A stretch of DNA of 64,000 bases from Escherichia coli (lineage in GTDB: Bacteria; Pseudomonadota; Gammaproteobacteria; Enterobacterales; Enterobacteriaceae). The stretch is taken from assembly GCF_030013205.1 (NCBI RefSeq), contig NZ_CP122648.1; one strand, given 5' to 3'. Both the position numbers and the translations under genes were made by a program. Positions within the stretch are counted from its first letter, which is position 1, and each line of letters starts with the position of its first letter. Shown piece after piece: positions 1 through 64,000 of the stretch. The notes beneath the pieces are model-generated. The model saw only the letters and a program-made list of their open reading frames with translations, had not been told where the DNA came from and did no database searches.

Positions 1-83
1 GCTGCGCGGACCCGCATGTTATGCCGGGAGCGGCAACGCTCGACCAGCATGGGGAACAAATTCGCCAGGAGTTCTCATCATAA
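1..83 (+). CDS. yfdE: 3' end of a CoA-transferase family gene (yfdE-like), partial, enters from window edge
   Basis: Open frame from the window start ending at TAA 81-83 (...ATLDQHGEQIRQEFSS); convergent with evgS as in the conserved evgAS neighbourhood. Identity from context and tail peptide only. Confidence 0.4.
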   Translation, partial: CADPHVMPGAATLDQHGEQIRQEFSS

Positions 84-138
84 ATGTAAGATGTGCTGGT
101 AAATAGCTCCCACATTTGAATATTGTGGGAGCCGCTAT

Positions 139-3100
139 TTAGTCATTTTGTTGACAGAAAACAGCTATCTCCTGGTCCAGCTCTGCAATGTGTTCTTTAA
201 CAGAGTTCAGCAACTTAAGAATTTCAGGCTTGCTGTCATCTGAAACGGGCGTTATTTCTAACTGATGGCTAAGATTAATCAACTTTTGCAAATTCAGGAT
301 GTTAGCCGCACCGTGGATGCGATGAATACACTGATGGAAAGTTCTGTTATCGCCAGCTTCTAACGCATGAAACGCAGCGGGTAGATCTTTATGCGTTTCA
401 TGCTGGAAAGTCATGAGAATCTCCTGCATCAGTTGTAGATCGTTCGCCGTATTATTTTTCAGGGCCTCGATATCAAGGTGGCGATACTGAGGTGCAATAG
501 GCGCAACCTGGTGTAACTGACTTAAATGTGTTTTCATTACATCCAGGGTCAACGGTTTGAACAAACATAAGTTCATGCCGCAATTTAACCCTTTTTCACG
601 TTCGTTAGCCTGTGCGTTGGCTGTAAGCCCCCAGATGGGTAAGGAAGAATTTTGCTCACGGAGTTTCCGAGTCAACTCAAAACCATCCATATTCGGCATA
701 TTAACGTCAGTAATAAGCAGATCATAATGTTGCATACTGACTTTGTGTAGCGCTTGCACACCATCAGTGGCTTCATCAACATCATATCCTAATAGGTTTA
801 GCTGGCGTTTGAGTAATAGCCTGTTGGTCGGATGATCATCCGCGATTAATATGCTCAACTTTTCAGGGAGTGTCATGGGTTGTTCTGCTTTTGCCTCGAC
901 AGTCGCCACTTGTTGGGTAATTTCTACCGGGATTGTGATCGTAAATGTCGTTCCTATGCCTGGATGACTTTCTAATGACAAATCGCCCTGCATGTTTTTA
1001 ATTAATTCTTTGCAGATTATTAAGCCTAAACCAGAACCTGTTTGCTGACGACCTGCACTTGTTTGGCTATAACGTTTAAACAGTTGTTGTTGTTCTTCCT
1101 GTGATAATCCACTTCCAGAATCCATAATCGTCATTTTGATTACAGCGTGGTTGTCATCAATGTTAACCAGGGAGGTCGTAATTTTTACTGCACCCTCGGT
1201 GGTAAATTTGAGAGCATTGCTCAGTAAATTAGATAAGACCTGCTTAAACGCCTGAGGGTCGATCTTAACCAGGTAATGTTCAGGAAACGTACTGCTGCAA
1301 CTTAATGCGATCGATTTGCTTGCAGCAATCGCACCGAAAGAGTGACAAGTGTTCTGGACTAAAGTAGGGATGTCGACCCATTGTGGTTGAAGTTGATAGT
1401 TACCCGACTCAATTTTGTCGACATCAAGGATTTCACCAATTAAGCCGAGGAGTGATTGTCCGGTGGCGTAGGCAAGTGAAATCGCCTCCACCCGTTGCTC
1501 CTTGCTAAGACCAGAACCCGACAGAAGTTCCAGGAAGCCCATAATGGAGCTTATTGGTGTTCTTATTTCGTGACTCATTGTTGCCAGAAACTGACTTTTT
1601 GCGACAGTTGCATTGATCGCTTTATTTCTCTCTACTTCGAGAGCGTGAATTAAATCACGCGTCTCGGTAATATCTTGCCAACCACAAATATAAACAGCAT
1701 GATCGCTGGCTGGCAGATTGCATAATGTATGCCAGTGATTAATGCATCTTTTCTCGATGCCATTATCAATTTCAAATACCTGTGTGTATATTGTTCGATT
1801 TTCTTTCGTTTCTGCTGTGACTTCATGCGCATTAGAAAAAACATCTTTAAAGGGTGAGTCACTGTTTTCTAATGGTAACATTGCATTTTTGTAGTAATCC
1901 GCAGTGAAATAATGTTCAAAAGCACTATTATGACTAATGACATTACCTTGCCAGTTTACAACATAAGTTGGATTCGGTAAGGAATCCGAGAGTGCTTTTC
2001 GGAATGATATTTGGTTTTCTAAATCACCCTGAATGACTTTACGACGACGAACTGAGCGTAACAGGTAGAATCCCCATAAAAGGCTACTGCCAACTAATAA
2101 AACGGATAATGTCGTGACAATATAAAATTGCTCGCTATAGAGGTCCCATGTGTCAATGGTCACATTGGGCATTTTAATCCATTTTTCCGTCAGGCGCAGA
2201 ACTTCGCTTGGGGGAATTGCATTCAGTGCTTTATTAATAATATCCTTAAGTTCCGGTTCTCCGCGAGGAAAAGCGAACGAAAGCGATGCATTCGGAACGC
2301 CGGGAATAAGAAAATGATAAAGTTCATTAGGATAGTAATGGTCGATCATGTAACGTGAATTTAACTGTGTCGCGACCAGAGCATCAAGTTCGCCTTCTTT
2401 AACCTTGTGAAATGCAGCGCTTGCGTTATCGACTTTTATCCACTCTACCTCCGGATACATCTCTTTTAATTGCGAATGAAGCTCATAATAATAGGGAATG
2501 GCAACTTTCATTCCTTTTTTTAATGTTTGTTCACTGTCAGGCGCTTTTTGCATGACAAAAACGTAAGGCGTTGTTATGAAGGCTTCAGCAAATAAAACAT
2601 TATTTTCTCTATCTTCACTATAAATAGCGGCGGGCAATATATCCCATCCACCGGGGTTAAGCTGTGTCCCCGCATGAATATTGTGTGAAACGGTGATCGG
2701 AGAAAAATTTAAACCTGTTTGCAAGGTAATAATATTAAGAATATCACCCATCACGCCCCGAACTGAGCCAGTTTCATCTGTCATAGAATAGGGTGGCGAG
2801 TAAGGATTTTCCAGCACCTTTAAATCGGGATGCTGCTTAATCCACTGTTTTTCATGTTCAGTGAGTTCTAATGGTTTGTTCAGAAAGGCCAGGTTTCCTG
2901 TATCAAGCCAATTTTGTGATACTTCATAGCGAACTTCATTTGTTAAAGCATCAACAAATCGATTGAGTACTTCATTAAGAACGACTGAATCTTTTCTGGT
3001 TAAGAAAAAGTTATATTGACGCGGCGAGTTATAATATTTCACTACATTTAAGGAGTGAGTGAAATAGCGGGAAATCATACTGCTGGTAATAATGTTACTA

Positions 3101-3732
3101 CCAATAAAGTAATCATTCTGTCCGGCTGAGACGGATGCTAATGCCTGATATAAATTTGTAAAAGAGATAATTGTTGCTTTTGGAAATGATTGATGAATTA
3201 CCTCATCTGGAGGGTAATTTGCTACCCGAGCAATATTTACTGGTTTTGATGAGGTAAGCGGTCTCATTGAATCGTGAAGGGTGGTGACCAGCGCCGGAAA
3301 GGTAATTATCAGCGGTTTGGTTGCAGCAATGTCATCATTAAGAGGCGGCGAAGCAACTAAATGTGATAACACTATATCGACTTCCCCTTCTGTAAGCGCG
3401 TCCATTGCTTTTTGATGATCTGCGTATTCCCGGAGTGTTAATTTGATATTTAACGCTCTTTTTAAAAGATTTAAATAATCAGCATTAATACCACGAACCC
3501 GTTGCTGCGAATCGGTATGCAACAAAGTAGCCGTTTGGGACTTGTGTACTGCAATCACAAGATTTTTTTTGCTCGCTAACCAACGTAATTCCTTGTTGCT
3601 CAGACGTAGTGGATCAAGCGTGACACGGTTGTTACTACTGATGCCACGATATTCGATGTAATCTTCGTCTGCGAAACTTATGGTCGACCAAAGACCACAA
3701 CAGAGAAGAATAATATAGGGTAAAAACTTCAT
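139..3732 (-). CDS. evgS: Hybrid sensor histidine kinase EvgS (two periplasmic solute-binding domains, HisKA/HATPase, receiver, HPt)
   Basis: 1197-aa ORF with HEIRTP H-box, receiver domain and C-terminal HPt; immediately downstream of evgA on the same strand. Confidence 0.95.
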   Translation of the reverse strand: MKFLPYIILLCCGLWSTISFADEDYIEYRGISSNNRVTLDPLRLSNKELRWLASKKNLVIAVHKSQTATLLHTDSQQRVRGINADYLNLLKRALNIKLTLREYADHQKAMDALTEGEVDIVLSHLVASPPLNDDIAATKPLIITFPALVTTLHDSMRPLTSSKPVNIARVANYPPDEVIHQSFPKATIISFTNLYQALASVSAGQNDYFIGSNIITSSMISRYFTHSLNVVKYYNSPRQYNFFLTRKDSVVLNEVLNRFVDALTNEVRYEVSQNWLDTGNLAFLNKPLELTEHEKQWIKQHPDLKVLENPYSPPYSMTDETGSVRGVMGDILNIITLQTGLNFSPITVSHNIHAGTQLNPGGWDILPAAIYSEDRENNVLFAEAFITTPYVFVMQKAPDSEQTLKKGMKVAIPYYYELHSQLKEMYPEVEWIKVDNASAAFHKVKEGELDALVATQLNSRYMIDHYYPNELYHFLIPGVPNASLSFAFPRGEPELKDIINKALNAIPPSEVLRLTEKWIKMPNVTIDTWDLYSEQFYIVTTLSVLLVGSSLLWGFYLLRSVRRRKVIQGDLENQISFRKALSDSLPNPTYVVNWQGNVISHNSAFEHYFTADYYKNAMLPLENSDSPFKDVFSNAHEVTAETKENRTIYTQVFEIDNGIEKRCINHWHTLCNLPASDHAVYICGWQDITETRDLIHALEVERNKAINATVAKSQFLATMSHEIRTPISSIMGFLELLSGSGLSKEQRVEAISLAYATGQSLLGLIGEILDVDKIESGNYQLQPQWVDIPTLVQNTCHSFGAIAASKSIALSCSSTFPEHYLVKIDPQAFKQVLSNLLSNALKFTTEGAVKITTSLVNIDDNHAVIKMTIMDSGSGLSQEEQQQLFKRYSQTSAGRQQTGSGLGLIICKELIKNMQGDLSLESHPGIGTTFTITIPVEITQQVATVEAKAEQPMTLPEKLSILIADDHPTNRLLLKRQLNLLGYDVDEATDGVQALHKVSMQHYDLLITDVNMPNMDGFELTRKLREQNSSLPIWGLTANAQANEREKGLNCGMNLCLFKPLTLDVMKTHLSQLHQVAPIAPQYRHLDIEALKNNTANDLQLMQEILMTFQHETHKDLPAAFHALEAGDNRTFHQCIHRIHGAANILNLQKLINLSHQLEITPVSDDSKPEILKLLNSVKEHIAELDQEIAVFCQQND

Positions 3733-3736
3733 GTGG

Positions 3737-4351
3737 TTAGCCGATTTTGTTACGTTGTGCGAATGTGTAAAGATCCATCAGTGATTTACATTCTAATTTT
3801 TCCATCAGGCGACTTTTATAAGTGCTGACAGTTTTGTTGCTGATGAACATTTTTTCCGCAATGTCATTATTATCCTTGCCATCAAGAATATATCGCATGA
3901 CACTAATTTCTTGTTTCGATAAGGAGTCGAGTTTTTGCTGGTCGGACGTTAAACTTCCAACAAACCGGTTGAGAGAGAAGGGGAAATAGCAGTAGCCATT
4001 TTTTGCAGCTTCAATAGCCGCAATGATATTGTTCATGCCTTCTTTTTTACTCACGAATCCATTAGCGCCAGCATCAGCACAATGTTTCCCGTAAAAATGG
4101 TCATTTTTAGCGGAGACGATAATAATAATTCCGCTATATTGGCGCTTCCTCAGCGTTTCTAACACCTGGATACCGTTAACTCCGGGGATATCGACATCAA
4201 TGATGACGATATCAGGTTTAAGTGTTTCCACCCGCTGAACGGCACTTCCCCCTTCAGTCAACTCCGCTAAGATTTCAATATCGTTTTTGATCAATAAATT
4301 ACGAATTGCTGCGATAGCAAGAGGATGGTCATCAATAATTATTGCGTTCAT
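3737..4351 (-). CDS. evgA: Response regulator EvgA (receiver + LuxR-type HTH)
   Basis: 204-aa ORF MNAIIIDDHPLAIAAIRNLL... with C-terminal LuxR/FixJ HTH; divergent from emrK. Confidence 0.95.
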   Translation of the reverse strand: MNAIIIDDHPLAIAAIRNLLIKNDIEILAELTEGGSAVQRVETLKPDIVIIDVDIPGVNGIQVLETLRKRQYSGIIIIVSAKNDHFYGKHCADAGANGFVSKKEGMNNIIAAIEAAKNGYCYFPFSLNRFVGSLTSDQQKLDSLSKQEISVMRYILDGKDNNDIAEKMFISNKTVSTYKSRLMEKLECKSLMDLYTFAQRNKIG

Positions 4352-4576
4352 AGATTATTCCCTTTGCAATGAAGCATCTCCCTTCTCCCTGTAGTAATAC
4401 AGACATAAGGCATCATCTCATTTTCTCAATAAAAATAAGAAAATTTGAGCTTCCTTTAAGATAATTCGACAAGTATACCATATAAATAGTCGGCATGAAT
4501 GAAATGTCAACAATAAAATCAGGGATTGTACCGATGATTTATAGTTTCACATTAGCACTATAAGTCTTCTCACTAA

Positions 4577-4594
4577 TCCTACATGCGTAAGAAT
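4577..4594. promoter_or_regulatory. Candidate EvgA-binding inverted repeat in the evgA-emrK divergent promoter region
   Basis: 18-bp near-palindrome TCCTACATGCGTAAGAAT in the 415-bp intergenic region; resembles the EvgA box half-sites TTCYTACA/TGTARGAA as I recall them. Confidence 0.4.
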
Positions 4595-4766
4595 TGTATT
4601 GCAAAAGCCACGGTTTAGTCCTCTGTTGTTTTTTTTGCACCTCATTTAAATTAGGCCTCCAACGTTCCTGGGACAATGTGCAACACATGCACTGTGTTTG
4701 ATATGAAGAATGAATACTCTTTTCATTCAATTCATAAATTTCATCTATGCGAAATGAGAGATAATA

Positions 4767-5930
4767 GTGGAACAGATTAATTCAAATAAAAAACATTCTA
4801 ACAGAAGAAAATACTTTTCTTTATTGGCGGTAGTTTTATTTATTGCGTTTTCAGGTGCCTATGCCTATTGGTCAATGGAATTAGAAGACATGATTAGTAC
4901 AGATGATGCCTATGTCACGGGGAATGCAGATCCAATTTCTGCACAAGTTTCAGGCAGCGTCACTGTCGTTAATCATAAAGATACGAACTACGTTCGACAG
5001 GGTGACATTTTAGTCTCACTGGATAAGACTGATGCCACTATCGCACTCAATAAAGCTAAAAATAATCTGGCCAATATTGTTCGGCAAACGAATAAACTGT
5101 ACTTACAGGATAAACAATACAGTGCCGAAGTCGCTTCAGCACGTATTCAGTATCAACAATCTTTAGAAGATTATAACCGTCGTGTACCTTTAGCGAAGCA
5201 GGGGGTTATTTCAAAAGAAACGCTGGAGCATACCAAAGATACGTTAATAAGTAGCAAAGCGGCATTGAATGCCGCTATCCAGGCTTATAAAGCGAATAAA
5301 GCTTTAGTAATGAACACACCATTAAACCGTCAGCCACAAGTCGTTGAAGCGGCGGATGCAACCAAAGAAGCCTGGTTAGCGCTTAAACGTACGGATATTA
5401 AGAGTCCTGTTACCGGCTATATTGCCCAGCGAAGTGTTCAGGTTGGCGAAACAGTGAGTCCCGGACAATCGTTAATGGCTGTTGTACCGGCACGTCAAAT
5501 GTGGGTTAATGCCAACTTTAAAGAAACACAACTCACGGATGTACGGATTGGTCAATCGGTCAATATTATCAGCGATCTTTATGGTGAAAATGTTGTGTTT
5601 CATGGTCGGGTGACAGGGATCAATATGGGAACCGGCAATGCATTCTCCTTATTACCTGCACAAAATGCGACAGGGAACTGGATCAAAATCGTTCAGCGTG
5701 TACCGGTTGAAGTTTCTCTTGATCCAAAAGAACTCATGGAACATCCCTTACGTATTGGTTTATCGATGACAGCAACTATTGATACGAAGAACGAAGACAT
5801 TGCCGAGATGCCTGAGCTGGCTTCAACCGTGACGTCCATGCCTGCTTATACCAGTAAGGCTTTAGTTATCGATACCAGTCCGATAGAAAAAGAAATTAGC
5901 AACATTATTTCGCATAATGGACAACTTTAA
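4767..5930 (+). CDS. emrK: Multidrug efflux membrane fusion protein EmrK
   Basis: 387-aa ORF with N-terminal TM anchor and HlyD-family periplasmic adaptor features; stop overlaps emrY start. Confidence 0.95.
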   Translation: MEQINSNKKHSNRRKYFSLLAVVLFIAFSGAYAYWSMELEDMISTDDAYVTGNADPISAQVSGSVTVVNHKDTNYVRQGDILVSLDKTDATIALNKAKNNLANIVRQTNKLYLQDKQYSAEVASARIQYQQSLEDYNRRVPLAKQGVISKETLEHTKDTLISSKAALNAAIQAYKANKALVMNTPLNRQPQVVEAADATKEAWLALKRTDIKSPVTGYIAQRSVQVGETVSPGQSLMAVVPARQMWVNANFKETQLTDVRIGQSVNIISDLYGENVVFHGRVTGINMGTGNAFSLLPAQNATGNWIKIVQRVPVEVSLDPKELMEHPLRIGLSMTATIDTKNEDIAEMPELASTVTSMPAYTSKALVIDTSPIEKEISNIISHNGQL

Positions 5931-7468
5931 TGGCAATCACTAAATCAACTCCGGCACCATTAACCGGTGGGACGTTATGGTGCGTCACTATTGCATTGTC
6001 ATTAGCGACGTTTATGCAAATGTTGGATTCCACTATTTCTAACGTCGCAATACCGACAATATCTGGCTTTCTGGGAGCATCAACAGACGAAGGCACCTGG
6101 GTTATCACTTCGTTTGGCGTAGCAAATGCCATTGCGATCCCTGTTACCGGCAGGCTGGCACAAAGAATAGGCGAATTAAGATTATTTTTACTTTCAGTAA
6201 CCTTTTTTTCGCTATCTTCATTAATGTGTAGCCTATCGACCAATCTTGATGTGCTGATATTTTTTAGAGTCGTTCAGGGGTTAATGGCGGGGCCGTTAAT
6301 TCCACTGTCACAGAGTTTATTATTAAGGAATTATCCGCCAGAAAAAAGAACATTTGCTCTGGCATTATGGTCAATGACCGTAATTATCGCGCCGATATGT
6401 GGGCCGATATTGGGTGGCTACATTTGCGATAACTTTAGCTGGGGTTGGATATTTTTAATCAATGTCCCAATGGGGATTATCGTCCTGACATTATGCTTAA
6501 CCTTACTTAAAGGAAGAGAAACTGAGACTTCACCGGTCAAAATGAATCTACCAGGACTGACCCTGTTAGTGCTCGGTGTTGGTGGCTTGCAAATTATGCT
6601 CGATAAAGGGCGCGATCTGGATTGGTTCAACTCGAGTACAATAATAATACTAACAGTAGTGTCAGTTATTTCTCTGATCTCTTTAGTCATTTGGGAGTCG
6701 ACCTCAGAGAACTCGATTCTTGACCTCAGTTTGTTTAAGTCCCGTAATTTCACCATTGGTATTGTGAGTATCACATGCGCGTATTTATTTTACTCTGGGG
6801 CAATAGTCCTTATGCCGCAATTACTCCAGGAAACGATGGGGTATAATGCGATATGGGCCGGACTTGCCTATGCGCCCATCGGCATCATGCCGCTATTAAT
6901 ATCGCCTTTGATAGGACGTTATGGCAACAAAATTGATATGCGGTTGTTGGTGACATTTAGTTTTTTAATGTATGCGGTTTGCTATTACTGGCGTTCTGTG
7001 ACATTTATGCCAACGATTGATTTTACAGGCATCATTTTGCCACAGTTTTTCCAGGGATTCGCCGTCGCCTGTTTCTTTTTACCCTTAACAACGATTTCGT
7101 TTTCAGGTTTGCCAGATAATAAATTTGCCAATGCCTCGAGTATGAGTAATTTTTTTCGTACCTTGTCAGGATCAGTTGGTACGTCGTTGACAATGACGCT
7201 GTGGGGACGACGCGAATCGTTACACCATAGTCAGTTGACAGCAACCATCGATCAATTAAACCCCGTGTTTAATTCATCGTCACAAATTATGGATAAATAC
7301 TATGGTTCGCTTTCAGGGGTTCTTAATGAAATTAATAATGAAATAACTCAGCAGTCACTTTCAATTTCTGCAAATGAGATTTTCCGTATGGCGGCTATTG
7401 CTTTTATCTTACTTACAGTTTTGGTTTGGTTTGCGAAACCGCCGTTTACAGCGAAAGGCGTTGGGTGA
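5930..7468 (+). CDS. emrY: MFS multidrug efflux transporter EmrY (14-TM)
   Basis: 512-aa polytopic membrane ORF, translationally coupled to emrK. Confidence 0.95.
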   Translation: MAITKSTPAPLTGGTLWCVTIALSLATFMQMLDSTISNVAIPTISGFLGASTDEGTWVITSFGVANAIAIPVTGRLAQRIGELRLFLLSVTFFSLSSLMCSLSTNLDVLIFFRVVQGLMAGPLIPLSQSLLLRNYPPEKRTFALALWSMTVIIAPICGPILGGYICDNFSWGWIFLINVPMGIIVLTLCLTLLKGRETETSPVKMNLPGLTLLVLGVGGLQIMLDKGRDLDWFNSSTIIILTVVSVISLISLVIWESTSENSILDLSLFKSRNFTIGIVSITCAYLFYSGAIVLMPQLLQETMGYNAIWAGLAYAPIGIMPLLISPLIGRYGNKIDMRLLVTFSFLMYAVCYYWRSVTFMPTIDFTGIILPQFFQGFAVACFFLPLTTISFSGLPDNKFANASSMSNFFRTLSGSVGTSLTMTLWGRRESLHHSQLTATIDQLNPVFNSSSQIMDKYYGSLSGVLNEINNEITQQSLSISANEIFRMAAIAFILLTVLVWFAKPPFTAKGVG

Positions 7469-7575
7469 TGATAAAAGGAGGGGGTTATAGCAGGTAAGAC
7501 CAGGGACCTTAAGTCTGCGCCATCGGCAGCATCGCTCACCCAGGGAAAGGATGGCGATGCTGAATTGAAAATTAA

Positions 7576-8904
7576 TTAGCGGCCTTTTGCCAGATATTGC
7601 TCCATCTCTTCTTCCGGCACCATTCCACCTCCCGTCGCCCACACCAGATGAGTGGCATTACGCAGTTGTTCTGCGCTGAAACCGTGCATCTGTTGGTAAC
7701 TTACTGATGCGCACACGCGCTGAGGCCCGGCCATACCCGCCAGTGCCGAAGGTTCAAGACGAATGCCTTCTTCCTGCGCCAGCCAGCCAAGCATGTCATA
7801 CATGGTTTGATCGCTAAGGGTATAGAAGCCATCCAGTAGACGCTCCATTGCCCGCCCGACAAAGCCTGATGCGCGACTAACTGCAAGGCCATCCGCTGCG
7901 GTAAGGTTGTCGATACCAATATCCTGAACAGAAATCTGATCGTGTAATCCAGTATGGACGCCTAACAACATACAAGGGGAGTGCGTTGGTTCGGCAAAAA
8001 AGCAGTGAACATGATCGCCAAACGCCAGTTTAAGTCCGAATGCGACGCCACCAGGACCACCGCCAACACCACACGGCAGATAGACAAACAGAGGGTTATC
8101 AGCATCGACGATACGACCTTGCTCGGCAAATTGCGCTTTAAGACGCTGGCCTGCGACGGAGTACCCAAGGAACAACGTGCGGGAATTCTCGTCATCAATA
8201 AAGAAACAGTTCGGGTCAGACTGCGCTGCTTTACGTCCTTCCTCGACGGCAACACCATAATCTTGCTCATATTCCACGACCGTAACGCCATGGCTGCGCA
8301 GTTTCGCTTTTTTCCACGCCCGGGCATCAGCAGACATATGCACTGTCACCTTAAAGCCAATGCGGGCGCTCATAATGCCGATTGATAACCCCAGATTTCC
8401 GGTTGAGCCCACAGCAATGCTGTATTGACTAAAGAACTGTTTAAACTCCGGAGACAGTAGTTTGCTGTAGTCATCTTCAGGCGTCAGCAACCCCGCTTCC
8501 AGAGCCAGTTTTTCTGCGTGTGCCAGGACTTCATAAATCCCGCCGCGTGCTTTTATGGAGCCGGAAATGGGTAAATGGCTATCTTTTTTCAGTAGCAGTT
8601 GCCCGCTGATCGGTTGTTGATATTCCTTTTCCAGCCGTTTTTGCATAGCCGGAATGGCAACCAGTTCTGATTCAATAATCCCCCCAGTGGCAGCAGTTTC
8701 AGGAAATGCTTTTGCCAGATAGGGTGCAAAACGAGATAAGCGCGCATGGGCGTCCTGAACATCCTGTTCGGTCAGGCCAACATAAGGTAAACCTTCAGCC
8801 AATGAGGTCGTGCCAGGATTAAACCAGGTGGTTTCTTGAAGAGCAACCAGATCCTTTACCAACGGATACTGGGCGATGAGCGAATTCATTTTAGCGTTTT
8901 CCAT
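7576..8904 (-). CDS. dsdA: D-serine dehydratase (PLP-dependent)
   Basis: 442-aa [34 protein letters not shown]... matching DsdA. Confidence 0.95.
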
Positions 8905-8921
8905 AGTACGTCTCTTTGCGC

Positions 8922-9145
8922 TTAGATGATAAATGACAGCAGGAATGTGCCCGCCAGAGCGACGACTGAAGCGATAAATGTCGCTGTCGTATAGTATTTA
9001 AATGTTTCATTGAGCGTAGCGCCGCAATATTGCTTCACCAGCCAGAAAAGCGAGTCCGTAACGATCGTGCAGCCAATTGCACTTGAACCGATATCAATCG
9101 TAAAAATTTCCGGGCTGATGTCGGGATACAGCGCCAGCACAATGA
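8922..9145 (-). pseudogene. dsdX: 3' remnant of the D-serine permease gene dsdX (about 75 C-terminal codons only)
   Basis: Minus-strand frame encodes ...LALYPDISPEIFTIDIGSSAIGCTIVTDSLFWLVKQYCG...LLSFII (GntP-family C-terminus) with no upstream coding continuation; csc DNA follows immediately. Confidence 0.75.
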
Positions 9146-9382
9146 TCCATATTTATATTTTCTTCTCCAGATTGGCGATGCCAGTTGGCATGTTTTACCT
9201 ACTTGCCTACATGGTTACTCGTTGGCAAGAACAGAGGCGGAATTGGGTACAATTGTCCGGGAATTATTGTTATTTTTTATTGTATTGCCGTGTCGGGTGA
9301 TAGGGCGTCGAGAATATCGTTGGATCTCGCCAGTGACGTCTGTTTCTGCTACAGTGCCCGTTTTACGGCAAACGGCTTGGGT

Positions 9383-10378
9383 ATGGCTTCATTAAAGGAT
9401 GTCGCACGCCTGGCGGGAGTGTCGATGATGACAGTCTCCCGGGTGATGCATAATGCAGAATCTGTGCGTCCTGCAACGCGTAACCGCGTATTGCAGGCAA
9501 TCCAGACCCTGAATTATGTTCCTGATCTTTCCGCCCGTAAGATGCGCGCTCAAGGACGTAAGCCGTCGACTCTCGCCGTGCTGGCGCAGGACACGGCCAC
9601 CACTCCTTTCTCTGTTGATATTCTGCTTGCCATTGAGCAAACCGCCAGCGAGTTTGGCTGGAATAGTTTTTTAATCAATATTTTTTCTGAAGATGACGCT
9701 GCCCGCGCGGCACGTCAGCTGCTTGCCCACCGTCCGGATGGCATTATCTATACTACAATGGGGCTGCGACATATCACGCTGCCTGAGTCTCTGTATGGTG
9801 AAAATATTGTATTGGCGAACTGTGTGGCGGATGACCCAGCGTTACCCAGTTATATCCCTGATGATTACACTGCACAATATGAATCAACACAGCATTTGCT
9901 CGCGGCGGGCTATCGTCAACCGTTATGCTTCTGGCTACCGGAAAGTGCGTTGGCAACAGGGTATCGTCGGCAGGGATTTGAGCAGGCCTGGCGTGATGCT
10001 GGACGAGATCTGGCTGAGGTGAAACAATTTCACATGGCAACAGGTGATGATCACTACACCGATCTCGCAAGTTTACTCAATGCCCACTTCAAATCGGGCA
10101 AACCAGATTTTGATGTTCTGATATGTGGTAACGATCGCGCAGCCTTTGTGGCTTATCAGGTTCTTTTGGCGAAGGGGGTACGTATCCCGCAGGATGTCGC
10201 CGTAATGGGCTTTGATAATCTGGTTGGCGTCGGGCATCTGTTTTTACCGCCGCTGACCACAATTCAGCTTCCACATGACATTATCGGGCGGGAAGCTGCA
10301 TTGCATATTATTGAAGATCGTGAAGGGGGAAGAGTGACGCGGATCCCTTGCCCGCTGTTGATCCGTTGTTCCACCTGA
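9383..10378 (+). CDS. cscR: LacI-family sucrose operon repressor CscR
   Basis: Start taken at MASLKDVARLAGVSMMTVSRV (HTH); the 66 codons upstream in the ORF track are judged non-coding read-through. 331 aa with a periplasmic-binding-like sugar domain. Confidence 0.9.
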   Translation: MASLKDVARLAGVSMMTVSRVMHNAESVRPATRNRVLQAIQTLNYVPDLSARKMRAQGRKPSTLAVLAQDTATTPFSVDILLAIEQTASEFGWNSFLINIFSEDDAARAARQLLAHRPDGIIYTTMGLRHITLPESLYGENIVLANCVADDPALPSYIPDDYTAQYESTQHLLAAGYRQPLCFWLPESALATGYRRQGFEQAWRDAGRDLAEVKQFHMATGDDHYTDLASLLNAHFKSGKPDFDVLICGNDRAAFVAYQVLLAKGVRIPQDVAVMGFDNLVGVGHLFLPPLTTIQLPHDIIGREAALHIIEDREGGRVTRIPCPLLIRCST

Positions 10379-10385
10379 TATTATG

Positions 10386-11828
10386 TTAACCCAGTTGCCA
10401 GAGTGCTCCATGTTGCAGCACAGCCACTCCGTGGGAGGCATAGAGCGACAGTTCCCGTTCTTCTGGCTGCGGATATATTCGGCTACTCATCACCGCCTCC
10501 CCGTCGTTAATAAATACTTCCACGGATGATGTATCGATAAATATCCTTAGGGCGAGCATGTCACCCTGCGGGAGGGGAATACTACGGTAGCCATCTAAAT
10601 TCTCGTGTGGGTAATACCGCCACAAAACAAGTCGCTCAGATTGGTTATCAATATACAGCCGCATTCCAGTGCCGAGCTGTAATCCGTAATGTTCGGCATC
10701 ACTGTTCTTCAGCGCCCACTGCAACTGAATCTCAACTGCTTGCGCGTTTTCCTGCAAAACATATTTATTGCTGATTGTGCGGGGAGAGATAGATTGATGC
10801 TGCTGGCGTAACGACTCAGCTTCGTGTACCGGGCGTTGTAGAAGTTTGCCATTGCTCTCTGATAGCTCGCGCGCCAGCGTCATGCAGCCTGCCCAGCCTT
10901 CACGTTTTGAGGGCATTGGCGATTCCCACATATCCATCCAGCCGATAACAATACGCCGACCATCCTTCGCTAAAAAGCTTTGTGGTGCATAAAAGTCATG
11001 CCCGTTATCAAGTTCAGTAAAATGCCCGGATTGTGCAAAAAGTCGTCCTGGCGACCACATTCCGGGTATTACGCCACTTTGAAAGCGATTTCGGTAACTG
11101 TATCCCTCGGCATTCATTCCCTGCGGGGAAAACATCAGATAATGCTGATCGCCAAGGCTGAAAAAGTCCGGACATTCCCACATATAGCTTTCACCCGCAT
11201 CAGCGTGGGCCAGTACGCGATCGAAGGTCCATTCACGCAATGAACTGCCGCGATAAAGCAGGATCTGCCCCGTGTTGCCTGGATCTTTCGCCCCGACAAC
11301 CATCCACCATGTGTCGGCTTCACGCCACACTTTAGGATCGCGGAAGTGCATGATTCCTTCTGGTGGAGTGAGGATCACACCCTGTTTCTCGAAATGAATA
11401 CCATCCCGACTGGTAGCCAGACATTGTACTTCGCGAATTGCATCGTCATTACCTGCACCATCGAGCCAGACGTGTCCGGTGTAGATAAGTGAGAGGACAC
11501 CATTGTCATCGACAGCACTACCTGAAAAACACCCGTCTTTGTCATTCTCGTCTCCTGGCGCTAGCGCAATAGGCTCATGCTGCCAGTGGATCATATCGTC
11601 GCTGGTGGCATGTCCCCAGTGCATTGGCCCCCAGTGTTCGCTCATCGGGTGATGTTGATAAAACGCGTGATAACGATCGTTAAACCAGATCAGGCCGTTT
11701 GGATCGTTCATCCACCCGGCAGGAGGCGCGAGGTGAAAATGGGGATAGAAAGTGTTACCTCGGCGCTCGTGAAGTTTTGCTAGTGCGTTTTGCGCCGCAT
11801 GTAATCGAGATTGCGTCATTTTTATCAT
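10386..11828 (-). CDS. cscA: Sucrose-6-phosphate hydrolase / invertase CscA (GH32)
   Basis: GH32 motifs WMNDPNG and FRDP, EC catalytic region; true start may be three codons in (MTQSRL...). Confidence 0.9.
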   Translation of the reverse strand: MIKMTQSRLHAAQNALAKLHERRGNTFYPHFHLAPPAGWMNDPNGLIWFNDRYHAFYQHHPMSEHWGPMHWGHATSDDMIHWQHEPIALAPGDENDKDGCFSGSAVDDNGVLSLIYTGHVWLDGAGNDDAIREVQCLATSRDGIHFEKQGVILTPPEGIMHFRDPKVWREADTWWMVVGAKDPGNTGQILLYRGSSLREWTFDRVLAHADAGESYMWECPDFFSLGDQHYLMFSPQGMNAEGYSYRNRFQSGVIPGMWSPGRLFAQSGHFTELDNGHDFYAPQSFLAKDGRRIVIGWMDMWESPMPSKREGWAGCMTLARELSESNGKLLQRPVHEAESLRQQHQSISPRTISNKYVLQENAQAVEIQLQWALKNSDAEHYGLQLGTGMRLYIDNQSERLVLWRYYPHENLDGYRSIPLPQGDMLALRIFIDTSSVEVFINDGEAVMSSRIYPQPEERELSLYASHGVAVLQHGALWQLG

Positions 11829-12034
11829 CCTGGTTAAGCAAATTTGGTGAATTGTTAACGTTAACTTTTATAAAAATAAAGTCCCTTACTTTCATAAATG
11901 CGATGAATATCACAAATGTTAACGTTAACTATGACGTTTTGTGATCGAATATGCATGTTTTAGTAAATCCATGACGATTTTGCGAAAAAGAGGTTTATCA
12001 CTATGCGTAAGTCAGATGAATTTAAGGGAAAAAA

Positions 12035-12958
12035 ATGTCAGCCAAAGTATGGGTTTTAGGGGATGCGGTCGTAGATCTCTTGCCAGAATCAGACGGGCGG
12101 CTACTGCCTTGTCCTGGCGGCGCGCCAGCTAACGTTGCGGTGGGAATCGCCAGATTAGGCGGAACAAGTGGGTTTATAGGTCGGGTCGGTGATGATCCTT
12201 TTGGTGCGTTAATGCAAAGAACGCTGCTAACTGAGGGTGTCGATATCACGTATCTGAAGCAAGATGAATGGCACCGGACATCCACGGTGCTTGTCGATCT
12301 GAACGATCAAGGAGAACGTTCATTTACGTTTATGGTCCGCCCCAGTGCCGATCTTTTTTTAGAGACGACAGACTTGCCCTGCTGGCGACATGGCGAATGG
12401 TTACATCTCTGTTCAATTGCGTTGTCTGCCGAGCCTTCGCGTACCAGCGCATTTACTGCGATGACGGCGATCCGGCATGCCGGAGGTTTTGTCAGCTTCG
12501 ATCCCAATATTCGTGAAGATCTATGGCAAGACGAGCATTTGTTCCGCTTGTGTTTGCGGCAGGCGCTACAACTGGCGGATGTCGTCAAGCTCTCGGAAGA
12601 AGAATGGCGACTTATCAGTGGAAAAACACAGAACGATCGGGATATATGCGCGCTGGCAAAAGAGTATGAGATCGCCATGCTGTTGGTGACTAAAGGTGCA
12701 GAAGGGGTGGTGGTCTGTTATCGAGGACAAGTTCACCATTTTGCTGGAATGTCTGTGAATTGTGTCGATAGCACTGGGGCGGGAGATGCGTTCGTTGCCG
12801 GGTTACTCACAGGTCTGTCCTCTACGGGATTATCTACAGATGAGAGAGAAATGCGACGAATTATCAATCTCGCTCAACGTTGCGGAGCGCTTGCAGTAAC
12901 AGCGAAAGGGGCAATGACAGCGCTGCCATGTCGACAAGAACTGGAAGGTGAGAAGTAA
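12035..12958 (+). CDS. cscK: Fructokinase CscK (PfkB/ribokinase family)
   Basis: 307-aa ORF with GG and GAGD(A/T) PfkB signatures. Confidence 0.9.
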   Translation: MSAKVWVLGDAVVDLLPESDGRLLPCPGGAPANVAVGIARLGGTSGFIGRVGDDPFGALMQRTLLTEGVDITYLKQDEWHRTSTVLVDLNDQGERSFTFMVRPSADLFLETTDLPCWRHGEWLHLCSIALSAEPSRTSAFTAMTAIRHAGGFVSFDPNIREDLWQDEHLFRLCLRQALQLADVVKLSEEEWRLISGKTQNDRDICALAKEYEIAMLLVTKGAEGVVVCYRGQVHHFAGMSVNCVDSTGAGDAFVAGLLTGLSSTGLSTDEREMRRIINLAQRCGALAVTAKGAMTALPCRQELEGEK

Positions 12959-13019
12959 ACGGCGAGGCCGCTCTTATCTCTAAATAGGACATGAATTTTT
13001 TAACGACAGGCAGGTAATT

Positions 13020-14267
13020 ATGGCACTGAATATTCCATTCAGAAATGCGTACTATCGTTTTGCATCCAGTTACTCATTTCTCTTTTTTATTTCCTGGTCG
13101 CTGTGGTGGTCGTTATACGCTATTTGGCTGAAAGGACATCTAGGATTAACAGGGACGGAATTAGGTACACTTTATTCGGTCAACCAGTTTACCAGCATTC
13201 TATTTATGATGTTCTACGGCATCGTTCAGGATAAACTCGGTCTGAAGAAACCGCTCATCTGGTGTATGAGTTTCATTCTGGTCTTGACCGGACCGTTTAT
13301 GATTTACGTTTATGAACCGTTACTGCAAAGCAATTTTTCTGTAGGTCTAATTCTGGGGGCGCTCTTTTTTGGCCTGGGGTATCTGGCGGGATGCGGTTTG
13401 CTTGACAGCTTCACCGAAAAAATGGCGCGAAATTTTCATTTCGAATATGGAACAGCGCGCGCCTGGGGATCTTTTGGCTATGCTATTGGCGCGTTCTTTG
13501 CCGGTATATTTTTTAGTATCAGTCCCCATATCAACTTCTGGTTGGTCTCGCTATTTGGCGCTGTATTTATGATGATCAACATGCGTTTTAAAGATAAGGA
13601 TCACCAGTGCATAGCGGCGGATGCGGGAGGGGTAAAAAAAGAGGATTTTATCGCAGTTTTCAAGGATCGAAACTTCTGGGTTTTTGTCATATTTATTGTG
13701 GGGACGTGGTCTTTCTATAACATTTTTGATCAACAACTCTTTCCTGTCTTTTATGCAGGTTTATTCGAATCACACGATGTAGGAACGCGCCTGTATGGTT
13801 ATCTCAACTCATTCCAGGTGGTACTCGAAGCGCTGTGCATGGCGATTATTCCTTTCTTTGTGAATCGGGTAGGGCCAAAAAATGCATTACTTATCGGTGT
13901 TGTGATTATGGCGTTGCGTATCCTTTCCTGCGCGTTGTTCGTTAACCCCTGGATTATTTCATTAGTGAAGCTGTTACATGCCATTGAGGTTCCACTTTGT
14001 GTCATATCCGTCTTCAAATACAGCGTGGCAAACTTTGATAAGCGCCTGTCGTCGACGATCTTTCTGATTGGTTTTCAAATTGCCAGTTCGCTTGGGATTG
14101 TGCTGCTTTCAACGCCGACTGGGATACTCTTTGACCACGCAGGCTACCAGACAGTTTTCTTCGCAATTTCGGGTATTGTCTGCCTGATGTTGCTATTTGG
14201 CATTTTCTTCCTGAGTAAAAAACGCGAGCAAATAGTTATGGAAACGCCTGTACCTTCAGCAATATAG
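13020..14267 (+). CDS. cscB: Sucrose:H+ symporter CscB (MFS, LacY-like)
   Basis: 415-aa 12-TM ORF MALNIPFRNAYYRFASSYSFLFFISWSLWWSLYAIW..., oligosaccharide:H+ symporter family. Confidence 0.9.
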   Translation: MALNIPFRNAYYRFASSYSFLFFISWSLWWSLYAIWLKGHLGLTGTELGTLYSVNQFTSILFMMFYGIVQDKLGLKKPLIWCMSFILVLTGPFMIYVYEPLLQSNFSVGLILGALFFGLGYLAGCGLLDSFTEKMARNFHFEYGTARAWGSFGYAIGAFFAGIFFSISPHINFWLVSLFGAVFMMINMRFKDKDHQCIAADAGGVKKEDFIAVFKDRNFWVFVIFIVGTWSFYNIFDQQLFPVFYAGLFESHDVGTRLYGYLNSFQVVLEALCMAIIPFFVNRVGPKNALLIGVVIMALRILSCALFVNPWIISLVKLLHAIEVPLCVISVFKYSVANFDKRLSSTIFLIGFQIASSLGIVLLSTPTGILFDHAGYQTVFFAISGIVCLMLLFGIFFLSKKREQIVMETPVPSAI

Positions 14268-14708
14268 ACGTAAACTTTTTCCGGTTGTTGTCGATATTTC
14301 CATATCCCTCAACCGGAAAATAATAATACAAAAATGCTTAGCCCAACTAATAATCACCTAATCCAAACGCCTCATTCATGTTCTGGTACAGTCGCTCAAA
14401 TGTACTCCGGATACGCGGTTCGCTGATTTCCAGGACATTGTCGTCATTCAGCGACCTGTCCCGAGTATCACGGGCCTGCGAATTCATCAAGGAATGCATT
14501 GCAGAGTGAAGTATCGAGTCACGCCATATTTCGCTATCAGGATTCTGTATGATGGTTACATCGCCCGGCCCAGGGCTGTTTAGTCATCAGCGCTTTCTGA
14601 CAGTGCTGAGATTTCAACCTGTTGCAGTAAAAATGAGTAGATATAGGGCAAGTGTGCTGCCAAACCCATCTTTTACGGGGTGAAGGTAGATATTGTTAGA
14701 AGGGTATC

Positions 14709-14723
14709 TGGTGTCCCCTGCAG
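14709..14723. repeat. argW-derived att core fragment (matches the 3'-terminal 15 nt of argW)
   Basis: TGGTGTCCCCTGCAG is identical to the first 15 nt of the argW gene as read on the + strand at 40640-40654. Confidence 0.7.
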
Positions 14724-14796
14724 ACATCTACTTGAAGCGGCAGGGGATTGATTGGAATGGTGTTTTTTAGGTGTGAGAAATATTTTACCCGCTATT

Positions 14797-14997
14797 TTAC
14801 CCATTGGCGCGGCTTAAGAGCTTATTTTTGAATTCACAATGGTCACGATATAACCATCTTGCTCGCCCGTGGATAACTTTGGCTTTTGGCAGGTCGCCGG
14901 ACTTAATCCGGTCGTAGATGAAGGTTTTACCAAAGCCAGTATCAGCCATGATGAATTTCAAATCAACCAGGGAATCAGGCTGTAGTTCGTGTTGCAT
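14797..14997 (-). CDS. Excisionase / AlpA-family small HTH DNA-binding protein
   Basis: 66-aa ORF ...FIMADTGFGKTFIYDRIKSGDLPKAKVIHGRARWLYRD... fits the Xis/AlpA HTH pattern; sits between two att-core fragments. Confidence 0.6.
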   Translation of the reverse strand: MQHELQPDSLVDLKFIMADTGFGKTFIYDRIKSGDLPKAKVIHGRARWLYRDHCEFKNKLLSRANG

Positions 14998-15016
14998 GAG
15001 TGCTATCTCCGAATAG

Positions 15017-15032
15017 GGAATCGAACCTGCAA
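15017..15032. repeat. Second argW-derived fragment (matches the next 16 nt of the tRNA 3' region)
   Basis: GGAATCGAACCTGCAA is identical to argW 40654-40669; together with 14709-14723 it covers 30 nt of the tRNA 3' end, but the two halves are separated by 293 bp. Confidence 0.6.
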
Positions 15033-15107
15033 ATCAGGCAAGAAAAAACCGCCATCAGGCGGTTTGGTGTTCTTTCAGTTCTTCAATTCGAATATTGGTT
15101 ACGTCTG

Positions 15108-15327
15108 CATGCGCTATCTGCGCCCATATCATCCAGTGGTTATAGCAGTCGTTGATGTCCTCTGCTTCGATAAGGAGAAGAAATTCCCAATTACTCAAGA
15201 GCTATACGAGCGACTGGAAAGCGTCATCCATGATTACGATGGTGAAATCAGTTTATGCGAGGCGATTGGCACACTTGAATTGCTGAAGCAGTCATTGATT
15301 GAAGGCGCGAAAGAGTCCTTAGCCTGA
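15108..15327 (+). CDS. Hypothetical small phage protein upstream of the terS remnant
   Basis: Open frame ending ...ITQELYERLESVIHDYDGEISLCEAIGTLELLKQSLIEGAKESLA; start chosen at the first ATG, uncertain. Confidence 0.3.
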
Positions 15328-15344
15328 AATAACAACTAAGTGAG

Positions 15345-15555
15345 ATGAATATGGCAGCACCAAAGGGCAACCGATTTTGGGAGGCCCGCAGTAGTCATGG
15401 GCGAAATCCTAAATTCGAATCGCCTGAGGCGCTGTGGGCTGCTTGTTGTGAATACTTCGAGTGGGTAGAAGCTAACCCGCTATGGGAGATGAAGGCATTC
15501 TCGTATCAGGGTGAAGTGATACAAGAGCCTATCGCCAAGATGCGAGCGATGACCA
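15345..15555 (+). pseudogene. Small terminase subunit (P22 gp3-like), N-terminal about 70 codons only
   Basis: [71 protein letters not shown] matches the P22 gp3 N-terminus as I recall it; the rest of the 157-aa ORF is out-of-context read-through overlapping the next gene. Confidence 0.7.
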
Positions 15556-15657
15556 TTATCCAAACCGTATGCCTGTTGGTAGCGGTAATCAGTTGGCGAA
15601 GTGGAACGGTTGGAGTTACTTCCAGCGAAAGGAACCTTGCGATAACGGGAGCGAATA

Positions 15658-17076
15658 ATGCCGATTCAGCAACTTCCGCTCATGAAAGGTGTCGGAAAAG
15701 ACTTCCGAAACGCCGACTATATCGACTATCTGCCAGTGAATATGTTGGCTACACCCAAAGAAATCCTGAACAGCAGCGGATATCTTCGCTCATTCCCGGG
15801 CATTGCCAAACGTTCTGATGTGAACGGCGTATCGCGCGGAGTTGAGTACAACATGGCGCAGAGTGCTGTTTATCGCGTGTGTGGCGGCAAGCTGTACAAA
15901 GGAGAAAGTGAGGTCGGTGACGTCGCAGGAAGTGGTCGCGTATCAATGGCGCATGGTCGGACATCACAGGCGGTAGGCGTTAATGGTCAACTGGTCGAGT
16001 ATCGTTATGATGGCGCGGTCAAAACCGTCTCAAACTGGCCTACAGACAGCGGATTCACGCAGTATGAGTTAGGTTCTGTTCGTGACATTACGCGCTTACG
16101 TGGGCGTTATGCGTGGTCAAAAGACGGAACTGATTCATGGTTTATCACTGACCTTGAAGACGAATCGCATCCTGACCGTTACAGCGCACAATATCGTGCC
16201 GAGTCGCAGCCTGACGGCATCATCGGCATCGGAACATGGCGAGACTTCATCGTCTGCTTTGGTTCATCGACGATTGAATATTTCTCCCTGACTGGTGCAA
16301 CCACCGTTGGTGCCGCTTTGTATGTTGCACAGCCATCACTGATGGTGCAGAAAGGTATTGCTGGGACTTACTGCAAAACGCCATTCGCTGATTCTTATGC
16401 GTTCATCAGCAATCCGGCAACAGGTGCGCCGTCTGTATACATCATCGGCTCCGGTCAGGTGTCACCAATCGCCAGCGCGAGCATTGAGAAAATCCTCCGC
16501 TCCTACACTGCTGATGAACTGGCTGATGGCGTGATGGAATCGCTGCGGTTTGATGCGCATGAGTTGCTGATTATCCATCTTCCGCGCCATGTCCTCGTGT
16601 ACGACGCATCTTCAAGCGCCAATGGTCCGCAATGGTGTGTGCTGAAAACAGGCCTGTATGACCATGTGTACCGCGCTATTGACTTCATTTACGAAGGCAA
16701 TCAGATAACGTGCGGCGATAAGCTGGAGTCTGTTACCGGGAAATTGCAGTTCGATATATCTTCACAATACGAAAAACAACAAGAGCATATTTTATATTCC
16801 CCTCTAATAAAGGCAGATAACGCTTTAATAAATGACCTTGAATTAGAAACATCTGGCGGCGTGTGTGATAGAATAGATAAAATATTTATATCAGCCACTA
16901 CAGATGGAATTAGTTACGGTCGTGAGCAAATGGTCGTATTACAAAAACCATTTGTATATGAAAATCGCGTTTTATGGCGAAAGGTTGGTCGAGTTAGACG
17001 CCTCATTGGATTTAAATTCAGAGTTATTGCAAAAGGTCCTGTCACATTATCAGGCCTTTCTATTCGTGTAACATAA
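15658..17076 (+). CDS. P22 gp10-like packaged-DNA stabilization / head completion protein
   Basis: 472-aa [52 protein letters not shown]..., same length and near-identical N-terminal region as P22 gp10 from memory. Confidence 0.85.
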
Positions 17077-17097
17077 ATCGAAACTCAAGGAGTAGAT

Positions 17098-17631
17098 ATG
17101 TTAAGTGAAAACGCAAAAGATATCGAAGGATATGAAGGACTGTACGCCATCACTAATGATGGTAGAGTTTACTCGCATTCAAGAGTAAATTTGAGGGGAC
17201 GTCTTATTAAGGGTAGGTGGCTGAAGCATAATCATAACGTAAATGGATATAAGTATGTGTGTTTATATAAGGATGGCGTAAAAAAGAACATACTAATACA
17301 TAAGCTTGTTGCATCTCACTTTGTTGGTGGATTTGCTGAAGGGTTACAGGTAAATCATATAGATGGTGATAAATATAATAATAACTATCTAAATCTTGAA
17401 TGGGTTACTCCATCAGGAAACATCTCACACTCATATGGATTGGAGTCGAGAGGTAATGTAAAAGGAGAAAGGAATGGTAATTCTAAAATATCTAATGATG
17501 ATGTCATAAAGATAAAAGAAATGGTTGCCAATGGATTTCCTCAGTGTGAAGTTGCTAAATTATTTGGAATTCACAATTCAAAGGTTAGTAGAATTGTAAA
17601 TGGCAAGGCATGGAGGCATGTTAATGGCTGA
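17098..17631 (+). CDS. HNH homing endonuclease (HNH + AP2/NUMOD-like DNA-binding region)
   Basis: 177-aa ORF with [17 protein letters not shown] and HKLVASHFV...[11 protein letters not shown] (HNH) motifs; free-standing between gp10 and the tail needle gene. Confidence 0.8.
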
Positions 17632-18055
17632 TTCGAATCTCAACACCCCTGTTATTGTGCAGGCTACGCGGCTCGATACATCAATACTTCCACGCAATAT
17701 CTTCTCGCAGTCGTATCTGCTTTACGTTATCGCACAGGGCACTGATGTTGGTAACGTGGCTAACAAGGCCAACGAGGCCGGACAGGGCGCTTATGATGCA
17801 CAGGTCAGGAACGATGAGCAGGATGTGATTCTGGTCGATCATGAAGAAAGAATTCGTCAGCTCCGCATTGAAGTAGATGACCATGAAATCCGTATTGCTG
17901 CGAATACTGCGGCAATTGCAGCGCTGGATGTCAGACTAACCACGGCTGAAGGAGAAATAGTCACCTTACAGGCTGACGTCAGCGCTCTTGATGGCCGGGT
18001 TCCCGAGAAATACAAAGAGCAGAATTACAAGAAAAGGCTCTGGACAGACAGATAG
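17624..18055 (+). CDS. Tail needle protein (P22 gp26-like), N-terminal domain conserved, short divergent C-terminus
   Basis: [43 protein letters not shown]...[48 protein letters not shown] matches the gp26 N-terminal coiled coil; only 143 aa versus about 233 in P22. Confidence 0.7.
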
Positions 18056-18582
18056 CCAGAGAAAGCAATCAGTTAAAGCTCGAAGAGCTAAAACAGAAAC
18101 AGGCAGATGTTCGGCAAAAGGCTGACATAGCCCGCGCTGACAGGCAGGCCGCCGCTCAGGGTGCGGTTGATACGTTCAGCACCGCGCTTGATTCTCTCAA
18201 CGAGACAGAGCAAAGCCCCGGCCTTTCAAAAGCAGTAGGAATTCGCTCAGCGTTTCCGACAGTTCCTGGCTCTGATGCGGCTAACTTTGAAGCAAGACTC
18301 GACACCTTTAAAGCTCAAACTTTCCTCCCTATGGTGCAGTCCCTGAAGGGGATGGGGGCTCTTTCAGATGCTGAGGGTAAAAAATTATCTGATGCGGTTG
18401 GTGCTCTAAGTCCCAAAATGAGTGAAAAGGCTTTTCGTGACTCTATCGGAAAGATTCGAAATCAGCTTGAAAGCAAGTTGAGCACTGTTAAAAAACAGTT
18501 TGATTATCAGGAGCCAGTACAGAATACGCCAGGGCAACAATCTACTACTGGCAGTAACTTTTCTTCACTATGGGGTGATTAA
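17986..18582 (+). pseudogene. Start-less coiled-coil ORF fragment (possible 3' part of a tail needle or ejection gene after a deletion or frameshift)
   Basis: Frame open from 17986 with no ATG until 18331; encodes ...LKLEELKQKQADVRQKADIARADRQAAAQGAVDTFSTALDSL...; stop overlaps the start of the next gene (ATGA at 18579-18582). Confidence 0.3.
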
Positions 18583-20579
18583 TGGCTAAAGCATGGAAAG
18601 ATGTTATCGCCTCTCCACAGTATCAGGCGTTAGCACCAGAACAAAAAGCGCAGGCTCAGGAGCAATACTTCAATGAAGTCGTTGCCCCGCAAGCCGGAGA
18701 AAATGCAGAGCAGGCTAAGCAAGCTTTCTATGCTGCCTATCCATTGCCATATGTGCAGCAAGTGGAGACACAGCAACCAGTAGCACAGCAACAACCACAG
18801 CAAAGTGGATTTATGTCTGATCTTGGCGAAGCAGTAAAAGAGACTGGTCGCGGACTGGTGCAGGCTGGCGTGAACGTGGCAAACATACCTGCATCAGTTG
18901 CCGATGCTGTAACAAGCGCGGCGGCTTGGGCTGGCGGTAAACTCGGCATTGGCGATGGTACATATCAACCAGCGCCACGTGTAACAACGCAGGGATTAGA
19001 GCAGGACTTTGGCCTTCAGCAAGGCGCGCTGACTCCACAAACGACAGAGGGAAGGGTATTTGCTGAAGCATTGCCTTACCTCACTCCTGCTGGCGTTGAG
19101 AGAGCGGCAGCACAGGCACCAACACTTGCTGGTCGAATTGCTCATGGGGCAACTCGCCTTCTAGCAGAAAACGCAGTTGGATCACTTGCTGCAAATAGTG
19201 CGAAAGATGATGCGGAAGCACTCGCCACCGATTTGGGCGTTGGTGTGCTGGCTGGCGGTGCTATTAACGCTGCCGGACGTGGATTAGGTGCTGCTTATCG
19301 TGGAGTTCGTGGTGCTATTGCGCCAGAAGCGCAGCAAGCTATCAGATTTGCAGAGCGTGAAGGAGTGCCTCTGCACACCACAGACATGTTACAGCCTACT
19401 TCCCGCGTCGGAAAAATGGCGCAAACGACAGCAGAAAATATCCCCCTGGCGGGCACAAGCGGAATGAGAGCAACGCAACAGGAAGCGAGAAGCCAGTTGG
19501 TTCAGAGATTTGCTGATAAATTCGGTGAGTATGATCCAGCGGTTGTTATTGACAGCCTTAAAGCGAAAACATCAGGAATTCGTCGCGCTGCAGGAAATCG
19601 ACTGGAGCAGGTTCAGAATGCTATGGCGGGAATAAACATTCAGCCTGCAAGAGCAATTCAGCAGATTGATACAGAAATATCTAACCTGCAGAAGCTTGGT
19701 AAGGTTGCTGATAACGAGACTATTTCAAAACTTCAGTCCTATCGTGATGAGCTTGTTCGCAATGCTGGTCCTGATGGTCCGGTAAATCTGGATTTGAAGC
19801 AATTAAGCGATCTGCGCAGCCAGTTCAGAATGGACGTGAAGGGTGAGCGACCAGTGTTACCAAACCGTTCCGATGCTGCAATTCAGCGCGTTTACAAGGC
19901 AATGACCGACGATATCAATGGTGCCATTGGTCAGAATCTTGGCAACGATACTCTCCGTAAATATCAGCAGGCCAATGCCGTCTACGCTGACGAAGCCGCG
20001 AAACTAAAGAATACCAGGCTGAAGAATGTTCTCATGAAAGGCGATCTGACGCCGGAAGTTGTCAACAACATGCTATTCAGCAAGAACAAATCGGAAATTA
20101 AGACGCTGTATAACTCAGTTGGTCGTGTTGGCAGGGCGCAAATGCGCAATGGCATCATTGGAAAGGCGATGGAGAAATCTGGCGGATCCCCTGACCAGTT
20201 CCTTCGGCAGCTTAACATCCTGCAAAACCAGACTGGCATCACATTTAAGGGGCAGGACGCTGCTTATCTGAAAGGATTAAAAAACTACCTGCAATCTACG
20301 CAGCAGGCTGCAAAAGCGGCAGTAACAACACCCACAGGGCAGCAAACTATCCCGTTCATTATTGGGTATGGGACGGCAATGAACCCTGCGACAACTGGCG
20401 CAGCAGTAAGCTACGGACTTCTTACTCGCGCCTATGAGAGCGAGCCATTCAGAAATGCAATGCTCAGAATGGCAAACACCCCACGCGGATCAACAGCGTT
20501 TGAGAAAGCCATGCAGCAGGCACAAAAGGCAATTAACGCTCTGACGCAGGGGGCTAAGTCTGATGCGTTGTCAGAATAG
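18582..20579 (+). CDS. Putative phage DNA-transfer (ejection/injection) protein
   Basis: 665-aa Ala/Gln/Gly-rich protein in the position of the P22 ejection-protein genes (after the tail needle, before mnt); assignment is positional and compositional. Confidence 0.5.
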   Translation: MAKAWKDVIASPQYQALAPEQKAQAQEQYFNEVVAPQAGENAEQAKQAFYAAYPLPYVQQVETQQPVAQQQPQQSGFMSDLGEAVKETGRGLVQAGVNVANIPASVADAVTSAAAWAGGKLGIGDGTYQPAPRVTTQGLEQDFGLQQGALTPQTTEGRVFAEALPYLTPAGVERAAAQAPTLAGRIAHGATRLLAENAVGSLAANSAKDDAEALATDLGVGVLAGGAINAAGRGLGAAYRGVRGAIAPEAQQAIRFAEREGVPLHTTDMLQPTSRVGKMAQTTAENIPLAGTSGMRATQQEARSQLVQRFADKFGEYDPAVVIDSLKAKTSGIRRAAGNRLEQVQNAMAGINIQPARAIQQIDTEISNLQKLGKVADNETISKLQSYRDELVRNAGPDGPVNLDLKQLSDLRSQFRMDVKGERPVLPNRSDAAIQRVYKAMTDDINGAIGQNLGNDTLRKYQQANAVYADEAAKLKNTRLKNVLMKGDLTPEVVNNMLFSKNKSEIKTLYNSVGRVGRAQMRNGIIGKAMEKSGGSPDQFLRQLNILQNQTGITFKGQDAAYLKGLKNYLQSTQQAAKAAVTTPTGQQTIPFIIGYGTAMNPATTGAAVSYGLLTRAYESEPFRNAMLRMANTPRGSTAFEKAMQQAQKAINALTQGAKSDALSE

Positions 20580-20668
20580 CTTTTCAAACACCAGGAACGT
20601 GCAAAAACCAAATATGTAGAATGCAATATTCATCATATCTCTGTGCATAAATCCTCCGTAACGGATGG

Positions 20669-20932
20669 TTATCTGCTGTCTTTTTTATATAGCTCCTTGA
20701 GCGTATCAAAGACAATTTTCTTAACCATATCAGATTGTTGTTCTGCCATACGCTCTGCATCGTCAATGTAAACTGATGCAGAGCTTTGTTTATCCAATGA
20801 TTCTTCAATCGCTGCAATTATCTCTGAGTTCAGCGACCTGTTATTCATCTTCGCACGCAGCTTAATTTTCGCGTGGAGTTCATGCGGAAGTCTCAAGTGA
20901 AACTGCGCCTCATCGTATTTGCTGTACATCAT
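20669..20932 (-). CDS. mnt: Mnt/Arc-family ribbon-helix-helix repressor
   Basis: 87-aa product MMYSKYDEAQFHLRLPHELHAKIKLRAKMNNRSLNSEIIAAIEESL...DMVKKIVFDTLKELYKK resembles P22 Mnt; the longer 244-aa ORF in the track is an upstream read-through. Confidence 0.75.
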   Translation of the reverse strand: MMYSKYDEAQFHLRLPHELHAKIKLRAKMNNRSLNSEIIAAIEESLDKQSSASVYIDDAERMAEQQSDMVKKIVFDTLKELYKKDSR

Positions 20933-21064
20933 CAATGCCTCACCAAATGGGTGGAATGGCATCGTAAAACCCACTGTACAAATCAACAATCGTACCGTTT
21001 CGGTATGTAACAAATTCCAACCGTAGCCATGCTGCGGCCATTCCTTGTATCTGGAGCAAATTAA

Positions 21065-21734
21065 ATGACAGACATTACAGCCAATGTGATCGTATCGATG
21101 CCTTCGCAACTCTTCACTATGGCTCGTTCTTTTAAAGCCGTAGCCAATGGCAAAATTTATATCGGTAAAATTGACACTGACCCGGTAAATCCTGAAAACC
21201 AGATTCAGGTTTATGTGGAGAACGAAGACGGTTCTCACGTTCCTGTTGCACAGCCAATCATCATTAACGCCGCTGGTTATCCTGTATATAACGGACAGAT
21301 TGCCAAGTTCGTTACTGTGCAAGGCCATTCCATGGCTGTTTATGATGCGTATGGGGCGCAGCAGTTCTATTTTCCGAATGTGCTGAAGTACAACCCTGAT
21401 CAATTACGAACAATTCTTGAAGGAAGTATTATTGATTCTTCAGGCGATGTTTTTGGCTCTCCTGTGCGTGATTTTGAATATTTTGGCGCAGTAGGTGATG
21501 GTGTTGCCGATGACACTAATGCAATTAAATCCGCGGCTGCATGGGTTACTTCTGGAAATTATCGGCAAATAACTACCAGAGAACAAAAGATATATCGCGT
21601 AACATCAACCGTTGATTTTAATTTCGCTAACGGCCGCGGTCACTCGATTCTGATGAAGAGTCCAATCCGACCTGATGCTGGAACCGGCACTGCTTTTCTC
21701 ATTCAGAATACTCGAGACTCGGTATTCAATTTGA
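21065..21734 (+). pseudogene. Tailspike gene, 5' part (P22 gp9-type head-binding domain plus start of beta-helix), interrupted by IS1
   Basis: [58 protein letters not shown]... matches the P22 tailspike N-terminal domain; the frame is cut by the IS1 end at 21735. Confidence 0.85.
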
Positions 21735-21749
21735 GGTAATGACTCCAAC

Positions 21750-22253
21750 TTACTGATAGTGTTTTATGTTCAGATAATGCCCGATGACCTTGTCATGCAG
21801 CTCCACCGATTTTGAGAACGACAGTGACTTCCGTCCCAGCCTTGCCAGATGTTGTCTCAGATTCAGGTTATGCCGCTCAATGCGCTGAGTATAACGCTTG
21901 CTGATAACGTGCAGCTTTCCCTTCAGGCGTGATTCATACAGCGGCCAGCCATCCGTCATCCATACCACGACCTCAAAGGCCGACAGCAGGCTCAGAAGAC
22001 GCTCCAGTGTGGCCAGAGTGCGTTCACCGAAGACGTGCGCCACAACCGTCCTCCGCATCCTGTCATACGCGTAAAACAGCCAGCGCTGACGTGATTTAGC
22101 ACCGACGTAGCCCCACTGTTCGTCCATTTCAGCGCAGACAATCACATCACTGCCCGGTTGTATGCGCGAGGTTACCGACTGCGGCCTGAGTTTTTTAAGT
22201 GGCGGAAAATCGTGTTGAGGCCAACGCCAATAATGCGTGCACTGGCGCGACAT
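21750..22253 (-). CDS. insB: IS1 InsB' (transposase made as an InsAB' frameshift fusion)
   Basis: 167-aa ORF ending ...[18 protein letters not shown], overlapping insA in the -1 frame. Confidence 0.95.
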
Positions 22254-22447
22254 CCGACGCCATTCATGGCCATATCAATGATTTTCTGGTGCGTACCGGG
22301 CTGAGAGGCGGCGTAAGTGAACTGTAGTTGCCATGTTTTACGGCAGTGAGAGCAGAGATAGCGCTGATGTCCGGCGGTGCTTTTGCCGTTACGCACCACC
22401 CCGTCAGTAGCTGAACAGGAGGGACAGCTGATAGAAACAGAAGCCAC
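22172..22447 (-). CDS. insA: IS1 InsA
   Basis: 91-aa [46 protein letters not shown]... Confidence 0.95.
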
Positions 22448-22502
22448 TGGAGCACCTCAAAAACACCATCATACACTAAATCAGTAAGTTGGCAGCATCA
22501 CC

Positions 22503-23790
22503 CAATTTGAAAGTAGATGGGGGCGGGGACTCAAATGCGGATTACTATGTTCCTGGAAGCACAAACTTCGTTGACTATAGCCAGGCAGACCCGGCAGGCG
22601 CCCAGACAGCATTTTATATCAGGGGGGTCAGAAATTCTGATATTGATGTGACTGGGCTTAAATTTGCAGGGCGAGTTCTTCGCACCAATGCGTTGGACGT
22701 TGCCGCTGGTGGGATTATCAAAACATCGTTCAATACATTGCGCATTAAGACTGGGGACCAGGGGGCCGGTGAAACTGTACGTTGTGGTCAGGCGTATTAT
22801 CTACAAGGTGATGATTCTGCATGGGGCAAGATTGATCGCGCCTGGCTTAACTGGGACAGGTTTGGCAGTGTGCATTACAAACTAGTGGATGTTACCATTG
22901 GGAATATAGAAGCTGGTTTTGCAGGTAACGGCGGGCTTCAGTTTTATGGGATAGCTACCGCCCACATTGGAACTCTTTCCGTTGGTGATGAGACATTAAC
23001 TAACACTAATATCTTGTTCGCTAACTCAACGGACGGACAAGAATGTATTGCAGTACATATAGACAGAATCTTTACTGGCTCAGGTAATATCGGGGTAGAG
23101 CTAAGGGGTTCTAATGGGGGTGGTGGTGGTAATAGACCAAACTTTGATATCAACAGCATCTACGTAATTACGTGTGCAAACAGCAATGTCATATTGAACG
23201 GAACCAATAATAGCATCATAAGGAATATTCAATCTCAGGGCGGCGCTGTTGCCGTTAGATTGCAGCGGGTTATAAGAAACCTTCATCTCACTATTAATAG
23301 CTCCTCTGAATCAGGATCTAGCATCCTCGCAGACCCAGGTTCAAACATAAATAACTTGTATGTTAATGGCAGGAGTTACGGTAATACAGGAGCAGCTACT
23401 GTAGACCTTTTAGCCGCTACTGGGGGTATGCGCTGTGTGTTTGATGGATATACCGTGCGATCTGGAATGGCAGCGTACGCCATTCCAGTAACAAACTCTG
23501 TCACCATTCAAAATGGTGAAATAGATATATCATCTGGAGGTGTTGCTTTCTCGGTTGGAGTTCCAAGGGTAAACGTAAATAACGTTGGGTTTATTACTAG
23601 GAATAGAGGGTCAGGTTTAATTTTGGCAGGAAACCAGACCATTACTATCTCTCATGGTCTTGCACAACAGCCAACAGAAATATGTGTGACGCCATTATCA
23701 ACAGCAACTGGGTTTAGAGTGCTTAATATTACAGCGACATCATTTGATGTGAGATTATCCTCTGCATTAGGTGGTTCGGATCCAGCTTAG
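22503..23790 (+). pseudogene. Tailspike gene, 3' part (receptor-binding beta-helix domain)
   Basis: Frame continues directly from the 5' part once IS1 and one TSD copy are removed (...DSVFNL|KVDGGGDSNADYY...); Gly/Asn/Thr-rich beta-helix-like repeats. Confidence 0.8.
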
Positions 23791-23828
23791 ACATTCAATT
23801 GGTTTGCATCATGTGAGTATCATTAAAA

Positions 23829-23860
23829 TATTAAGGGGGCGCGCCCCCTTAATATTTTTG
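23829..23860. terminator. Bidirectional intrinsic terminator between tailspike and the glycosylation cassette
   Basis: GC-rich palindrome AAGGGGGCGCGCCCCCTT flanked by A-run and T-run. Confidence 0.6.
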
Positions 23861-23861
23861 C

Positions 23862-24794
23862 TCACTTACCAATACTTAAGTAGAAAAGAGATTTCATCTC
23901 TCTTCTGCTTACAGTTATTGCCTGCAATATGATCCCGCACATAAATGACAGGACTGAAATAAGCATAATTGCACTTGCTGCGACTGCCGTTGGCAATCTT
24001 GGTACCAGTCCTGTTTCTGCAAACTCTTTAACGATAGGCAGGCCAAGAGATAGAGAAATAACCGCAAAAAAGCATGAAAGTATTCCGAAGAAATATATTG
24101 GTCTTTCAATTGCATAAAGCTTTATTATAGTCTTCAGGATTCTGAATCCATCTTTGTAAGTTGAAAGCTTACTTTCAGAACCATCAGGTCTGCTTCCATA
24201 ATATGTATCTACTTCACCATATTTCATACGTAATTCCAGAGCATGAATCGTCAGCTCTGTTTCAGTCTCAAATCCTCTTGACTGGCTTGGAAAAGATTTT
24301 ACATATCGTTTTGTAAAAGCTCTATATCCTGAAAGCATGTCAGTAAATTCACCTTTAAATATTGTCGTAACAGTGCCAGTTAAAACTCTGTTTCCAAACC
24401 TGTGACCAGATCGATATGTTTTTATAGACCCATCATCTTTTCTACATCCAACAACCATATCTAGGTCATCATCAATAAGTTTATCGATGAGTTTTTTTAC
24501 AGCTGCTGCCTCATAGGTATCATCGCCGTCAACCATGATGTAAATGTCAGCATCAACATCAGCAAACATTCGTCTAACAACGTTACCTTTCCCTTTTAAG
24601 TTAACGTGCTTAACTATAGCTCCAGACTGTTTTGCTACATCTCCGGTAGAGTCTGTGGAATTATTGTCAAATACGTAAATATCACCTTCCGGAAGGAACC
24701 TTCTAAAATCTGTGACGACATTAACTATAGAAAGCGCCTCATTATGGCAAGGTATTATAACTGCAACTTTAAAACCTCTGTAGTTATTCATCAC
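23862..24794 (-). CDS. GT2-family polyprenyl-phosphate glycosyltransferase (GtrB-like architecture: GT-A domain plus two C-terminal TM helices)
   Basis: 310-aa ORF with ...AVIIPCHNE... and ...MVDGDD... (DxD) motifs and a hydrophobic C-terminus; N-terminus diverges from canonical GtrB. Confidence 0.7.
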   Translation of the reverse strand: MMNNYRGFKVAVIIPCHNEALSIVNVVTDFRRFLPEGDIYVFDNNSTDSTGDVAKQSGAIVKHVNLKGKGNVVRRMFADVDADIYIMVDGDDTYEAAAVKKLIDKLIDDDLDMVVGCRKDDGSIKTYRSGHRFGNRVLTGTVTTIFKGEFTDMLSGYRAFTKRYVKSFPSQSRGFETETELTIHALELRMKYGEVDTYYGSRPDGSESKLSTYKDGFRILKTIIKLYAIERPIYFFGILSCFFAVISLSLGLPIVKEFAETGLVPRLPTAVAASAIMLISVLSFMCGIILQAITVSRREMKSLFYLSIGK

Positions 24795-24801
24795 ATAACC
24801 T

Positions 24802-26160
24802 CTACATGTAATATCTAGTAATAATGGAAGGAATCATTGCGTTCAACGAAACAATTAACATTATAACTGTGATAATGTACGCAATCATTTGTTTTTTCTT
24901 GTTCTGGCTCATTAACAAGAAGGCGGAAATAATTACAGGAATCACAAAGTATCGCCCCTGAATACCAATTATAACATCGGTAGGAAATTTTGAATATTGC
25001 ACAAGTAATGCGCAAAAAATCAATGCTGCTGACCCAAGTGACACTATAGCCACTGATAAGGAAAAGAATATATGTTTTTTGATTTCCGAATAAGAAATAG
25101 ATAATGATATTAATGCAACTATTACTACAAAAGAAACAATATAAAGATAGGTTGGCATCCATATGTCTAGCCACCCCAACTTCCCTACAAAACTCTTGAA
25201 GTAGAATGAACTGCGACCGTAATCAGAAATGGTATTGTAAATTATACTTAAAATTTCAAATGGATGTTTTAAGTAATATGCTATAACCTCGCCTTGACTT
25301 ATTCCAGGGTGGTTTACCCCTCCATCCACGGTTATTGATATTGTTAATCCTATCCATCCTAGAGATAGCACTGCAGCAAAAAATGGAGGTAACAATCTTA
25401 TTTTTGATTGTGAATAATATGCCGCAATGAATGGTAAAATCAACACTGGTATAAGGTTAGCCCTGCTTGAAACTAGAATAAATGCAATAAATGAAATAAA
25501 TATTAAGCAGGTGTCTCCAATCTCCTTTTTCATTGCCCCTCTTGCAAGTAAGCACATCATAAGAACAGACAATGATGTTGTTATACCATCTATAGTTGTT
25601 GCAATGAACTGAAAAAGCATCATCGGCATGACCATAACACATAAAGCAAGTGCTGGTATTCTATATATGCTATTGGCATATATAATGATTGAGATGCAAG
25701 TTATAAATGCCAGAAATCGCGATATTTTATAAGTGTCTAGGATGGATAAATTAAAAGCTTTACCAAACATAATCCCTATTGACTGAGGGATGTATACAGC
25801 GGGGAAGTAAAATGCTGTGTTTGGTATCTCTTTGTATACTTTGTTATCCCCCCAATTTTTCATATCAATGCCTAACATCATTGAATTGGATATTTTCCCA
25901 ACATGTCCATTATTAAATATTTCAAATGAGTCATTTAGAGACTTATCAATGTAACCACCTGACTTAAAACCATCGTTATTATTTAGGGTTATTACCCCGT
26001 TAGTAAGAAGATAAGCGCGTGAAAAATGATGTGGCTCATCAGGGCTCATAAATGGTGGAGTTACAGAACTTATCGCAATATATAAAACAAAAGAAAAGAT
26101 AAATAAAAATAATTTTTTATGTAATGATTTCATTTGGCAATCACTTATCATTAAAAACAA
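24802..26160 (-). CDS. Polytopic membrane glycosyltransferase (GT-C/GtrC-like, serotype-specific O-antigen modification candidate)
   Basis: 452-aa AT-rich multi-TM ORF between gtrA and the GT2 gene; 20-bp overlap with gtrA. Confidence 0.55.
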   Translation of the reverse strand: MFLMISDCQMKSLHKKLFLFIFSFVLYIAISSVTPPFMSPDEPHHFSRAYLLTNGVITLNNNDGFKSGGYIDKSLNDSFEIFNNGHVGKISNSMMLGIDMKNWGDNKVYKEIPNTAFYFPAVYIPQSIGIMFGKAFNLSILDTYKISRFLAFITCISIIIYANSIYRIPALALCVMVMPMMLFQFIATTIDGITTSLSVLMMCLLARGAMKKEIGDTCLIFISFIAFILVSSRANLIPVLILPFIAAYYSQSKIRLLPPFFAAVLSLGWIGLTISITVDGGVNHPGISQGEVIAYYLKHPFEILSIIYNTISDYGRSSFYFKSFVGKLGWLDIWMPTYLYIVSFVVIVALISLSISYSEIKKHIFFSLSVAIVSLGSAALIFCALLVQYSKFPTDVIIGIQGRYFVIPVIISAFLLMSQNKKKQMIAYIITVIMLIVSLNAMIPSIITRYYM

Positions 26161-26500
26161 TAAATTTTGCGTACAAGAAGCCTATAAATAAGCTTATTGC
26201 TGAAAATATAATGGCGCTAAGCATAGGTGGCGTATAAAGTATGTCTCCAACCCATCCAACGCAAGAGCTGAGTATTCCCATAAATCCCACATAGAGTAGA
26301 TATCGCATTGTTGATGTTCTTGACATAAATGTGAATCTGGCATTTGCAAAGAATGAGAAGCTTACTGCAAAGATAAAACCGGCTAAATTAGATAACGCTT
26401 GGGTTGCGTGCATTGAATAATAACAAAAAGCAAATATAACCCAATGTATGATTGTGTTGATGATGCCAATAGATGTGTACTTAGCGAACAATTTTAACAT
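26141..26500 (-). CDS. gtrA: GtrA-family flippase-like small membrane protein
   Basis: 119-aa ORF MLKLFAKYTSIGIINTIIHWVIFAFCYY...FFANARFTF... matches the GtrA family. Confidence 0.85.
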   Translation of the reverse strand: MLKLFAKYTSIGIINTIIHWVIFAFCYYSMHATQALSNLAGFIFAVSFSFFANARFTFMSRTSTMRYLLYVGFMGILSSCVGWVGDILYTPPMLSAIIFSAISLFIGFLYAKFIVFNDK

Positions 26501-26650
26501 TTTTTTGTCAACTAACTCTTAAAGGGGGGAGTCTATCACTTTAGTCTCAATCGATCGATACTTGCTGTGGTTGATGGGGCAAAACTGAGACACAAAAAGC
26601 TTTGCACTGGATTGCAAGGCTTTGTGCACTTCGATAGTGGTTAAGGTGGA

Positions 26651-27808
26651 TCACTCCACCTTTTCATCAATCCAGTCCGCCCACCACTGCATCATCTCCC
26701 GGCGCTTATCGAGATACTGAGCATGGTTGTAAATCCCGCGCACAGATCCGCCGTTGGCATGTGCCAGTTGCACTTCAATAGCATCAGCAGGCCATTCGTG
26801 CTCGTTCATAATCGTGCTGAATTCATGCCTGAATCCGTGACCGCTTTCCAGACCTTCATAGCCGATTTGTTTGATCACAAGCAGTACAGCGTTCTCGCAG
26901 ATTGGCTTCTTCTTATCGTTGCGCCCGGCAAAAACAAACTCTGATACTGGTTTAGTGATTGAGCTTAGTGTAGTGAGAAGTTCAACCACCTGGTCTGACA
27001 TCGGGACAACATGAATTTTGCGTCCCTTCATCACACTGGCGTCGATGGTGATAATCCTGTTTTCAAAATCGACGTTCTTCCATAGCATGGAACGAAGCTC
27101 TTTTGTTCTTAGGGCTGTGTAGCGTAAAACTTTGGTCGCAATGAGCGATACGATACTTCCTGAAAATGTTGCAAGTGCTTTGTTGAATGCCGGGATCTGG
27201 TCGGCAGGTAAAAACGGGAAGTTCTTCTTGCGGTATCCCTTCATGGCGTCAGCAAGGTCAGGTGCCGGGTTATATTTAGCCCTACCAGTAACAATAGCGT
27301 AACGGAAAACCTCGCCGCATCTTCTGCGTGCTTTGTTGGCTCGCTCCATTGCACCGCGATCTTCAAATCTGCGGATTACTTCCAGAAGTTGCATCGGCTC
27401 AATATCCTGAATTTCAAGGCCGCCGATGATAGGTAAAATGTCGTCATCAAACATTTTTGCAAGTTCATTTGCATAGCCTACTGACCAGACTTGCTTCTTG
27501 TGCTCGTACCATTCCTTGTAAATGGCGCTAAAGGAATTGTTGTTAGACGAAGCCTTTTTCGCCTTTACCGGATCGATGCCAACCGAGATGTCTTTCCTCG
27601 CAGTCCATGCTTTATCCCTTGCCTCTTGCAAAGTCATAAGCGGATATTTTCCGACGGTCAGGATTTTCTCCTTACCGTCAATCTTGTAGCGAAGCTGCCA
27701 TACCTTTTTCCCTGATACAGGGACATAAAGATACAGGCCATTACCATCGAGTAGGCGGTATGGTTTTTCTTTCGGCTTTGCTGCTTCAATCTGCTTAACG
27801 GTGAGCAT
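26651..27808 (-). CDS. intS: Tyrosine integrase, IntS/CP4-57 type (DUF4102 arm-binding N-domain)
   Basis: Start taken at MLTVKQIEAAKPKEKPYRLLDGNGLYLYV...; C-terminal ...HGFRHEFSTIMNE... catalytic region; adjacent to an argW-derived att copy. The track's upstream GTG start is judged less likely. Confidence 0.85.
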   Translation of the reverse strand: MLTVKQIEAAKPKEKPYRLLDGNGLYLYVPVSGKKVWQLRYKIDGKEKILTVGKYPLMTLQEARDKAWTARKDISVGIDPVKAKKASSNNNSFSAIYKEWYEHKKQVWSVGYANELAKMFDDDILPIIGGLEIQDIEPMQLLEVIRRFEDRGAMERANKARRRCGEVFRYAIVTGRAKYNPAPDLADAMKGYRKKNFPFLPADQIPAFNKALATFSGSIVSLIATKVLRYTALRTKELRSMLWKNVDFENRIITIDASVMKGRKIHVVPMSDQVVELLTTLSSITKPVSEFVFAGRNDKKKPICENAVLLVIKQIGYEGLESGHGFRHEFSTIMNEHEWPADAIEVQLAHANGGSVRGIYNHAQYLDKRREMMQWWADWIDEKVE

Positions 27809-27969
27809 GGGTAAAAATCCGGTGGGTAAAATTATTTTATCCACTTTTTACCCGTCATGGAGTGCGGCTGTCAACGATCTGACGCGAACCATGACGAACC
27901 GTGAATATACGGAAGGCTTGATATTCAGGGTATTTTGCGGACTGGTACGGATGGGAGCGAACTGATAAA

Positions 27970-27991
27970 TGGTGTCCCTGCAGAAATCATC
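27970..27991. repeat. argW-derived att copy at the junction of the two tandem islands
   Basis: TGGTGTCCCTGCAGAAATCATC versus argW TGGTGTCCCCTGCAGGAATCGA (one missing C, two mismatches). Confidence 0.7.
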
Positions 27992-28205
27992 TTAATTATT
28001 ATCATATTGATTTATATGTTATTTATTTTAGCCATCTTGTTTTTGTACCCGTTTTGTACCCGTTTTATTCTATTCCCAATTTAAACTTCGATTCTGGAAA
28101 GGTGAGTAGGGGAGGTTATCATTTTATGTATCATTGTTGTAGACACAGAATAATTACTCGCCTATCCTCACTGTATACACACCATAGATACAGGAGTTAA
28201 CCCAC

Positions 28206-28454
28206 ATGCGCACACAGGTTGTATTGCAAAAATGGGGTAACAGCATTGCCCTTCGACTAACGGGAAACCTTAAAACCGTTCCGGGTTTTTCAGTGGGTGA
28301 TATCGTCAACGTTGAAATTAGTGAAAAAGGGCTTTTTGTAGAAAAGCCTGCACGCCGTCGCCTGAGTGAAGCCGAACTACTCGCCGGGATAACGCCAGTT
28401 ACAGCGCACGCTGACGAAATTGCCACCCCATTCAATGAGGAGGTTGATTACTGA
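28206..28454 (+). CDS. MazE/PemI/ChpS-family antitoxin (AbrB/SpoVT fold)
   Basis: 82-aa ORF MRTQVVLQKWGNSIALRLTGNLKTVPGFSVGDIVNVEISEKGLFVEKP... Confidence 0.8.
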   Translation: MRTQVVLQKWGNSIALRLTGNLKTVPGFSVGDIVNVEISEKGLFVEKPARRRLSEAELLAGITPVTAHADEIATPFNEEVDY

Positions 28455-28798
28455 TGTTTGTACCTAAGCGTGGTGATATTTGCTGGCTGGATTTTGAGCC
28501 GCAGAAAGGAAAAGAGATCGGAAAGTATCGCCCGGCACTCATACTATCCCATGAGCAATATAACCGACTCACCGGGCTTGTCATATGCTGCCCCATAAGT
28601 ACGAGCATACGAAATGCTCCCACAGAAGTTCCGGTAACAAATCTGGACGCCCCCAGCGTGGTAGCAACCACACTCATTCAAACCCTTGACTGGCGTCAGC
28701 GGAAAGCGCGCTTAATCACAGAGGCAGAAGATGGGGTATTTAATGATGTGCTTGAAAGAGTCATTACTCTGATTGGTGGAGAGCATCTGCTTAAGTAA
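28454..28798 (+). CDS. MazF/PemK-family endoribonuclease toxin
   Basis: 114-aa ORF MFVPKRGDICWLDFEPQKGKEIGKYRPALILSHEQYNRLTGLVICCPISTS..., start overlapping the antitoxin stop. Confidence 0.8.
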   Translation: MFVPKRGDICWLDFEPQKGKEIGKYRPALILSHEQYNRLTGLVICCPISTSIRNAPTEVPVTNLDAPSVVATTLIQTLDWRQRKARLITEAEDGVFNDVLERVITLIGGEHLLK

Positions 28799-28841
28799 AA
28801 GGAGGGCTGAGAAGCCCTCAACGTTACCGGAAATTTCCTTG

Positions 28842-30113
28842 CTATTCTTTCCAGTCAATCCCATCCAGTAAGCACCCTGCCTCATATTGCCCCACCACCC
28901 AGTCAAGGTTACAGGACTCATAGAACGCGAGGCGATTATACTGAGGCTCGTTTTTTACCAGGCCACGAACGGAACCACGCTGCCAGTACAGACACAGATT
29001 GGCAAGAGGTGTGATCAATACAGCATTGTCCGGGAAAAATGGAACGGTCACAGCCGGGAGATTCCCCAGAACGGGATTTTTAATGATTTCCTCGTTAAGC
29101 AAAATTTCCTGATTCATCTGCGATGGATCAAGACGGTTTATCAAAGGCCATTGTTTACGGACCAGCGTATTGTGACTGCATACGGCCACAATGCCTTCCT
29201 GCCACTGTTCATCAATCATGGATTGCCAGGCATCCAGAACGAGCGCATCTATCGTATGGTGTGTACCGCGTATATTACTTTTCGGTGATGAGACAGAAAG
29301 GCCGCTGATAACCCTTCCCGCCGCTTCATTTCGAAACTTCTGCAACCAGCCCACGCCGCAATCGTCACGCCCCGGATATGTTCCGGGATCTGATACATCG
29401 GCATAGTGCGTACCGTTAAAACCAATCTGAATCAAATCCAGCCATTTCTGGCGTTCAAAAGCAGCCCGGGCGCTTCCTTCAAGACCGTTTGCGGATGCGT
29501 GAGCATCAACATTGTCGTAGTTCAGCGCAAAATCAAAATTAACCTGCTCGCAGCGGTAGCCCCTTGAAACCAGTGAATGCGCCTGTAGTGGCGAGCGGCG
29601 CTCGTGAGGTGGCGATGTACGTGCTAACGGCCCCGAAGCGTCTACCAGCACAACCTGACCTGATATATCCGTAACAGGCACGGGAGTTATTTCAGCAAGG
29701 AAATTTGCCTGCCATCCACTGGCAAGCGTTGCACTCTGGCGGGGGACGGGTTCAACTTCTGACGAATAGCGCGCAGTGTCACCGGAAAAGTGCAAATCCT
29801 TCGGATGCTTTCCGGTTATCGACTCGATAGCGCAATTGAAAACCATCTGAGACTGTTGATTTCGTTGTGATACAACAGAATCAGCAGTGCAATTATAACG
29901 CTCAATGCCGTCGTTATTACCCCCACCGCTTGCAGTATGCAGGGTGTGAAGCTCAAGCTCACGCTCCAGTTTTTGATATTCATTGTCCAGCGCGCGACGC
30001 GTCTCATCGCTTATGCTTGCTGTGTTTGCTTTCAGGCGATTCCGGGACATTAATCCCCTGAGTCGGCTCACTATATCAGCGCCGTGCAAATGTGGAGTAT
30101 TCAGACCGCCCAT
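28842..30113 (-). CDS. P2 gpN-family major capsid protein homologue with divergent N-terminal region
   Basis: Start taken at internal ATG 30113 (TAATG overlap with the upstream gene stop). C-terminal two-thirds align by eye with P2 gpN (...YRCEQVNFDF..., ...GWLQKFRNEAAGRV..., ...GNLPAVTVPFFPDNAVLITPLANL..., ...YESCNLDWVVGQYEAGCL...). Confidence 0.7.
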   Translation of the reverse strand: MGGLNTPHLHGADIVSRLRGLMSRNRLKANTASISDETRRALDNEYQKLERELELHTLHTASGGGNNDGIERYNCTADSVVSQRNQQSQMVFNCAIESITGKHPKDLHFSGDTARYSSEVEPVPRQSATLASGWQANFLAEITPVPVTDISGQVVLVDASGPLARTSPPHERRSPLQAHSLVSRGYRCEQVNFDFALNYDNVDAHASANGLEGSARAAFERQKWLDLIQIGFNGTHYADVSDPGTYPGRDDCGVGWLQKFRNEAAGRVISGLSVSSPKSNIRGTHHTIDALVLDAWQSMIDEQWQEGIVAVCSHNTLVRKQWPLINRLDPSQMNQEILLNEEIIKNPVLGNLPAVTVPFFPDNAVLITPLANLCLYWQRGSVRGLVKNEPQYNRLAFYESCNLDWVVGQYEAGCLLDGIDWKE

Positions 30114-30823
30114 TACTGCCACCCCCGGCAGAGTTCTCTGCCCTCCGCAAGGTCGCGCATTTTTTCTGGATTCTGTCGCGCCGCGCTCCATTGTACAGGT
30201 GAAGGGGCGCTCCTGATTGCGCAGCTTACTGAATCCGGGAGTTTCTCCGGGCAATAACGCAGCGGGCTGGAGGTGTCGCTTTCGGTATCGTTAATCCGGC
30301 CGCGAATCATCCCGACACTTTCAGCAGTATCTGCCGCTTTCAGTGTTTCGCATATTTTCTTTTCTGCGTTATACAGCGGCTGGCCAAGTAGCTCACATAA
30401 ACCACGAATCAATAACAGAACAGGGGTCAGCTCGTTAATCAGTTCGGGAAGTGCTTTTGCAAATATCTCTGCCCGCAACTTATTATCAATGCTTTCGTAA
30501 GCACAACCAGCCTCTGCCGCGTTATAACGACACTCCAGTAGCCTGATGCGCGCTTCATCATGCAATACCCGCAGACGCTCAAGATTTTCTCGCGCCACAC
30601 CCGCCTGAATGGATAATTTCGCGGAGGCTTCCGTTTTTACGCCCAGCGCAGACAGGATTGAGTTCTGCCAGTCACGATCGAGAGATTCCAGCTCCCCTTT
30701 CGTCTGTTCGATAGTCGCTTCCAGATTGGTGATTAATGATTCCTGTTCACTGAGTTTTGCCATGGCTGTATCAAACTGTGCTTTACATACCTGATGTTCG
30801 GCGCTTGCCTGAGTTATATCCAT
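30113..30823 (-). CDS. Coiled-coil protein coupled to the capsid homologue (candidate scaffold, Sid or Psu-like morphogenetic factor)
   Basis: 236-aa helical ORF immediately upstream of and overlapping the capsid gene start; assignment is positional. Confidence 0.4.
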   Translation of the reverse strand: MDITQASAEHQVCKAQFDTAMAKLSEQESLITNLEATIEQTKGELESLDRDWQNSILSALGVKTEASAKLSIQAGVARENLERLRVLHDEARIRLLECRYNAAEAGCAYESIDNKLRAEIFAKALPELINELTPVLLLIRGLCELLGQPLYNAEKKICETLKAADTAESVGMIRGRINDTESDTSSPLRYCPEKLPDSVSCAIRSAPSPVQWSAARQNPEKMRDLAEGRELCRGWQ

Positions 30824-30873
30824 TATTTGCTCCTGTAATACATTTTTTTACTTACGCCGATTTTTTCCATATT

Positions 30874-30934
30874 GCGTAATACATTCCAGCCGATTTTGTT
30901 CTCGTAATACGCTCACAATACTGTTGTATTACGC
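30874..30934. promoter_or_regulatory. Three palindromic operator-like sites GCGTA(A/T)TACGC in the divergent promoter region
   Basis: Sites at 30874-30882, 30903-30912 and 30926-30934 between the coiled-coil gene start (30823) and the RHH gene start (30989); further copies at 31014-31024, 31545-31555 and 31906-31913. Confidence 0.55.
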
Positions 30935-30988
30935 TTTCTTATATCGCGGGTGTTAAATCCCGGCATAAACAATCAGGGAGGCAACACG

Positions 30989-31222
30989 ATGAAAAAACAA
31001 AAGAAAATGCGATGCGTATTACGCTGTATTCGTATCCCGCACGAAATCGACCATAAAATAAATCAGATATGTGAGGACAGAGAGATGAACTACTCCCAGT
31101 GCGTCAGAATGTTTATCAGTCAGGGAATTAAGGCCGGGGAAAAGCAGGAAGAAGACCACAACGGGCGCAATGTAGCGGGGGATGTGTGGGCCTGGGCAAA
31201 TGACCAGAACCACACGACGTAA
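30989..31222 (+). CDS. Small ribbon-helix-helix-like putative transcriptional regulator
   Basis: 77-aa product MKKQKKMRCVLRCIRIPHEIDHKINQICEDREMNYSQCVRMFISQGIKAG...; GGGAGG RBS 8 nt upstream; divergent from the capsid operon. Confidence 0.45.
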   Translation: MKKQKKMRCVLRCIRIPHEIDHKINQICEDREMNYSQCVRMFISQGIKAGEKQEEDHNGRNVAGDVWAWANDQNHTT

Positions 31223-31272
31223 TACAGAAATAACGCAGCCGGTCACACTCGCTGGCTGTGTTATACAAATCA

Positions 31273-31455
31273 CTATGAAGTTTTCGACTTCCTGCGCTTA
31301 GTAATGCGTACAAACGACTCAAGCGTACAAAAACAAGCCCCACACTCAATATTGTTGCACTGGTAATACGTTCTGTAGATGTTTTGTTCGTGTTCTTCCA
31401 ACGAACGACCACGGGTGCGAGCTGAAGCGCCACAGGCCGGGCAAGGGAAAGACAT
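31273..31455 (-). CDS. Ogr/Delta-family zinc-finger late-gene transcriptional activator
   Basis: 60-aa ORF MSFPCPACGASARTRGRSLEEHEQNIYRTYYQCNNIECGACFCTLESF... with the CPxC...RT.R...YxQCxNxxCxxxFxTxES pattern of P2 Ogr. Confidence 0.8.
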   Translation of the reverse strand: MSFPCPACGASARTRGRSLEEHEQNIYRTYYQCNNIECGACFCTLESFVRITKRRKSKTS

Positions 31456-31817
31456 ATCGCGCTCCTCTTACTGGCGTGAAATTTAACCTATTATATCTTC
31501 CGTTGCCTCCTCTGGCTGTATCAAATAAATCCGCGATGGTCGCTGCGTATTACGCGCAGACACACCGTTCCCATGCTCACTCCTCACATTCCCCGTATCA
31601 ATTCTCTCTTGCCGTAAGAACGGCTCTGGCTGGCGATAAAACTAACCCGGTCAGGCATTCCCGCAGTCTTTAGCGAAAGATGTAATTTACCCCCTGAAAC
31701 GCGGGCTGTTCCCCCGTCACCTGCGCGCGAAAAACTCACCGTTTTTTGTGCACGCACGAAATCGCCCTCCGGGCGCGCCAGTACCGGGCCGGATGGGCAA
31801 AAAGTTACTCTAAAAAA

Positions 31818-31845
31818 TTGTGCAAATTTGTGCACTTTTGTGCAG
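31818..31845. promoter_or_regulatory. Three direct TTGTGCA repeats with 10-bp phasing (operator-like)
   Basis: TTGTGCAAATTTGTGCACTTTTGTGCAG; a fourth TTGTGCAC at 31746-31753. Confidence 0.45.
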
Positions 31846-32059
31846 ATGAACAACAGCGTCAAAAAGAGTGCTTTTGAGAGATTTTTTATGGCAACTGCGC
31901 CGCGTGTATTACGTTTTTACCATCCCCGCCGCGCATGTACATACTTCATTTTTCTGCCAAACAACAGGGCAACTCCCCGTGACTGACAGCCCCAAAAAAT
32001 CAATGATTAATGTTGCGTCTTTGTTAGAGGTCAGATCAGTTGTTTTGGGACTCTGCCTC

Positions 32060-32383
32060 AAAATCCGGTAGGGGGTGCGGAAACGGGTTACAAAGGTTAC
32101 ACCCCCCTAAAACACACTATAATCATATGATTTTAAAACATATTTCTTGTAACCTTTTTGAGGTTACAGAAGGTTACACGAGGTTACAGCTCTCAAAAAC
32201 AGATTAATTATCAATTAATTATAAATTTAACCTGTAACCAACAGTAACCACTACATAAAGGTTACATGTAACCCTGTTGTAACCCGTTTGTAACCTTTTA
32301 AATTTATTATAATATATTGATATATAATACGTTTTTCTGTTTGTAACCTTTGTAACCCGTTTCCGCACCCCCCCCCGGATTTT
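32060..32383. repeat. Block of about 14 GGTTACA/TGTAACC repeats flanked by near-perfect inverted repeats of about 40 bp (candidate attP-like or origin region)
   Basis: Left arm AAAATCCGGTAGGGGGTGCGGAAACGGGTTACAAAGGTTACA (32060-32101) is the reverse complement of the right arm (about 32339-32383); AT-rich core with both-orientation GTAACC repeats. Confidence 0.6.
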
Positions 32384-32628
32384 AGCGCGACCCTTTAAAA
32401 TGTTAATTAAACTCACTAACTCTGTATCACTCTCATTAACTCTCTATGATTGAAATGTATCTCACTGCTGTTTAACTCTTTCTGATAATCAAGAAAGGAG
32501 AGCAAAAAACTGATGGCGCTACCGCTGCAATATGGCCACCATCGCATTGCTGTTACCGTTGGCTTTGGCCAACAAAAAAGGCCAGTGGAAAACTGACCTC
32601 TTTTGCTGTGAATGTAGTGTTCTGCGGG

Positions 32629-33630
32629 TTACTCTACTGGCTCTTTTTGTTCAGTGAATGCCATGTTAGCTATCGGGTTAAACCTCATGGCATCCGCCAG
32701 ATAGTCGGGGGAAAAATGCGCATAAGTCATCGTTTGCTGGATAGTCGCATGTCCAAGAATCCGTTGTAATGTAACGATATTCCCACCGTTAATCATAAAG
32801 TGTGTGGCAAATGTATGACGCATGACATGCGTAGCCTGCCCCTTCGGTAAATCCGGCTTCACCTCCTGAAGGATCTCCCGGAACTTCAGATAATCAACCT
32901 GATACAACAACCCCGTCCGGCGGGTCTTAATCAGCGGCACGACCGAATCAGCCACAGGAACCGAACGGGATTTTCCGTTTTTGGTGTTAAAGAACGTCAC
33001 CCGGTTGCCAATGATGTGCTCTCCACGTAGTTCCGATGCTTCACTCCATCGGGCACCAGTAGAAAGACACAGAATGGCAACACGACGCGCATCACCCTCC
33101 AGTCGCTCAAGAAGCCGCTCAATCTCATCATCAGAAAGAAAGGCCATCTCTGTATTCTGAATTTTTAGCTTGCGTATACCGCGTACAGGGTTCGGGTTGT
33201 GAAAGACCTCAGCTTCAATCAGCACCGTGAACATGGTAGACAGAACGCACAAGTCACGATTAATGCTGGATGGCATTAAGCCGGCCTGTAATTTCTCTGA
33301 CCGATACTCAAGCATAAATTTTTGCGTCATCTGGCTGGCACGCGGATCTCCCATTTCACGAATCACTTTCTCCATCCGGATCCTGTAGGTATCACCGTAA
33401 GCCTGGTTACGGCCATCAAGCATCCACCATATATCAAGCAGCTCTGATAATCTCCGTCGATCAGCAGGTTTAGCCAGCCATGGGTTGTTATGGAAATTCT
33501 GTAAAATATGTTCTTTGAAGGCCTCCGCACTCCCTTTCCTGACAAAAATTTTACGTATCCGTTTGCCGTACGCCCCTTGGGGCCTGATATCGAGCAGCCA
33601 TCGCCCATCATCCATCTTTCTGATCGACAT
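32629..33630 (-). CDS. P2-type tyrosine integrase
   Basis: 333-aa ORF MSIRKMDDGRWLLDIRPQGAYGKRIRKIF...LSELLDIWW...INRDLCVLSTMFTVLIEAE...ILCLSTGARWSEA...GQATHVMRHTFATHFMINGGNIVTLQRILGHATIQQTMTYAHF matches P2 Int in length and motifs. Confidence 0.8.
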   Translation of the reverse strand: MSIRKMDDGRWLLDIRPQGAYGKRIRKIFVRKGSAEAFKEHILQNFHNNPWLAKPADRRRLSELLDIWWMLDGRNQAYGDTYRIRMEKVIREMGDPRASQMTQKFMLEYRSEKLQAGLMPSSINRDLCVLSTMFTVLIEAEVFHNPNPVRGIRKLKIQNTEMAFLSDDEIERLLERLEGDARRVAILCLSTGARWSEASELRGEHIIGNRVTFFNTKNGKSRSVPVADSVVPLIKTRRTGLLYQVDYLKFREILQEVKPDLPKGQATHVMRHTFATHFMINGGNIVTLQRILGHATIQQTMTYAHFSPDYLADAMRFNPIANMAFTEQKEPVE

Positions 33631-33632
33631 AC

Positions 33633-36302
33633 TTAAGCCCCCTCCTTGTTACTAAATATCCAGCATTTCAATACCTCCTTCTCTCTGGCCTCGGCTATTC
33701 CCCTCCCGGCGTTCGCCTGTCTGGATACCTCGCTACGGACGGGCTTGTATCCAATCAGCGATCGAGAACGGCCAGCCTTGAGAAGCTTTATCATTTCGGG
33801 ATTGGTTTGGGTCTTCACGTGGTGAACGGCGGCAACCTGCTCAAGTTGCGGGATACTGACGGCAAACTCATTCTGCCGTCCCTTGCCAAAATGATTTACG
33901 CCGTATGCTGTGATGCCGTCCAGATAGTCGAACGCCTCCCAGAACGCCATCACTTCCGGCAAGTCATCCATTACCGCTTTAGCCTGCTCCTCTGCCATTC
34001 GCTCCAGTTCCAGACATGTGGCATCAAGCCATTCATCCGGGATATCAATAACGCATTTCAGCGCCCTGACCAGTGCAATTAGTTGCGCGTGATTTTTGGC
34101 AATACGCTGATGGCGAATATTCTCGCAACCGTAAAGGCGGGTTGTTTCAGAATCCGAGAGTGCCATAAACAGATCCATAATCGCCCGCTCCTGGCTTACT
34201 GCCCGATGGATAAAACCTGATACCTGCTCAACGGGGTAAAGCTCCAGCCGTTTTGCTGCCAGTCGGCTATCTGGTGAGTGGCGTTTTTTATCGGTGTATA
34301 TACGTACCAGACGCTCGATAATTGCCGATGAGGCGTTTACCGTGGCATTCTGCGCAATCACGACAGCCCCTTTAAAAACGGGGTCATATGTGGCGTTATC
34401 ATTAGTTTTAACACCACGTACCCCAATACCACCGCCGTTATAGAGGCTTTTCAGGTTATCAAAGTCAAACGCACCTCTTTTTTGCGCATTGTCCCCCCGG
34501 TCTGCTTCAATCAGAACAACAGGTAATCCGGCGACCTGTCCAAAAGTTCGCTTCCAGCCTGATTCCGATCCTTTGGTTGGATCAACACCTTCATAGTTGT
34601 CACGGCCACACAAACGCCAACAAAAATCAATCAGCGTTGTTTTACCCGTTCCAGGCTCTCCGGTAATCTCAAGAAAAGGGTAAGACGTGTTTTTCTGCCT
34701 GATTTGTTCGCTGAACAACGAACCCAGCCAGAAGGCCAGGGTAATAATTCCCTTTTCACCAAAAGCCAGCCAGAGATCTTCCACCCAGGATATTGTGAAT
34801 TTATCCGGTTTTTTATAGTTAATCTGCAATATTGGTTTTTTATTCAATGGTTTTGCGTTTATGCCATCAATTTCAAAATAATCCTCTTCATTGATTTCGT
34901 AGGTTTTACCATTACAAACCGCGACATCATTAAACAGCCACGCGCCAATCTCTTTGTTGTATCCGATAAAATCCTGACCGATAACATTTTTTATTGCGGG
35001 AAGGTCATTTTTTATTAATGCATCAAGGTGCGCAGTCGTTCCGGTATAAATACCGCCTTTTGCCACATGCAACAGGCGTTTTTTAAATTCAGATGCGGAT
35101 GTTAATTGTCCTGATGTAAAGGTGTTTTTCACCGTCGCACCATCCGGGAACGTAACACGGAAGTAATACCATGCTTCATCCGTGTCATTGTTTCGAATGT
35201 AATAAAGCGGCGCCGGGTTACAGTTTGCGATTTCTTTTACAGCGCCGGATTCCTTAAGTGCAATTTTGCGCGCTTCATCTTCGTCAACATTTCGCTCATT
35301 TATGACGCGTTCAACAGCCTTCATATGGCGCTCAATATCCAGTTTGAACCAGAAAACACGGTTATCAAAAGTAAAATGAAATTCCTTTCGCTCACGAAAG
35401 GAAAACATTATCAGCGCCTTATCTCTCGGAGATTTTGCCAGCAATAAATCACCGTAATAACGGTATCTTTTCACATCATGGCCACGCAGCTTTCCGGCGA
35501 TGTGTAAATCATTCCAGTCGCGTTTATTGCTGTTTTTTCCTGGTAACGCCGCTGCCGTTCTCCAGCCGTCTTCGGCGCTGCGTTCTGCATGTTTTTTCGC
35601 ATAACGCTCACCCGCACGCCCGTTATCCAGCGCCCACACGATAACCGGACGGGGATTATCCCCGCACAGCTTCGCCAGCTCTTCCAGCGCCTTATCAGGG
35701 TAGTTTACGGCAGACATGACAGAAACGGCCGCAATGCCATTCTGGTTAAGGCTGATGGCATCAAAGATACCCTCACAAATCCAGATTTCTTTGGCCTTGC
35801 TTAAATCATCTCCCGGATAAGCCCACCACAACCCCTTGTAGCTGCCGGAAAAATTCGCCTTGCGCGCGAAGCGTTCCGGTCGGTCTATGATGCGCTCCCA
35901 CCACACGCCGTCAGCCAGTGTAAAACGCACAGTAGCGGCCTGTTCGCCGCTTTCCTTGTCCTGGTATCGCTCCTGAGTAAATGCTCCCTTCAGTGGCTCC
36001 ACAGCAATATTGCGTGCTTCCAGAAGATAAGCTGTCGCCGCTGCGTATGGATTGTCTTTCGTGCTGATATAGCGATCTGACCATGATGAAAACACATCCG
36101 GGTAAAGTTCTTTGGTCAACAGGTCTGTACCGCATTTATTTTCGCGCCCACAGTGCACGATGTACGGCCTTTCAAGGCTGGTAAAGAGCTCCTTCTTTCC
36201 ACATTGCGGACAAACACCATACCGGAGGTAGTTATTTTCTTCTTTGAAGTTGTAATCACGGATAAGACGGTTAATAATCTCTTTTCTGGTGTTATGTTTC
36301 AT
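33633..36302 (-). CDS. Primase-helicase replication protein (Cys4 zinc finger + TOPRIM primase + P4/D5-type NTPase)
   Basis: 889-aa ORF with CPQCGKK...HCGRENKCG, TOPRIM-like WICEGIFDAISL and ALDNGRAGERYA, Walker A GEPGTGKT and Walker B VVLIEAD. Confidence 0.75.
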   Translation of the reverse strand: MKHNTRKEIINRLIRDYNFKEENNYLRYGVCPQCGKKELFTSLERPYIVHCGRENKCGTDLLTKELYPDVFSSWSDRYISTKDNPYAAATAYLLEARNIAVEPLKGAFTQERYQDKESGEQAATVRFTLADGVWWERIIDRPERFARKANFSGSYKGLWWAYPGDDLSKAKEIWICEGIFDAISLNQNGIAAVSVMSAVNYPDKALEELAKLCGDNPRPVIVWALDNGRAGERYAKKHAERSAEDGWRTAAALPGKNSNKRDWNDLHIAGKLRGHDVKRYRYYGDLLLAKSPRDKALIMFSFRERKEFHFTFDNRVFWFKLDIERHMKAVERVINERNVDEDEARKIALKESGAVKEIANCNPAPLYYIRNNDTDEAWYYFRVTFPDGATVKNTFTSGQLTSASEFKKRLLHVAKGGIYTGTTAHLDALIKNDLPAIKNVIGQDFIGYNKEIGAWLFNDVAVCNGKTYEINEEDYFEIDGINAKPLNKKPILQINYKKPDKFTISWVEDLWLAFGEKGIITLAFWLGSLFSEQIRQKNTSYPFLEITGEPGTGKTTLIDFCWRLCGRDNYEGVDPTKGSESGWKRTFGQVAGLPVVLIEADRGDNAQKRGAFDFDNLKSLYNGGGIGVRGVKTNDNATYDPVFKGAVVIAQNATVNASSAIIERLVRIYTDKKRHSPDSRLAAKRLELYPVEQVSGFIHRAVSQERAIMDLFMALSDSETTRLYGCENIRHQRIAKNHAQLIALVRALKCVIDIPDEWLDATCLELERMAEEQAKAVMDDLPEVMAFWEAFDYLDGITAYGVNHFGKGRQNEFAVSIPQLEQVAAVHHVKTQTNPEMIKLLKAGRSRSLIGYKPVRSEVSRQANAGRGIAEAREKEVLKCWIFSNKEGA

Positions 36303-36314
36303 ATATAAATCCCC

Positions 36315-36344
36315 CCCACTGCACCTTTTGCAGTGGGTTTTTTA
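36315..36344. terminator. Hairpin plus T-run between the primase gene start and the upstream small ORF
   Basis: CCCACTGCA-CCTTTT-TGCAGTGGG followed by TTTTTTA; reads as a canonical terminator on the + strand. Confidence 0.4.
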
Positions 36345-36348
36345 TTAA

Positions 36349-36648
36349 TTACTCGTTGCTTATTGCTTTGGCAATCCCGGCGGTTTCGGCGCTATGCCAT
36401 GAAAAAATTCCGCCGGATGAATGCATACCAGATTTTATTGATTGTAATTCCCTATAAATAATGTTAGACAGAGATGCAATTTCTTCATTTATAATTTCTG
36501 CTGATGCTCCGCCATTTTTATCGTCAAAAACCACAGATATTAAACTGACGAGATTAATCACATCTGTGAGATCTTCCTTTGCACTTTCTGTAAAAAAGCC
36601 AACATATTCTCTATCTAAAAAATTTTCGCTATTCTGACGTTTAGACAT
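36349..36648 (-). CDS. Hypothetical protein (AT-rich, island-specific)
   Basis: 99-aa ORF, first of a run of small co-oriented genes upstream of the primase gene; no family recognised. Confidence 0.4.
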   Translation of the reverse strand: MSKRQNSENFLDREYVGFFTESAKEDLTDVINLVSLISVVFDDKNGGASAEIINEEIASLSNIIYRELQSIKSGMHSSGGIFSWHSAETAGIAKAISNE

Positions 36649-36715
36649 AAAAACTCCCCGACCCGTTAAGGCCGAAATATAAATTTAATTCAGTTATCAG
36701 TTGGTAATTCGGGAA

Positions 36716-36934
36716 TCAGGCGGAAAGCTGCGTCACCTTCAACGCCCTGAAATGTGTCATTCCCAGCTCTTCCAGCCCTTCGGCTGCGCGGCGTATGGCT
36801 TCGCCCGGTCCCGTTCCGTATACCGTTGCATGTGCATGTTTGGTTAACCCACGTTTATTAACGGCATAACCCAACACAAAGAAACGTTTTTCACCACTGC
36901 CATTATTTTTACGGGATGTTGAACGGGTTTTCAT
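36716..36934 (-). CDS. Hypothetical small protein
   Basis: 72-aa ORF; start overlaps the stop of the upstream gene (4-nt overlap). Confidence 0.35.
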   Translation of the reverse strand: MKTRSTSRKNNGSGEKRFFVLGYAVNKRGLTKHAHATVYGTGPGEAIRRAAEGLEELGMTHFRALKVTQLSA

Positions 36935-37119
36935 TTCTTCACCTTTACCACTGATGCTGTGAGTTCTTCTTCTGGCAACTGATATTTCGGCGCAATTTCT
37001 TCCGTATACCTGATAGCGTCCCTTGCCGCTTTTCCTTTTGATTTATATTTATATGTGGTCCGGTAGTTTTCTTCCTCTCCTGTTACCACATTACGCAATT
37101 TAATATGAATCTCGTACAT
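36931..37119 (-). CDS. Hypothetical small protein
   Basis: Start taken at MYEIHIKLRNVVTGEEENYRTTYKYKSKGKAARDAIRYTEE...; the track ORF extends 10 codons further upstream. Confidence 0.35.
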   Translation of the reverse strand: MYEIHIKLRNVVTGEEENYRTTYKYKSKGKAARDAIRYTEEIAPKYQLPEEELTASVVKVKK

Positions 37120-37121
37120 CG

Positions 37122-37304
37122 TTACCCCTCCATGATTTTTACTGCGCATTTGTGGGTTAATCGCCCCTGTTCATTCGTGCGGCTGTACTCCATGCGGCTG
37201 GCAGCACGCAGGGCATCATCACAGGTCTGATATTCCCTGACATGAAAAAACTGACGAACGTCGCCGCTCTGGCAGTTAATCAGGGTGATAAGGAGCTTAA
37301 ACAT
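37122..37304 (-). CDS. Hypothetical small protein
   Basis: Start taken at MFKLLITLINCQSGDVRQFFHVREYQTCDDALRAASRMEY...; the longer track ORF overlaps the upstream gene. Confidence 0.3.
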   Translation of the reverse strand: MFKLLITLINCQSGDVRQFFHVREYQTCDDALRAASRMEYSRTNEQGRLTHKCAVKIMEG

Positions 37305-37824
37305 TGCACGCCTCCCGGATACGAATACGGGCAACAGAGACCAGACGGGATGCCGGAAGCAGGGCGCGCGCTTCGCGCTCACTGGCGGCGGTAACGGTAT
37401 GAAGGCGGATATTTTTACCGTGGCACTGCATAAAGCGCCAGATAAAATCAGGGCGTGTTGATATAGCCATTTTGGCGGCTCCTTTGTCTAATTTACGGAG
37501 TCTCGCCAGCACGCTGCTAAACATGGTGGCGGGACGTAACAGGGTTAGCAGACTGGTGACAAAGAAACCAGCAGGCCTTACGGCCTCCCCATTACGCCCC
37601 GCCATAATACGGGAAAGGGTGGTATTACGGGCACAAAAAAACCGCATTACGGAAATATAGCGGCTACCCGCTTTGTCAATCAGGCTGCTAAACCCGGCAC
37701 CCGCTTTATGAGGTGCGGGCAAACGATACGCCATGACAAAAAAGCGAGTCAAGCAATATTGCAAATTATTTTTGCGTGATTGCGCTGAGTAATTGATTTT
37801 TAAGAGTAAAAAAGCCATAATCAT
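37297..37824 (-). CDS. Hypothetical protein (basic, Arg/Ala-rich)
   Basis: 175-aa ORF, first gene downstream of alpA; true start may be the internal MAYRLPAPHKAG... Confidence 0.35.
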   Translation of the reverse strand: MIMAFLLLKINYSAQSRKNNLQYCLTRFFVMAYRLPAPHKAGAGFSSLIDKAGSRYISVMRFFCARNTTLSRIMAGRNGEAVRPAGFFVTSLLTLLRPATMFSSVLARLRKLDKGAAKMAISTRPDFIWRFMQCHGKNIRLHTVTAASEREARALLPASRLVSVARIRIREACNV

Positions 37825-37885
37825 TTCTGCCTATTATTTCTTATTGTTGGTTTCAGGTGCACTAAATGCACATCCTTGACTGGTT

Positions 37886-37917
37886 GGCTCGCTAGCTTTA
37901 GCGAGCTTCTTTTTTGC
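37886..37917 (+). terminator. Plus-strand intrinsic terminator-like hairpin with no annotated plus-strand gene upstream
   Basis: GCTCGCTA-GCTT-TAGCGAGC followed by TTCTTTTTTG; a second hairpin GGTGCACTAAATGCACATCC lies about 20 nt upstream. Confidence 0.4.
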
Positions 37918-38377
37918 TCTGCAGCCAGTACCCGGCCTCCTTCCCTCACATGTAGTCATGTGCTCATTCCAGTCAGGTGGATAATGCTGTATTACCGGAC
38001 ATCCGGTTATGATGTTTAAAGCGTTTGTTTGTTTATGCCACGTGGAGAATATACCCACGCCGCCATTACTTGTATTTATCATAACAGTTCATCCAATTCG
38101 GTTAATGTAACCGGAATAACTCAATTTCATACACTGTAAATAAATGCTGATTTTAAACTTAGCTCCTTGGAATATATTTCTTACGTGTGACGTACAGGTG
38201 AAAATATCCCTCTGATAGTCCATTTTCTTTTATTGGGTCACATCTTTTTACTCCGGTTCCCTTAACAAGGGTAGAGCATCTTTTAAACCATGAATGCATC
38301 TTTGGTTAAGTGATGTTTCTTATTGAATGAAATGTTTAGGCGCATATCGCGCCATGCTGACTATAAAGTGAAAATAA

Positions 38378-50190: not shown

Positions 50191-50392
50191 GAAGGTCAAA
50201 GCTATATGAATCCGCGCTGAATGGCGGAGTGTTGCTCAAAATGTGAACGCATATTGACTATACTTACGCCATTGAGGTAAAAAACAGCGTTTCATTCGGT
50301 GAATGGATAAGGCACAATGCCGGCCACCGTTTTCTTTCTCTGGTTTCAGATGAAAGAAAACGGGCGAATCTGGTTAACAAAAGCGGTGCAAT

Positions 50393-50878
50393 ATGCAAGT
50401 TTTTATCATGCGTCACGGCGACGCAGCCCTCGATGCCGCCAGTGATTCGGTTCGTCCTCTGACCACTAACGGTTGTGACGAATCTCGCCTGATGGCGAAC
50501 TGGCTGAAAGGTCAAAAAGTGGAAATCGAACGCGTTCTGGTGAGCCCGTTCCTGCGAGCCGAGCAAACACTGGAAGAAGTAGGGGATTGTCTGAACCTGC
50601 CTTCCAGTGCAGAAGTTCTGCCGGAGTTAACGCCCTGCGGCGATGTTGGTCTGGTCAGTGCCTATTTGCAGGCGTTGACCAATGAAGGTGTTGCTTCGGT
50701 ACTGGTGATCTCCCACTTACCCTTAGTCGGGTATCTGGTTGCCGAGTTATGTCCGGGCGAAACGCCGCCTATGTTTACCACCTCGGCCATTGCCAGCGTA
50801 ACGCTTGATGAAAGCGGAAACGGCACATTCAATTGGCAGATGAGCCCATGTAATCTGAAGATGGCAAAGGCGATTTAA
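50393..50878 (+). CDS. sixA: Phosphohistidine phosphatase SixA
   Basis: 161-aa ORF MQVFIMRHGDA... with the RHG motif. Confidence 0.9.
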   Translation: MQVFIMRHGDAALDAASDSVRPLTTNGCDESRLMANWLKGQKVEIERVLVSPFLRAEQTLEEVGDCLNLPSSAEVLPELTPCGDVGLVSAYLQALTNEGVASVLVISHLPLVGYLVAELCPGETPPMFTTSAIASVTLDESGNGTFNWQMSPCNLKMAKAI

Positions 50879-51536
50879 TACGCATGCACAAGGCCCGCTG
50901 GTGTAAGCTATCGGGCCTTTATTTTCTGGCAATGTTGAATTTTTTTAATCTTATTGTACTAACAATGATCCGCTTGTGATCGAATAGTCATAATTTTATA
51001 CGGTATGACGCTTTTATTTGTGGAAATTTACATATTGAAAGAAAATTTACTTTTATTCATAAATTATTTTTCTGGAAGCATTTTTAGGTAAATAATGACT
51101 AAAGTGAAAAATATTATTGGGTCTTGATTTTATATTAATTATAGTGTTTTAATATTATATCGTTGCGAAATTAATATCACAAGATAGTCATTGCCATGTG
51201 ATTGTTTTTGACTTTGATTTATTCACTGAATTTTTGCATTTGCTGTTTTTTTGAACTCATTCTTCATAACTGAGATGAAAAATTTCAGTAATTATTATCC
51301 CCGTCCATTAATTAAGTATTTCTAACTTTTAATGTTAGAAAATTTAAATTGCATCAGTCATATTAAAATATCAACATGTTCGGCACGCCAAAGAATATTA
51401 TATCAAGGAACCTGTTTTTTCAGGAGCTGAAAATCTGTTCATTGGCTGCTTAAAAGTCGCTGTAAAAATTGAAGAAGCTCTGCGTCAATATTTCAGTTGG
51501 CTTATATTATAATTATTTATGATTTAAGGACAAATA

Positions 51537-52103
51537 ATGAGTAAGTTTGTAAAAGCAGCAGTTGCCACGGCAATGCTCATGGGGGCGCTGACTTCAGCAT
51601 CAGTCGTTGCCGCAGGGAATAACGGTACAGTGAGATTTTACGGCACAATTGAAGACTCCCCGTGCTCAATTGTTCCTGACGATCATAAACTGGAAGTGGA
51701 TATGGGCAGCATCGGTACGGGTTCTTTAACCGGCGGCAAAACAACCACACCAAAAGATTTCCAGATTCGTTTACAGGACTGTAATTTCAATACTGAAACG
51801 ACAATGTCTACCACATTCACCGGTAATCCATACTCCACTAACGCAGATAACTATTCTCTGTCTAACATGGATAATGGAACTGAAATTCCAAACGTTAGCC
51901 TGGTTATCGGTGACCAGCACGGTACAGGTTATGCTCTGGGAGCAGAGATTAAGCAACCTATCGTGAGGGACAGTTCAACGGGAAAAGGCAAACCTAAACA
52001 AACTCTGAACTTTAAAGCATGGTTAGTGGGTGAAACGGCTGCTGTAACACCAACACCGGCACCGTTTGAAACGCTGACGACGTTCCAGATCACGTATCTC
52101 TAA
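51537..52103 (+). CDS. yfcV: Fimbrial major subunit (chaperone-usher pilin)
   Basis: 188-aa ORF with signal peptide and C-terminal pilin beta-strand (...TFQITYL). Confidence 0.85.
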   Translation: MSKFVKAAVATAMLMGALTSASVVAAGNNGTVRFYGTIEDSPCSIVPDDHKLEVDMGSIGTGSLTGGKTTTPKDFQIRLQDCNFNTETTMSTTFTGNPYSTNADNYSLSNMDNGTEIPNVSLVIGDQHGTGYALGAEIKQPIVRDSSTGKGKPKQTLNFKAWLVGETAAVTPTPAPFETLTTFQITYL

Positions 52104-52173
52104 TGTATTTCCCCCATAGCTGCAAAGTTATGGGGTTATAACTACCAAATAACTAAATTATAAAAAATCATGG

Positions 52174-54825
52174 ATGGATACGCCGATGCCAGAACATTCT
52201 TTTCTCCGTTTACGGGGGCTTTCGTGGTGGATTGCTCTGGCAATTTCTGGAAGTCCATTTAATGCCCTGGCTGACGATACCATTCAGTTTGATGGCCGAT
52301 TTCTTGATTTAAAAGGCAATACCAAAATTGATTTGGGCCGTTTTTCGCAAAAAGGCTATGTAGAACCGGGAAAATATAACTTACGCGTTCATGTAAATAA
52401 TCAGCCGTTACCTGACGAATACGATATCTACTGGTACGCAACTGAAAACGATCCGAATAAATCATATGCCTGCTTATCGCCAGAGCTGGTTGCCCAGTTT
52501 GGTCTGAAGGAAGATATTGCGAAAAATGTGCAATGGATCCGCGATGGTCAGTGTCTGAATACGGCACTTTTAGCAGGTACAGAAATTAGCGGCGATTTAG
52601 GCCAGTCTGCACTCCTTGTTTCTGTACCGCAGGCTTATCTGGAATATACCGACAGCGAGTGGGACCCGCCTTCGCGCTGGGATGACGGTATCCCTGGGCT
52701 TATTGCCGATTACAGTATCAACGCGCAAACCCGACATGAAAATGGGGGTGATGACACTAACGACATCAGCGGTAATGGTACGGTCGGCGTTAACGTGGGG
52801 CCGTGGCGCTTACGAGCTGACTGGCAGAGCGATTATCAGCATACGCGCAGTAACGATGACGGCGACACCGACGATAGCGGTACGCAAAAAAACTGGGAGT
52901 GGAGCCGTTACTACGCCTGGCGCGCCTTGCCGTCATTAAAAGCCAAACTTTCGCTGGGCGAAGATTACCTCAACTCCGATATTTTTGATGGTTTCAGTTA
53001 CATTGGCGGCAGCATCAGTACCGATGATCAAATGTTACCGCCAAACCTGCGCGGCTACGCCCCCGATATTTCAGGTGTTGCACACACTACCGCTAAAGTG
53101 ACTGTAACCCAAATGGGCCGTGTCATTTACGAAACCCAGGTGCCCGCAGGGCCATTCCGCATTCAGGATATTGGCGATTCCGTCTCTGGCACGCTGCATG
53201 TCCGCATTGAAGAACAAAACGGCCAGGTACAAGAATACGACGTCAGCACGGCGTCCATGCCATTCCTGACTCGCCCCGGCCAGGTGCGTTATAAAGTGAC
53301 AATGGGGCGTCCACAAAACTGGGACCATCAGGTTGCAGGTAGCTTCTTCTCGGGCGGCGAGGCATCGTGGGGGATTGCCAATGGCTGGTCGCTCTACGGC
53401 GGTGCGTTAGCCGATGAAAACTACCAGTCGGCGGCGCTGTGCCTCGGTCGTGACCTGGCGCTGTTAGGCGCGTTAGCGTTTGATGTCACTCACTCTCGTG
53501 TTCAACTCGACGATAACAGCGTGTATGGCAACAAAACGCTGGACGGCAACTCTTATCGCGTCAGCTATGCCAAAGATTTTGATGAACTCAACAGTCGGGT
53601 GACGTTTGCTGGATACCGCTTCTCTGAAAAAAACTACATGACCATGAGCGAGTATCTGGATGCGAACGACGACGACCGGGCGCGCACCGGTAACGACAAA
53701 GAGATGTATACGGTCACCTATAACCAGAACTTCACGGATGCGCGCGTTTCGGTCTATCTCAACTATTCCCACCATACCTACTGGGATCGCCAGGATCAGA
53801 CCAACTACAACATGATGCTTTCTCATTATTTCAATTTAGGAAACCTTCGTAACTTGAGCGTTTCTCTGACTGGTTATCGCTACGAATACGATAAAAGTGC
53901 CGACAAGGGTGTTTATCTGTCCTTAAGTTTGCCGTGGGGCGACAACAGCACCATCAGTTACAACGGCAACTATGGCAGCGGTGCCGACAGCAATCAGGTG
54001 AGCCTGTACCACCGCATTGATGACGCCAGCCACTACACGTTAAGCGCCGGAACCAGCGAAAACCACAGCAGCGTGGATGGCTACTACAGCCACGATGGTA
54101 CTCTGGCAAAAGTTGATCTCAGTGCCAACTACCATGAAGGGCAATACACCTCAGCAGGGATCTCTTTACAGGGCGGGGCAACGTTGACCGCTCACGGCGG
54201 GGCGCTGCATCGTACACAAAACATGGGCGGTACACGTCTGTTAATCGACGCTGATGGCGTTGCTAATGTGCCGGTTGAAGGTAATGGTTCCGCCGTTTAT
54301 ACCAACATGTTCGGCAAAGCGGTGGTGGCAGATGTTAATGATTACTACCGCAACCAGGCTTATATCGATTTGACCAAACTGCCGGAAAACGCCGAAGCCA
54401 CGAAATCAGTGGTTCAGGCAACGCTGACGGAAGGCGCTATTGGCTACCGTAAATTTGCGGTGATCAGCGGTGAGAAGGCGATGGCAGTGCTGCGCTTGCA
54501 GGATGGCAGCCATCCGCCATTTGGGGCGGAAGTGAAAAACGATAATCAACAACAAGTTGGATTGGTTGATGACGAAGGTAATGTTTATCTGGCAGGCGTT
54601 AAACCGGGTGAACATATGACCGTTTCTTGGGAGGGTGAATCTCACTGCGATATCAGCCTGCCAGACCCGTTACCGAATGACCTGTTCAATGGCTTGTTGT
54701 TGCCATGCCAGCAAAAGGGGGGAAGTTCTCCCGTCATACCGCATGATATTCAACCTGTCATTCAGGAGCAGACACAACAGGTGGCACCAATGGAACCGCC
54801 GATGTCTGTTTCATCGAACCAATAA
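52174..54825 (+). CDS. yfcU: Fimbrial outer membrane usher, full length
   Basis: 883-aa continuous ORF with usher-family features throughout. Confidence 0.85.
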   Translation: MDTPMPEHSFLRLRGLSWWIALAISGSPFNALADDTIQFDGRFLDLKGNTKIDLGRFSQKGYVEPGKYNLRVHVNNQPLPDEYDIYWYATENDPNKSYACLSPELVAQFGLKEDIAKNVQWIRDGQCLNTALLAGTEISGDLGQSALLVSVPQAYLEYTDSEWDPPSRWDDGIPGLIADYSINAQTRHENGGDDTNDISGNGTVGVNVGPWRLRADWQSDYQHTRSNDDGDTDDSGTQKNWEWSRYYAWRALPSLKAKLSLGEDYLNSDIFDGFSYIGGSISTDDQMLPPNLRGYAPDISGVAHTTAKVTVTQMGRVIYETQVPAGPFRIQDIGDSVSGTLHVRIEEQNGQVQEYDVSTASMPFLTRPGQVRYKVTMGRPQNWDHQVAGSFFSGGEASWGIANGWSLYGGALADENYQSAALCLGRDLALLGALAFDVTHSRVQLDDNSVYGNKTLDGNSYRVSYAKDFDELNSRVTFAGYRFSEKNYMTMSEYLDANDDDRARTGNDKEMYTVTYNQNFTDARVSVYLNYSHHTYWDRQDQTNYNMMLSHYFNLGNLRNLSVSLTGYRYEYDKSADKGVYLSLSLPWGDNSTISYNGNYGSGADSNQVSLYHRIDDASHYTLSAGTSENHSSVDGYYSHDGTLAKVDLSANYHEGQYTSAGISLQGGATLTAHGGALHRTQNMGGTRLLIDADGVANVPVEGNGSAVYTNMFGKAVVADVNDYYRNQAYIDLTKLPENAEATKSVVQATLTEGAIGYRKFAVISGEKAMAVLRLQDGSHPPFGAEVKNDNQQQVGLVDDEGNVYLAGVKPGEHMTVSWEGESHCDISLPDPLPNDLFNGLLLPCQQKGGSSPVIPHDIQPVIQEQTQQVAPMEPPMSVSSNQ

Positions 54826-54844
54826 CGTGATTAAGGAATGATCC

Positions 54845-55594
54845 ATGATTAAACATCTCTCTGCCAAAACATTGACAACGGTACTGTCGTTGCTGGCAGC
54901 AACGGTAAGTTTTTCTGCCCAGGCGTCAGTAACGCCCGATCGTACCCGGCTGATTTTCAATGAAAGCGATAAATCTATCAGCGTGACGCTGCGTAATAAC
55001 GACCCCAAACTGCCTTATCTGGCGCAAAGCTGGATTGAAGATGAAAAGGGCGTCAAGATCAGCTCGCCGCTGGCGGTATTGCCGCCCGTACAGCGCATTG
55101 ATGCAATGATGAATGGTCAGGTTAAAATTCAGGGCCTGCCGGATATTCATAAATTACCTGCCGATCGGGAATCGATGTTCTATTTCAACGTGCGCGAAAT
55201 TCCGCCGAAATCGAACAAATCCAACACGCTGCAAATCGCCCTCCAGACGCGTATCAAACTTTTCTGGCGACCGAAAGCCCTGGAAAAAACCACTACGCAA
55301 AACCCGTGGCAGCATAAAGTGACCTTAACCCGCAACGGTCAGGAATTTACCGTTAATAACCCGACGCCGTATTACGTCATTTTCAGTAATGCCAGCGCAC
55401 AGAAAAATGGCAATCCGGCAGCCGGTTTCTCGCCAATAGTGATGTCGCCGAAAACCTCTGCACCGCTGAATGTGAAGATGGGTAGCGTGCCGGTACTGAC
55501 CTATGTCAACGACTATGGCGCTCGGATGCCGCTCTTTTTCACCTGCAACGGTAACAGTTGCCAGGTTGATGAAGAGCAGAGCCGCAAAGGCTGA
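54845..55594 (+). CDS. yfcS: Fimbrial periplasmic chaperone (PapD-like)
   Basis: 249-aa ORF with signal peptide and PapD-fold motifs. Confidence 0.85.
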   Translation: MIKHLSAKTLTTVLSLLAATVSFSAQASVTPDRTRLIFNESDKSISVTLRNNDPKLPYLAQSWIEDEKGVKISSPLAVLPPVQRIDAMMNGQVKIQGLPDIHKLPADRESMFYFNVREIPPKSNKSNTLQIALQTRIKLFWRPKALEKTTTQNPWQHKVTLTRNGQEFTVNNPTPYYVIFSNASAQKNGNPAAGFSPIVMSPKTSAPLNVKMGSVPVLTYVNDYGARMPLFFTCNGNSCQVDEEQSRKG

Positions 55595-55609
55595 GGCCGG
55601 GAGTGTGAG

Positions 55610-56101
55610 ATGAAACGACTACTTTTGGCCGGGTTGGGAGGAGTGCTGCTTACGGGCAGTGCTCTTGCCGGTGAAACGAAAAGTGTGCCATTAACATTGC
55701 ACGTGCTGGTAGATCCACCACCTCCATGTACCGTAAAAGGCAGTAACGTCGATTTTGGTGATGTGATCATCAAAAAAATCAATGGTACTGAATATCGCAA
55801 AGATGCAGGTTATACCCTGAACTGTGCCAATAGCCTGAGCGATGACCTTCAGATGCAGTTTAAGGGCACAACCACCACGATCAATGGCGAAACGGTGTTA
55901 AGCACGGGAATTACCGGGTTTGGCATTCGTATTGAAAATGCAGCAGATAACTCTCTGTTTGCGATTGGCGACAATACCTGGACTCCATTTAGTGTCAGTA
56001 GCCAGCCACAACTCAAAGCAGTGCCAGTCAAACAGAATGGCGTGACGCTGACAGGCGCACAGTTTAACGCCAGCATGACAATGGTGGTGGATTACCAATG
56101 A
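55610..56101 (+). CDS. yfcR: Fimbrial minor subunit
   Basis: 163-aa pilin-like ORF with signal peptide and conserved Cys pair. Confidence 0.8.
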   Translation: MKRLLLAGLGGVLLTGSALAGETKSVPLTLHVLVDPPPPCTVKGSNVDFGDVIIKKINGTEYRKDAGYTLNCANSLSDDLQMQFKGTTTTINGETVLSTGITGFGIRIENAADNSLFAIGDNTWTPFSVSSQPQLKAVPVKQNGVTLTGAQFNASMTMVVDYQ

Positions 56102-56577
56102 AACGACTCTCGTTAATTTTATTATCCGCTTTTTGCACCATAACGCATGCCGCACCGGAAGATATCACCTTCACGGGTACGCTGATCGAACCTCCGGTCT
56201 GCACCGTCAGCAATGGTGATGATATTGAGATCCAGTTTATCGACGTCATTATCGACAATATTGACGGGGTTAATTACCGCAAAGATGTTCCGTACCAGAT
56301 AACGTGTGACCCTGATATTACCGATGACGCCTGGGTAATGACGCTAACCTGGACCGGTACACAGACCAGCTATAACGATGCGGCGATTCAGACGGATGTG
56401 ACGGGTTTAGGGATTGAACTCCAGCAAAACGGTCAGCCCTTTAAGCTGAATACCCCGCTTAACGTGACACCCGCCAACCTGCCGAAGTTGAAGGCCGCAC
56501 CTGTAAAAGCTTCCGATGCCACGCTGACTGACGGTAACTTTTCCGCTTACGCCACATTGCAGGTGGATTATCAATGA
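56098..56577 (+). CDS. yfcQ: Fimbrial minor subunit
   Basis: 159-aa pilin-like ORF ending ...TLQVDYQ. Confidence 0.8.
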   Translation: MKRLSLILLSAFCTITHAAPEDITFTGTLIEPPVCTVSNGDDIEIQFIDVIIDNIDGVNYRKDVPYQITCDPDITDDAWVMTLTWTGTQTSYNDAAIQTDVTGLGIELQQNGQPFKLNTPLNVTPANLPKLKAAPVKASDATLTDGNFSAYATLQVDYQ

Positions 56578-57119
56578 ACAAACTGAAGAAATATCAATGT
56601 ATCAGGGTGCAAACCCTTCTGTTGGGCGGTGTGCTGGTGCTGGTGAGTCATTCAGCACTGGCAGCTAATAATTTGCATTTTTACGGCAACCTGATGAGCA
56701 AAACCTGTACTCCGGTGGAACAGGCTGGAACGTTGGCAGAGGTACAGTTTGCTGATATCAGCTACAAAGATTTGATGGTGCGCGGTCAGTCCGATCGTGT
56801 ACCGGTGGTTTTTCGCCTGAAAGATTGCCATGGGCCAGCGCAGTACAGCGTAAAAGTTACTCTGACCGGAACAGAAGACAGTGGGCAACCGGGATTTCTG
56901 GCTCTGGATGATACCTCCGGTGCACAGGGCGTAGGCATTGGTATGGAAACTACTGACGGTACTGCGGTTGCTATTAATAACACGACGGGGGTGACCTTTG
57001 TGCTGAATGATGGCAATAACAGTCTTAATTTCAGGGCCTGGTTACAGGCGAAAGAAGGGCGTGCAGTAACGCCCGGTAATTTTACTGCCCAGTTAACCGC
57101 CACGTTTGAGTACATTTAA
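56574..57119 (+). CDS. yfcP: Fimbrial minor subunit
   Basis: 181-aa pilin-like ORF ending ...TATFEYI. Confidence 0.8.
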   Translation: MNKLKKYQCIRVQTLLLGGVLVLVSHSALAANNLHFYGNLMSKTCTPVEQAGTLAEVQFADISYKDLMVRGQSDRVPVVFRLKDCHGPAQYSVKVTLTGTEDSGQPGFLALDDTSGAQGVGIGMETTDGTAVAINNTTGVTFVLNDGNNSLNFRAWLQAKEGRAVTPGNFTAQLTATFEYI

Positions 57120-57984
57120 GATGAAAAAAATACGCTGGATTTTTGGCCTGATAATGTTGTTTTTTTTCAGTACAGCAGTACAGGCGAATACCATTGTTGC
57201 CACATTGTATACTCCCGTTGGATATTCAACGCATACTACAAAGATTGTTTATTATCTCGATGTTCTCACTCCCGAGTCCGTCAACCACGGTAGCTATAAA
57301 CCACCAGATGGTTATGGGGTGATCACGGGATGGATGGATAAAATCAGTTGGACAGGATCGGGGACTGCACCATCATTAAAAATTATATCTTTGACCAAGA
57401 TCGGTAAATCATCATGCCCCGGGCTTGACGAGTTTGATAGTCGTTCTGGTTATAGTGACTGGACTTGTTATGAAGCGCGAATTGAAGTCTGGAAGGAAGA
57501 CTCCAGCGTCCATGGTTGCCCGTGGCTGGTTTCGACACATGCTGATAGCCGTCTACCTTTAGACCCTGGTCCAGGAACCTATTCCGGACCTACAGTCAGT
57601 AACTCTTCTTGTCCACCTATACCGTTAGGGCCTTATGATGTGTCCTGGAATGAAAGTCGGGTTGTGCGTGATAAGACGTTAACTCTCCAGTCTACCGGCG
57701 GGATAATTGAAAAAACGCTCTCCACCTACCTGATGAAAGACGGCAAACTGTGTGATGGCAGCAAATTTGGCGATACTGACGATCGTGGTGCTTATTGTCG
57801 TTGGGTGTCGCAAATGCTCACCTTCACCTCATCGGGCTGTGACAATGCCAAAGTGACGGTAACACCAAATCGTCACCCCGTTACCGACAAAGAGCTTCAC
57901 GATATGGTGCTTCGCGTGGATACCACCTCGCGGCAACCTATTGATTCTACCTGTCGATTCCAGTACGTGCTGAATATGCTGTAG
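57106..57984 (+). CDS. yfcO: Fimbrial operon terminal protein (putative tip adhesin)
   Basis: 292-aa secreted Cys-containing ORF at the operon end; start may be 57121 (MKKIRW...). Confidence 0.7.
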   Translation: MSTFKMKKIRWIFGLIMLFFFSTAVQANTIVATLYTPVGYSTHTTKIVYYLDVLTPESVNHGSYKPPDGYGVITGWMDKISWTGSGTAPSLKIISLTKIGKSSCPGLDEFDSRSGYSDWTCYEARIEVWKEDSSVHGCPWLVSTHADSRLPLDPGPGTYSGPTVSNSSCPPIPLGPYDVSWNESRVVRDKTLTLQSTGGIIEKTLSTYLMKDGKLCDGSKFGDTDDRGAYCRWVSQMLTFTSSGCDNAKVTVTPNRHPVTDKELHDMVLRVDTTSRQPIDSTCRFQYVLNML

Positions 57985-58005
57985 TAGTTCGTCGTTGTGC
58001 ACTGA

Positions 58006-58040
58006 TGCCTGATGCGACGCTGAAGCGTCTTATCAGGCAT
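58006..58040. repeat. REP (repetitive extragenic palindromic) element
   Basis: ATGCCTGATGCGACGCTGAAGCGTCTTATCAGGCAT, a typical enterobacterial REP palindrome between convergent genes. Confidence 0.8.
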
Positions 58041-58053
58041 TCGATGCCAGCAT

Positions 58054-58605
58054 TCACGGTAATTCCGGCGGCAACCACTCATCCACTTCAATCAACACCA
58101 GCAATGCCGCATCACCACCGTACTCTTTTGGTGCCTGGTGAAATGCCATGACATGTGGATGCTGCGCCAGCCACAGCGGCGTTTGCTGCTTCAAAATATG
58201 CTTCCCATGACCATGCATCACGCAGGCACAAAACACATGTTCGCGGCGGCAGGCAGCAATCAATGCGCCTAATTCCTGCTTGGCTTGCAGCTGCGTCAAA
58301 CCGTGCAAATCCAAAAACAGCTCCGGTGAATAATCGCCACGGCGTAACTTCTTCGCCTCAAAATGGCTTACATCCGGGCGAACATATTTCACCGGACCTT
58401 CGGTATTCAATAACGGCTGAAACTCATCGGAAAAATAATGGCTGGCATCGGCCTGCTCCTGAATCAACCGCTTCACCGGCACTTCGCTGATTTTTTTACG
58501 CTGCGGTCGGTGGACAATCGTGTCCTGCTTAATCTTGCGAGTCCCCGCCATCAACTGGCGAAACAGAGCCTGGTCCTCCTCGCTAAGTGTTGTTTTCTTT
58601 TTCAT
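58054..58605 (-). CDS. smrB: Smr-domain ribosome rescue endonuclease SmrB
   Basis: 183-aa ORF with C-terminal Smr domain (...[23 protein letters not shown]...VMHGHGK...). Confidence 0.9.
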
Positions 58606-58770
58606 TTATCTGTCTCTATTTCTAATTTTCCTACAGTTTACCCGACTCGTAGCACAATCGATCGTTTTAAACGTATTTTTCCTCACTCACCGCGCGTGAA
58701 TGCTGATTTATCGTCATCTTCATGGCAAACTAGCCGCCGAAATTATTGCGATCATGCCCTGGAGGAATAC

Positions 58771-59703
58771 GTGGATAAAATTTTCGTTGATGAAGCAGTA
58801 AATGAGCTGCAAACCATTCAGGACATGTTGCGCTGGTCGGTGAGCCGCTTCAGCGCGGCGAATATCTGGTACGGCCACGGCACTGACAACCCGTGGGATG
58901 AAGCCGTGCAACTGGTGTTGCCTTCGCTCTACCTGCCGCTGGATATCCCGGAAGATATGCGCACCGCGCGTCTGACCTCCAGCGAAAAACACCGTATTGT
59001 TGAGCGCGTGATTCGCCGCGTCAACGAGCGCATTCCGGTGGCCTACCTGACCAACAAAGCCTGGTTCTGCGGTCATGAATTTTACGTCGATGAACGTGTG
59101 CTGGTGCCGCGCTCGCCGATTGGTGAACTGATTAACAATAAATTTGCCGGACTCATCAGCAAGCAACCGCAGCACATTCTGGATATGTGCACCGGAAGCG
59201 GCTGCATTGCAATTGCCTGTGCTTATGCCTTCCCGGAAGCGGAAGTCGACGCGGTAGATATCTCTCCCGACGCGCTGGCGGTGGCTGAACAGAACATCGA
59301 AGAACACGGTCTGATCCACAACGTCATCCCAATTCGCTCCGATCTGTTCCGTGATTTGCCGAAAGTACAGTACGACCTGATCGTCACTAACCCGCCGTAC
59401 GTCGATGCGGAAGATATGTCCGACCTGCCAAATGAATACCGCCACGAGCCGGAACTGGGCCTGGCATCTGGCACCGACGGCCTGAAACTGACGCGTCGCA
59501 TTCTCGGTAACGCGGCAGATTACCTCGCTGATGATGGCGTGCTGATTTGTGAAGTGGGCAACAGCATGGTACATCTTATGGAACAATATCCGGATGTTCC
59601 GTTCACCTGGCTGGAGTTTGATAACGGCGGCGATGGTGTGTTTATGCTCACCAAAGAGCAACTGCTGGCGGCCCGTGAACATTTCGCGATTTATAAAGAT
59701 TAA
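58771..59703 (+). CDS. prmB: Ribosomal protein L3 glutamine N5-methyltransferase PrmB
   Basis: GTG start giving 310 aa; methyltransferase motifs [13 protein letters not shown] and NPPY; the long ORF in the track is an upstream extension. Confidence 0.9.
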
Positions 59704-59737
59704 GTAAACACGCAAACACAACAATAACGGAGCCGTG

Positions 59738-60823
59738 ATGGCTGGAAACACAATTGGACAACTCTTTCGCGTAACCACCTTCGGCGAATCGCACGGGCTG
59801 GCGCTCGGCTGCATCGTCGATGGTGTTCCGCCAGGTATTCCGCTCACGGAAGCGGACCTGCAACATGACCTCGACCGTCGTCGCCCTGGGACATCGCGCT
59901 ATACCACCCAGCGCCGCGAGCCGGATCAGGTCAAAATACTCTCCGGTGTTTTTGAAGGTGTTACTACCGGCACCAGCATTGGCTTGTTGATCGAAAATAC
60001 CGACCAGCGTTCTCAGGATTACAGCGCCATTAAAGACGTTTTCCGTCCAGGCCATGCCGATTACACCTATGAACAAAAATACGGTCTGCGCGATTATCGC
60101 GGCGGTGGACGTTCTTCCGCCCGTGAAACCGCTATGCGCGTGGCGGCAGGGGCGATTGCCAAAAAATATCTCGCCGAGAAATTTGGCATTGAGATTCGCG
60201 GCTGCCTGACCCAGATGGGCGACATTCCGCTGGAAATCAAAGACTGGTCGCAGGTCGAGCAAAATCCATTCTTCTGCCCGGACCCGGACAAAATCGACGC
60301 GTTAGATGAACTGATGCGCGCGCTGAAAAAAGAGGGCGACTCTATTGGCGCGAAAGTCACCGTCGTTGCCAGTGGCGTACCCGCCGGACTTGGCGAGCCG
60401 GTCTTTGACCGCCTGGATGCCGACATCGCCCATGCGCTGATGAGCATCAACGCGGTGAAAGGCGTGGAAATTGGCGACGGTTTTGACGTGGTGGCGCTGC
60501 GTGGCAGCCAGAACCGCGACGAAATTACCAAAGACGGTTTCCAGAGCAACCATGCAGGCGGCATTCTTGGCGGCATCAGCAGCGGGCAGCAAATCATTGC
60601 CCATATGGCGCTGAAACCGACCTCCAGCATTACCGTGCCAGGGCGCACAATCAACCGCTTTGGCGAAGAAGTTGAGATGATCACCAAAGGCCGTCACGAT
60701 CCTTGTGTCGGGATCCGTGCGGTGCCGATCGCAGAAGCGATGCTGGCGATCGTTTTGATGGATCACCTGTTACGGCAACGGGCGCAAAATGCCGATGTGA
60801 AGACTGATATTCCACGCTGGTAA
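59738..60823 (+). CDS. aroC: Chorismate synthase
   Basis: [36 protein letters not shown]... Confidence 0.95.
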
Positions 60824-60826
60824 AAA

Positions 60827-61651
60827 ATGAACAAAACCGCGATTGCGCTGCTGGCCCTGCTTGCCAGTAGCGCCAGCCTGGCAGCGACGCCGTGGCAAAA
60901 AATAACCCAACCTGTGCCGGGTAGCGCACAATCGATAGGCAGTTTTTCTAATGGTTGTATCGTCGGCGCTGACACGCTGCCGATACAGTCCGAACATTAT
61001 CAGGTCATGCGTACCGATCAGCGTCGCTATTTCGGACATCCGGATCTGGTGATGTTTATCCAGCGTCTGAGTAGCCAGGTGAGCAATCTGGGCTTGGGCA
61101 CGGTGCTGATTGGCGATATGGGGATGCCTGCTGGTGGGCGTTTCAACGGCGGTCACGCCAGCCACCAGACCGGACTGGATGTCGATATCTTCCTGCAACT
61201 GCCAAAAACACGCTGGACCTCCGCGCAGCTCTTGCGCCCACAAGCGTTAGATTTAGTTTCCCGCGACGGTAAACACGTTGTCTCCACGCTGTGGAAGCCG
61301 GAAATTTTCAGCTTGATCAAACTCGCCGCCCAGGACAAAGACGTCACGCGCATTTTTGTTAATCCGGCGATTAAACAACAACTTTGCCTTGATGCGGGCA
61401 CCGATCGCGACTGGTTGCGCAAAGTGCGACCCTGGTTCCAGCATCGCGCACATATGCATGTACGATTACGTTGTCCTGCCGATAGTCTGGAGTGTGAAGA
61501 TCAACCTTTACCGCCACCGGGCGATGGTTGCGGGGCAGAACTGCAAAGCTGGTTTGAACCTCCAAAACCGGGAACAACAAAGCCTGAGAAGAAGACACCG
61601 CCTCCGTTGCCGCCTTCCTGCCAGGCGCTACTGGATGAGCACGTGATCTAA
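60827..61651 (+). CDS. mepA: Penicillin-insensitive murein DD-endopeptidase MepA
   Basis: 274-aa ORF with signal peptide, immediately after aroC. Confidence 0.9.

Positions 61652-64000: not shown

Follow-up and report, generated by a model that had tools for sequence, protein, structure and literature searches.

The origins of the SaPI elements are found just downstream of the rep gene, where oppositely pointing iterons flank an AT-rich centre; these iterons are recognized through a C-terminal winged helix, and two hexamers are thought to load (PMC9371898). In the satellite P4, the initiator is the alpha protein, which is characterized by a zinc finger, a Toprim domain, a P-loop NTPase and a C-terminal DNA-binding part. 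It binds the type I octamer TGTTCACC, and the crr region, with ten octamers in both orientations, directly follows the alpha gene. The ori and crr (two 120-bp direct repeats) of P4 are separated by ~4.5 kb. The theta plasmids (pSC101, R6K, RK2, pPS10 and F/P1) employ winged-helix Rep proteins and usually display direct repeats of 17-22 bp, with a small Rep that recruits the host DnaB. Origins with short dyad-symmetric repeats around or next to AT-rich DNA are also served by the large T antigen of SV40/polyoma and by papillomavirus E1. There, two oppositely oriented helicase rings provide for bidirectional unwinding, although the origin-binding fold is unrelated and the viruses are eukaryotic.

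Described here is a 324-bp block of iterons closed by inverted arms, positioned at 32060..32383 of a 64-kb window, the term by which we refer to the whole stretch of E. coli DNA that was analysed. On the basis of its arms, its iteron count and an architecture shared with related loci, the block as a whole is proposed to be the cis-acting replication origin of a P4-like satellite, or at least the region in which the initiator binds and loads. We place the probability of this reading at roughly 0.78. The resemblance to a SaPI origin lies in the location of the block downstream of its putative initiator gene, in the iterons that flank an AT-rich centre, and, if the prediction holds, in a C-terminal winged helix of the initiator, a primase-helicase of 889 residues. 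There are also differences. The 889-residue protein shows no detectable sequence relationship to SaPI Rep/PriRep, and the element is a P4/P2-type satellite of Gram-negative hosts. Each iteron of the block measures 7-9 bp, and there are 13-15 of them; in the element of the window the initiator gene and the block are separated by an inserted recombinase gene, and G-run and YCGGAAA border elements form inverted arms of 30-42 bp in this family.

P4 represents the same kind of element, namely a satellite with a C4 RNA, an icd-like sequence, alpA, delta/ogr and cos, and the domain types of its alpha protein recur in the 889-residue protein, the C-terminal DNA-binding part being a prediction of this study. 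Whereas the P4 repeat is the octamer bound by alpha, that of the block is GGTTACA, and in place of two regions the satellite carries one dyad-symmetric block only. The island displays no DNA similarity to P4. When the same k-mer scan was run on the P4 genome, the annotated crr and ori emerged as the top two clusters. In contrast to those of the theta plasmids, the repeats of the block are short (7-9 bp) and symmetrically placed, and the putative initiator has its own primase and NTPase. A plasmid search revealed four distant primases only and no block, and thus no plasmid that carries the primase-block module or uses it as a replicon. Literature searches on GGTTACA origins and on the origins of P4-like satellites likewise returned no description, and no database record of the block was found.

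The block lies within a 12.6-kb island that is integrated at tRNA-Arg(CCT) (40640-40714), the other boundary, near 27972, being a degenerate repeat of the 3' end of the tRNA. Starting from the tRNA, the island contains the terminal integrase (39199-40503), alpA (38378-38599), a C4-type antisense RNA and isrK (37522-37716) beside an Icd-like ORF, several small ORFs, the primase-helicase gene (33633..36302, minus strand), a gene for a P2-type tyrosine recombinase (32629..33630, minus strand), and the block. The recombinase gene, which is not coupled to the block, ends 245 bp from it, and the primase gene is 1.3 kb away. Past the block follow a cos-like region (31679..31845), ogr/delta (31273-31455, minus strand), a gene for a 236-aa protein, one for a P2-family capsid-like protein, and a mazEF-like pair. 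Genes for partition are absent. With its C4 RNA, icd-like ORF, alpA, delta/ogr and cos-like region, the island is a P4-like satellite. A BLAST comparison of P4 cos with the island gave no match; the cos-like region was identified via P2/186-like prophages, where it shows ~80% identity to the region beside the portal gene. The sequence-only reading of this locus had correctly named the recombinase and ogr as the flanking genes. The analogy that it drew with the int-attP-ogr order of P2 is weakened by the presence of the cos-like region between the block and ogr.

The two arms of the block, at 32060-32101 and 32342-32383, are 42 nt each, are 95% complementary, and are separated by 240 nt, in keeping with the earlier estimate of the intervening region. 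They had been described as exact over ~40 bp. In fact they contain two mismatched positions, CCGGTAGGGGG versus CCGGGGGGGGG, and an exact core of 31 nt (GGGGGTGCGGAAACGGGTTACAAAGGTTACA). The left arm (plus strand) begins with a G-run, continues with TGCGGAAAC, and ends in two iterons at 32086 and 32095, 9 bp apart. This order is that of the arm consensus from 14 diverse loci, which consists of the G-run, YCGGAAA and two iterons. The right arm (minus strand) is the reverse complement of the left, with iterons at 32342 and 32351 followed by GTTTCCGCA and a C-run.

Between the arms, two inner sets of iterons alternate with three AT-rich spacers. The left spacer (32102..32147) contains the conserved motif CATATGATTTTAAAA. 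It is followed by the left inner set (32148..32188, plus strand), which is formed by a reversed copy at 32148 and direct copies at 32162, 32172 and 32182 with a spacing of 10 bp. The central spacer (32189..32232) is the candidate unwinding region; its TATCAAT motif is present in all loci of the E. coli group, and a match to the IHF consensus, TATCAATTAATTA, occurs at 32209-32221 on the plus strand. The right inner set (32233..32295, minus strand) comprises a copy at 32233, the variant AGTAACC at 32243, a palindromic pair at 32260 (plus) and 32267 (minus), and copies at 32278 and 32289 with a spacing of 11 bp. The right spacer (32296..32341) harbors a second match to the IHF consensus, TATCAATATATTA, at 32310-32322 on the minus strand. 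The consensus used for the scan was WATCAANNNNTTR, and 34 matches to it were observed in 26 blocks of the family versus ~1 expected. The layout as a whole displays approximate two-fold symmetry, the iterons are phased at 9-11 bp, and the G+C content is 35%.

Thirteen exact copies of GGTTACA/TGTAACC in both orientations are located between 32086 and 32357, and two further copies with one mismatch each are found at 32226 and 32243. The sequence-only reading had counted about 14 copies in both orientations, and that number stands; it had assigned all of them to the region between the arms, whereas four reside in the arms themselves. Throughout the 64-kb window the heptamer occurs 22 times against an expectation of 6.7 ± 2.9, and 22 copies were reached in none of 100 shuffles. 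A scan of the 64 kb for the densest 330-bp interval returned the block, with 15 sites at one mismatch or fewer; the runner-up contained four. The block is thus the sole GGTTACA cluster both in the island and in the window.

A mechanically called 65-aa ORF with a GTG start (32219-32416, minus strand) overlaps part of the block. The block is non-coding all the same, because this ORF is unannotated in the identical RefSeq genome and its frame is broken by a 10-bp indel in relatives. RefSeq carries no annotation of the block, and an Rfam search produced no match inside it, with C4 and isrK being found elsewhere in the island. Scanning the block for promoters and terminators was uninformative, since the number of matches equalled that in shuffled sequences. 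Single-strand folding yielded z = -12. Such a value is a trivial consequence of the inverted repeats and does not point to a function as a hairpin.

Related loci were sought in IMG/VR, in GTDB genomes, in contigs with primase homologues, and in the RefSeq genomes of E. coli. The architecture of the block recurs in ~45 of them, from E. coli, Yersinia, Salmonella, Providencia-like prophages, metagenomic phages and the P2-like phage ESSI2_ev239. In each case a G-run, YCGGAAA and two iterons are inverted at either end of a region of ~300 bp that contains inner iteron sets and AT-rich spacers, and all ~45 loci encode a homologue of the 889-residue primase-helicase with 41-100% identity. In the 26 loci that were tabulated (primases 52-100% identical to that of the window), the block is located downstream of the primase gene. 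Eleven of the 26, including the Salmonella satellite L019 and Providencia-like P2-type prophages, have a block that starts 185-800 bp past the primase stop codon, with no recombinase gene in the interval. Terminal arms are retained in all 26, with 25-33 of 34 positions complementary and a loop of 221-277 nt.

Beside primases of 41-51% identity the same architecture is written in other repeats. Both L048 and L057 have GGTAACA iterons, L093 has GGTAAY in DNA of 60% G+C, and the block of ESSI2_ev239 (28375-28670) has CRTCACA repeats. In L057 and ESSI2_ev239 the block is several kb from the primase gene. No block was detected in L012 and L013, which encode distant primases, or in the scanned part of phiCTX. 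A contig search with the primase protein as the single query returned one locus only, and a search of a phage collection gave matches to the integrase gene alone and not to the block.

Among the 14 diverse loci, the two arms of one locus are on average 83% identical, versus 68% for arms of different loci. The inverted repeat is for this reason best read as the same ordered elements placed at both borders. When the alignment columns of the E. coli group are compared, with type C set aside, 90% of the iteron columns are invariant versus 53% of the other columns of the block (Mann-Whitney p ~1e-6), which suggests that the repeats are under selection.

The repeats of the family fall into dialects, namely RGGTTACA, CGGTTACA, GGTCACA, CGTTACA, GGTAACA and CRTCACA. 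Three of these occur in the E. coli group: A (RRGGTTACA, that of the window), B (RCGGTTACA) and C (GGTCACA). Type B blocks show CGGTTACA throughout, and in dialect C, represented by L007/L103, ~10 of 13 repeats have undergone the same T-to-C change from GGTTACA to GGTCACA. The primases of this group are 91-99% identical over residues 1-700, whereas their last 100 residues (790-889) form three clusters, with at most 72% identity between clusters. Dialect and cluster correspond in 19 of the 19 E. coli-group loci; the independent switches behind this covariation are few (there are three dialects in this group and two in the Providencia-like group), and the sequences are related.

The recombinase encoded between the primase and the block behaves differently. 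It likewise falls into three allele clusters, with 50-59% identity between clusters, but these are discordant with the dialect. Loci with cluster 1 include all three dialects (A, B and C); conversely, clusters 1 and 2 are both found beside dialect A, and clusters 1 and 3 beside dialect B. For example, the recombinases of L005 and L106 are 56-59% identical to that of the window, and the iterons are the same, whereas L007 has a recombinase that is 96% identical and yet GGTCACA iterons. The discordant gene, which lies between two matched partners, has thus been reshuffled by recombination while the primase C-terminus and the repeats stayed together. Such a retained match is the pattern expected if the C-terminal domain reads the repeats. 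In the Providencia-like group (GGTTACA versus CGTTACA), fixed differences between the primases affect the N-terminal half as well as the extreme C-terminus, and the assignment of dialect determinants to individual residues is not robust with so few independent switches.

The primase-helicase itself has a zinc finger-like N-terminus, a Toprim domain at residues 172-268 and a Walker A motif at residues 548-555. It belongs to PHROG 1139 together with orf37 of phiCTX. Its likeness to P4 alpha is at the level of motifs only (BLASTP E 6e-4 over 27 residues), and its assignment to helicase superfamily 3 is that of a weak DUF5906 match alone (E 0.078). The C-terminal ~109 residues (33636..33962, minus strand), whose cluster tracks the dialect, are predicted to adopt a winged-helix fold. 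AlphaFold models of residues 700-889 and 781-889 have pLDDT values of 92.7 and 93.0, respectively, and both end in the order helix, strand, helix, helix, strand, strand, the predicted winged-helix topology.

The directly observed anatomy, conservation, linkage to the primase gene and matching of dialect to primase C-terminus suggest how the block might work as an origin. The winged-helix domain at the C-terminus of the 889-residue protein would recognize the 7-9-bp iterons, RRGGTTACA in this element. The two inner sets, spaced at one helical turn and running in opposite directions, flank the central AT-rich spacer, with the outer pairs contributed by the arms, and such a layout would allow two helicase rings to load in opposite orientations as a double hexamer. 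The rings would then melt the AT-rich DNA and the same protein would prime synthesis, leading to bidirectional replication. Bending by IHF at the two conserved consensus sites may assist. That the arms form an inverted repeat would be due to the symmetric placement of the same ordered elements, a G-run, YCGGAAA and two iterons, at the two borders, rather than to their being ends of a transposon, and the G-run/CGGAAA element may have a role of its own in the origin. Of the three readings originally put forward (an attP-like site, an origin bound by the adjacent primase-helicase, or a MITE), the origin is the one that the comparative evidence supports.

The favourite among those three had been the attP-like site, and more generally the block might be a substrate of the adjacent P2-type tyrosine recombinase, be it attP-like, a multimer-resolution site or an invertible segment. 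The gene for that enzyme does end only 245 bp away, attP regions also contain IHF-consensus sites and short repeats, and invertible switches are flanked by inverted repeats. The 11 loci in which the block follows the primase without an intervening recombinase, and the discordance between recombinase alleles and dialects, nevertheless make a recombinase substrate very unlikely. A P2-type attP in particular, which would neither accompany nor covary with its integrase in these loci, was rejected on the additional ground that it would be split to the element ends on integration, whereas the integrated island, which bears its own terminal integrase, contains the block unbroken in its middle part. 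It is also unlike the separate attP of ESSI2_ev239, in which three pairs of TGTGGAC repeats directly follow the integrase (26742-26965) at a distance of 1.6 kb from the block; no TGTGGAC repeats occur near the recombinase of the window. Inversion was not seen, given that in 59 of 66 E. coli genomes the flanks and the block together form a single collinear alignment, and that all aligned loci have a single orientation. A fimS-like switch was rejected on these grounds. The MITE reading would make the block a mobile insertion unrelated to the biology of the island, and its 42-nt terminal inverted repeats, its size of 324 bp and its lack of coding capacity are what such an insertion would present. 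A MITE would be expected in many copies. Among 5426 complete E. coli genomes, megablast instead finds the block in 17 and blastn in 66, and once per island, every match whose surroundings were examined belongs to the same island family, and none is on a plasmid. Its borders are devoid of a target-site duplication, none of the related loci displays an empty site, and the arms are built from the iterons of the interior and shift dialect jointly with them. The probability of a MITE is accordingly negligible.

A closer competitor is an array that binds the primase-helicase or another protein of the element but does not initiate, such as a crr-like enhancer, a copy-number or incompatibility (handcuffing) locus, or a partition-like centromere. 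P4 offers a precedent, inasmuch as it needs the second iteron region crr, which directly follows alpha and does not serve as the start site. A locus of this type would also fit the Providencia-like prophages, in which complete and partial blocks of two dialects stand in tandem, and the two satellites of one strain, which differ in dialect. On the other hand, the block is the only iteron cluster of the island and of the window, and for this reason no separate origin is visible to which it could be an accessory. The island is without partition genes, and the symmetric layout with AT-rich spacers suits an unwinding site. A non-initiating array is, in our estimation, improbable, and replication initiation remains the preferred function of the block.

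A broader version of the origin reading, which is rather unlikely, holds that the block is a portable origin cassette common to P2-like phages as well as to P4-like satellites. In such a cassette the G-run and YCGGAAA, which are deeply conserved, would serve as a second signal, for helicase loading or priming, that a conserved part of the primase-helicase would recognize, while the C-terminal winged helix would read the variable iterons. Dialect switching (T to C, G to C and T to A within the heptamer) might then create mutually compatible replicons. Satellites could thereby share a cell with one another and with helpers whose primase is of the same family, or could take over the initiator of a helper. 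The tandem two-dialect blocks of the Providencia-like prophages and the co-resident E. coli satellites would then be traces of an arms race.

If the block is indeed an origin, it would define one for the widespread primase-helicase family PHROG 1139, which more broadly includes the phiCTX-type P2-like phages and many P4-like satellites of the Enterobacterales, and for which no published origin was found in the literature searched. The matched dialects of initiator and iterons, which differ by single bases, would provide a natural series for studying the evolution of origin specificity, and for asking by what means satellites and helpers in one cell evade each other's replication proteins or make use of them. 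The combination of a G-run, YCGGAAA and two iterons, inverted at ~300 bp, is moreover a non-coding landmark for annotation that should prevent such blocks from being misread as att sites or MITEs. What is new is the family itself, the symmetric border element, the single-base dialects matched to the C-terminus of the initiator, the strain with two co-resident satellites of different dialect, and the prophages with tandem two-dialect blocks. That an origin may lie beside its initiator gene is well established and familiar from satellites, phages and plasmids, and the conceptual gain is to that extent incremental.

The co-resident satellites are those of E. coli ETEC1732 (NZ_CP122823.1), in which two members of the block-bearing family, L110 at 4.29 Mb and L111 at 1.54 Mb, are found. 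In one, dialect A iterons go with a primase C-terminus of type A; in the other, both are of type B, an occurrence that is compatible with dialects acting as compatibility groups. In the Providencia-like P2-type prophages L020 (6790-7560), L031 (5610-6400) and L032 (6330-6800), origin-like cassettes of two dialects are arranged in tandem, such that a full block of the CGTTACA type is flanked by the right half and by an internally shortened copy of blocks of the GGTTACA type. These tandem cassettes may be remnants of module exchange. Among the window, L003-L011, L102-L107, L110 and L111, recombinase alleles have been swapped between primase backbones that are otherwise 93-98% identical. All of the islands examined encode a separate terminal integrase as well, the site being argW here and lying between hpt and gcd in other strains.

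The non-coding stretch from the block to the recombinase stop codon (32384-32628) is conserved in all recombinase allele clusters. It contains the direct repeats CTCACTAACTCTGTAT and CTCATTAACTCTCTAT at 32412-32447, and a third copy of TTAACTCT is positioned at 32472. On the other side, ~215 bp from the block, three TTGTGCA repeats with a spacing of 10 bp (31818-31847) are associated with the cos-like region, and sequence similar to that region is present in many E. coli genomes. Elsewhere in the island, Rfam matches at 37522-37729 to the C4 antisense RNA (79.7 bits) and isrK (52.1 bits), together with a sub-threshold match to the c4-a1b1 target, identify a P4-type RNA immunity region adjoining the Icd-like ORF.

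Downstream of the ogr/delta gene, which is homologous to P4 delta, the segment 28842-30823 encodes a protein resembling the P2-family major capsid protein (423 aa in the PGAP annotation; TIGR01551 at 131 bits, below the cutoff) and, adjoining it, the 236-aa protein, which has no family match. This pair suggests a way of redirecting capsid assembly other than that of P4. The end of the satellite is occupied by a MazE/MazF-like toxin-antitoxin pair (28206-28798), which lies between the att repeat and the capsid-like gene. P4-like satellites reportedly carry variable defence cargo at the matching position.

A second element (14709-27975) is integrated in tandem at the same tRNA-Arg site. It encodes IntS, GtrA, GtrB and a DUF2142 protein, and represents an O-antigen glucosylation module similar to CPS-53. 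Its other boundary is a further partial copy of the tRNA 3' end at 14709, and within it an IS1 copy (insA/insB-like ORFs, 21750-22447) interrupts tail-fibre-like genes.

Follow-up and report, generated by a model that had tools for sequence, protein, structure and literature searches.

The interval from 36349 to 37824 of the window (the whole 64,000-nucleotide stretch of Escherichia coli DNA that we analyzed) is very probably the 5' half of the early operon, the "left" operon of P4, in a P4-related satellite at tRNA-Arg(CCU); it holds a C4-type RNA immunity switch, an icd-like gene, and four further small genes, here called B to E. The operon is of the P4 early type and carries different cargo, and its regulatory logic is already known. 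By analogy, its regulatory place corresponds to the P4 left operon, in which immunity, kil/eta, epsilon, orf151, and cnr stand ahead of the primase. We base this reading on direct observations of the anatomy of the interval, the homology of its RNA module and icd-like gene, covariation within the module, the coding status of the ORFs, and synteny among relatives. From the sequence alone, the interval had been placed where satellites carry regulatory, helper-interference, or anti-defense genes; the regulatory part agrees with a left-operon counterpart, and no backing was found for an anti-defense or defense role, with no match in PADLOC.

Five open reading frames (ORFs), all on the minus strand, make up the interval, and the RefSeq annotation of E. 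coli K_EC180, which carries an identical segment, lists the same five. Upstream of the operon lies a gene for an alpA/vis-like regulator (38599..38378, minus strand; Pfam Phage_AlpA matches the orthologue in the relative L013), and downstream, in the same operon, lies a toprim primase gene encoding 889 aa (36302..33633, minus strand; phrog_1139, E value of 4e-302). The sequence-only reading had reported five co-oriented small ORFs between alpA and the primase gene, several with overlapping stop/start junctions. Positions and strand were confirmed, as were the junctions: the icd-like gene and B overlap by 8 nt, B and C lie 2 nt apart, and C and D overlap at ATGA. Its gene set of 60 to 175 aa stands for B, C, D, and E and falls for the 175-aa ORF (37824..37297), which is not one protein gene. 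The gap from the E stop to the primase ATG contains an inverted repeat (36315..36337), a predicted intrinsic terminator on the plus strand, against the operon. The 620-nt spacer from alpA to the promoter was searched for iterons and for an origin, with nothing convincing, and no internal att copy was found between the satellite and the adjacent intS remnant at the stringency used.

Judged by its sequence, the 175-aa ORF (37297..37824, minus strand), named "host cell division inhibitor Icd-like protein" in RefSeq, is an over-extended call in which only the last 57 codons form a gene. The Icd-like domain within the call covers residues 127 to 168 only. The 57-aa icd/kil-like ORF (37297..37470, minus strand), which begins MAISTRPDFIWRF, has its own Shine-Dalgarno sequence, AAGGAG (37484-37479), 8 nt upstream of the ATG; it matches phrog_1426, is collinear with icd of P1/P7, and has a pN/pS of 0.22. 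Its product scores 46.6 bits against the NCBIfam model NF033153 (phage_ICD_like), above the cutoff of 25, and by this profile score it is an Icd-like protein. Residues 1 to 118 of the long ORF, in turn, overlie a predicted promoter, an IsrK/seqA-like leader, and a C4 antisense RNA. Codons 1 to 118 of this frame had a pN/pS of 0.92 (neutral), compared with 0.16 to 0.50 in the real ORFs, and contained 2 synonymous and 19 nonsynonymous changes (three relatives).

In the RefSeq view, each of the five ORFs is a protein gene, the 175-aa one over its full length, so that the RNA-family matches would be incidental to coding. The 172- to 175-aa frame is indeed uninterrupted in all close relatives, where it is annotated by PGAP, and PHROGs 29966, 995, and 821 match residues 31 to 121. 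However, we attribute the open frame to the conserved, GC-rich RNA, since P1 and L085 have in-frame stop codons in the homologous leader stretch, and translated RNA is the best explanation for the PHROG matches. Further, the neutral pN/pS and the 2:19 ratio of changes, a predicted promoter that sits downstream of the ATG of the long ORF, and a strong Shine-Dalgarno sequence for exactly the 57-aa product all speak against a full-length protein. So do two observations detailed below, the triple compensatory changes at the RNA level and an Rfam match over the full model far above its gathering score. We consider a 175-aa protein gene highly improbable. Preferring the over-extended call also splits the earlier description of five ORFs of unknown function: it holds for B to E, which matched no library, and fails for the first, which is an antisense-RNA immunity module plus an Icd-like ORF. 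A recurrent annotation error is corrected at the same time, in that the 172- to 175-aa "Icd-like protein" found in RefSeq and in hundreds of contigs is an immunity RNA plus a 57-aa ORF.

The RNA module begins with a predicted sigma-70 promoter found by scanning (37723..37752, minus strand; TTGACT at 37752-37747, 18 nt, TATCGT at 37728-37723), which is collinear with the P1 promoter P1c4 (former P51b) in an alignment to annotated P1. It is followed by a leader of the IsrK/P4 seqA type (37635..37716, minus strand), for which the Rfam isrK model gave 52.1 bits (gathering score, 50); the Rfam c4-a1b1 model matched at 29 bits, below its gathering score of 46.7. The leader contains the target sites a1, TTAGCAG (37691-37685), and b1, GACAAAG (37677-37671), and its 3' end is a predicted hairpin, AGCCGC...GCGGU, followed by seven T (37641-37635). 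Next is the C4/CI-type antisense RNA (37522..37609, minus strand), which matches Rfam RF01695 at 79.7 bits (gathering score, 45; E value of 9.5e-15) over model positions 1 to 87 of 87; the same family was also found in P4 and in the relatives L010, L011, and L013. The counterpart of the mature 77-nt P1 C4 RNA spans approximately 37603-37525 and ends ...GCCACC. Its recognition loops, b' CUUUGUC (37564-37558) and a' CUGCUAA (37551-37545), are complementary to two sites upstream (a1 and b1) and to two downstream (a2 and b2). The downstream region (37477..37521, minus strand), defined by alignment and covariation, contains a2, TTAGCAG (37520-37514), and b2, GACAAAG (37488-37482), and b2 extends to GACAAAGGAGCC (37488-37477), overlapping the icd Shine-Dalgarno sequence AAGGAG. 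The leader and c4 DNA is 77 to 80% identical to the P1/P7 c4 locus, and promoter, a1, b1, c4, a2, b2, and icd are all collinear with annotated P1/P7 immI.

Across 11 distinct leaders, b1, b', and b2 vary in concert, and a1/b1 covary with the C4 loops. Loop and target were paired in 98.7% of cells, with double-sided changes in 33 to 34 cells; none of 500 shuffles reached the observed pairing and double-sided changes, and slid controls paired at 25 to 58%. The b-sites fall into six specificities in this satellite family, in addition to those of P1 and P7. Divergence among relatives is concentrated in the C4 loops, the middle of B, and E. At least six RNA immunity specificities occur in otherwise near-identical satellites, a clean set of triple compensatory changes provided by nature.

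By analogy with P1/P7 immI and P4 immunity, RNA processing, repression of icd, and polarity on B to E and the primase would be expected here as well. Transcription would start at the predicted sigma-70 promoter inside the supposed 175-aa ORF, and the transcript would contain, in order, the seqA/IsrK-like leader (a1 and b1), the C4/CI RNA, a2/b2, icd (57 codons), B-C-D, E, and the primase. The C4 RNA would be cut out of the leader, as in P1/P7 and P4, and on newly made transcripts its loops would pair with a2/b2 and also with a1/b1, hiding the icd ribosome site. If these parallels hold, the loss of icd translation would lead to premature termination and would keep B to E and the primase silent in the lysogen, with the b-loop sequence as the likely determinant of immunity specificity. 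As the downstream gene of the same operon, the primase is presumed to be the ultimate target of the immunity RNA. Because B to E lie under the same switch, the early proteins would be made only when immunity is overcome; all four are directly testable.

Homologues support the short forms of B, at 60 aa (37304..37122), and C, at 62 aa (37119..36931). On the minus strand, the ATG of B (37122..37304) overlaps the icd stop (ATGTTTAA, 8 nt), C (36931..37119) starts 2 nt past the B stop, and the ATG of D (36716..36934; 72 aa) overlaps the C stop. All four ORFs are under purifying selection (pN/pS of 0.41 for B, 0.44 for C, 0.16 for D, and 0.50 for E), and from this coding signature B, C, D, and E are real conserved genes. 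The admission in the sequence-only reading that none of the five was recognizable holds for these four in every library tried. Family searches with B to E returned nothing significant in Pfam, PHROGs, NCBIfam, or PADLOC, and the same was true of tblastn against 50,697 phage records, including P4, and of searches of the PDB by sequence and by profile. A search with a concatenated B+C+D protein returned only frameshift fusions, and a C-family search of viral contigs returned close relatives only.

B and C are related to each other (hhalign probability, 94.6%; E value of 7e-8) as tandem paralogues. B has a divergence hotspot in its middle, with 68 to 70% nucleotide identity at 37240-37180 within a 90 to 100% background, and C has homologues down to 43% identity, every one starting MY... 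Structure prediction, which had been suggested as a way to function, was informative in part. The AlphaFold2 model of C is a confident beta-beta-alpha-beta fold (pLDDT, 89.7), and from this model B and C probably arose by tandem duplication of a gene for a small beta-beta-alpha-beta protein; fold searches with it returned only uncharacterized small proteins or generic folds, and the model of E is poor (pLDDT, 55). A match of the C fold to the anti-CRISPR AcrIC8 (PDB 8g9s) was rejected as an indication of function, at 17% identity and with topoisomerase, PurS, and ClpS domains matching equally well. D, the best conserved of the four, has a basic N-terminal tail; a 67% identical homologue (P0126; source name Yersinia enterocolitica) lies in an L013-type locus, and the homologue in the P4-like L011 is 45% identical. 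D as a third paralogue of B and C was unsupported (hhalign E value, 0.05 to 0.2).

ORF E (36349..36648, minus strand; 99 aa) lies immediately upstream of the primase. It had been singled out as AT-rich, and its GC content is indeed ∼0.37, compared with 0.43 to 0.54 in its neighbors. It stands out in other ways as well: no other gene of the block is as variable, and it occupies the slot of epsilon in a related satellite. Its amino acid identity among relatives is 33 to 100% where the background is otherwise 92 to 100%, with a hypervariable center and a conserved C-terminal motif, SGMHxSGGIFSWH. The 67-nt spacer between D and E contains a predicted hairpin followed by AGUUUUUAUG (36656..36677, minus strand), 93 to 97% conserved in E. 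coli relatives, whose 3' arm contains the Shine-Dalgarno sequence of E (GGGGAG). This hairpin may be an attenuator or a ribosome-site mask. With a terminator-like hairpin before it, E may not simply be coexpressed with B to D. In the P4-like L011, the order is icd-B-C-D-epsilon-primase, and the E slot holds epsilon; L085, too, carries epsilon there, and it has unrelated ORFs in this slot.

One explanation for this shared slot is that E and P4 epsilon are orthologues, E being highly diverged, with common ancestry and function. The two have the same position, similar sizes (85 to 101 aa), and a short motif in common (RELxxxxSGMHxSGGIFSW in E and RELSGLHQLYIPHIFSY in epsilon), and E is predicted to be helical. 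A direct comparison of E with epsilon, however, gave an hhalign probability of 0.3% (E value of 0.18), and Pfam PF25738 ("Derepression") matched 0 of 12 E variants. Moreover, epsilon matches phrog_10016 and phrog_3688 whereas the E variants match no PHROG, and canonical P4 epsilon directly follows icd, unlike E here. We regard orthology as improbable; tblastn with P4 epsilon gave no match in L001, the 26-kb locus, or in its relatives of the same type. It is also rather unlikely that B to E, or at least E, are accessory cargo (anti-defense or defense morons) outside satellite regulation or replication. The AT-rich, hairpin-flanked E, with its steep divergence against the background, the hotspot in B, and the unrelated ORFs of L085 would all fit such cargo. 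Against this, PADLOC found no match, B to D are translationally chained to icd, and the fold is a generic one shared with topoisomerase domains, PurS, and ClpS. Further, the synteny of C, D, and E extends from E. coli as far as the divergent L013-type locus, and a true P4-like element also has B-C-D, which points to core genes rather than cargo.

Our best guess, a tentative one, is that E is a fast-evolving and predicted helical protein that interacts with a variable partner from the helper or the host; an anti-repressor would be one such case. A more specific form of this idea, which we put forward as doubtful, is that E represents a new helper-manipulating family (an anti-repressor or helper sensor) that replaces epsilon in a P4-related lineage with a capsid gene and without annotated sid or psu. 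Under it, the center of E would track helper repressor types, and B/C and D would be new early effectors released once RNA immunity is overcome. E is in any case a concrete candidate for how epsilon-less satellites talk to their helper.

The order icd-B-C-D-E-primase is kept in ∼20 loci, which belong to E. coli, to another Escherichia species, and to a more distant relative; the exception is the divergent L013, which has no B. The element was matched in 72 of 5,426 complete E. coli genomes, and a primase search of the genome contigs found a single locus. The set of unknowns is narrowed to four small gene families, B/C, D, and E, that are core to an uncommon satellite lineage.

The P4 left operon reads PLE-seqA-cI (CI RNA)-seqC-kil/eta-epsilon-orf151-cnr (orf106)-alpha, and both the mechanism of the P4 CI RNA and the relation of IsrK to seqA have been described (PMC4825925). 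The satellite is like P4 in having, in order, an alpA/vis-like gene, an IsrK/seqA-like leader, a C4-family RNA, an Icd-like ORF, small ORFs, and a primase, and P4 itself has the order isrK-C4-Icd-like ahead of epsilon and alpha. Loop/target complementarity is found in P4 too, and there as well an over-long ORF, the historical "cI protein," was laid over the RNA. Unlike P4, the satellite has no epsilon, orf151, or cnr, and its RNA-module DNA is closer to P1/P7. Conversely, B, C, D, and E were absent from all 58 epsilon-bearing P4-like loci from IMG/VR. [quoted passage not shown] Present here are an integrase, alpA, delta/ogr (phrog_603, Ogr-like; Pfam Ogr_Delta matches the L013 orthologue), and an alpha-type primase (phrog_1139). 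The epsilon component (Ash/helper derepression) was not found, and the RefSeq annotation of the element contains no psu or sid product names. The satellite does have a P2-family capsid gene, adjoined by a 236-aa ORF that matches no PHROG.

The isrK-orf45-anrP region of Salmonella Gifsy-1 is a second parallel, with an IsrK-type leader, a small RNA that is processed in Gifsy-1, and a short ORF coupled (AUGA) to the next gene (PMC4825925). In Gifsy-1, IsrK activates translation of orf45/anrP in trans, and an antirepressor gene lies downstream (PMC4825925); the satellite has no AnrP homologue.

In P1/P7 immI (c4-icd-ant1/ant2), promoter, a1, b1, a2, and b2 have the same positions as in the satellite, b2 lies at the icd ribosome site, and translation of icd is coupled to that of the next gene. 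An ant-type antirepressor coupled to icd was not found in the satellite, where B, which matches no family, follows icd and the annotation of the element includes no ant homologue. The a-site allele is identical to that of P7. The satellite differs from both phages in its b-loop specificity (CUUUGUC), in having no C1 operator context, in the length of its icd (57 compared with 73 aa), and in its downstream genes, which are B to E and the satellite primase.

Annotation is where this analysis makes its main correction. The five ORFs at 37824..36349 (minus strand) had been described from the sequence alone as co-oriented small ORFs, none of them recognizable. All five are real as open frames, and the overlapping stop/start junctions reported among them were borne out, but the first, a 175-aa call, is not a gene and is recognizable as a C4/isrK RNA region followed by an Icd-like ORF. 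Within this frame, an Rfam scan identified a full-length C4 antisense RNA (37609..37522; 79.7 bits against a gathering score of 45), isrK (37716..37635; 52.1 bits against a gathering score of 50), and a subthreshold c4-a1b1 match. The NCBIfam Icd-like model covers only residues 127 to 168 of the 175-aa call but residues 9 to 50 of a 57-aa product (icd; 37470..37297, minus strand), whose ATG at 37470 has AAGGAG 8 nt upstream. The first 118 codons are neutral in the 175-aa frame (pN/pS of 0.92 versus 0.22 for icd), with 2 synonymous and 19 nonsynonymous changes across three relatives; in-frame stops interrupt the homologous stretch in both P1 and a related locus, L085; and the homology-predicted promoter (37752..37723) lies downstream of the ATG of the 175-aa ORF. 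Thus, the pattern in these upstream codons is not that of coding sequence. PHROGs 29966, 995, and 821 (the latter two labeled "transcriptional regulator") match residues 31 to 121 of the 175-aa ORF, which correspond to the translated IsrK/C4 RNA region, and Pfam Phage_ASH matches the equivalent ORF (345-938) of L011, a metagenomic P4-like contig. These families may have been built partly on translated noncoding RNA.

Between 37697 and 37512, DNA identity to the c4 locus of P1 and P7 is 77 to 80%, and the alignment is collinear with the annotated P1/P7 immI throughout: promoter (P1c4), upstream targets a1 and b1, c4, downstream targets a2 and b2, and icd start. The C4 recognition loop b' (CUUUGUC) is complementary to GACAAAG at both b1 (37677..37671) and b2 (37488..37482), with the b'-b2 pairing reaching over the Shine-Dalgarno sequence, and loop a' (CUGCUAA) is complementary to TTAGCAG, present at both a1 and a2. 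Among 11 distinct leaders from close relatives, considered together with P1 and P7, the three b sites vary in concert: satellite targets read GACAAAG, GTAAGAG, AATCAAG, AATTGG(G), GTAGAAG, or ACCAAAG, and P1 has GTTAGTG and P7 GATTGTG. Two matched alleles occur at the a sites. Loop/target cells were paired in 98.7% of cases, with double-sided changes in 33 to 34 cells (values reached by 0 of 500 shuffles), versus just 25 to 58% pairing in slid controls. Sliding identity among relatives drops to 65 to 83% precisely at these loops, against a background of 92 to 100%. This matches the classical heteroimmunity pattern of P1 versus P7, and, judging from these alignments, the predicted antisense interaction is under selection.

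The regulatory module belongs to a well-known kind. Its anatomy, homology, and covariation, like the coding status and synteny of the genes behind it, were observed here, and P1/P7 and P4 biology indicates how it would work. The C4 RNA would be cut from the leader by processing and would pair with a2/b2 and a1/b1, blocking the icd ribosome site; the lost translation would lead to premature termination, so that neither B to E nor the primase would be expressed in the lysogen. The immunity group would be determined by the b loop. P4 CI RNA, seqA/seqC, and IsrK are summarized in PMC4825925.

The remaining ORFs, all on the minus strand, are genes: B (37304..37122; 60 aa; pN/pS, 0.41), C (37119..36931; 62 aa; 0.44), D (36934..36716; 72 aa; 0.16), and E (36648..36349; 99 aa; 0.50). 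The order icd-B-C-D-E-primase is kept in ∼20 loci from E. coli genomes, IMG/VR contigs, and another Escherichia species, and a more divergent locus type, L013, keeps it with B missing (int-alpA-287 aa-P2 capsid-C4/icd-C-D-E-primase-second integrase-ogr/delta). Homologues with intact frames were found down to 43% identity for C and 33% for E; those of D share 67% (P0126 of the L013-type locus, labeled Yersinia enterocolitica by its source) and 45% (L011). In some relatives, frameshifts or indels have produced fusions annotated as single proteins (L005 2325-3032; P0001 to P0005), either icd-B (232 to 233 aa) or C-D (134 aa), which shows how readily the tight coupling of these cistrons gives way to fusion.

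For B to E, the description as unrecognizable held: none had a significant match in Pfam, PHROGs, NCBIfam, or PADLOC, in the PDB by sequence or profile, or among 50,697 phage records. B and C are tandem paralogues (hhalign probability, 94.6%; E, 7e-8) whose joint alignment yielded a confident beta-beta-alpha-beta model (AlphaFold2; pLDDT, 89.7); Foldseek also found this fold in many uncharacterized small proteins of Enterobacterales and phages, and it assigns no function to B and C. The center of B is a divergence hotspot. D is better conserved than the other three, and its N-terminal tail is basic; as a relative of B/C, it was not significant by hhalign. E varies more than any other gene of the block. 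It is AT-rich, as had been noted (GC of ∼0.37 versus 0.43 to 0.54 around it), and is bracketed by two hairpins. Its conserved N-terminal motif (EYxGFFTE) and nearly invariant C-terminal motif (SGMHxSGGIFSWH) enclose a hypervariable center; the model obtained for it, although helical, is of low quality (pLDDT, 55). Our best guess, made with low confidence, is that E targets a variable partner in the helper or host, as an analogue of an anti-repressor.

Around these genes, on the minus strand, lie a tRNA-Arg(CCU) (40714..40640), a P4-type integrase (40503..39199), alpA (38599..38378), and an 889-aa toprim primase (36302..33633). An identical segment (100%) is present in several porcine ETEC genomes and in E. 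coli K_EC180, where RefSeq labels it as "Icd-like protein" and four hypothetical proteins. The element contains int, alpA, ogr/delta, and primase genes. Because epsilon is absent, psu and sid are not among its annotated genes, and a major capsid gene of the P2 family is present, the element falls outside the seven-component definition of P4-like satellites (PMC8628076). The capsid protein (423 aa; phrog_70) has an N-terminal extension of ∼118 aa; its module (28842-31455, minus strand; L013 counterpart, 3371-5297) includes a 236-aa ORF without a family match directly upstream of the capsid gene, with an Ogr/Delta zinc-finger gene nearby. In the L013-type relative, the module lies instead between alpA and the C4 RNA. 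Our literature search found no paper on a gpN-like capsid gene in P4-related satellites.

A second tyrosine recombinase (333 aa; phrog_1; 32629-33630, minus strand) starts 3 nt past the primase stop, in addition to the P4-type integrase located at the att end. It is kept in the L013-type relative (Pfam Int_N and Phage_integrase). Despite its identity across the five ORFs, K_EC180 (L001 8632-9331 versus window 31273-33630) lacks ∼1.66 kb downstream of the primase. This leaves the recombinase truncated and ogr without the spacer that precedes it, so the window derives from another strain. The distal end of the satellite carries a MazE/MazF (AbrB/PemK) toxin-antitoxin pair (28206-28798, plus strand), adjoining intS of a neighboring CPS-53-like remnant. 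The tRNA-Arg 3' end, CTGCAGGGGACACCA, recurs 26 kb away as a 15-nt exact repeat (14709-14726 versus 40640-40657), which suggests a composite island of satellite and CPS-53-like remnant; at the stringency applied, no att copy turned up between these elements. The spacer from alpA to the C4 promoter (37753-38377; ∼620 nt) is AT-rich (GC, 0.35 to 0.45) and unannotated and holds an 82-aa ORF (38082..37834). With the L013 capsid module located here, and a difference here in another related locus, L008, the spacer behaves like a variable insertion point. Strong intrinsic-terminator-like hairpins with T-runs on the plus strand, antisense to the operon, lie between E and the primase (36315-36337) and just upstream of the C4 promoter (37886-37907), with no plus-strand gene apparent as their object.

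Comparison with P4 places the block more precisely. The old P4 "cI gene product (137 aa)" ORF likewise lies over isrK and C4 matches and ends Icd-like, the same situation as in the 175-aa call. Among 58 epsilon-bearing P4-like loci in IMG/VR, 56 have icd-epsilon-orf151-cnr and one more lacks only cnr; B, C, D, and E occur in none. L011 reads alpA-isrK-C4-icd-B-C-D-epsilon-primase, its epsilon carrying Pfam "Derepression," and L085 has icd, three unrelated ORFs, epsilon, and primase. The early operon therefore has a variable slot between icd and the primase, and B-C-D is a cassette common to some lineages. E occupies exactly the position of epsilon in L011 and L085; homology between E and epsilon was not detectable, and we treat a short motif resemblance as a lead only. 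Compared with the P4 left operon, of which it is a variant, the operon carries different, uncharacterized cargo.

Follow-up and report, generated by a model that had tools for sequence, protein, structure and literature searches.

P4-type immunity is a textbook case of RNA-mediated premature termination, and its least explored aspect is how the translation of eta permits escape from it. Another group of small regulators comprises plasmid countertranscripts and phage cis-antisense RNAs, such as CopA of R1, RNA I of ColE1, the ctRNAs, OOP of lambda and sar of P22, which are 60-100 nt long, contain hairpins and end in an intrinsic terminator; their promoter lies within or beside the target, a replication or regulatory gene, and they are complementary to the region where its translation is initiated. 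In P4, the CI RNA, the counterpart of the P1-P7 C4 RNA (RF01695), acts together with the seqA/isrK leader (RF01394) in a system that controls icd/kil and the replication operon, the IsrK-like element corresponding to P4 seqA and C4 to P4 CI (PMC3632133; PMC4825925). It was reported that transcripts started at the promoter within eta undergo CI- and seqA-dependent termination (PMC10111431, citing Forti et al. 1999), that full-length eta is translated only from the upstream late promoter, coupled to the alpA homologue, and that termination is prevented by eta translation (PMC10111431). In the P4 sequence, the corresponding long ORF, 8168-8812(-), begins upstream of PLE (8728-8699), where it overlaps the 3' end of vis, spans seqA and CI and finishes with a 65-aa terminal peptide, which is the length reported for kil.

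The DNA analysed here, referred to as the window, is a stretch of 64,000 nucleotides from Escherichia coli, in which a P4-like satellite is integrated at tRNA-Arg(CCT) (40640-40714), beside yfdC. Its features are collected in Table 1, where units 1 and 2 designate two sets of plus-strand promoter-like and terminator-like sequences lying at the starts of the eta-like ORF and of the primase gene, respectively. Besides the integrase at the tRNA end, the satellite contains a second recombinase-like ORF, 32632-33630(-), where the RefSeq annotation is limited to a 'phage integrase', shorter than this ORF, and an ogr/Delta-like zinc-finger fragment. Additionally, it carries a P2-family major capsid gene of its own, which is unusual for P4-type elements, in which the capsid protein is usually borrowed from the helper. 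This gene is found downstream of the primase in the window and directly upstream of eta in the relatives designated class B below (L007:3168-4220).

Table 1. Features of the satellite around the two plus-strand units (positions in the window)
Feature	Position	Strand	Details
P2-family major capsid gene	28845-30113	minus	PF05125, E = 5e-73
Second tyrosine-recombinase-like ORF	32632-33630	minus	Int_N and Phage_integrase domains; directly downstream of primase
P4 alpha-type primase gene	33633-36302	minus	889 aa
Unit 2 promoter-like site	36250-36278	plus	TTGTAA, 17-nt spacer, AATAAT; 9/12; inside primase codons 9-18
Unit 2 hairpin and T6	36315-36343	plus	13 nt upstream of primase start codon
Four small ORFs		minus	between eta-like ORF and primase
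Kil/icd-like terminal peptide	37297-37470	minus	57 aa (MAISTRPDFIWRF...); start ATG 37470
Eta-like ORF	37297-37824	minus	175 codons; PGAP "host cell division inhibitor Icd-like protein"
C4 / P4 CI-type immunity RNA	37522-37609	minus	RF01695, 79.7 bits vs gathering score 45
isrK / seqA-like leader with own terminator	37635-37716	minus	RF01394, 52.1 bits vs gathering score 50
PLE-like immunity promoter	37752-37723	minus	TTGACT, 18-nt spacer, TATCGT
Unit 1 sigma-70-like promoter	37793-37821	plus	-35 TTGATT 37793-37798, 17-nt spacer, -10 CATAAT 37816-37821; score 9/12
Untranslated spacer between alpA and eta-like ORF	37825-38377		553 bp
Unit 1 predicted RNA	37828-37917	plus	~90 nt; U-rich 5' part, hairpin 1, linker CAUCCUUGACUGGUUGG, terminator
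Hairpin 1	37857-37871	plus	GTGCA-CTAAA-TGCAC
Unit 1 intrinsic-terminator-like hairpin and TCTTTTTT	37886-37915	plus	9 bp, loop GCTT
AlpA/Vis-like gene alpA	38378-38599	minus	PF05930, E = 5.5e-17; upstream neighbour of the gap
Integrase	39199-40503	minus	

The window contains a complete P4-type immunity system, located on the minus strand at 37522-37716. The predicted start of the PLE-like promoter, at about 37716, is the first base of the isrK match, and when P4 itself was scanned the same pair of isrK and C4 matches was obtained; another Rfam family, c4-a1b1, overlaps the isrK leader with 29 bits. The C4 RNA is complementary to the leader site UGACAAAG (pairing CUUUGUCA/UGACAAAG), and it is also complementary to UUAGCAG (pairing CUGCUAA/UUAGCAG) and to GACAAAG, two sites at the Shine-Dalgarno of the 57-aa icd/kil-like ORF, whose start is at 37470. 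Between this immunity promoter and the plus-strand promoter of unit 1, which are arranged back-to-back with their -35 boxes 40 bp apart, there is a perfect 10-bp palindrome (GCAATATTGC, 37753-37762) that abuts the immunity promoter -35 and may be an operator; in L039 and L045, both metagenome variants, it is broken to GAAAAATTGC.

The immunity module lies inside the 175-codon ORF, which starts upstream of the immunity promoter, spans isrK and C4 and has a kil/icd-like peptide at its end, as the long ORF of P4 does with respect to PLE, seqA, CI and kil, so that in its layout it matches P4 eta. Only the last 57 codons of the annotated 175-aa Icd-like CDS resemble icd/kil, and by eye this peptide has in common with the 65-aa end of the P4 long ORF the motif F.F...ER.AR...AR. 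In 24 of the 25 unique variants, the reading frame stays open for exactly 175 codons, and substitutions in its section ahead of the promoter fall about equally on the three codon positions (8, 8 and 7). Therefore, what appears to be conserved is openness and not the protein sequence, in keeping with selection for translation as such. The ORF cannot begin further upstream, because an in-frame UAG is located at 37831-37833, just before its start, and its Shine-Dalgarno is a weak AGG (37830-32), replaced by AGC in L013 and L038.

A departure from P4 concerns the sequence upstream of eta. In P4, the start of the ORF (8812) overlaps vis (end at 8764), to which eta is coupled, and no plus-strand terminator lies between them, whereas in the window translational coupling of eta to alpA is absent, the alpA stop being at 38378 and the eta start at 37824, and the two are separated by a 553-bp spacer that contains the candidate antisense unit. 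The initial annotation had described this spacer as a gap of roughly 550 bp with no credible ORF, a description that holds: an 82-aa ORF, 37834-38082(-), was considered and rejected, since it has no Pfam match and is frameshifted in relatives by T-run changes of +2 and +3. Just 3' of the unit 1 terminator there is a block of about 45 bp (37918-37962, CTCTGCAGCCAGTACCCGGCCTCCTTCCCTCACATGTAG...), kept in relatives with either alpA or an HTH gene upstream, in which the flanks past the block differ; a cos site was considered for it and discarded, as the P4 cos region has no similarity to it. The rest of the spacer (37963-38377) is nearly invariant across four alpA-type variants. It also holds a minus-strand, extended -10 promoter-like site (38105-38078; TTAACC, 16-nt spacer, TG-TATGAT), which could be a PLL-like start for transcripts running into eta.

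The initial annotation had pointed to a canonical stem-loop with a T-run at 37886-37917 and to an upstream hairpin, both on the strand opposite to the surrounding genes, and the terminator scan and the gene map agree with it, every neighbour being on the minus strand. On the plus strand, the scan recovered the unit 1 stem GGCTCGCTAGCTTTAGCGAGCT (37886-37907, 9 pairs) followed by TCTTTTTTGC, and the unit 2 stem CCCACTGCACCTTTTGCAGTGGG (36315-36337, 9 pairs) followed by TTTTTTATTA, which are the two strongest of the 11 terminator-like sites in 35500-39500, a number to be compared with 4.3 +/- 1.8 in shuffles. Both have the sequence of intrinsic (Rho-independent) terminators, with 9-bp stems, loops of 4 and 5 nt, T6 in the tail and hairpin energies of -14.1 (unit 1) and -16.1 kcal/mol (unit 2), and in both the T-run follows the hairpin on the plus strand only; the second hairpin had initially been assigned to 36315-36344 with a run of T7, of which the hairpin and the run were borne out, the run being T6. 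The upstream hairpin of unit 1 (GGTGCACTAAATGCACATCC, 37856-37875) has a 5-bp stem (37857-37861/37867-37871) and an energy of -5.6 kcal/mol. Each terminator is preceded on the same strand, 30-95 nt upstream, by a promoter-like site scoring 9/12 against the sigma-70-like consensus, and such matches are about as numerous in the region (9) as in shuffles (7.9). Since the fold of the whole 92 nt barely beats shuffles (z = -1.8, a marginal gain only), the signal of unit 1 is its terminator architecture and not global fold stability.

What the initial annotation overlooked is that the hairpins of unit 1 abut the start of the eta-like ORF, which gives an antisense RNA a concrete target. The -10 box of unit 1 overlaps two ATG codons of this minus-strand ORF (37824 and 37818), so that an RNA starting at about 37828, the site inferred from the -10 box, would be antisense to the eta leader and Shine-Dalgarno, to which the predicted RNA is complementary, leaving the AUG uncovered. 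Given the start sites inferred in this way, both predicted units overlap a translation-initiation region on the opposite strand. The favoured reading, held with a little less than even confidence, is that unit 1 makes a short cis-antisense RNA from its own promoter, directed against the 5' leader and Shine-Dalgarno of eta, and that this RNA would block eta translation. The analysis establishes the sequence features, their conservation, their geometry with respect to the ORFs and the existence of a covariation-supported antisense RNA of the same geometry in related satellites, described below; the production of the RNA, its start point and its target are predictions. Other identities were tried and rejected: a small peptide, MHILDWLAR, from the ATG at 37867 is not conserved, being missing in L003 and in class B; a P2 Ogr/delta-type late promoter upstream of the plus-strand promoter lacks, by eye, the TGT-N12-ACA dyad; and the matches of unit 1 to suhB/mmgR (20.8 bits) and to the Trp leader (19.2 bits), like those of unit 2 to the Rfam families Ref84, Qrr and Hrs13, are far below the gathering scores and reflect terminator shape alone.

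The small plus-strand transcript had originally been called functionally plausible on the grounds that P4-type satellites use a small RNA as their immunity factor. In fact, unit 1 is, like the CI/C4 RNA and the seqA/isrK leader, small, structured and sited in the immunity region, but these two elements are found elsewhere, on the minus strand and above the gathering thresholds. C4 is processed from an operon leader and is thus expected on the strand of that operon, whereas unit 1 lies on the strand opposite to the isrK-C4-icd-primase operon, about 230 nt upstream of C4, and has a predicted promoter and terminator of its own. Additionally, no Rfam family was matched at 37840-37917, neither isrK nor, even at E <= 10, C4, and in a contiguous-helix test of unit 1 against the immunity transcript the best helices had 7 Watson-Crick pairs, or 11 with G.U, which shuffles equalled in 49% and 32% of cases, respectively, so that complementarity of the seqA/seqC type is not above chance. 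As unit 1 has neither an Rfam match nor complementarity to the immunity transcript above chance, it is not the immunity RNA, and the proposal that it serves as the P4-type immunity sRNA of the satellite is left with a very small probability. The antisense transcript itself remains a reasonable proposal, supported by the promoter-like sites upstream, by the conservation of unit 1 and by its invariant hexamers, and only the immunity rationale was wrong. A chance origin of unit 1 is also unlikely.

Conservation in relatives, on which the initial annotation had made its proposal depend, was observed for unit 1. The promoter region is present in 65 of 5426 complete E. coli genomes and is followed by a terminated plus-strand unit in all 65. 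In 56 of them the unit is of the window type (class A, 84-100% identity), constantly placed behind alpA or behind a 106-aa HTH gene, and in the other 9 (class B) the same promoter leads into another body, some 75 nt long, and another plus-strand terminator (GGCCCG...CGGGCC and a T-run), directly after a capsid gene. The promoter hexamers are invariant in 7 variants, in which 9 of the 17 spacer positions vary (Fisher p = 0.003, for positions that are non-independent, classes A and B being largely one replacement event, and with some loci fetched by a pattern that fixes the hexamers). Within class A, the T-run has 6 to 9 residues and 11 nt are deleted in L003, which indicates that unit 1 is non-coding. 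Hairpin 1 is kept in 11 of 12 variants, being missing in L003, the linker CATCCTTGACTGGTTGG is likewise invariant in 11 of 12, and the terminator stem is invariant in all 12 except for its closing pair, the changes of which favour either strand. The unit appears to be confined to Escherichia, because a promoter-pattern scan of species-representative genomes returned only one Escherichia sp. and one chance match, and the same scan of metagenomes added only near-identical copies of classes A and B; it is absent from P4 and from phage records.

The replaceable body of the RNA, which differs between classes A and B and lacks hairpin 1 in L003, agrees with a simpler interpretation, according to which unit 1 is only an insulator. 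In this case, the plus-strand promoter would be a by-product or partner of the immunity promoter, the terminator would stop transcription from this promoter, and any antisense transcription, before it meets the convergent upstream operon, and the RNA would have no regulatory role. The terminator does lie directly before the 3' end of a minus-strand gene in all three contexts (alpA, the 106-aa HTH gene and capsid), and no trans target was found in the 64-kb window or in the immunity transcript. However, insulation does not explain why the -10 box coincides exactly with the start codons of eta, why the class A linker is so constant and why PICI-like satellites have a two-hairpin RNA of the same geometry with covariation in its 5' stem; it is therefore judged unlikely, though by no means far-fetched. 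A similar weighing applies to an Hfq-type sRNA acting in trans on host or helper-phage mRNAs outside the satellite. The predicted RNA would have the appropriate parts, since it would be transcribed from a promoter of its own, begin with a U-rich stretch lacking structure, contain the invariant linker and end at a Rho-independent terminator with six or more U's, and island-encoded sRNAs are known in pathogenic E. coli, e.g., Esr41 (PMC5286369). However, the 64-kb window contains no more complementary 10-mers than expected by chance (13 versus 13.0 +/- 5.6 in shuffles), and a common trans seed is unlikely when classes A and B share so little sequence, which makes this explanation rather improbable.

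Folding and covariance analysis, suggested in the initial annotation as a check, gave a divided answer for unit 1, since the terminator stem is stable but the gain of the whole fold over shuffles is small and compensatory changes in class A are none. Covariation is uninformative for class A because the family is too shallow. As regards the strand on which the structure is used, G.U changes valid on the plus strand only occur in L002, L006 (a U.G pair in hairpin 1) and L009, and one change in L004 favours the minus strand.

A deeper family is provided by PICI-like satellites (L029-L032 and 72 unique IMG/VR sequences), in which a plus-strand RNA element some 90 nt long faces the beginning of the first leftward (Icd-like/eta-like) ORF, as in L029:2924-3040(+). 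An alignment of 72 unique sequences (A3, loci L029-L166) was used to build a covariance model (R1). The promoter of this element has an extended -10 box TGGTATGAT or TATAAT within the first codons of the leftward ORF, and the RNA spans the AUG, the Shine-Dalgarno and the 5' leader; its 5' stem-loop pairs the anti-Shine-Dalgarno segment with CGUUGGUGGUUAG and is followed by a terminator hairpin and a T-rich tail. In the alignment, 98.9% of cells are paired, with 9 compensatory pairs, and 0 of 500 shuffles reach any observed measure, while slid controls have 35-57% of cells paired; the covariation extends to the 5' stem besides the terminator. The fold is more stable on the plus strand in 54 of 56 unique hairpins, and the next 9 nt contain on average 4.5 T on the plus strand versus 1.0 on the minus strand, so that the T-tail exists on the plus strand only. 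The RNA is matched in 1585 of 5426 complete E. coli genomes (about 29%), and it has no Rfam family and no ncRNA annotation; an isrJ match (12.2 bits vs gathering score 37) was treated as chance. In L029, three TGTCAGCCAC repeats (3030-3135) separate the leftward operon from a divergent 59-aa gene of the YlcI/YnfO family and look like an operator array for a small repressor, and the window family has no YlcI/YnfO-family gene at the equivalent position.

Unit 1 (37816-37917) shows the same arrangement, with a -10 box in the first codons of the ORF, the leader covered and a terminator with a T-rich tail about 90 nt downstream, on the strand opposite to isrK/C4 where these are present. Although C4 is absent nearby for most PICI-type members, in L085, L084 and L061 isrK and C4 are encoded on the strand opposite to the RNA and 100-200 nt away from it, and the ORF that the RNA faces in L085 was confirmed to enclose isrK and C4 and to have an icd-like end, an arrangement as in the window. 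The PICI-type RNA differs from unit 1 in its two-hairpin structure and strong covariation, and sequence homology between them is not demonstrable. Model R1 found no match to unit 1, either with default filters or, on 37700-38000, with filters off, and it barely detects class B (L018: 5.9 bits, E = 0.086 in 300 nt); for this reason, the comparison suggests a common working geometry and not membership of one family. A homology of class A, class B and the PICI-type RNA was hinted at by the UUGUUGG/UUGCUGA polymorphism and by a UGGUURG motif before the terminator, but the covariance model gave no confirmation.

At the primase start, unit 2 has a comparable layout, and its predicted RNA of about 60 nt, 36285-36343(+), would span the primase AUG (36300-02) and Shine-Dalgarno. 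It fits the pattern of plasmid countertranscripts especially well, with no sequence relationship to them. That the promoter-like site is invariant in 18 variants is uninformative, the site being part of a coding sequence, and the hairpin is as stable on the minus strand (-16.8 kcal/mol) as on the plus strand (-16.1 kcal/mol); for these two reasons, unit 2 is a weaker case than unit 1. In L035, L036 and L044, a non-homologous hairpin (CCCCCTGTA-AAAA-TACAGGGGG and a T-rich tail) takes the place of the unit 2 hairpin, which argues that a structure is needed at this position. In distant primase relatives with 43-47% identity (L026-L028), comparable plus-strand units were not found.

The stability of the unit 2 hairpin on the minus strand, and its replacement by another hairpin right before the Shine-Dalgarno, would also be understandable if the hairpins of both units acted on that strand, where they stand in the eta leader and in the intercistronic leader of the primase, just 5' of the Shine-Dalgarno. 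They would then be leader structures affecting stability, processing or translation, or sites at the DNA level, and the plus-strand T-runs would be incidental. Against this, the T-runs are confined to the plus strand in class A, in class B, in both unit 2 types and in the PICI-type family, and the G.U pairs valid only on the plus strand, seen in L002, L006 and L009, are abundant in the PICI-type family; action on the minus strand is accordingly given little credence.

Under the favoured cis-antisense reading, and following the precedent of P4, eta would be translated only on transcripts from upstream of the constitutive immunity promoter, and its translation would allow such transcripts to escape CI-RNA-dependent termination and to reach the replication genes. 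Because the eta of the window is uncoupled from alpA and stands behind a 553-nt untranslated spacer, the antisense RNA and its convergent promoter would keep read-through from int/alpA, or from the capsid operon in the sister elements, from translating eta, and in the lysogen these read-through transcripts would remain under C4 immunity. Strong late transcription, on the other hand, would out-titrate the antisense RNA. Unit 2 (36250-36343) may repeat this design at the primase start, as a countertranscript acting on primase translation. A broader generalization, possible but doubtful, is that satellites of the C4/CI or Icd type generally carry a second, undescribed antisense riboregulator, transcribed from a promoter within the first codons of the first leftward ORF (eta- or icd-like) and guarding the immunity bypass, of which the unit of the window and class B would be independent replacements, with a similar lock at the primase.

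If the favoured reading is true, an antisense RNA on the eta start would constitute a second RNA layer in P4-type immunity, one that decides whether read-through from the integrase/alpA or capsid operon switches on satellite replication, which would be relevant to the silence of the satellite and to its induction by the helper. In addition, the "Icd-like" CDS annotated in thousands of genomes hides RNA genes, namely isrK and C4, along with the candidate antisense units.

Follow-up and report, generated by a model that had tools for sequence, protein, structure and literature searches.

The stretch of Escherichia coli DNA analysed here (64 kb, the window) carries a fimbrial operon between sixA and smrB, which raises the question of whether this is the K-12 yfc operon distinguished by an unbroken usher, as an earlier note on the DNA had taken it to be, or an allele of a different class. 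The operon spans positions 51537-57984 on the plus strand and consists of seven uninterrupted open reading frames, each with a strong Pfam match, in agreement with the claim of the note that all seven genes are intact. They encode a major pilin, a PapC-like usher, a PapD-like chaperone, three minor pilins and a protein of the YfcO/StfH family (DUF2544). This position between sixA and smrB is that of yfc, with the same neighbours at the K-12 locus, and the RefSeq annotation of a 100% identical locus concurs with the operon reading, the names yfcU, yfcV and yfcO not being used there for the window allele. The operon is a known kind of system, among the E. coli fimbriae already catalogued, and its genes and neighbours are arranged as follows.

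50393-50878: sixA, left neighbour of the operon
51537-52103, plus strand: yfcV-type major pilin, 188 aa, with signal peptide (Pfam Fimbrial, 1e-17)
52186-54825, plus strand: PapC-like outer-membrane usher, 879 aa (Pfam PapC_N, Usher at 3.8e-187, and PapC_C)
54845-55594, plus strand: PapD-like periplasmic chaperone, 249 aa (Pfam PapD_N and PapD_C)
55610-56101, plus strand: minor pilin at the yfcR position, 163 aa (Pfam Fimbrial, 3.7e-16)
56098-56577, plus strand: minor pilin at the yfcQ position, 159 aa (Pfam Fimbrial, 2.7e-14)
56574-57119, plus strand: minor pilin at the yfcP position, 181 aa (Pfam Fimbrial, 2.9e-20)
57121-57984, plus strand: YfcO/StfH-family putative tip adhesin, 287 aa (Pfam DUF2544, 4.4e-73)
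58054-58605, minus strand: smrB (yfcN), right neighbour of the operon, convergent with yfcO

The usher, the chaperone, the pilins and the gene order all place the system among the classical chaperone-usher fimbriae of the pi (Pap-like) clade. The usher aligns with PapC in one piece over residues 34-842 and scores 740 bits against PapC, compared to 269 bits against FimD. It also passes the cutoff of NCBIfam PRK15284, the StfC-type usher subfamily (1785 bits, cutoff 972), and the K-12-type YfcU cluster is among its nearest usher clusters, at 80% (grouping by identity and PRK15284 score). Together with the sixA-smrB position, this grouping with YfcU bears out the identification of the operon as yfc, a type that Wurpel et al. 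2013 delimit by locus and usher phylogeny. The chaperone scores 208 bits against PapD and keeps the motifs DRTR (Arg8) and IKLFWRP (Lys112), in addition to the C-terminal CxxxxC pair of cysteines. As read from the translations, the four Fimbrial-domain proteins have signal peptides and C-termini with a penultimate tyrosine (TYL, DYQ, DYQ and EYI). The major pilin, whose gene has the Shine-Dalgarno sequence AAGGA at 51526-51530, is 65% identical to K-12 YfcV, and the minor pilins at the yfcR, yfcQ and yfcP positions are 60%, 60% and 63% identical to their respective K-12 counterparts; their top NCBIfam models are StfA, StfE, StfF and StfG, respectively, each under its cutoff. No PapH-like terminator subunit was evident in the operon. 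The gene order, running from the major pilin through usher, chaperone and minor subunits to the adhesin, is that of the pi class, and yfc is listed as pi-type in the literature (PMC3032704).

The longest open reading frame of the usher gene starts at 52174 and gives the 883 residues reported in the earlier note, but the RefSeq entry and the K-12 homologue begin four codons later, at 52186, so that the usher is indeed uninterrupted while its annotated length is 879 residues. An E. coli protein cluster (879 aa, 1,723 members) matches it at 99% identity from end to end. Because of this match and the contiguous PapC alignment, a missed frameshift in the usher is ruled out. The disruption that the note gives for K-12 was found as described: yfcU (b4661) is annotated as a pseudogene, with a single in-frame TAG at codon 579 by alignment, opposite which the window has TAT (Tyr) at 53914-53916. 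An intact usher, however, is the common state and not a peculiarity of this strain. At most 363 of 5,426 complete E. coli genomes contain the K-12 71-mer that spans the TAG, a close relative reads TAC at this codon, and yfc was the sole core fimbrial cluster intact in all genomes examined, according to Wurpel et al. 2013. The assumed K-12 defect is itself uncertain, because K-12 yfc is called “functional but cryptic” and is credited with raising adherence to bladder cells, as papers citing Korea et al. 2010 relate.

Comparison with K-12 revealed that the operon belongs to a strongly divergent allele class, and the assumption that it is of the K-12 type had to be abandoned. Its proteins are 50-84% identical to those of K-12 (79.6% for the usher against YfcU), compared to 100% for the flanking SixA and 99.5% for SmrB, and the upstream region shares only ~40-60% nucleotide identity. 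Against K-12, dS ranges over 1.0-1.7 or has reached saturation, with dN/dS values of 0.07-0.18 where computable; such low ratios despite (near-)saturated dS indicate that the operon genes are under purifying selection and are not decaying. A K-12 allele with a repaired stop codon is ruled out, since the divergence spans the whole cassette. The following features mark the edges of the cassette and a junction within it.

50890-50926, plus strand: sixA intrinsic terminator, a GC stem followed by a T-run (sequence reading and fold)
55592-55610, plus strand: module junction, at which the 5' and 3' modules reassort between strains
58007-58038, either strand: REP-like palindrome between the convergent yfcO and smrB (folds of -33.6 kcal/mol on the plus and -28.7 kcal/mol on the minus strand, z about -4)
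58054-58500, minus strand: right edge of the divergent cassette in the 3' part of smrB, where divergence decays gradually

The left edge is sharp, identity to K-12 falling from 98-100% to ~40% right past the sixA terminator. On the right, nucleotide identity across 58000-58500 climbs from 58% through 88-94% to 100%, and smrB has a dS of 0.47 vs 0.08 for sixA. The palindrome, which we take to be a REP element from its sequence and the REP consensus, is probably a two-way transcript end.

The alleles at this locus are mosaics of two modules, a 5' module of regulatory region, pilin, usher and chaperone, and a 3' module of the three minor pilins and the adhesin. Protein identity matrices of 10 strains showed that the two reassort independently. 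In the strain “capsule mutant 18b”, the sequence equals that of the window until the last chaperone codons and is unrelated from the stop codon on; the five alleles aligned do not differ over the final ~30 nt of the chaperone gene. Of the 5,426 genomes, 5,385 have a yfcV-like gene, 555 the window-type pilin (at least 95% nucleotide identity), and only 240 the window-type 3' module. High nucleotide diversity and trees incongruent with MLST have been reported for the yfc genes (PMC4850163).

For the last gene, ATG 57121 (287 aa) is a more likely start than TTG 57106 (292 aa). The earlier note was right to count its product as a seventh intact gene, but its label “terminal protein” is misleading, for the family is that of the NCBI StfH/YfcO fimbrial adhesins, and the RefSeq product name reads “StfH/YfcO family fimbrial adhesin”. 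The protein is 50% identical to K-12 YfcO. A hypervariable block at 57128-57575 covers the signal peptide and the N-terminal domain; in alignments with the nearest sister allele, identity is 60-70% over the N-terminal ~150 aa and 97-100% over the C-terminal half. A sister allele in strain 98224 is 82% identical. The N-terminal half is a further variable cassette, exchanged or diversified separately. An AlphaFold model (pLDDT 81) has its β-strands clustered into an N-terminal and a C-terminal half, and matched only generic Ig-like folds in the PDB; no solved structure matching YfcO by sequence was found. YfcO homologues form 175 distinct clusters at 90% identity, of which the named ones are nearly all from Escherichia. 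The window adhesin allele (at least 99% nucleotide identity) occurs in 17 of the 5,426 complete E. coli genomes, and all 17 come from Sus scrofa (pig, wild boar). These isolates are probably one lineage, and the association with pigs is most simply explained by clonal descent.

The upstream region is as AT-rich as had been claimed, at a length close to the ~650 bp given before, and contains the following features together with a stem-loop behind the first gene.

50879-51536, plus strand: AT-rich intergenic/regulatory region, 658 bp (26.8% GC over 50926-51536)
51117-51145, plus strand: candidate sigma-70 promoter (-35 TTGGGT at 51117-51122, 17-nt spacer, -10 TATAGT at 51140-51145)
52112-52135, plus strand: 10-bp stem-loop directly 3' of the pilin stop codon (RNA fold -18.8 kcal/mol, z = -1.85)

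GC content reaches its minimum for the 64 kb here, at 23% over 300 bp, and A/T tracts of at least five bases number ten against 2.9 expected. In a 10-allele alignment, the candidate promoter coincides in position with the K-12 yfcV promoter TTGAAA-17-TATAGT; its -10 hexamer is kept and its -35 (TTGGGT) is weak. If used, it would leave a 5' leader of ~390 nt. A generic scan for sigma-70 promoters and terminators over 50700-58700 gave counts no higher than shuffled controls. Genomic SELEX on the K-12 sixA-yfcV spacer detected H-NS binding and a constitutive sigma-70 promoter (PMC3946193), and cryptic E. coli chaperone-usher fimbriae are reported to be repressed by H-NS (PMC3559732). As the upstream regions are so dissimilar, these K-12 data carry over by analogy alone. 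H-NS silencing of the window allele is plausible. The spacer has two matches to the high-affinity H-NS motif, each with two mismatches, and the enrichment is uninformative. No Rfam family reached its gathering threshold in the spacer. Its inverted repeats are weak (71-78% complementary), with no strong ones; this, and the lack of a recombinase gene at the locus, speaks against an invertible promoter of the fim type. A Dam/Lrp switch of the Pap type was rejected as well: no papI/papB-like reading frame lies between sixA and the pilin gene, and the only GATC sites of the spacer, at 50967 and 50978, are 11 bp apart, not ~100 bp. The stem-loop behind the pilin gene, after which no clear T-run was seen, may set the ratio of pilin to usher, either by attenuation or by stabilising the mRNA.

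Taking the locus as a whole, we consider it highly probable that it is an intact Pap-like (pi-class) yfc operon in a strongly divergent allele, assembled like P pili and evolving by cassette exchange. By analogy with P pili, a single transcript would run from the AT-rich upstream region, which H-NS probably silences in laboratory culture. All seven products carry signal peptides and would be exported; the PapD-like chaperone would then cap every subunit by donor-strand complementation, and the PapC-like usher would be expected to admit the YfcO adhesin, followed by the three minor pilins as tip or adaptor and by many major pilin copies that form the shaft. The locus itself would evolve by recombination of the 5' and 3' modules where the chaperone gene has its conserved end, with the N-terminal domain of the adhesin varying independently. 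A bolder extension, in which sixA-smrB is a site of cassette exchange that swaps tip modules and heads, and the window head is a form that binds a receptor of the pig gut and aids colonisation, seems quite improbable to us. The exchange junctions proposed in it are conserved, one being the final ~30 nt of the chaperone gene and the other the REP/smrB end, and its pig-gut part concerns strains of edema disease and post-weaning diarrhoea.

The operon could instead be a cryptic relic, intact by chance, unexpressed and heading for decay as in K-12. Such fimbriae have been described as cryptic in laboratory culture (PMC3559732), and K-12 and some other strains have the locus damaged by a nonsense mutation, an IS insertion, a truncation or a frameshift. 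Decay nevertheless accords poorly with seven of seven intact genes in the window, with the low dN/dS between allele classes at (near-)saturated synonymous sites, with a yfcV-like gene in nearly all genomes, and with the conserved functional motifs of chaperone and usher; elsewhere in E. coli, moreover, yfcV transcripts respond to regulators or depend on the strain group (PMC5956150, PMC6033998). We regard this account as very unlikely. It is a separate matter whether the divergent allele is an old polymorphism maintained within E. coli or was recently acquired by horizontal transfer from a different Escherichia species or genus. The sharp left breakpoint would suit an import, as would the usher of a cryptic-clade Escherichia sp. 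at 92% identity and the fact that usher identity between E. coli classes (76-80%) is like that to the ushers of E. albertii and E. fergusonii (78-81%). We nevertheless find it doubtful, because a near-identical copy is absent from the sequenced non-coli species (best usher 92%, adhesin 55-57%), the GC3 of the operon (0.43-0.58) lies mostly within or just under that of the flanking core genes (0.56-0.63), and ~10% of complete E. coli genomes carry the allele class, which has by now reassorted with other modules. The divergence also tapers into smrB and prmB, which fits an old linked polymorphism.

As for YfcO, it might not be a receptor-binding adhesin: its N-terminal variability could reflect escape from antibodies or from phages that use the fimbrial tip, or the protein could have some other structural role. 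It matches no pilin or lectin domain and only the generic Ig-like folds, and the pattern of variability by itself cannot tell receptor switching from immune or phage escape. The NCBI family, however, is named a fimbrial adhesin, and the position as last gene and the bipartite layout, in which the conserved C-terminal half would be the part that docks on the next subunit, match adhesins of the FimH and PapG type. In addition, mutation of yfcO weakened adherence and colonisation in avian pathogenic E. coli (Li et al. 2016, as cited in PMC8069529). A non-adhesive YfcO is thus unlikely, and a putative tip adhesin remains the preferred reading within the account of an intact, divergent Pap-like operon.

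Seen in this way, the intact usher carries little weight against K-12, since yfc is as a rule intact and is catalogued as a core-associated fimbria of E. coli. The main point of interest is a strongly divergent mosaic allele with an adhesin head variant confined to pig and wild-boar strains. K-12 is therefore a poor reference for the yfc locus: presence or absence of yfcV, yfcR, yfcQ, yfcP and yfcO as scored by PCR or BLAST mostly reflects allele class rather than gene content, and data on regulation or receptors from K-12 or UPEC are not transferable to the window allele. Should a porcine receptor for the pig-restricted head be found, the head would become a candidate for a vaccine antigen or a colonisation factor in edema-disease and ETEC lineages.

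Among the known systems, K-12 Yfc (yfcV-yfcU-yfcS-yfcR-yfcQ-yfcP-yfcO, b2339-b2332) shares the locus, the seven-gene order and the protein families with the window, but has a spacer of 680 bp rather than 658 bp and the TAG in its usher, which is intact in the window. The cluster ECs3222-ECs3216 of O157:H7 and E. coli W, which goes by the name eso/epo and is regarded as a pi-type fimbria of its own at sixA-yfcN (PMC3032704), and the allele type of B2/UPEC strains, the source of the “yfcV” virulence marker, both have the locus and architecture found here. Compared to these two, the window represents a third class of 5' module, with a pilin 66% identical to that of O157 and 71% to that of B2 and an usher 80% and 76% identical, respectively. 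Its 3' module is likewise distinct, the adhesin being 43-48% identical to the O157/W and B2/UPEC adhesins.

Salmonella enterica Stf (stfACDEFGH), whose genes lie at a different chromosomal locus, has the same gene order, and StfA, the StfC-type usher and StfD-StfG are the top models for six of the seven window proteins. Yet the scores fall short of the Stf equivalog cutoffs (bits/cutoff: StfA 137/267, StfD 342/447, StfE 153/264, StfF 168/253 and StfG 150/253), and the Salmonella ushers are ~55-62% identical to the window usher. By the NCBIfam cutoff standard, the window proteins are related to Stf but not Stf orthologues.

Finally, P pili (Pap) share with the window homologous PapC and PapD proteins with their functional residues kept, and the layout of a major pilin first, several minor tip pilins and an adhesin last. 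They differ in having papI/papB, the Pap-type GATC pair and a PapH gene, of which no counterparts are evident in the operon, and in their adhesin, which is PapG in P pili and a DUF2544 protein in the window. Whereas P pili are encoded on a pathogenicity island, the window operon occupies a core locus.

The operon lying between sixA and smrB (51537-57984) consists of seven uninterrupted open reading frames on the + strand, flanked by fadJ-sixA and smrB-prmB-aroC. All seven have a Pfam match, in agreement with the intact operon described in the earlier note, and the same locus and gene order in K-12 MG1655 bear out its identity as the yfc operon. The genes and the identity of each protein to its K-12 counterpart are as follows:

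51537-52103, + strand: major pilin (Pfam Fimbrial), 65% identical
52174-54825, + strand, longest reading frame: usher (Pfam PapC_N, Usher at 3.8e-187 over the full model length, PapC_C), 80% identical
54845-55594, + strand: chaperone (Pfam PapD_N, PapD_C), 84% identical
55610-56101, + strand: first minor pilin (Pfam Fimbrial), 60% identical
56098-56577, + strand: second minor pilin (Pfam Fimbrial), 60% identical
56574-57119, + strand: third minor pilin (Pfam Fimbrial), 63% identical
57106-57984, + strand, longest reading frame: YfcO adhesin (Pfam DUF2544, 4.4e-73), 50% identical

Signal peptides, as read from the sequence, are recognisable at the N-terminus of all seven translations. The 8.2-kb stretch is 100% identical in E. 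coli O139:H1 strain W13-16 (wild boar, France), whose RefSeq annotation has the same seven genes and calls the last product 'StfH/YfcO family fimbrial adhesin'. Systems of this kind are already known, and this very sequence has been deposited and annotated. RefSeq places the adhesin start at 57121 (287 aa) and the usher start at 52186 (879 aa). The latter agrees with the K-12 N-terminus. The usher is uninterrupted as previously read, but its 883 residues therefore represent the longest reading frame, the likely protein having 879.

The usher gene of K-12, yfcU (b4661), is annotated as a pseudogene. As stated in the earlier note, it is disrupted: its translation is broken by a single in-frame stop, TAG at codon 579, where the window has TAT (53914-53916). 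A 71-nt K-12 probe centred on this TAG has an exact match in at most 363 of 5,426 complete E. coli genomes. A near relative, differing solely by TAC at that codon, is annotated as intact YfcU, and a pig isolate with an exact match is flagged 'internal stop'. Yfc has also been listed as a core-associated fimbria, the sole such cluster intact in all genomes examined (Wurpel et al. 2013). Given the probe count and this survey, an intact usher is the default state of the species, and its difference from K-12 no longer makes the window operon of special interest. Nor is the assumed K-12 defect clear-cut: at second hand, in papers citing Korea et al. 2010, K-12 yfc is called 'functional but cryptic' and is said to raise adherence to bladder cells. 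Disruption of the locus does occur through lesions other than the K-12 nonsense codon. In the soil strain SC434 the usher is truncated N-terminally, the pilin gene is missing and the adhesin is frameshifted (locus record 4849-9183), and several other E. coli genomes carry IS1 or IS3 insertions.

The operon diverges from K-12 between well-conserved flanks, with SixA and SmrB being 100% and 99.5% identical in protein. A 100-bp sliding comparison located a sharp left breakpoint, where identity falls from 98-100% to ~40% directly after the sixA terminator (~50890), and a gradual right edge, where it climbs from 58% to 88-94% and then 100% within 58000-58500, in the 3' part of smrB. The operon genes have a synonymous divergence from K-12 of 1.0-1.7 or are saturated, compared to 0.08 in sixA; the dN/dS of 0.07-0.18, where computable, indicates that the operon genes are under purifying selection. 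The dS values of smrB (0.47) and prmB (0.27) both exceed that of sixA, with proteins >99% identical, which suggests an old linked polymorphism on the right side; the divergent haplotype thus runs ~1.7 kb past the operon on the smrB side only (58054-59703).

Gene-by-gene comparison of ten strains revealed a mosaic of two modules. At least three classes of the 5' module (upstream region, pilin, usher and chaperone) can be told apart, namely the window, K-12/O157 and B2/UPEC types, whereas the 3' module (three minor pilins and adhesin) has at least five and reassorts independently. Strain 'capsule mutant 18b' shares 98-99% identity with the window in pilin, usher and chaperone, whereas its 3' module is just 46-56% identical and resembles that of strain 2e, a strain with K-12-like pilin and usher. 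The crossover is exact: the window matches 18b through the last chaperone codons and is unrelated from the stop codon on, the last ~30 nt of the chaperone gene being invariant in five of five aligned alleles. The window-type pilin gene occurs in 555 of the 5,426 genomes (at least 95% nucleotide identity, with the 90-95% band empty), only 240 of which combine it with the window-type 3' module; 5,385 contain a yfcV-like sequence. There are earlier hints of this modularity in the literature. An O157-like cluster at sixA-yfcN was handled as a different π fimbria in the E. coli W genome paper (PMC3032704), and yfc genes show high nucleotide diversity and MLST-incongruent trees, with yfcR, yfcQ, yfcP and yfcO 'not present' in some UPEC strains (Ren et al. 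2016, PMC4850163). We read these absences as allele divergence, not gene loss.

Within the allele family of 240 genomes, protein identity is 97-99% for the pilin, usher, chaperone and minor pilins, compared to just 82% for YfcO. The differences are confined to one block (57128-57575) covering the signal peptide and first ~150 residues, where identity is 60-70%, against 97-100% for the C-terminal half. Across all classes, the first quarter is 20-35% and the last quarter 65-76% identical, and 40 homologues share eight invariant cysteines and an invariant CPW motif. A protein search yielded 175 clusters of homologues at 90% identity, nearly all named ones from Escherichia. An AlphaFold model built from the homologue alignment (mean pLDDT 81) has its β-strands grouped into N-terminal and C-terminal halves. 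This pattern fits, without proving, a two-domain tip adhesin like FimH or PapG, in which the receptor-binding head varies and the docking domain is conserved. The one outside study in support of an adhesin role concerns a different allele: as cited in PMC8069529, an APEC yfcO mutant showed weaker adherence and colonisation (Li et al. 2016). The exact window allele (at least 99% nucleotide identity) was found in 17 genomes, all from pig or wild boar, namely O139:H1 strains, Belgian porcine ETEC strains, K_EC180 (swine) and the Sus scrofa isolates EC556, EC571 and EC581. A further nine, from dogs, humans, soil and a possum, match at 95-99%, and 213, mostly human, at 80-90%. The exact match between the window and the Belgian porcine ETEC genomes extends over another 25 kb, so clonal descent is the simplest explanation of the pig restriction.

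The 658-bp spacer between sixA and the pilin gene (50879-51536) is as AT-rich as had been noted, its GC content of 26.8% (minimum 23%) being the lowest in the 64-kb window; A/T tracts of at least 5 bases number ten, against 2.9 expected. It is mostly unalignable to the K-12 spacer, except for conserved islands common to all ten alleles, one of which contains the -10 hexamer TATAGT of the K-12 yfcV promoter. That promoter was identified by genomic SELEX in a study that also marks H-NS in the K-12 spacer (PMC3946193). Neither a Pap-like or fim-like switch nor an Rfam element was found in the spacer. The non-coding features are:

51117-51145: candidate promoter TTGGGT-17-TATAGT, homologous to the K-12 yfcV site; a prediction that would imply a ~390-nt leader
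52112-52135: 10-bp stem-loop after the pilin gene (z = -1.85)
58007-58038: REP-like palindrome between the convergent yfcO and smrB (z about -4)

Elsewhere in the window, a P4-like satellite (28200-40714), which also carries an Icd-like and an ogr/Delta gene, is integrated at tRNA-Arg (40643-40714, - strand); W13-16 lacks it, so the window stems from a relative such as the Belgian porcine ETEC4079. The satellite adjoins a degraded P22/KplE1-like prophage (14300-27810) with torI and truncated terminase and tail genes; the prophage tailspike (head-binding domain) gene is interrupted by IS1 (~21750-22447). Their features include:

23862-26500: prophage O-antigen modification set (gtrA, DUF2142, glycosyltransferase)
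26651-27808: prophage intS
28206-28798: satellite MazEF-like toxin-antitoxin pair
28842-30113: satellite P2-family major capsid gene
33633-36302: satellite toprim primase
37522-37609: satellite C4 antisense RNA (Rfam)
37635-37716: satellite isrK (Rfam)
39199-40461: satellite integrase

A sucrose utilisation (csc) cluster (8900-14270) lies beside dsdA and encodes a LacI-family regulator, CscA, a kinase and an MFS transporter; of dsdX only a truncated fragment is left. Between mlaA and fadL sits an orphan 415-aa reading frame (42950-44197, - strand), within a stretch of ~29% GC, with no Pfam or PADLOC match; compared to strain NRG 857C, where mlaA and fadL are adjacent with no intervening gene, it looks like a small insertion gained by horizontal transfer.

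Between the window-type usher and those of other E. coli allele classes, identity is 76-80%, about as low as that to the E. albertii (81%) and E. fergusonii (78%) ushers. The closest usher outside E. coli, from cryptic-clade Escherichia, is 92% identical, and those of Salmonella are 55-62% identical. Altogether, the window operon represents an uncharacterised allele class of its own, in a locus that is modular and recombines and whose adhesin head is hypervariable; K-12 and UPEC data are not simply transferable to it.

PapC matches the usher with 740 bits and FimD with 269; for the chaperone, PapD gives 208 bits and FimC about 90-96. The chaperone keeps the motifs DRTR (Arg8) and IKLFWRP (Lys112) as well as the C-terminal cysteine pair. 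Salmonella Stf proteins are the best NCBIfam models, yet all matches fall below the equivalog cutoffs; the usher passes the subfamily model PRK15284. By these scores, motifs and model matches, the system is a Pap-like (π) chaperone-usher fimbria that belongs to the Yfc/Stf group. By analogy with the well-established P pili, subunits would be exported via Sec and capped by the chaperone through donor-strand complementation, and the usher would then direct ordered donor-strand exchange, with the adhesin first, the minor pilins next and the major pilin last.
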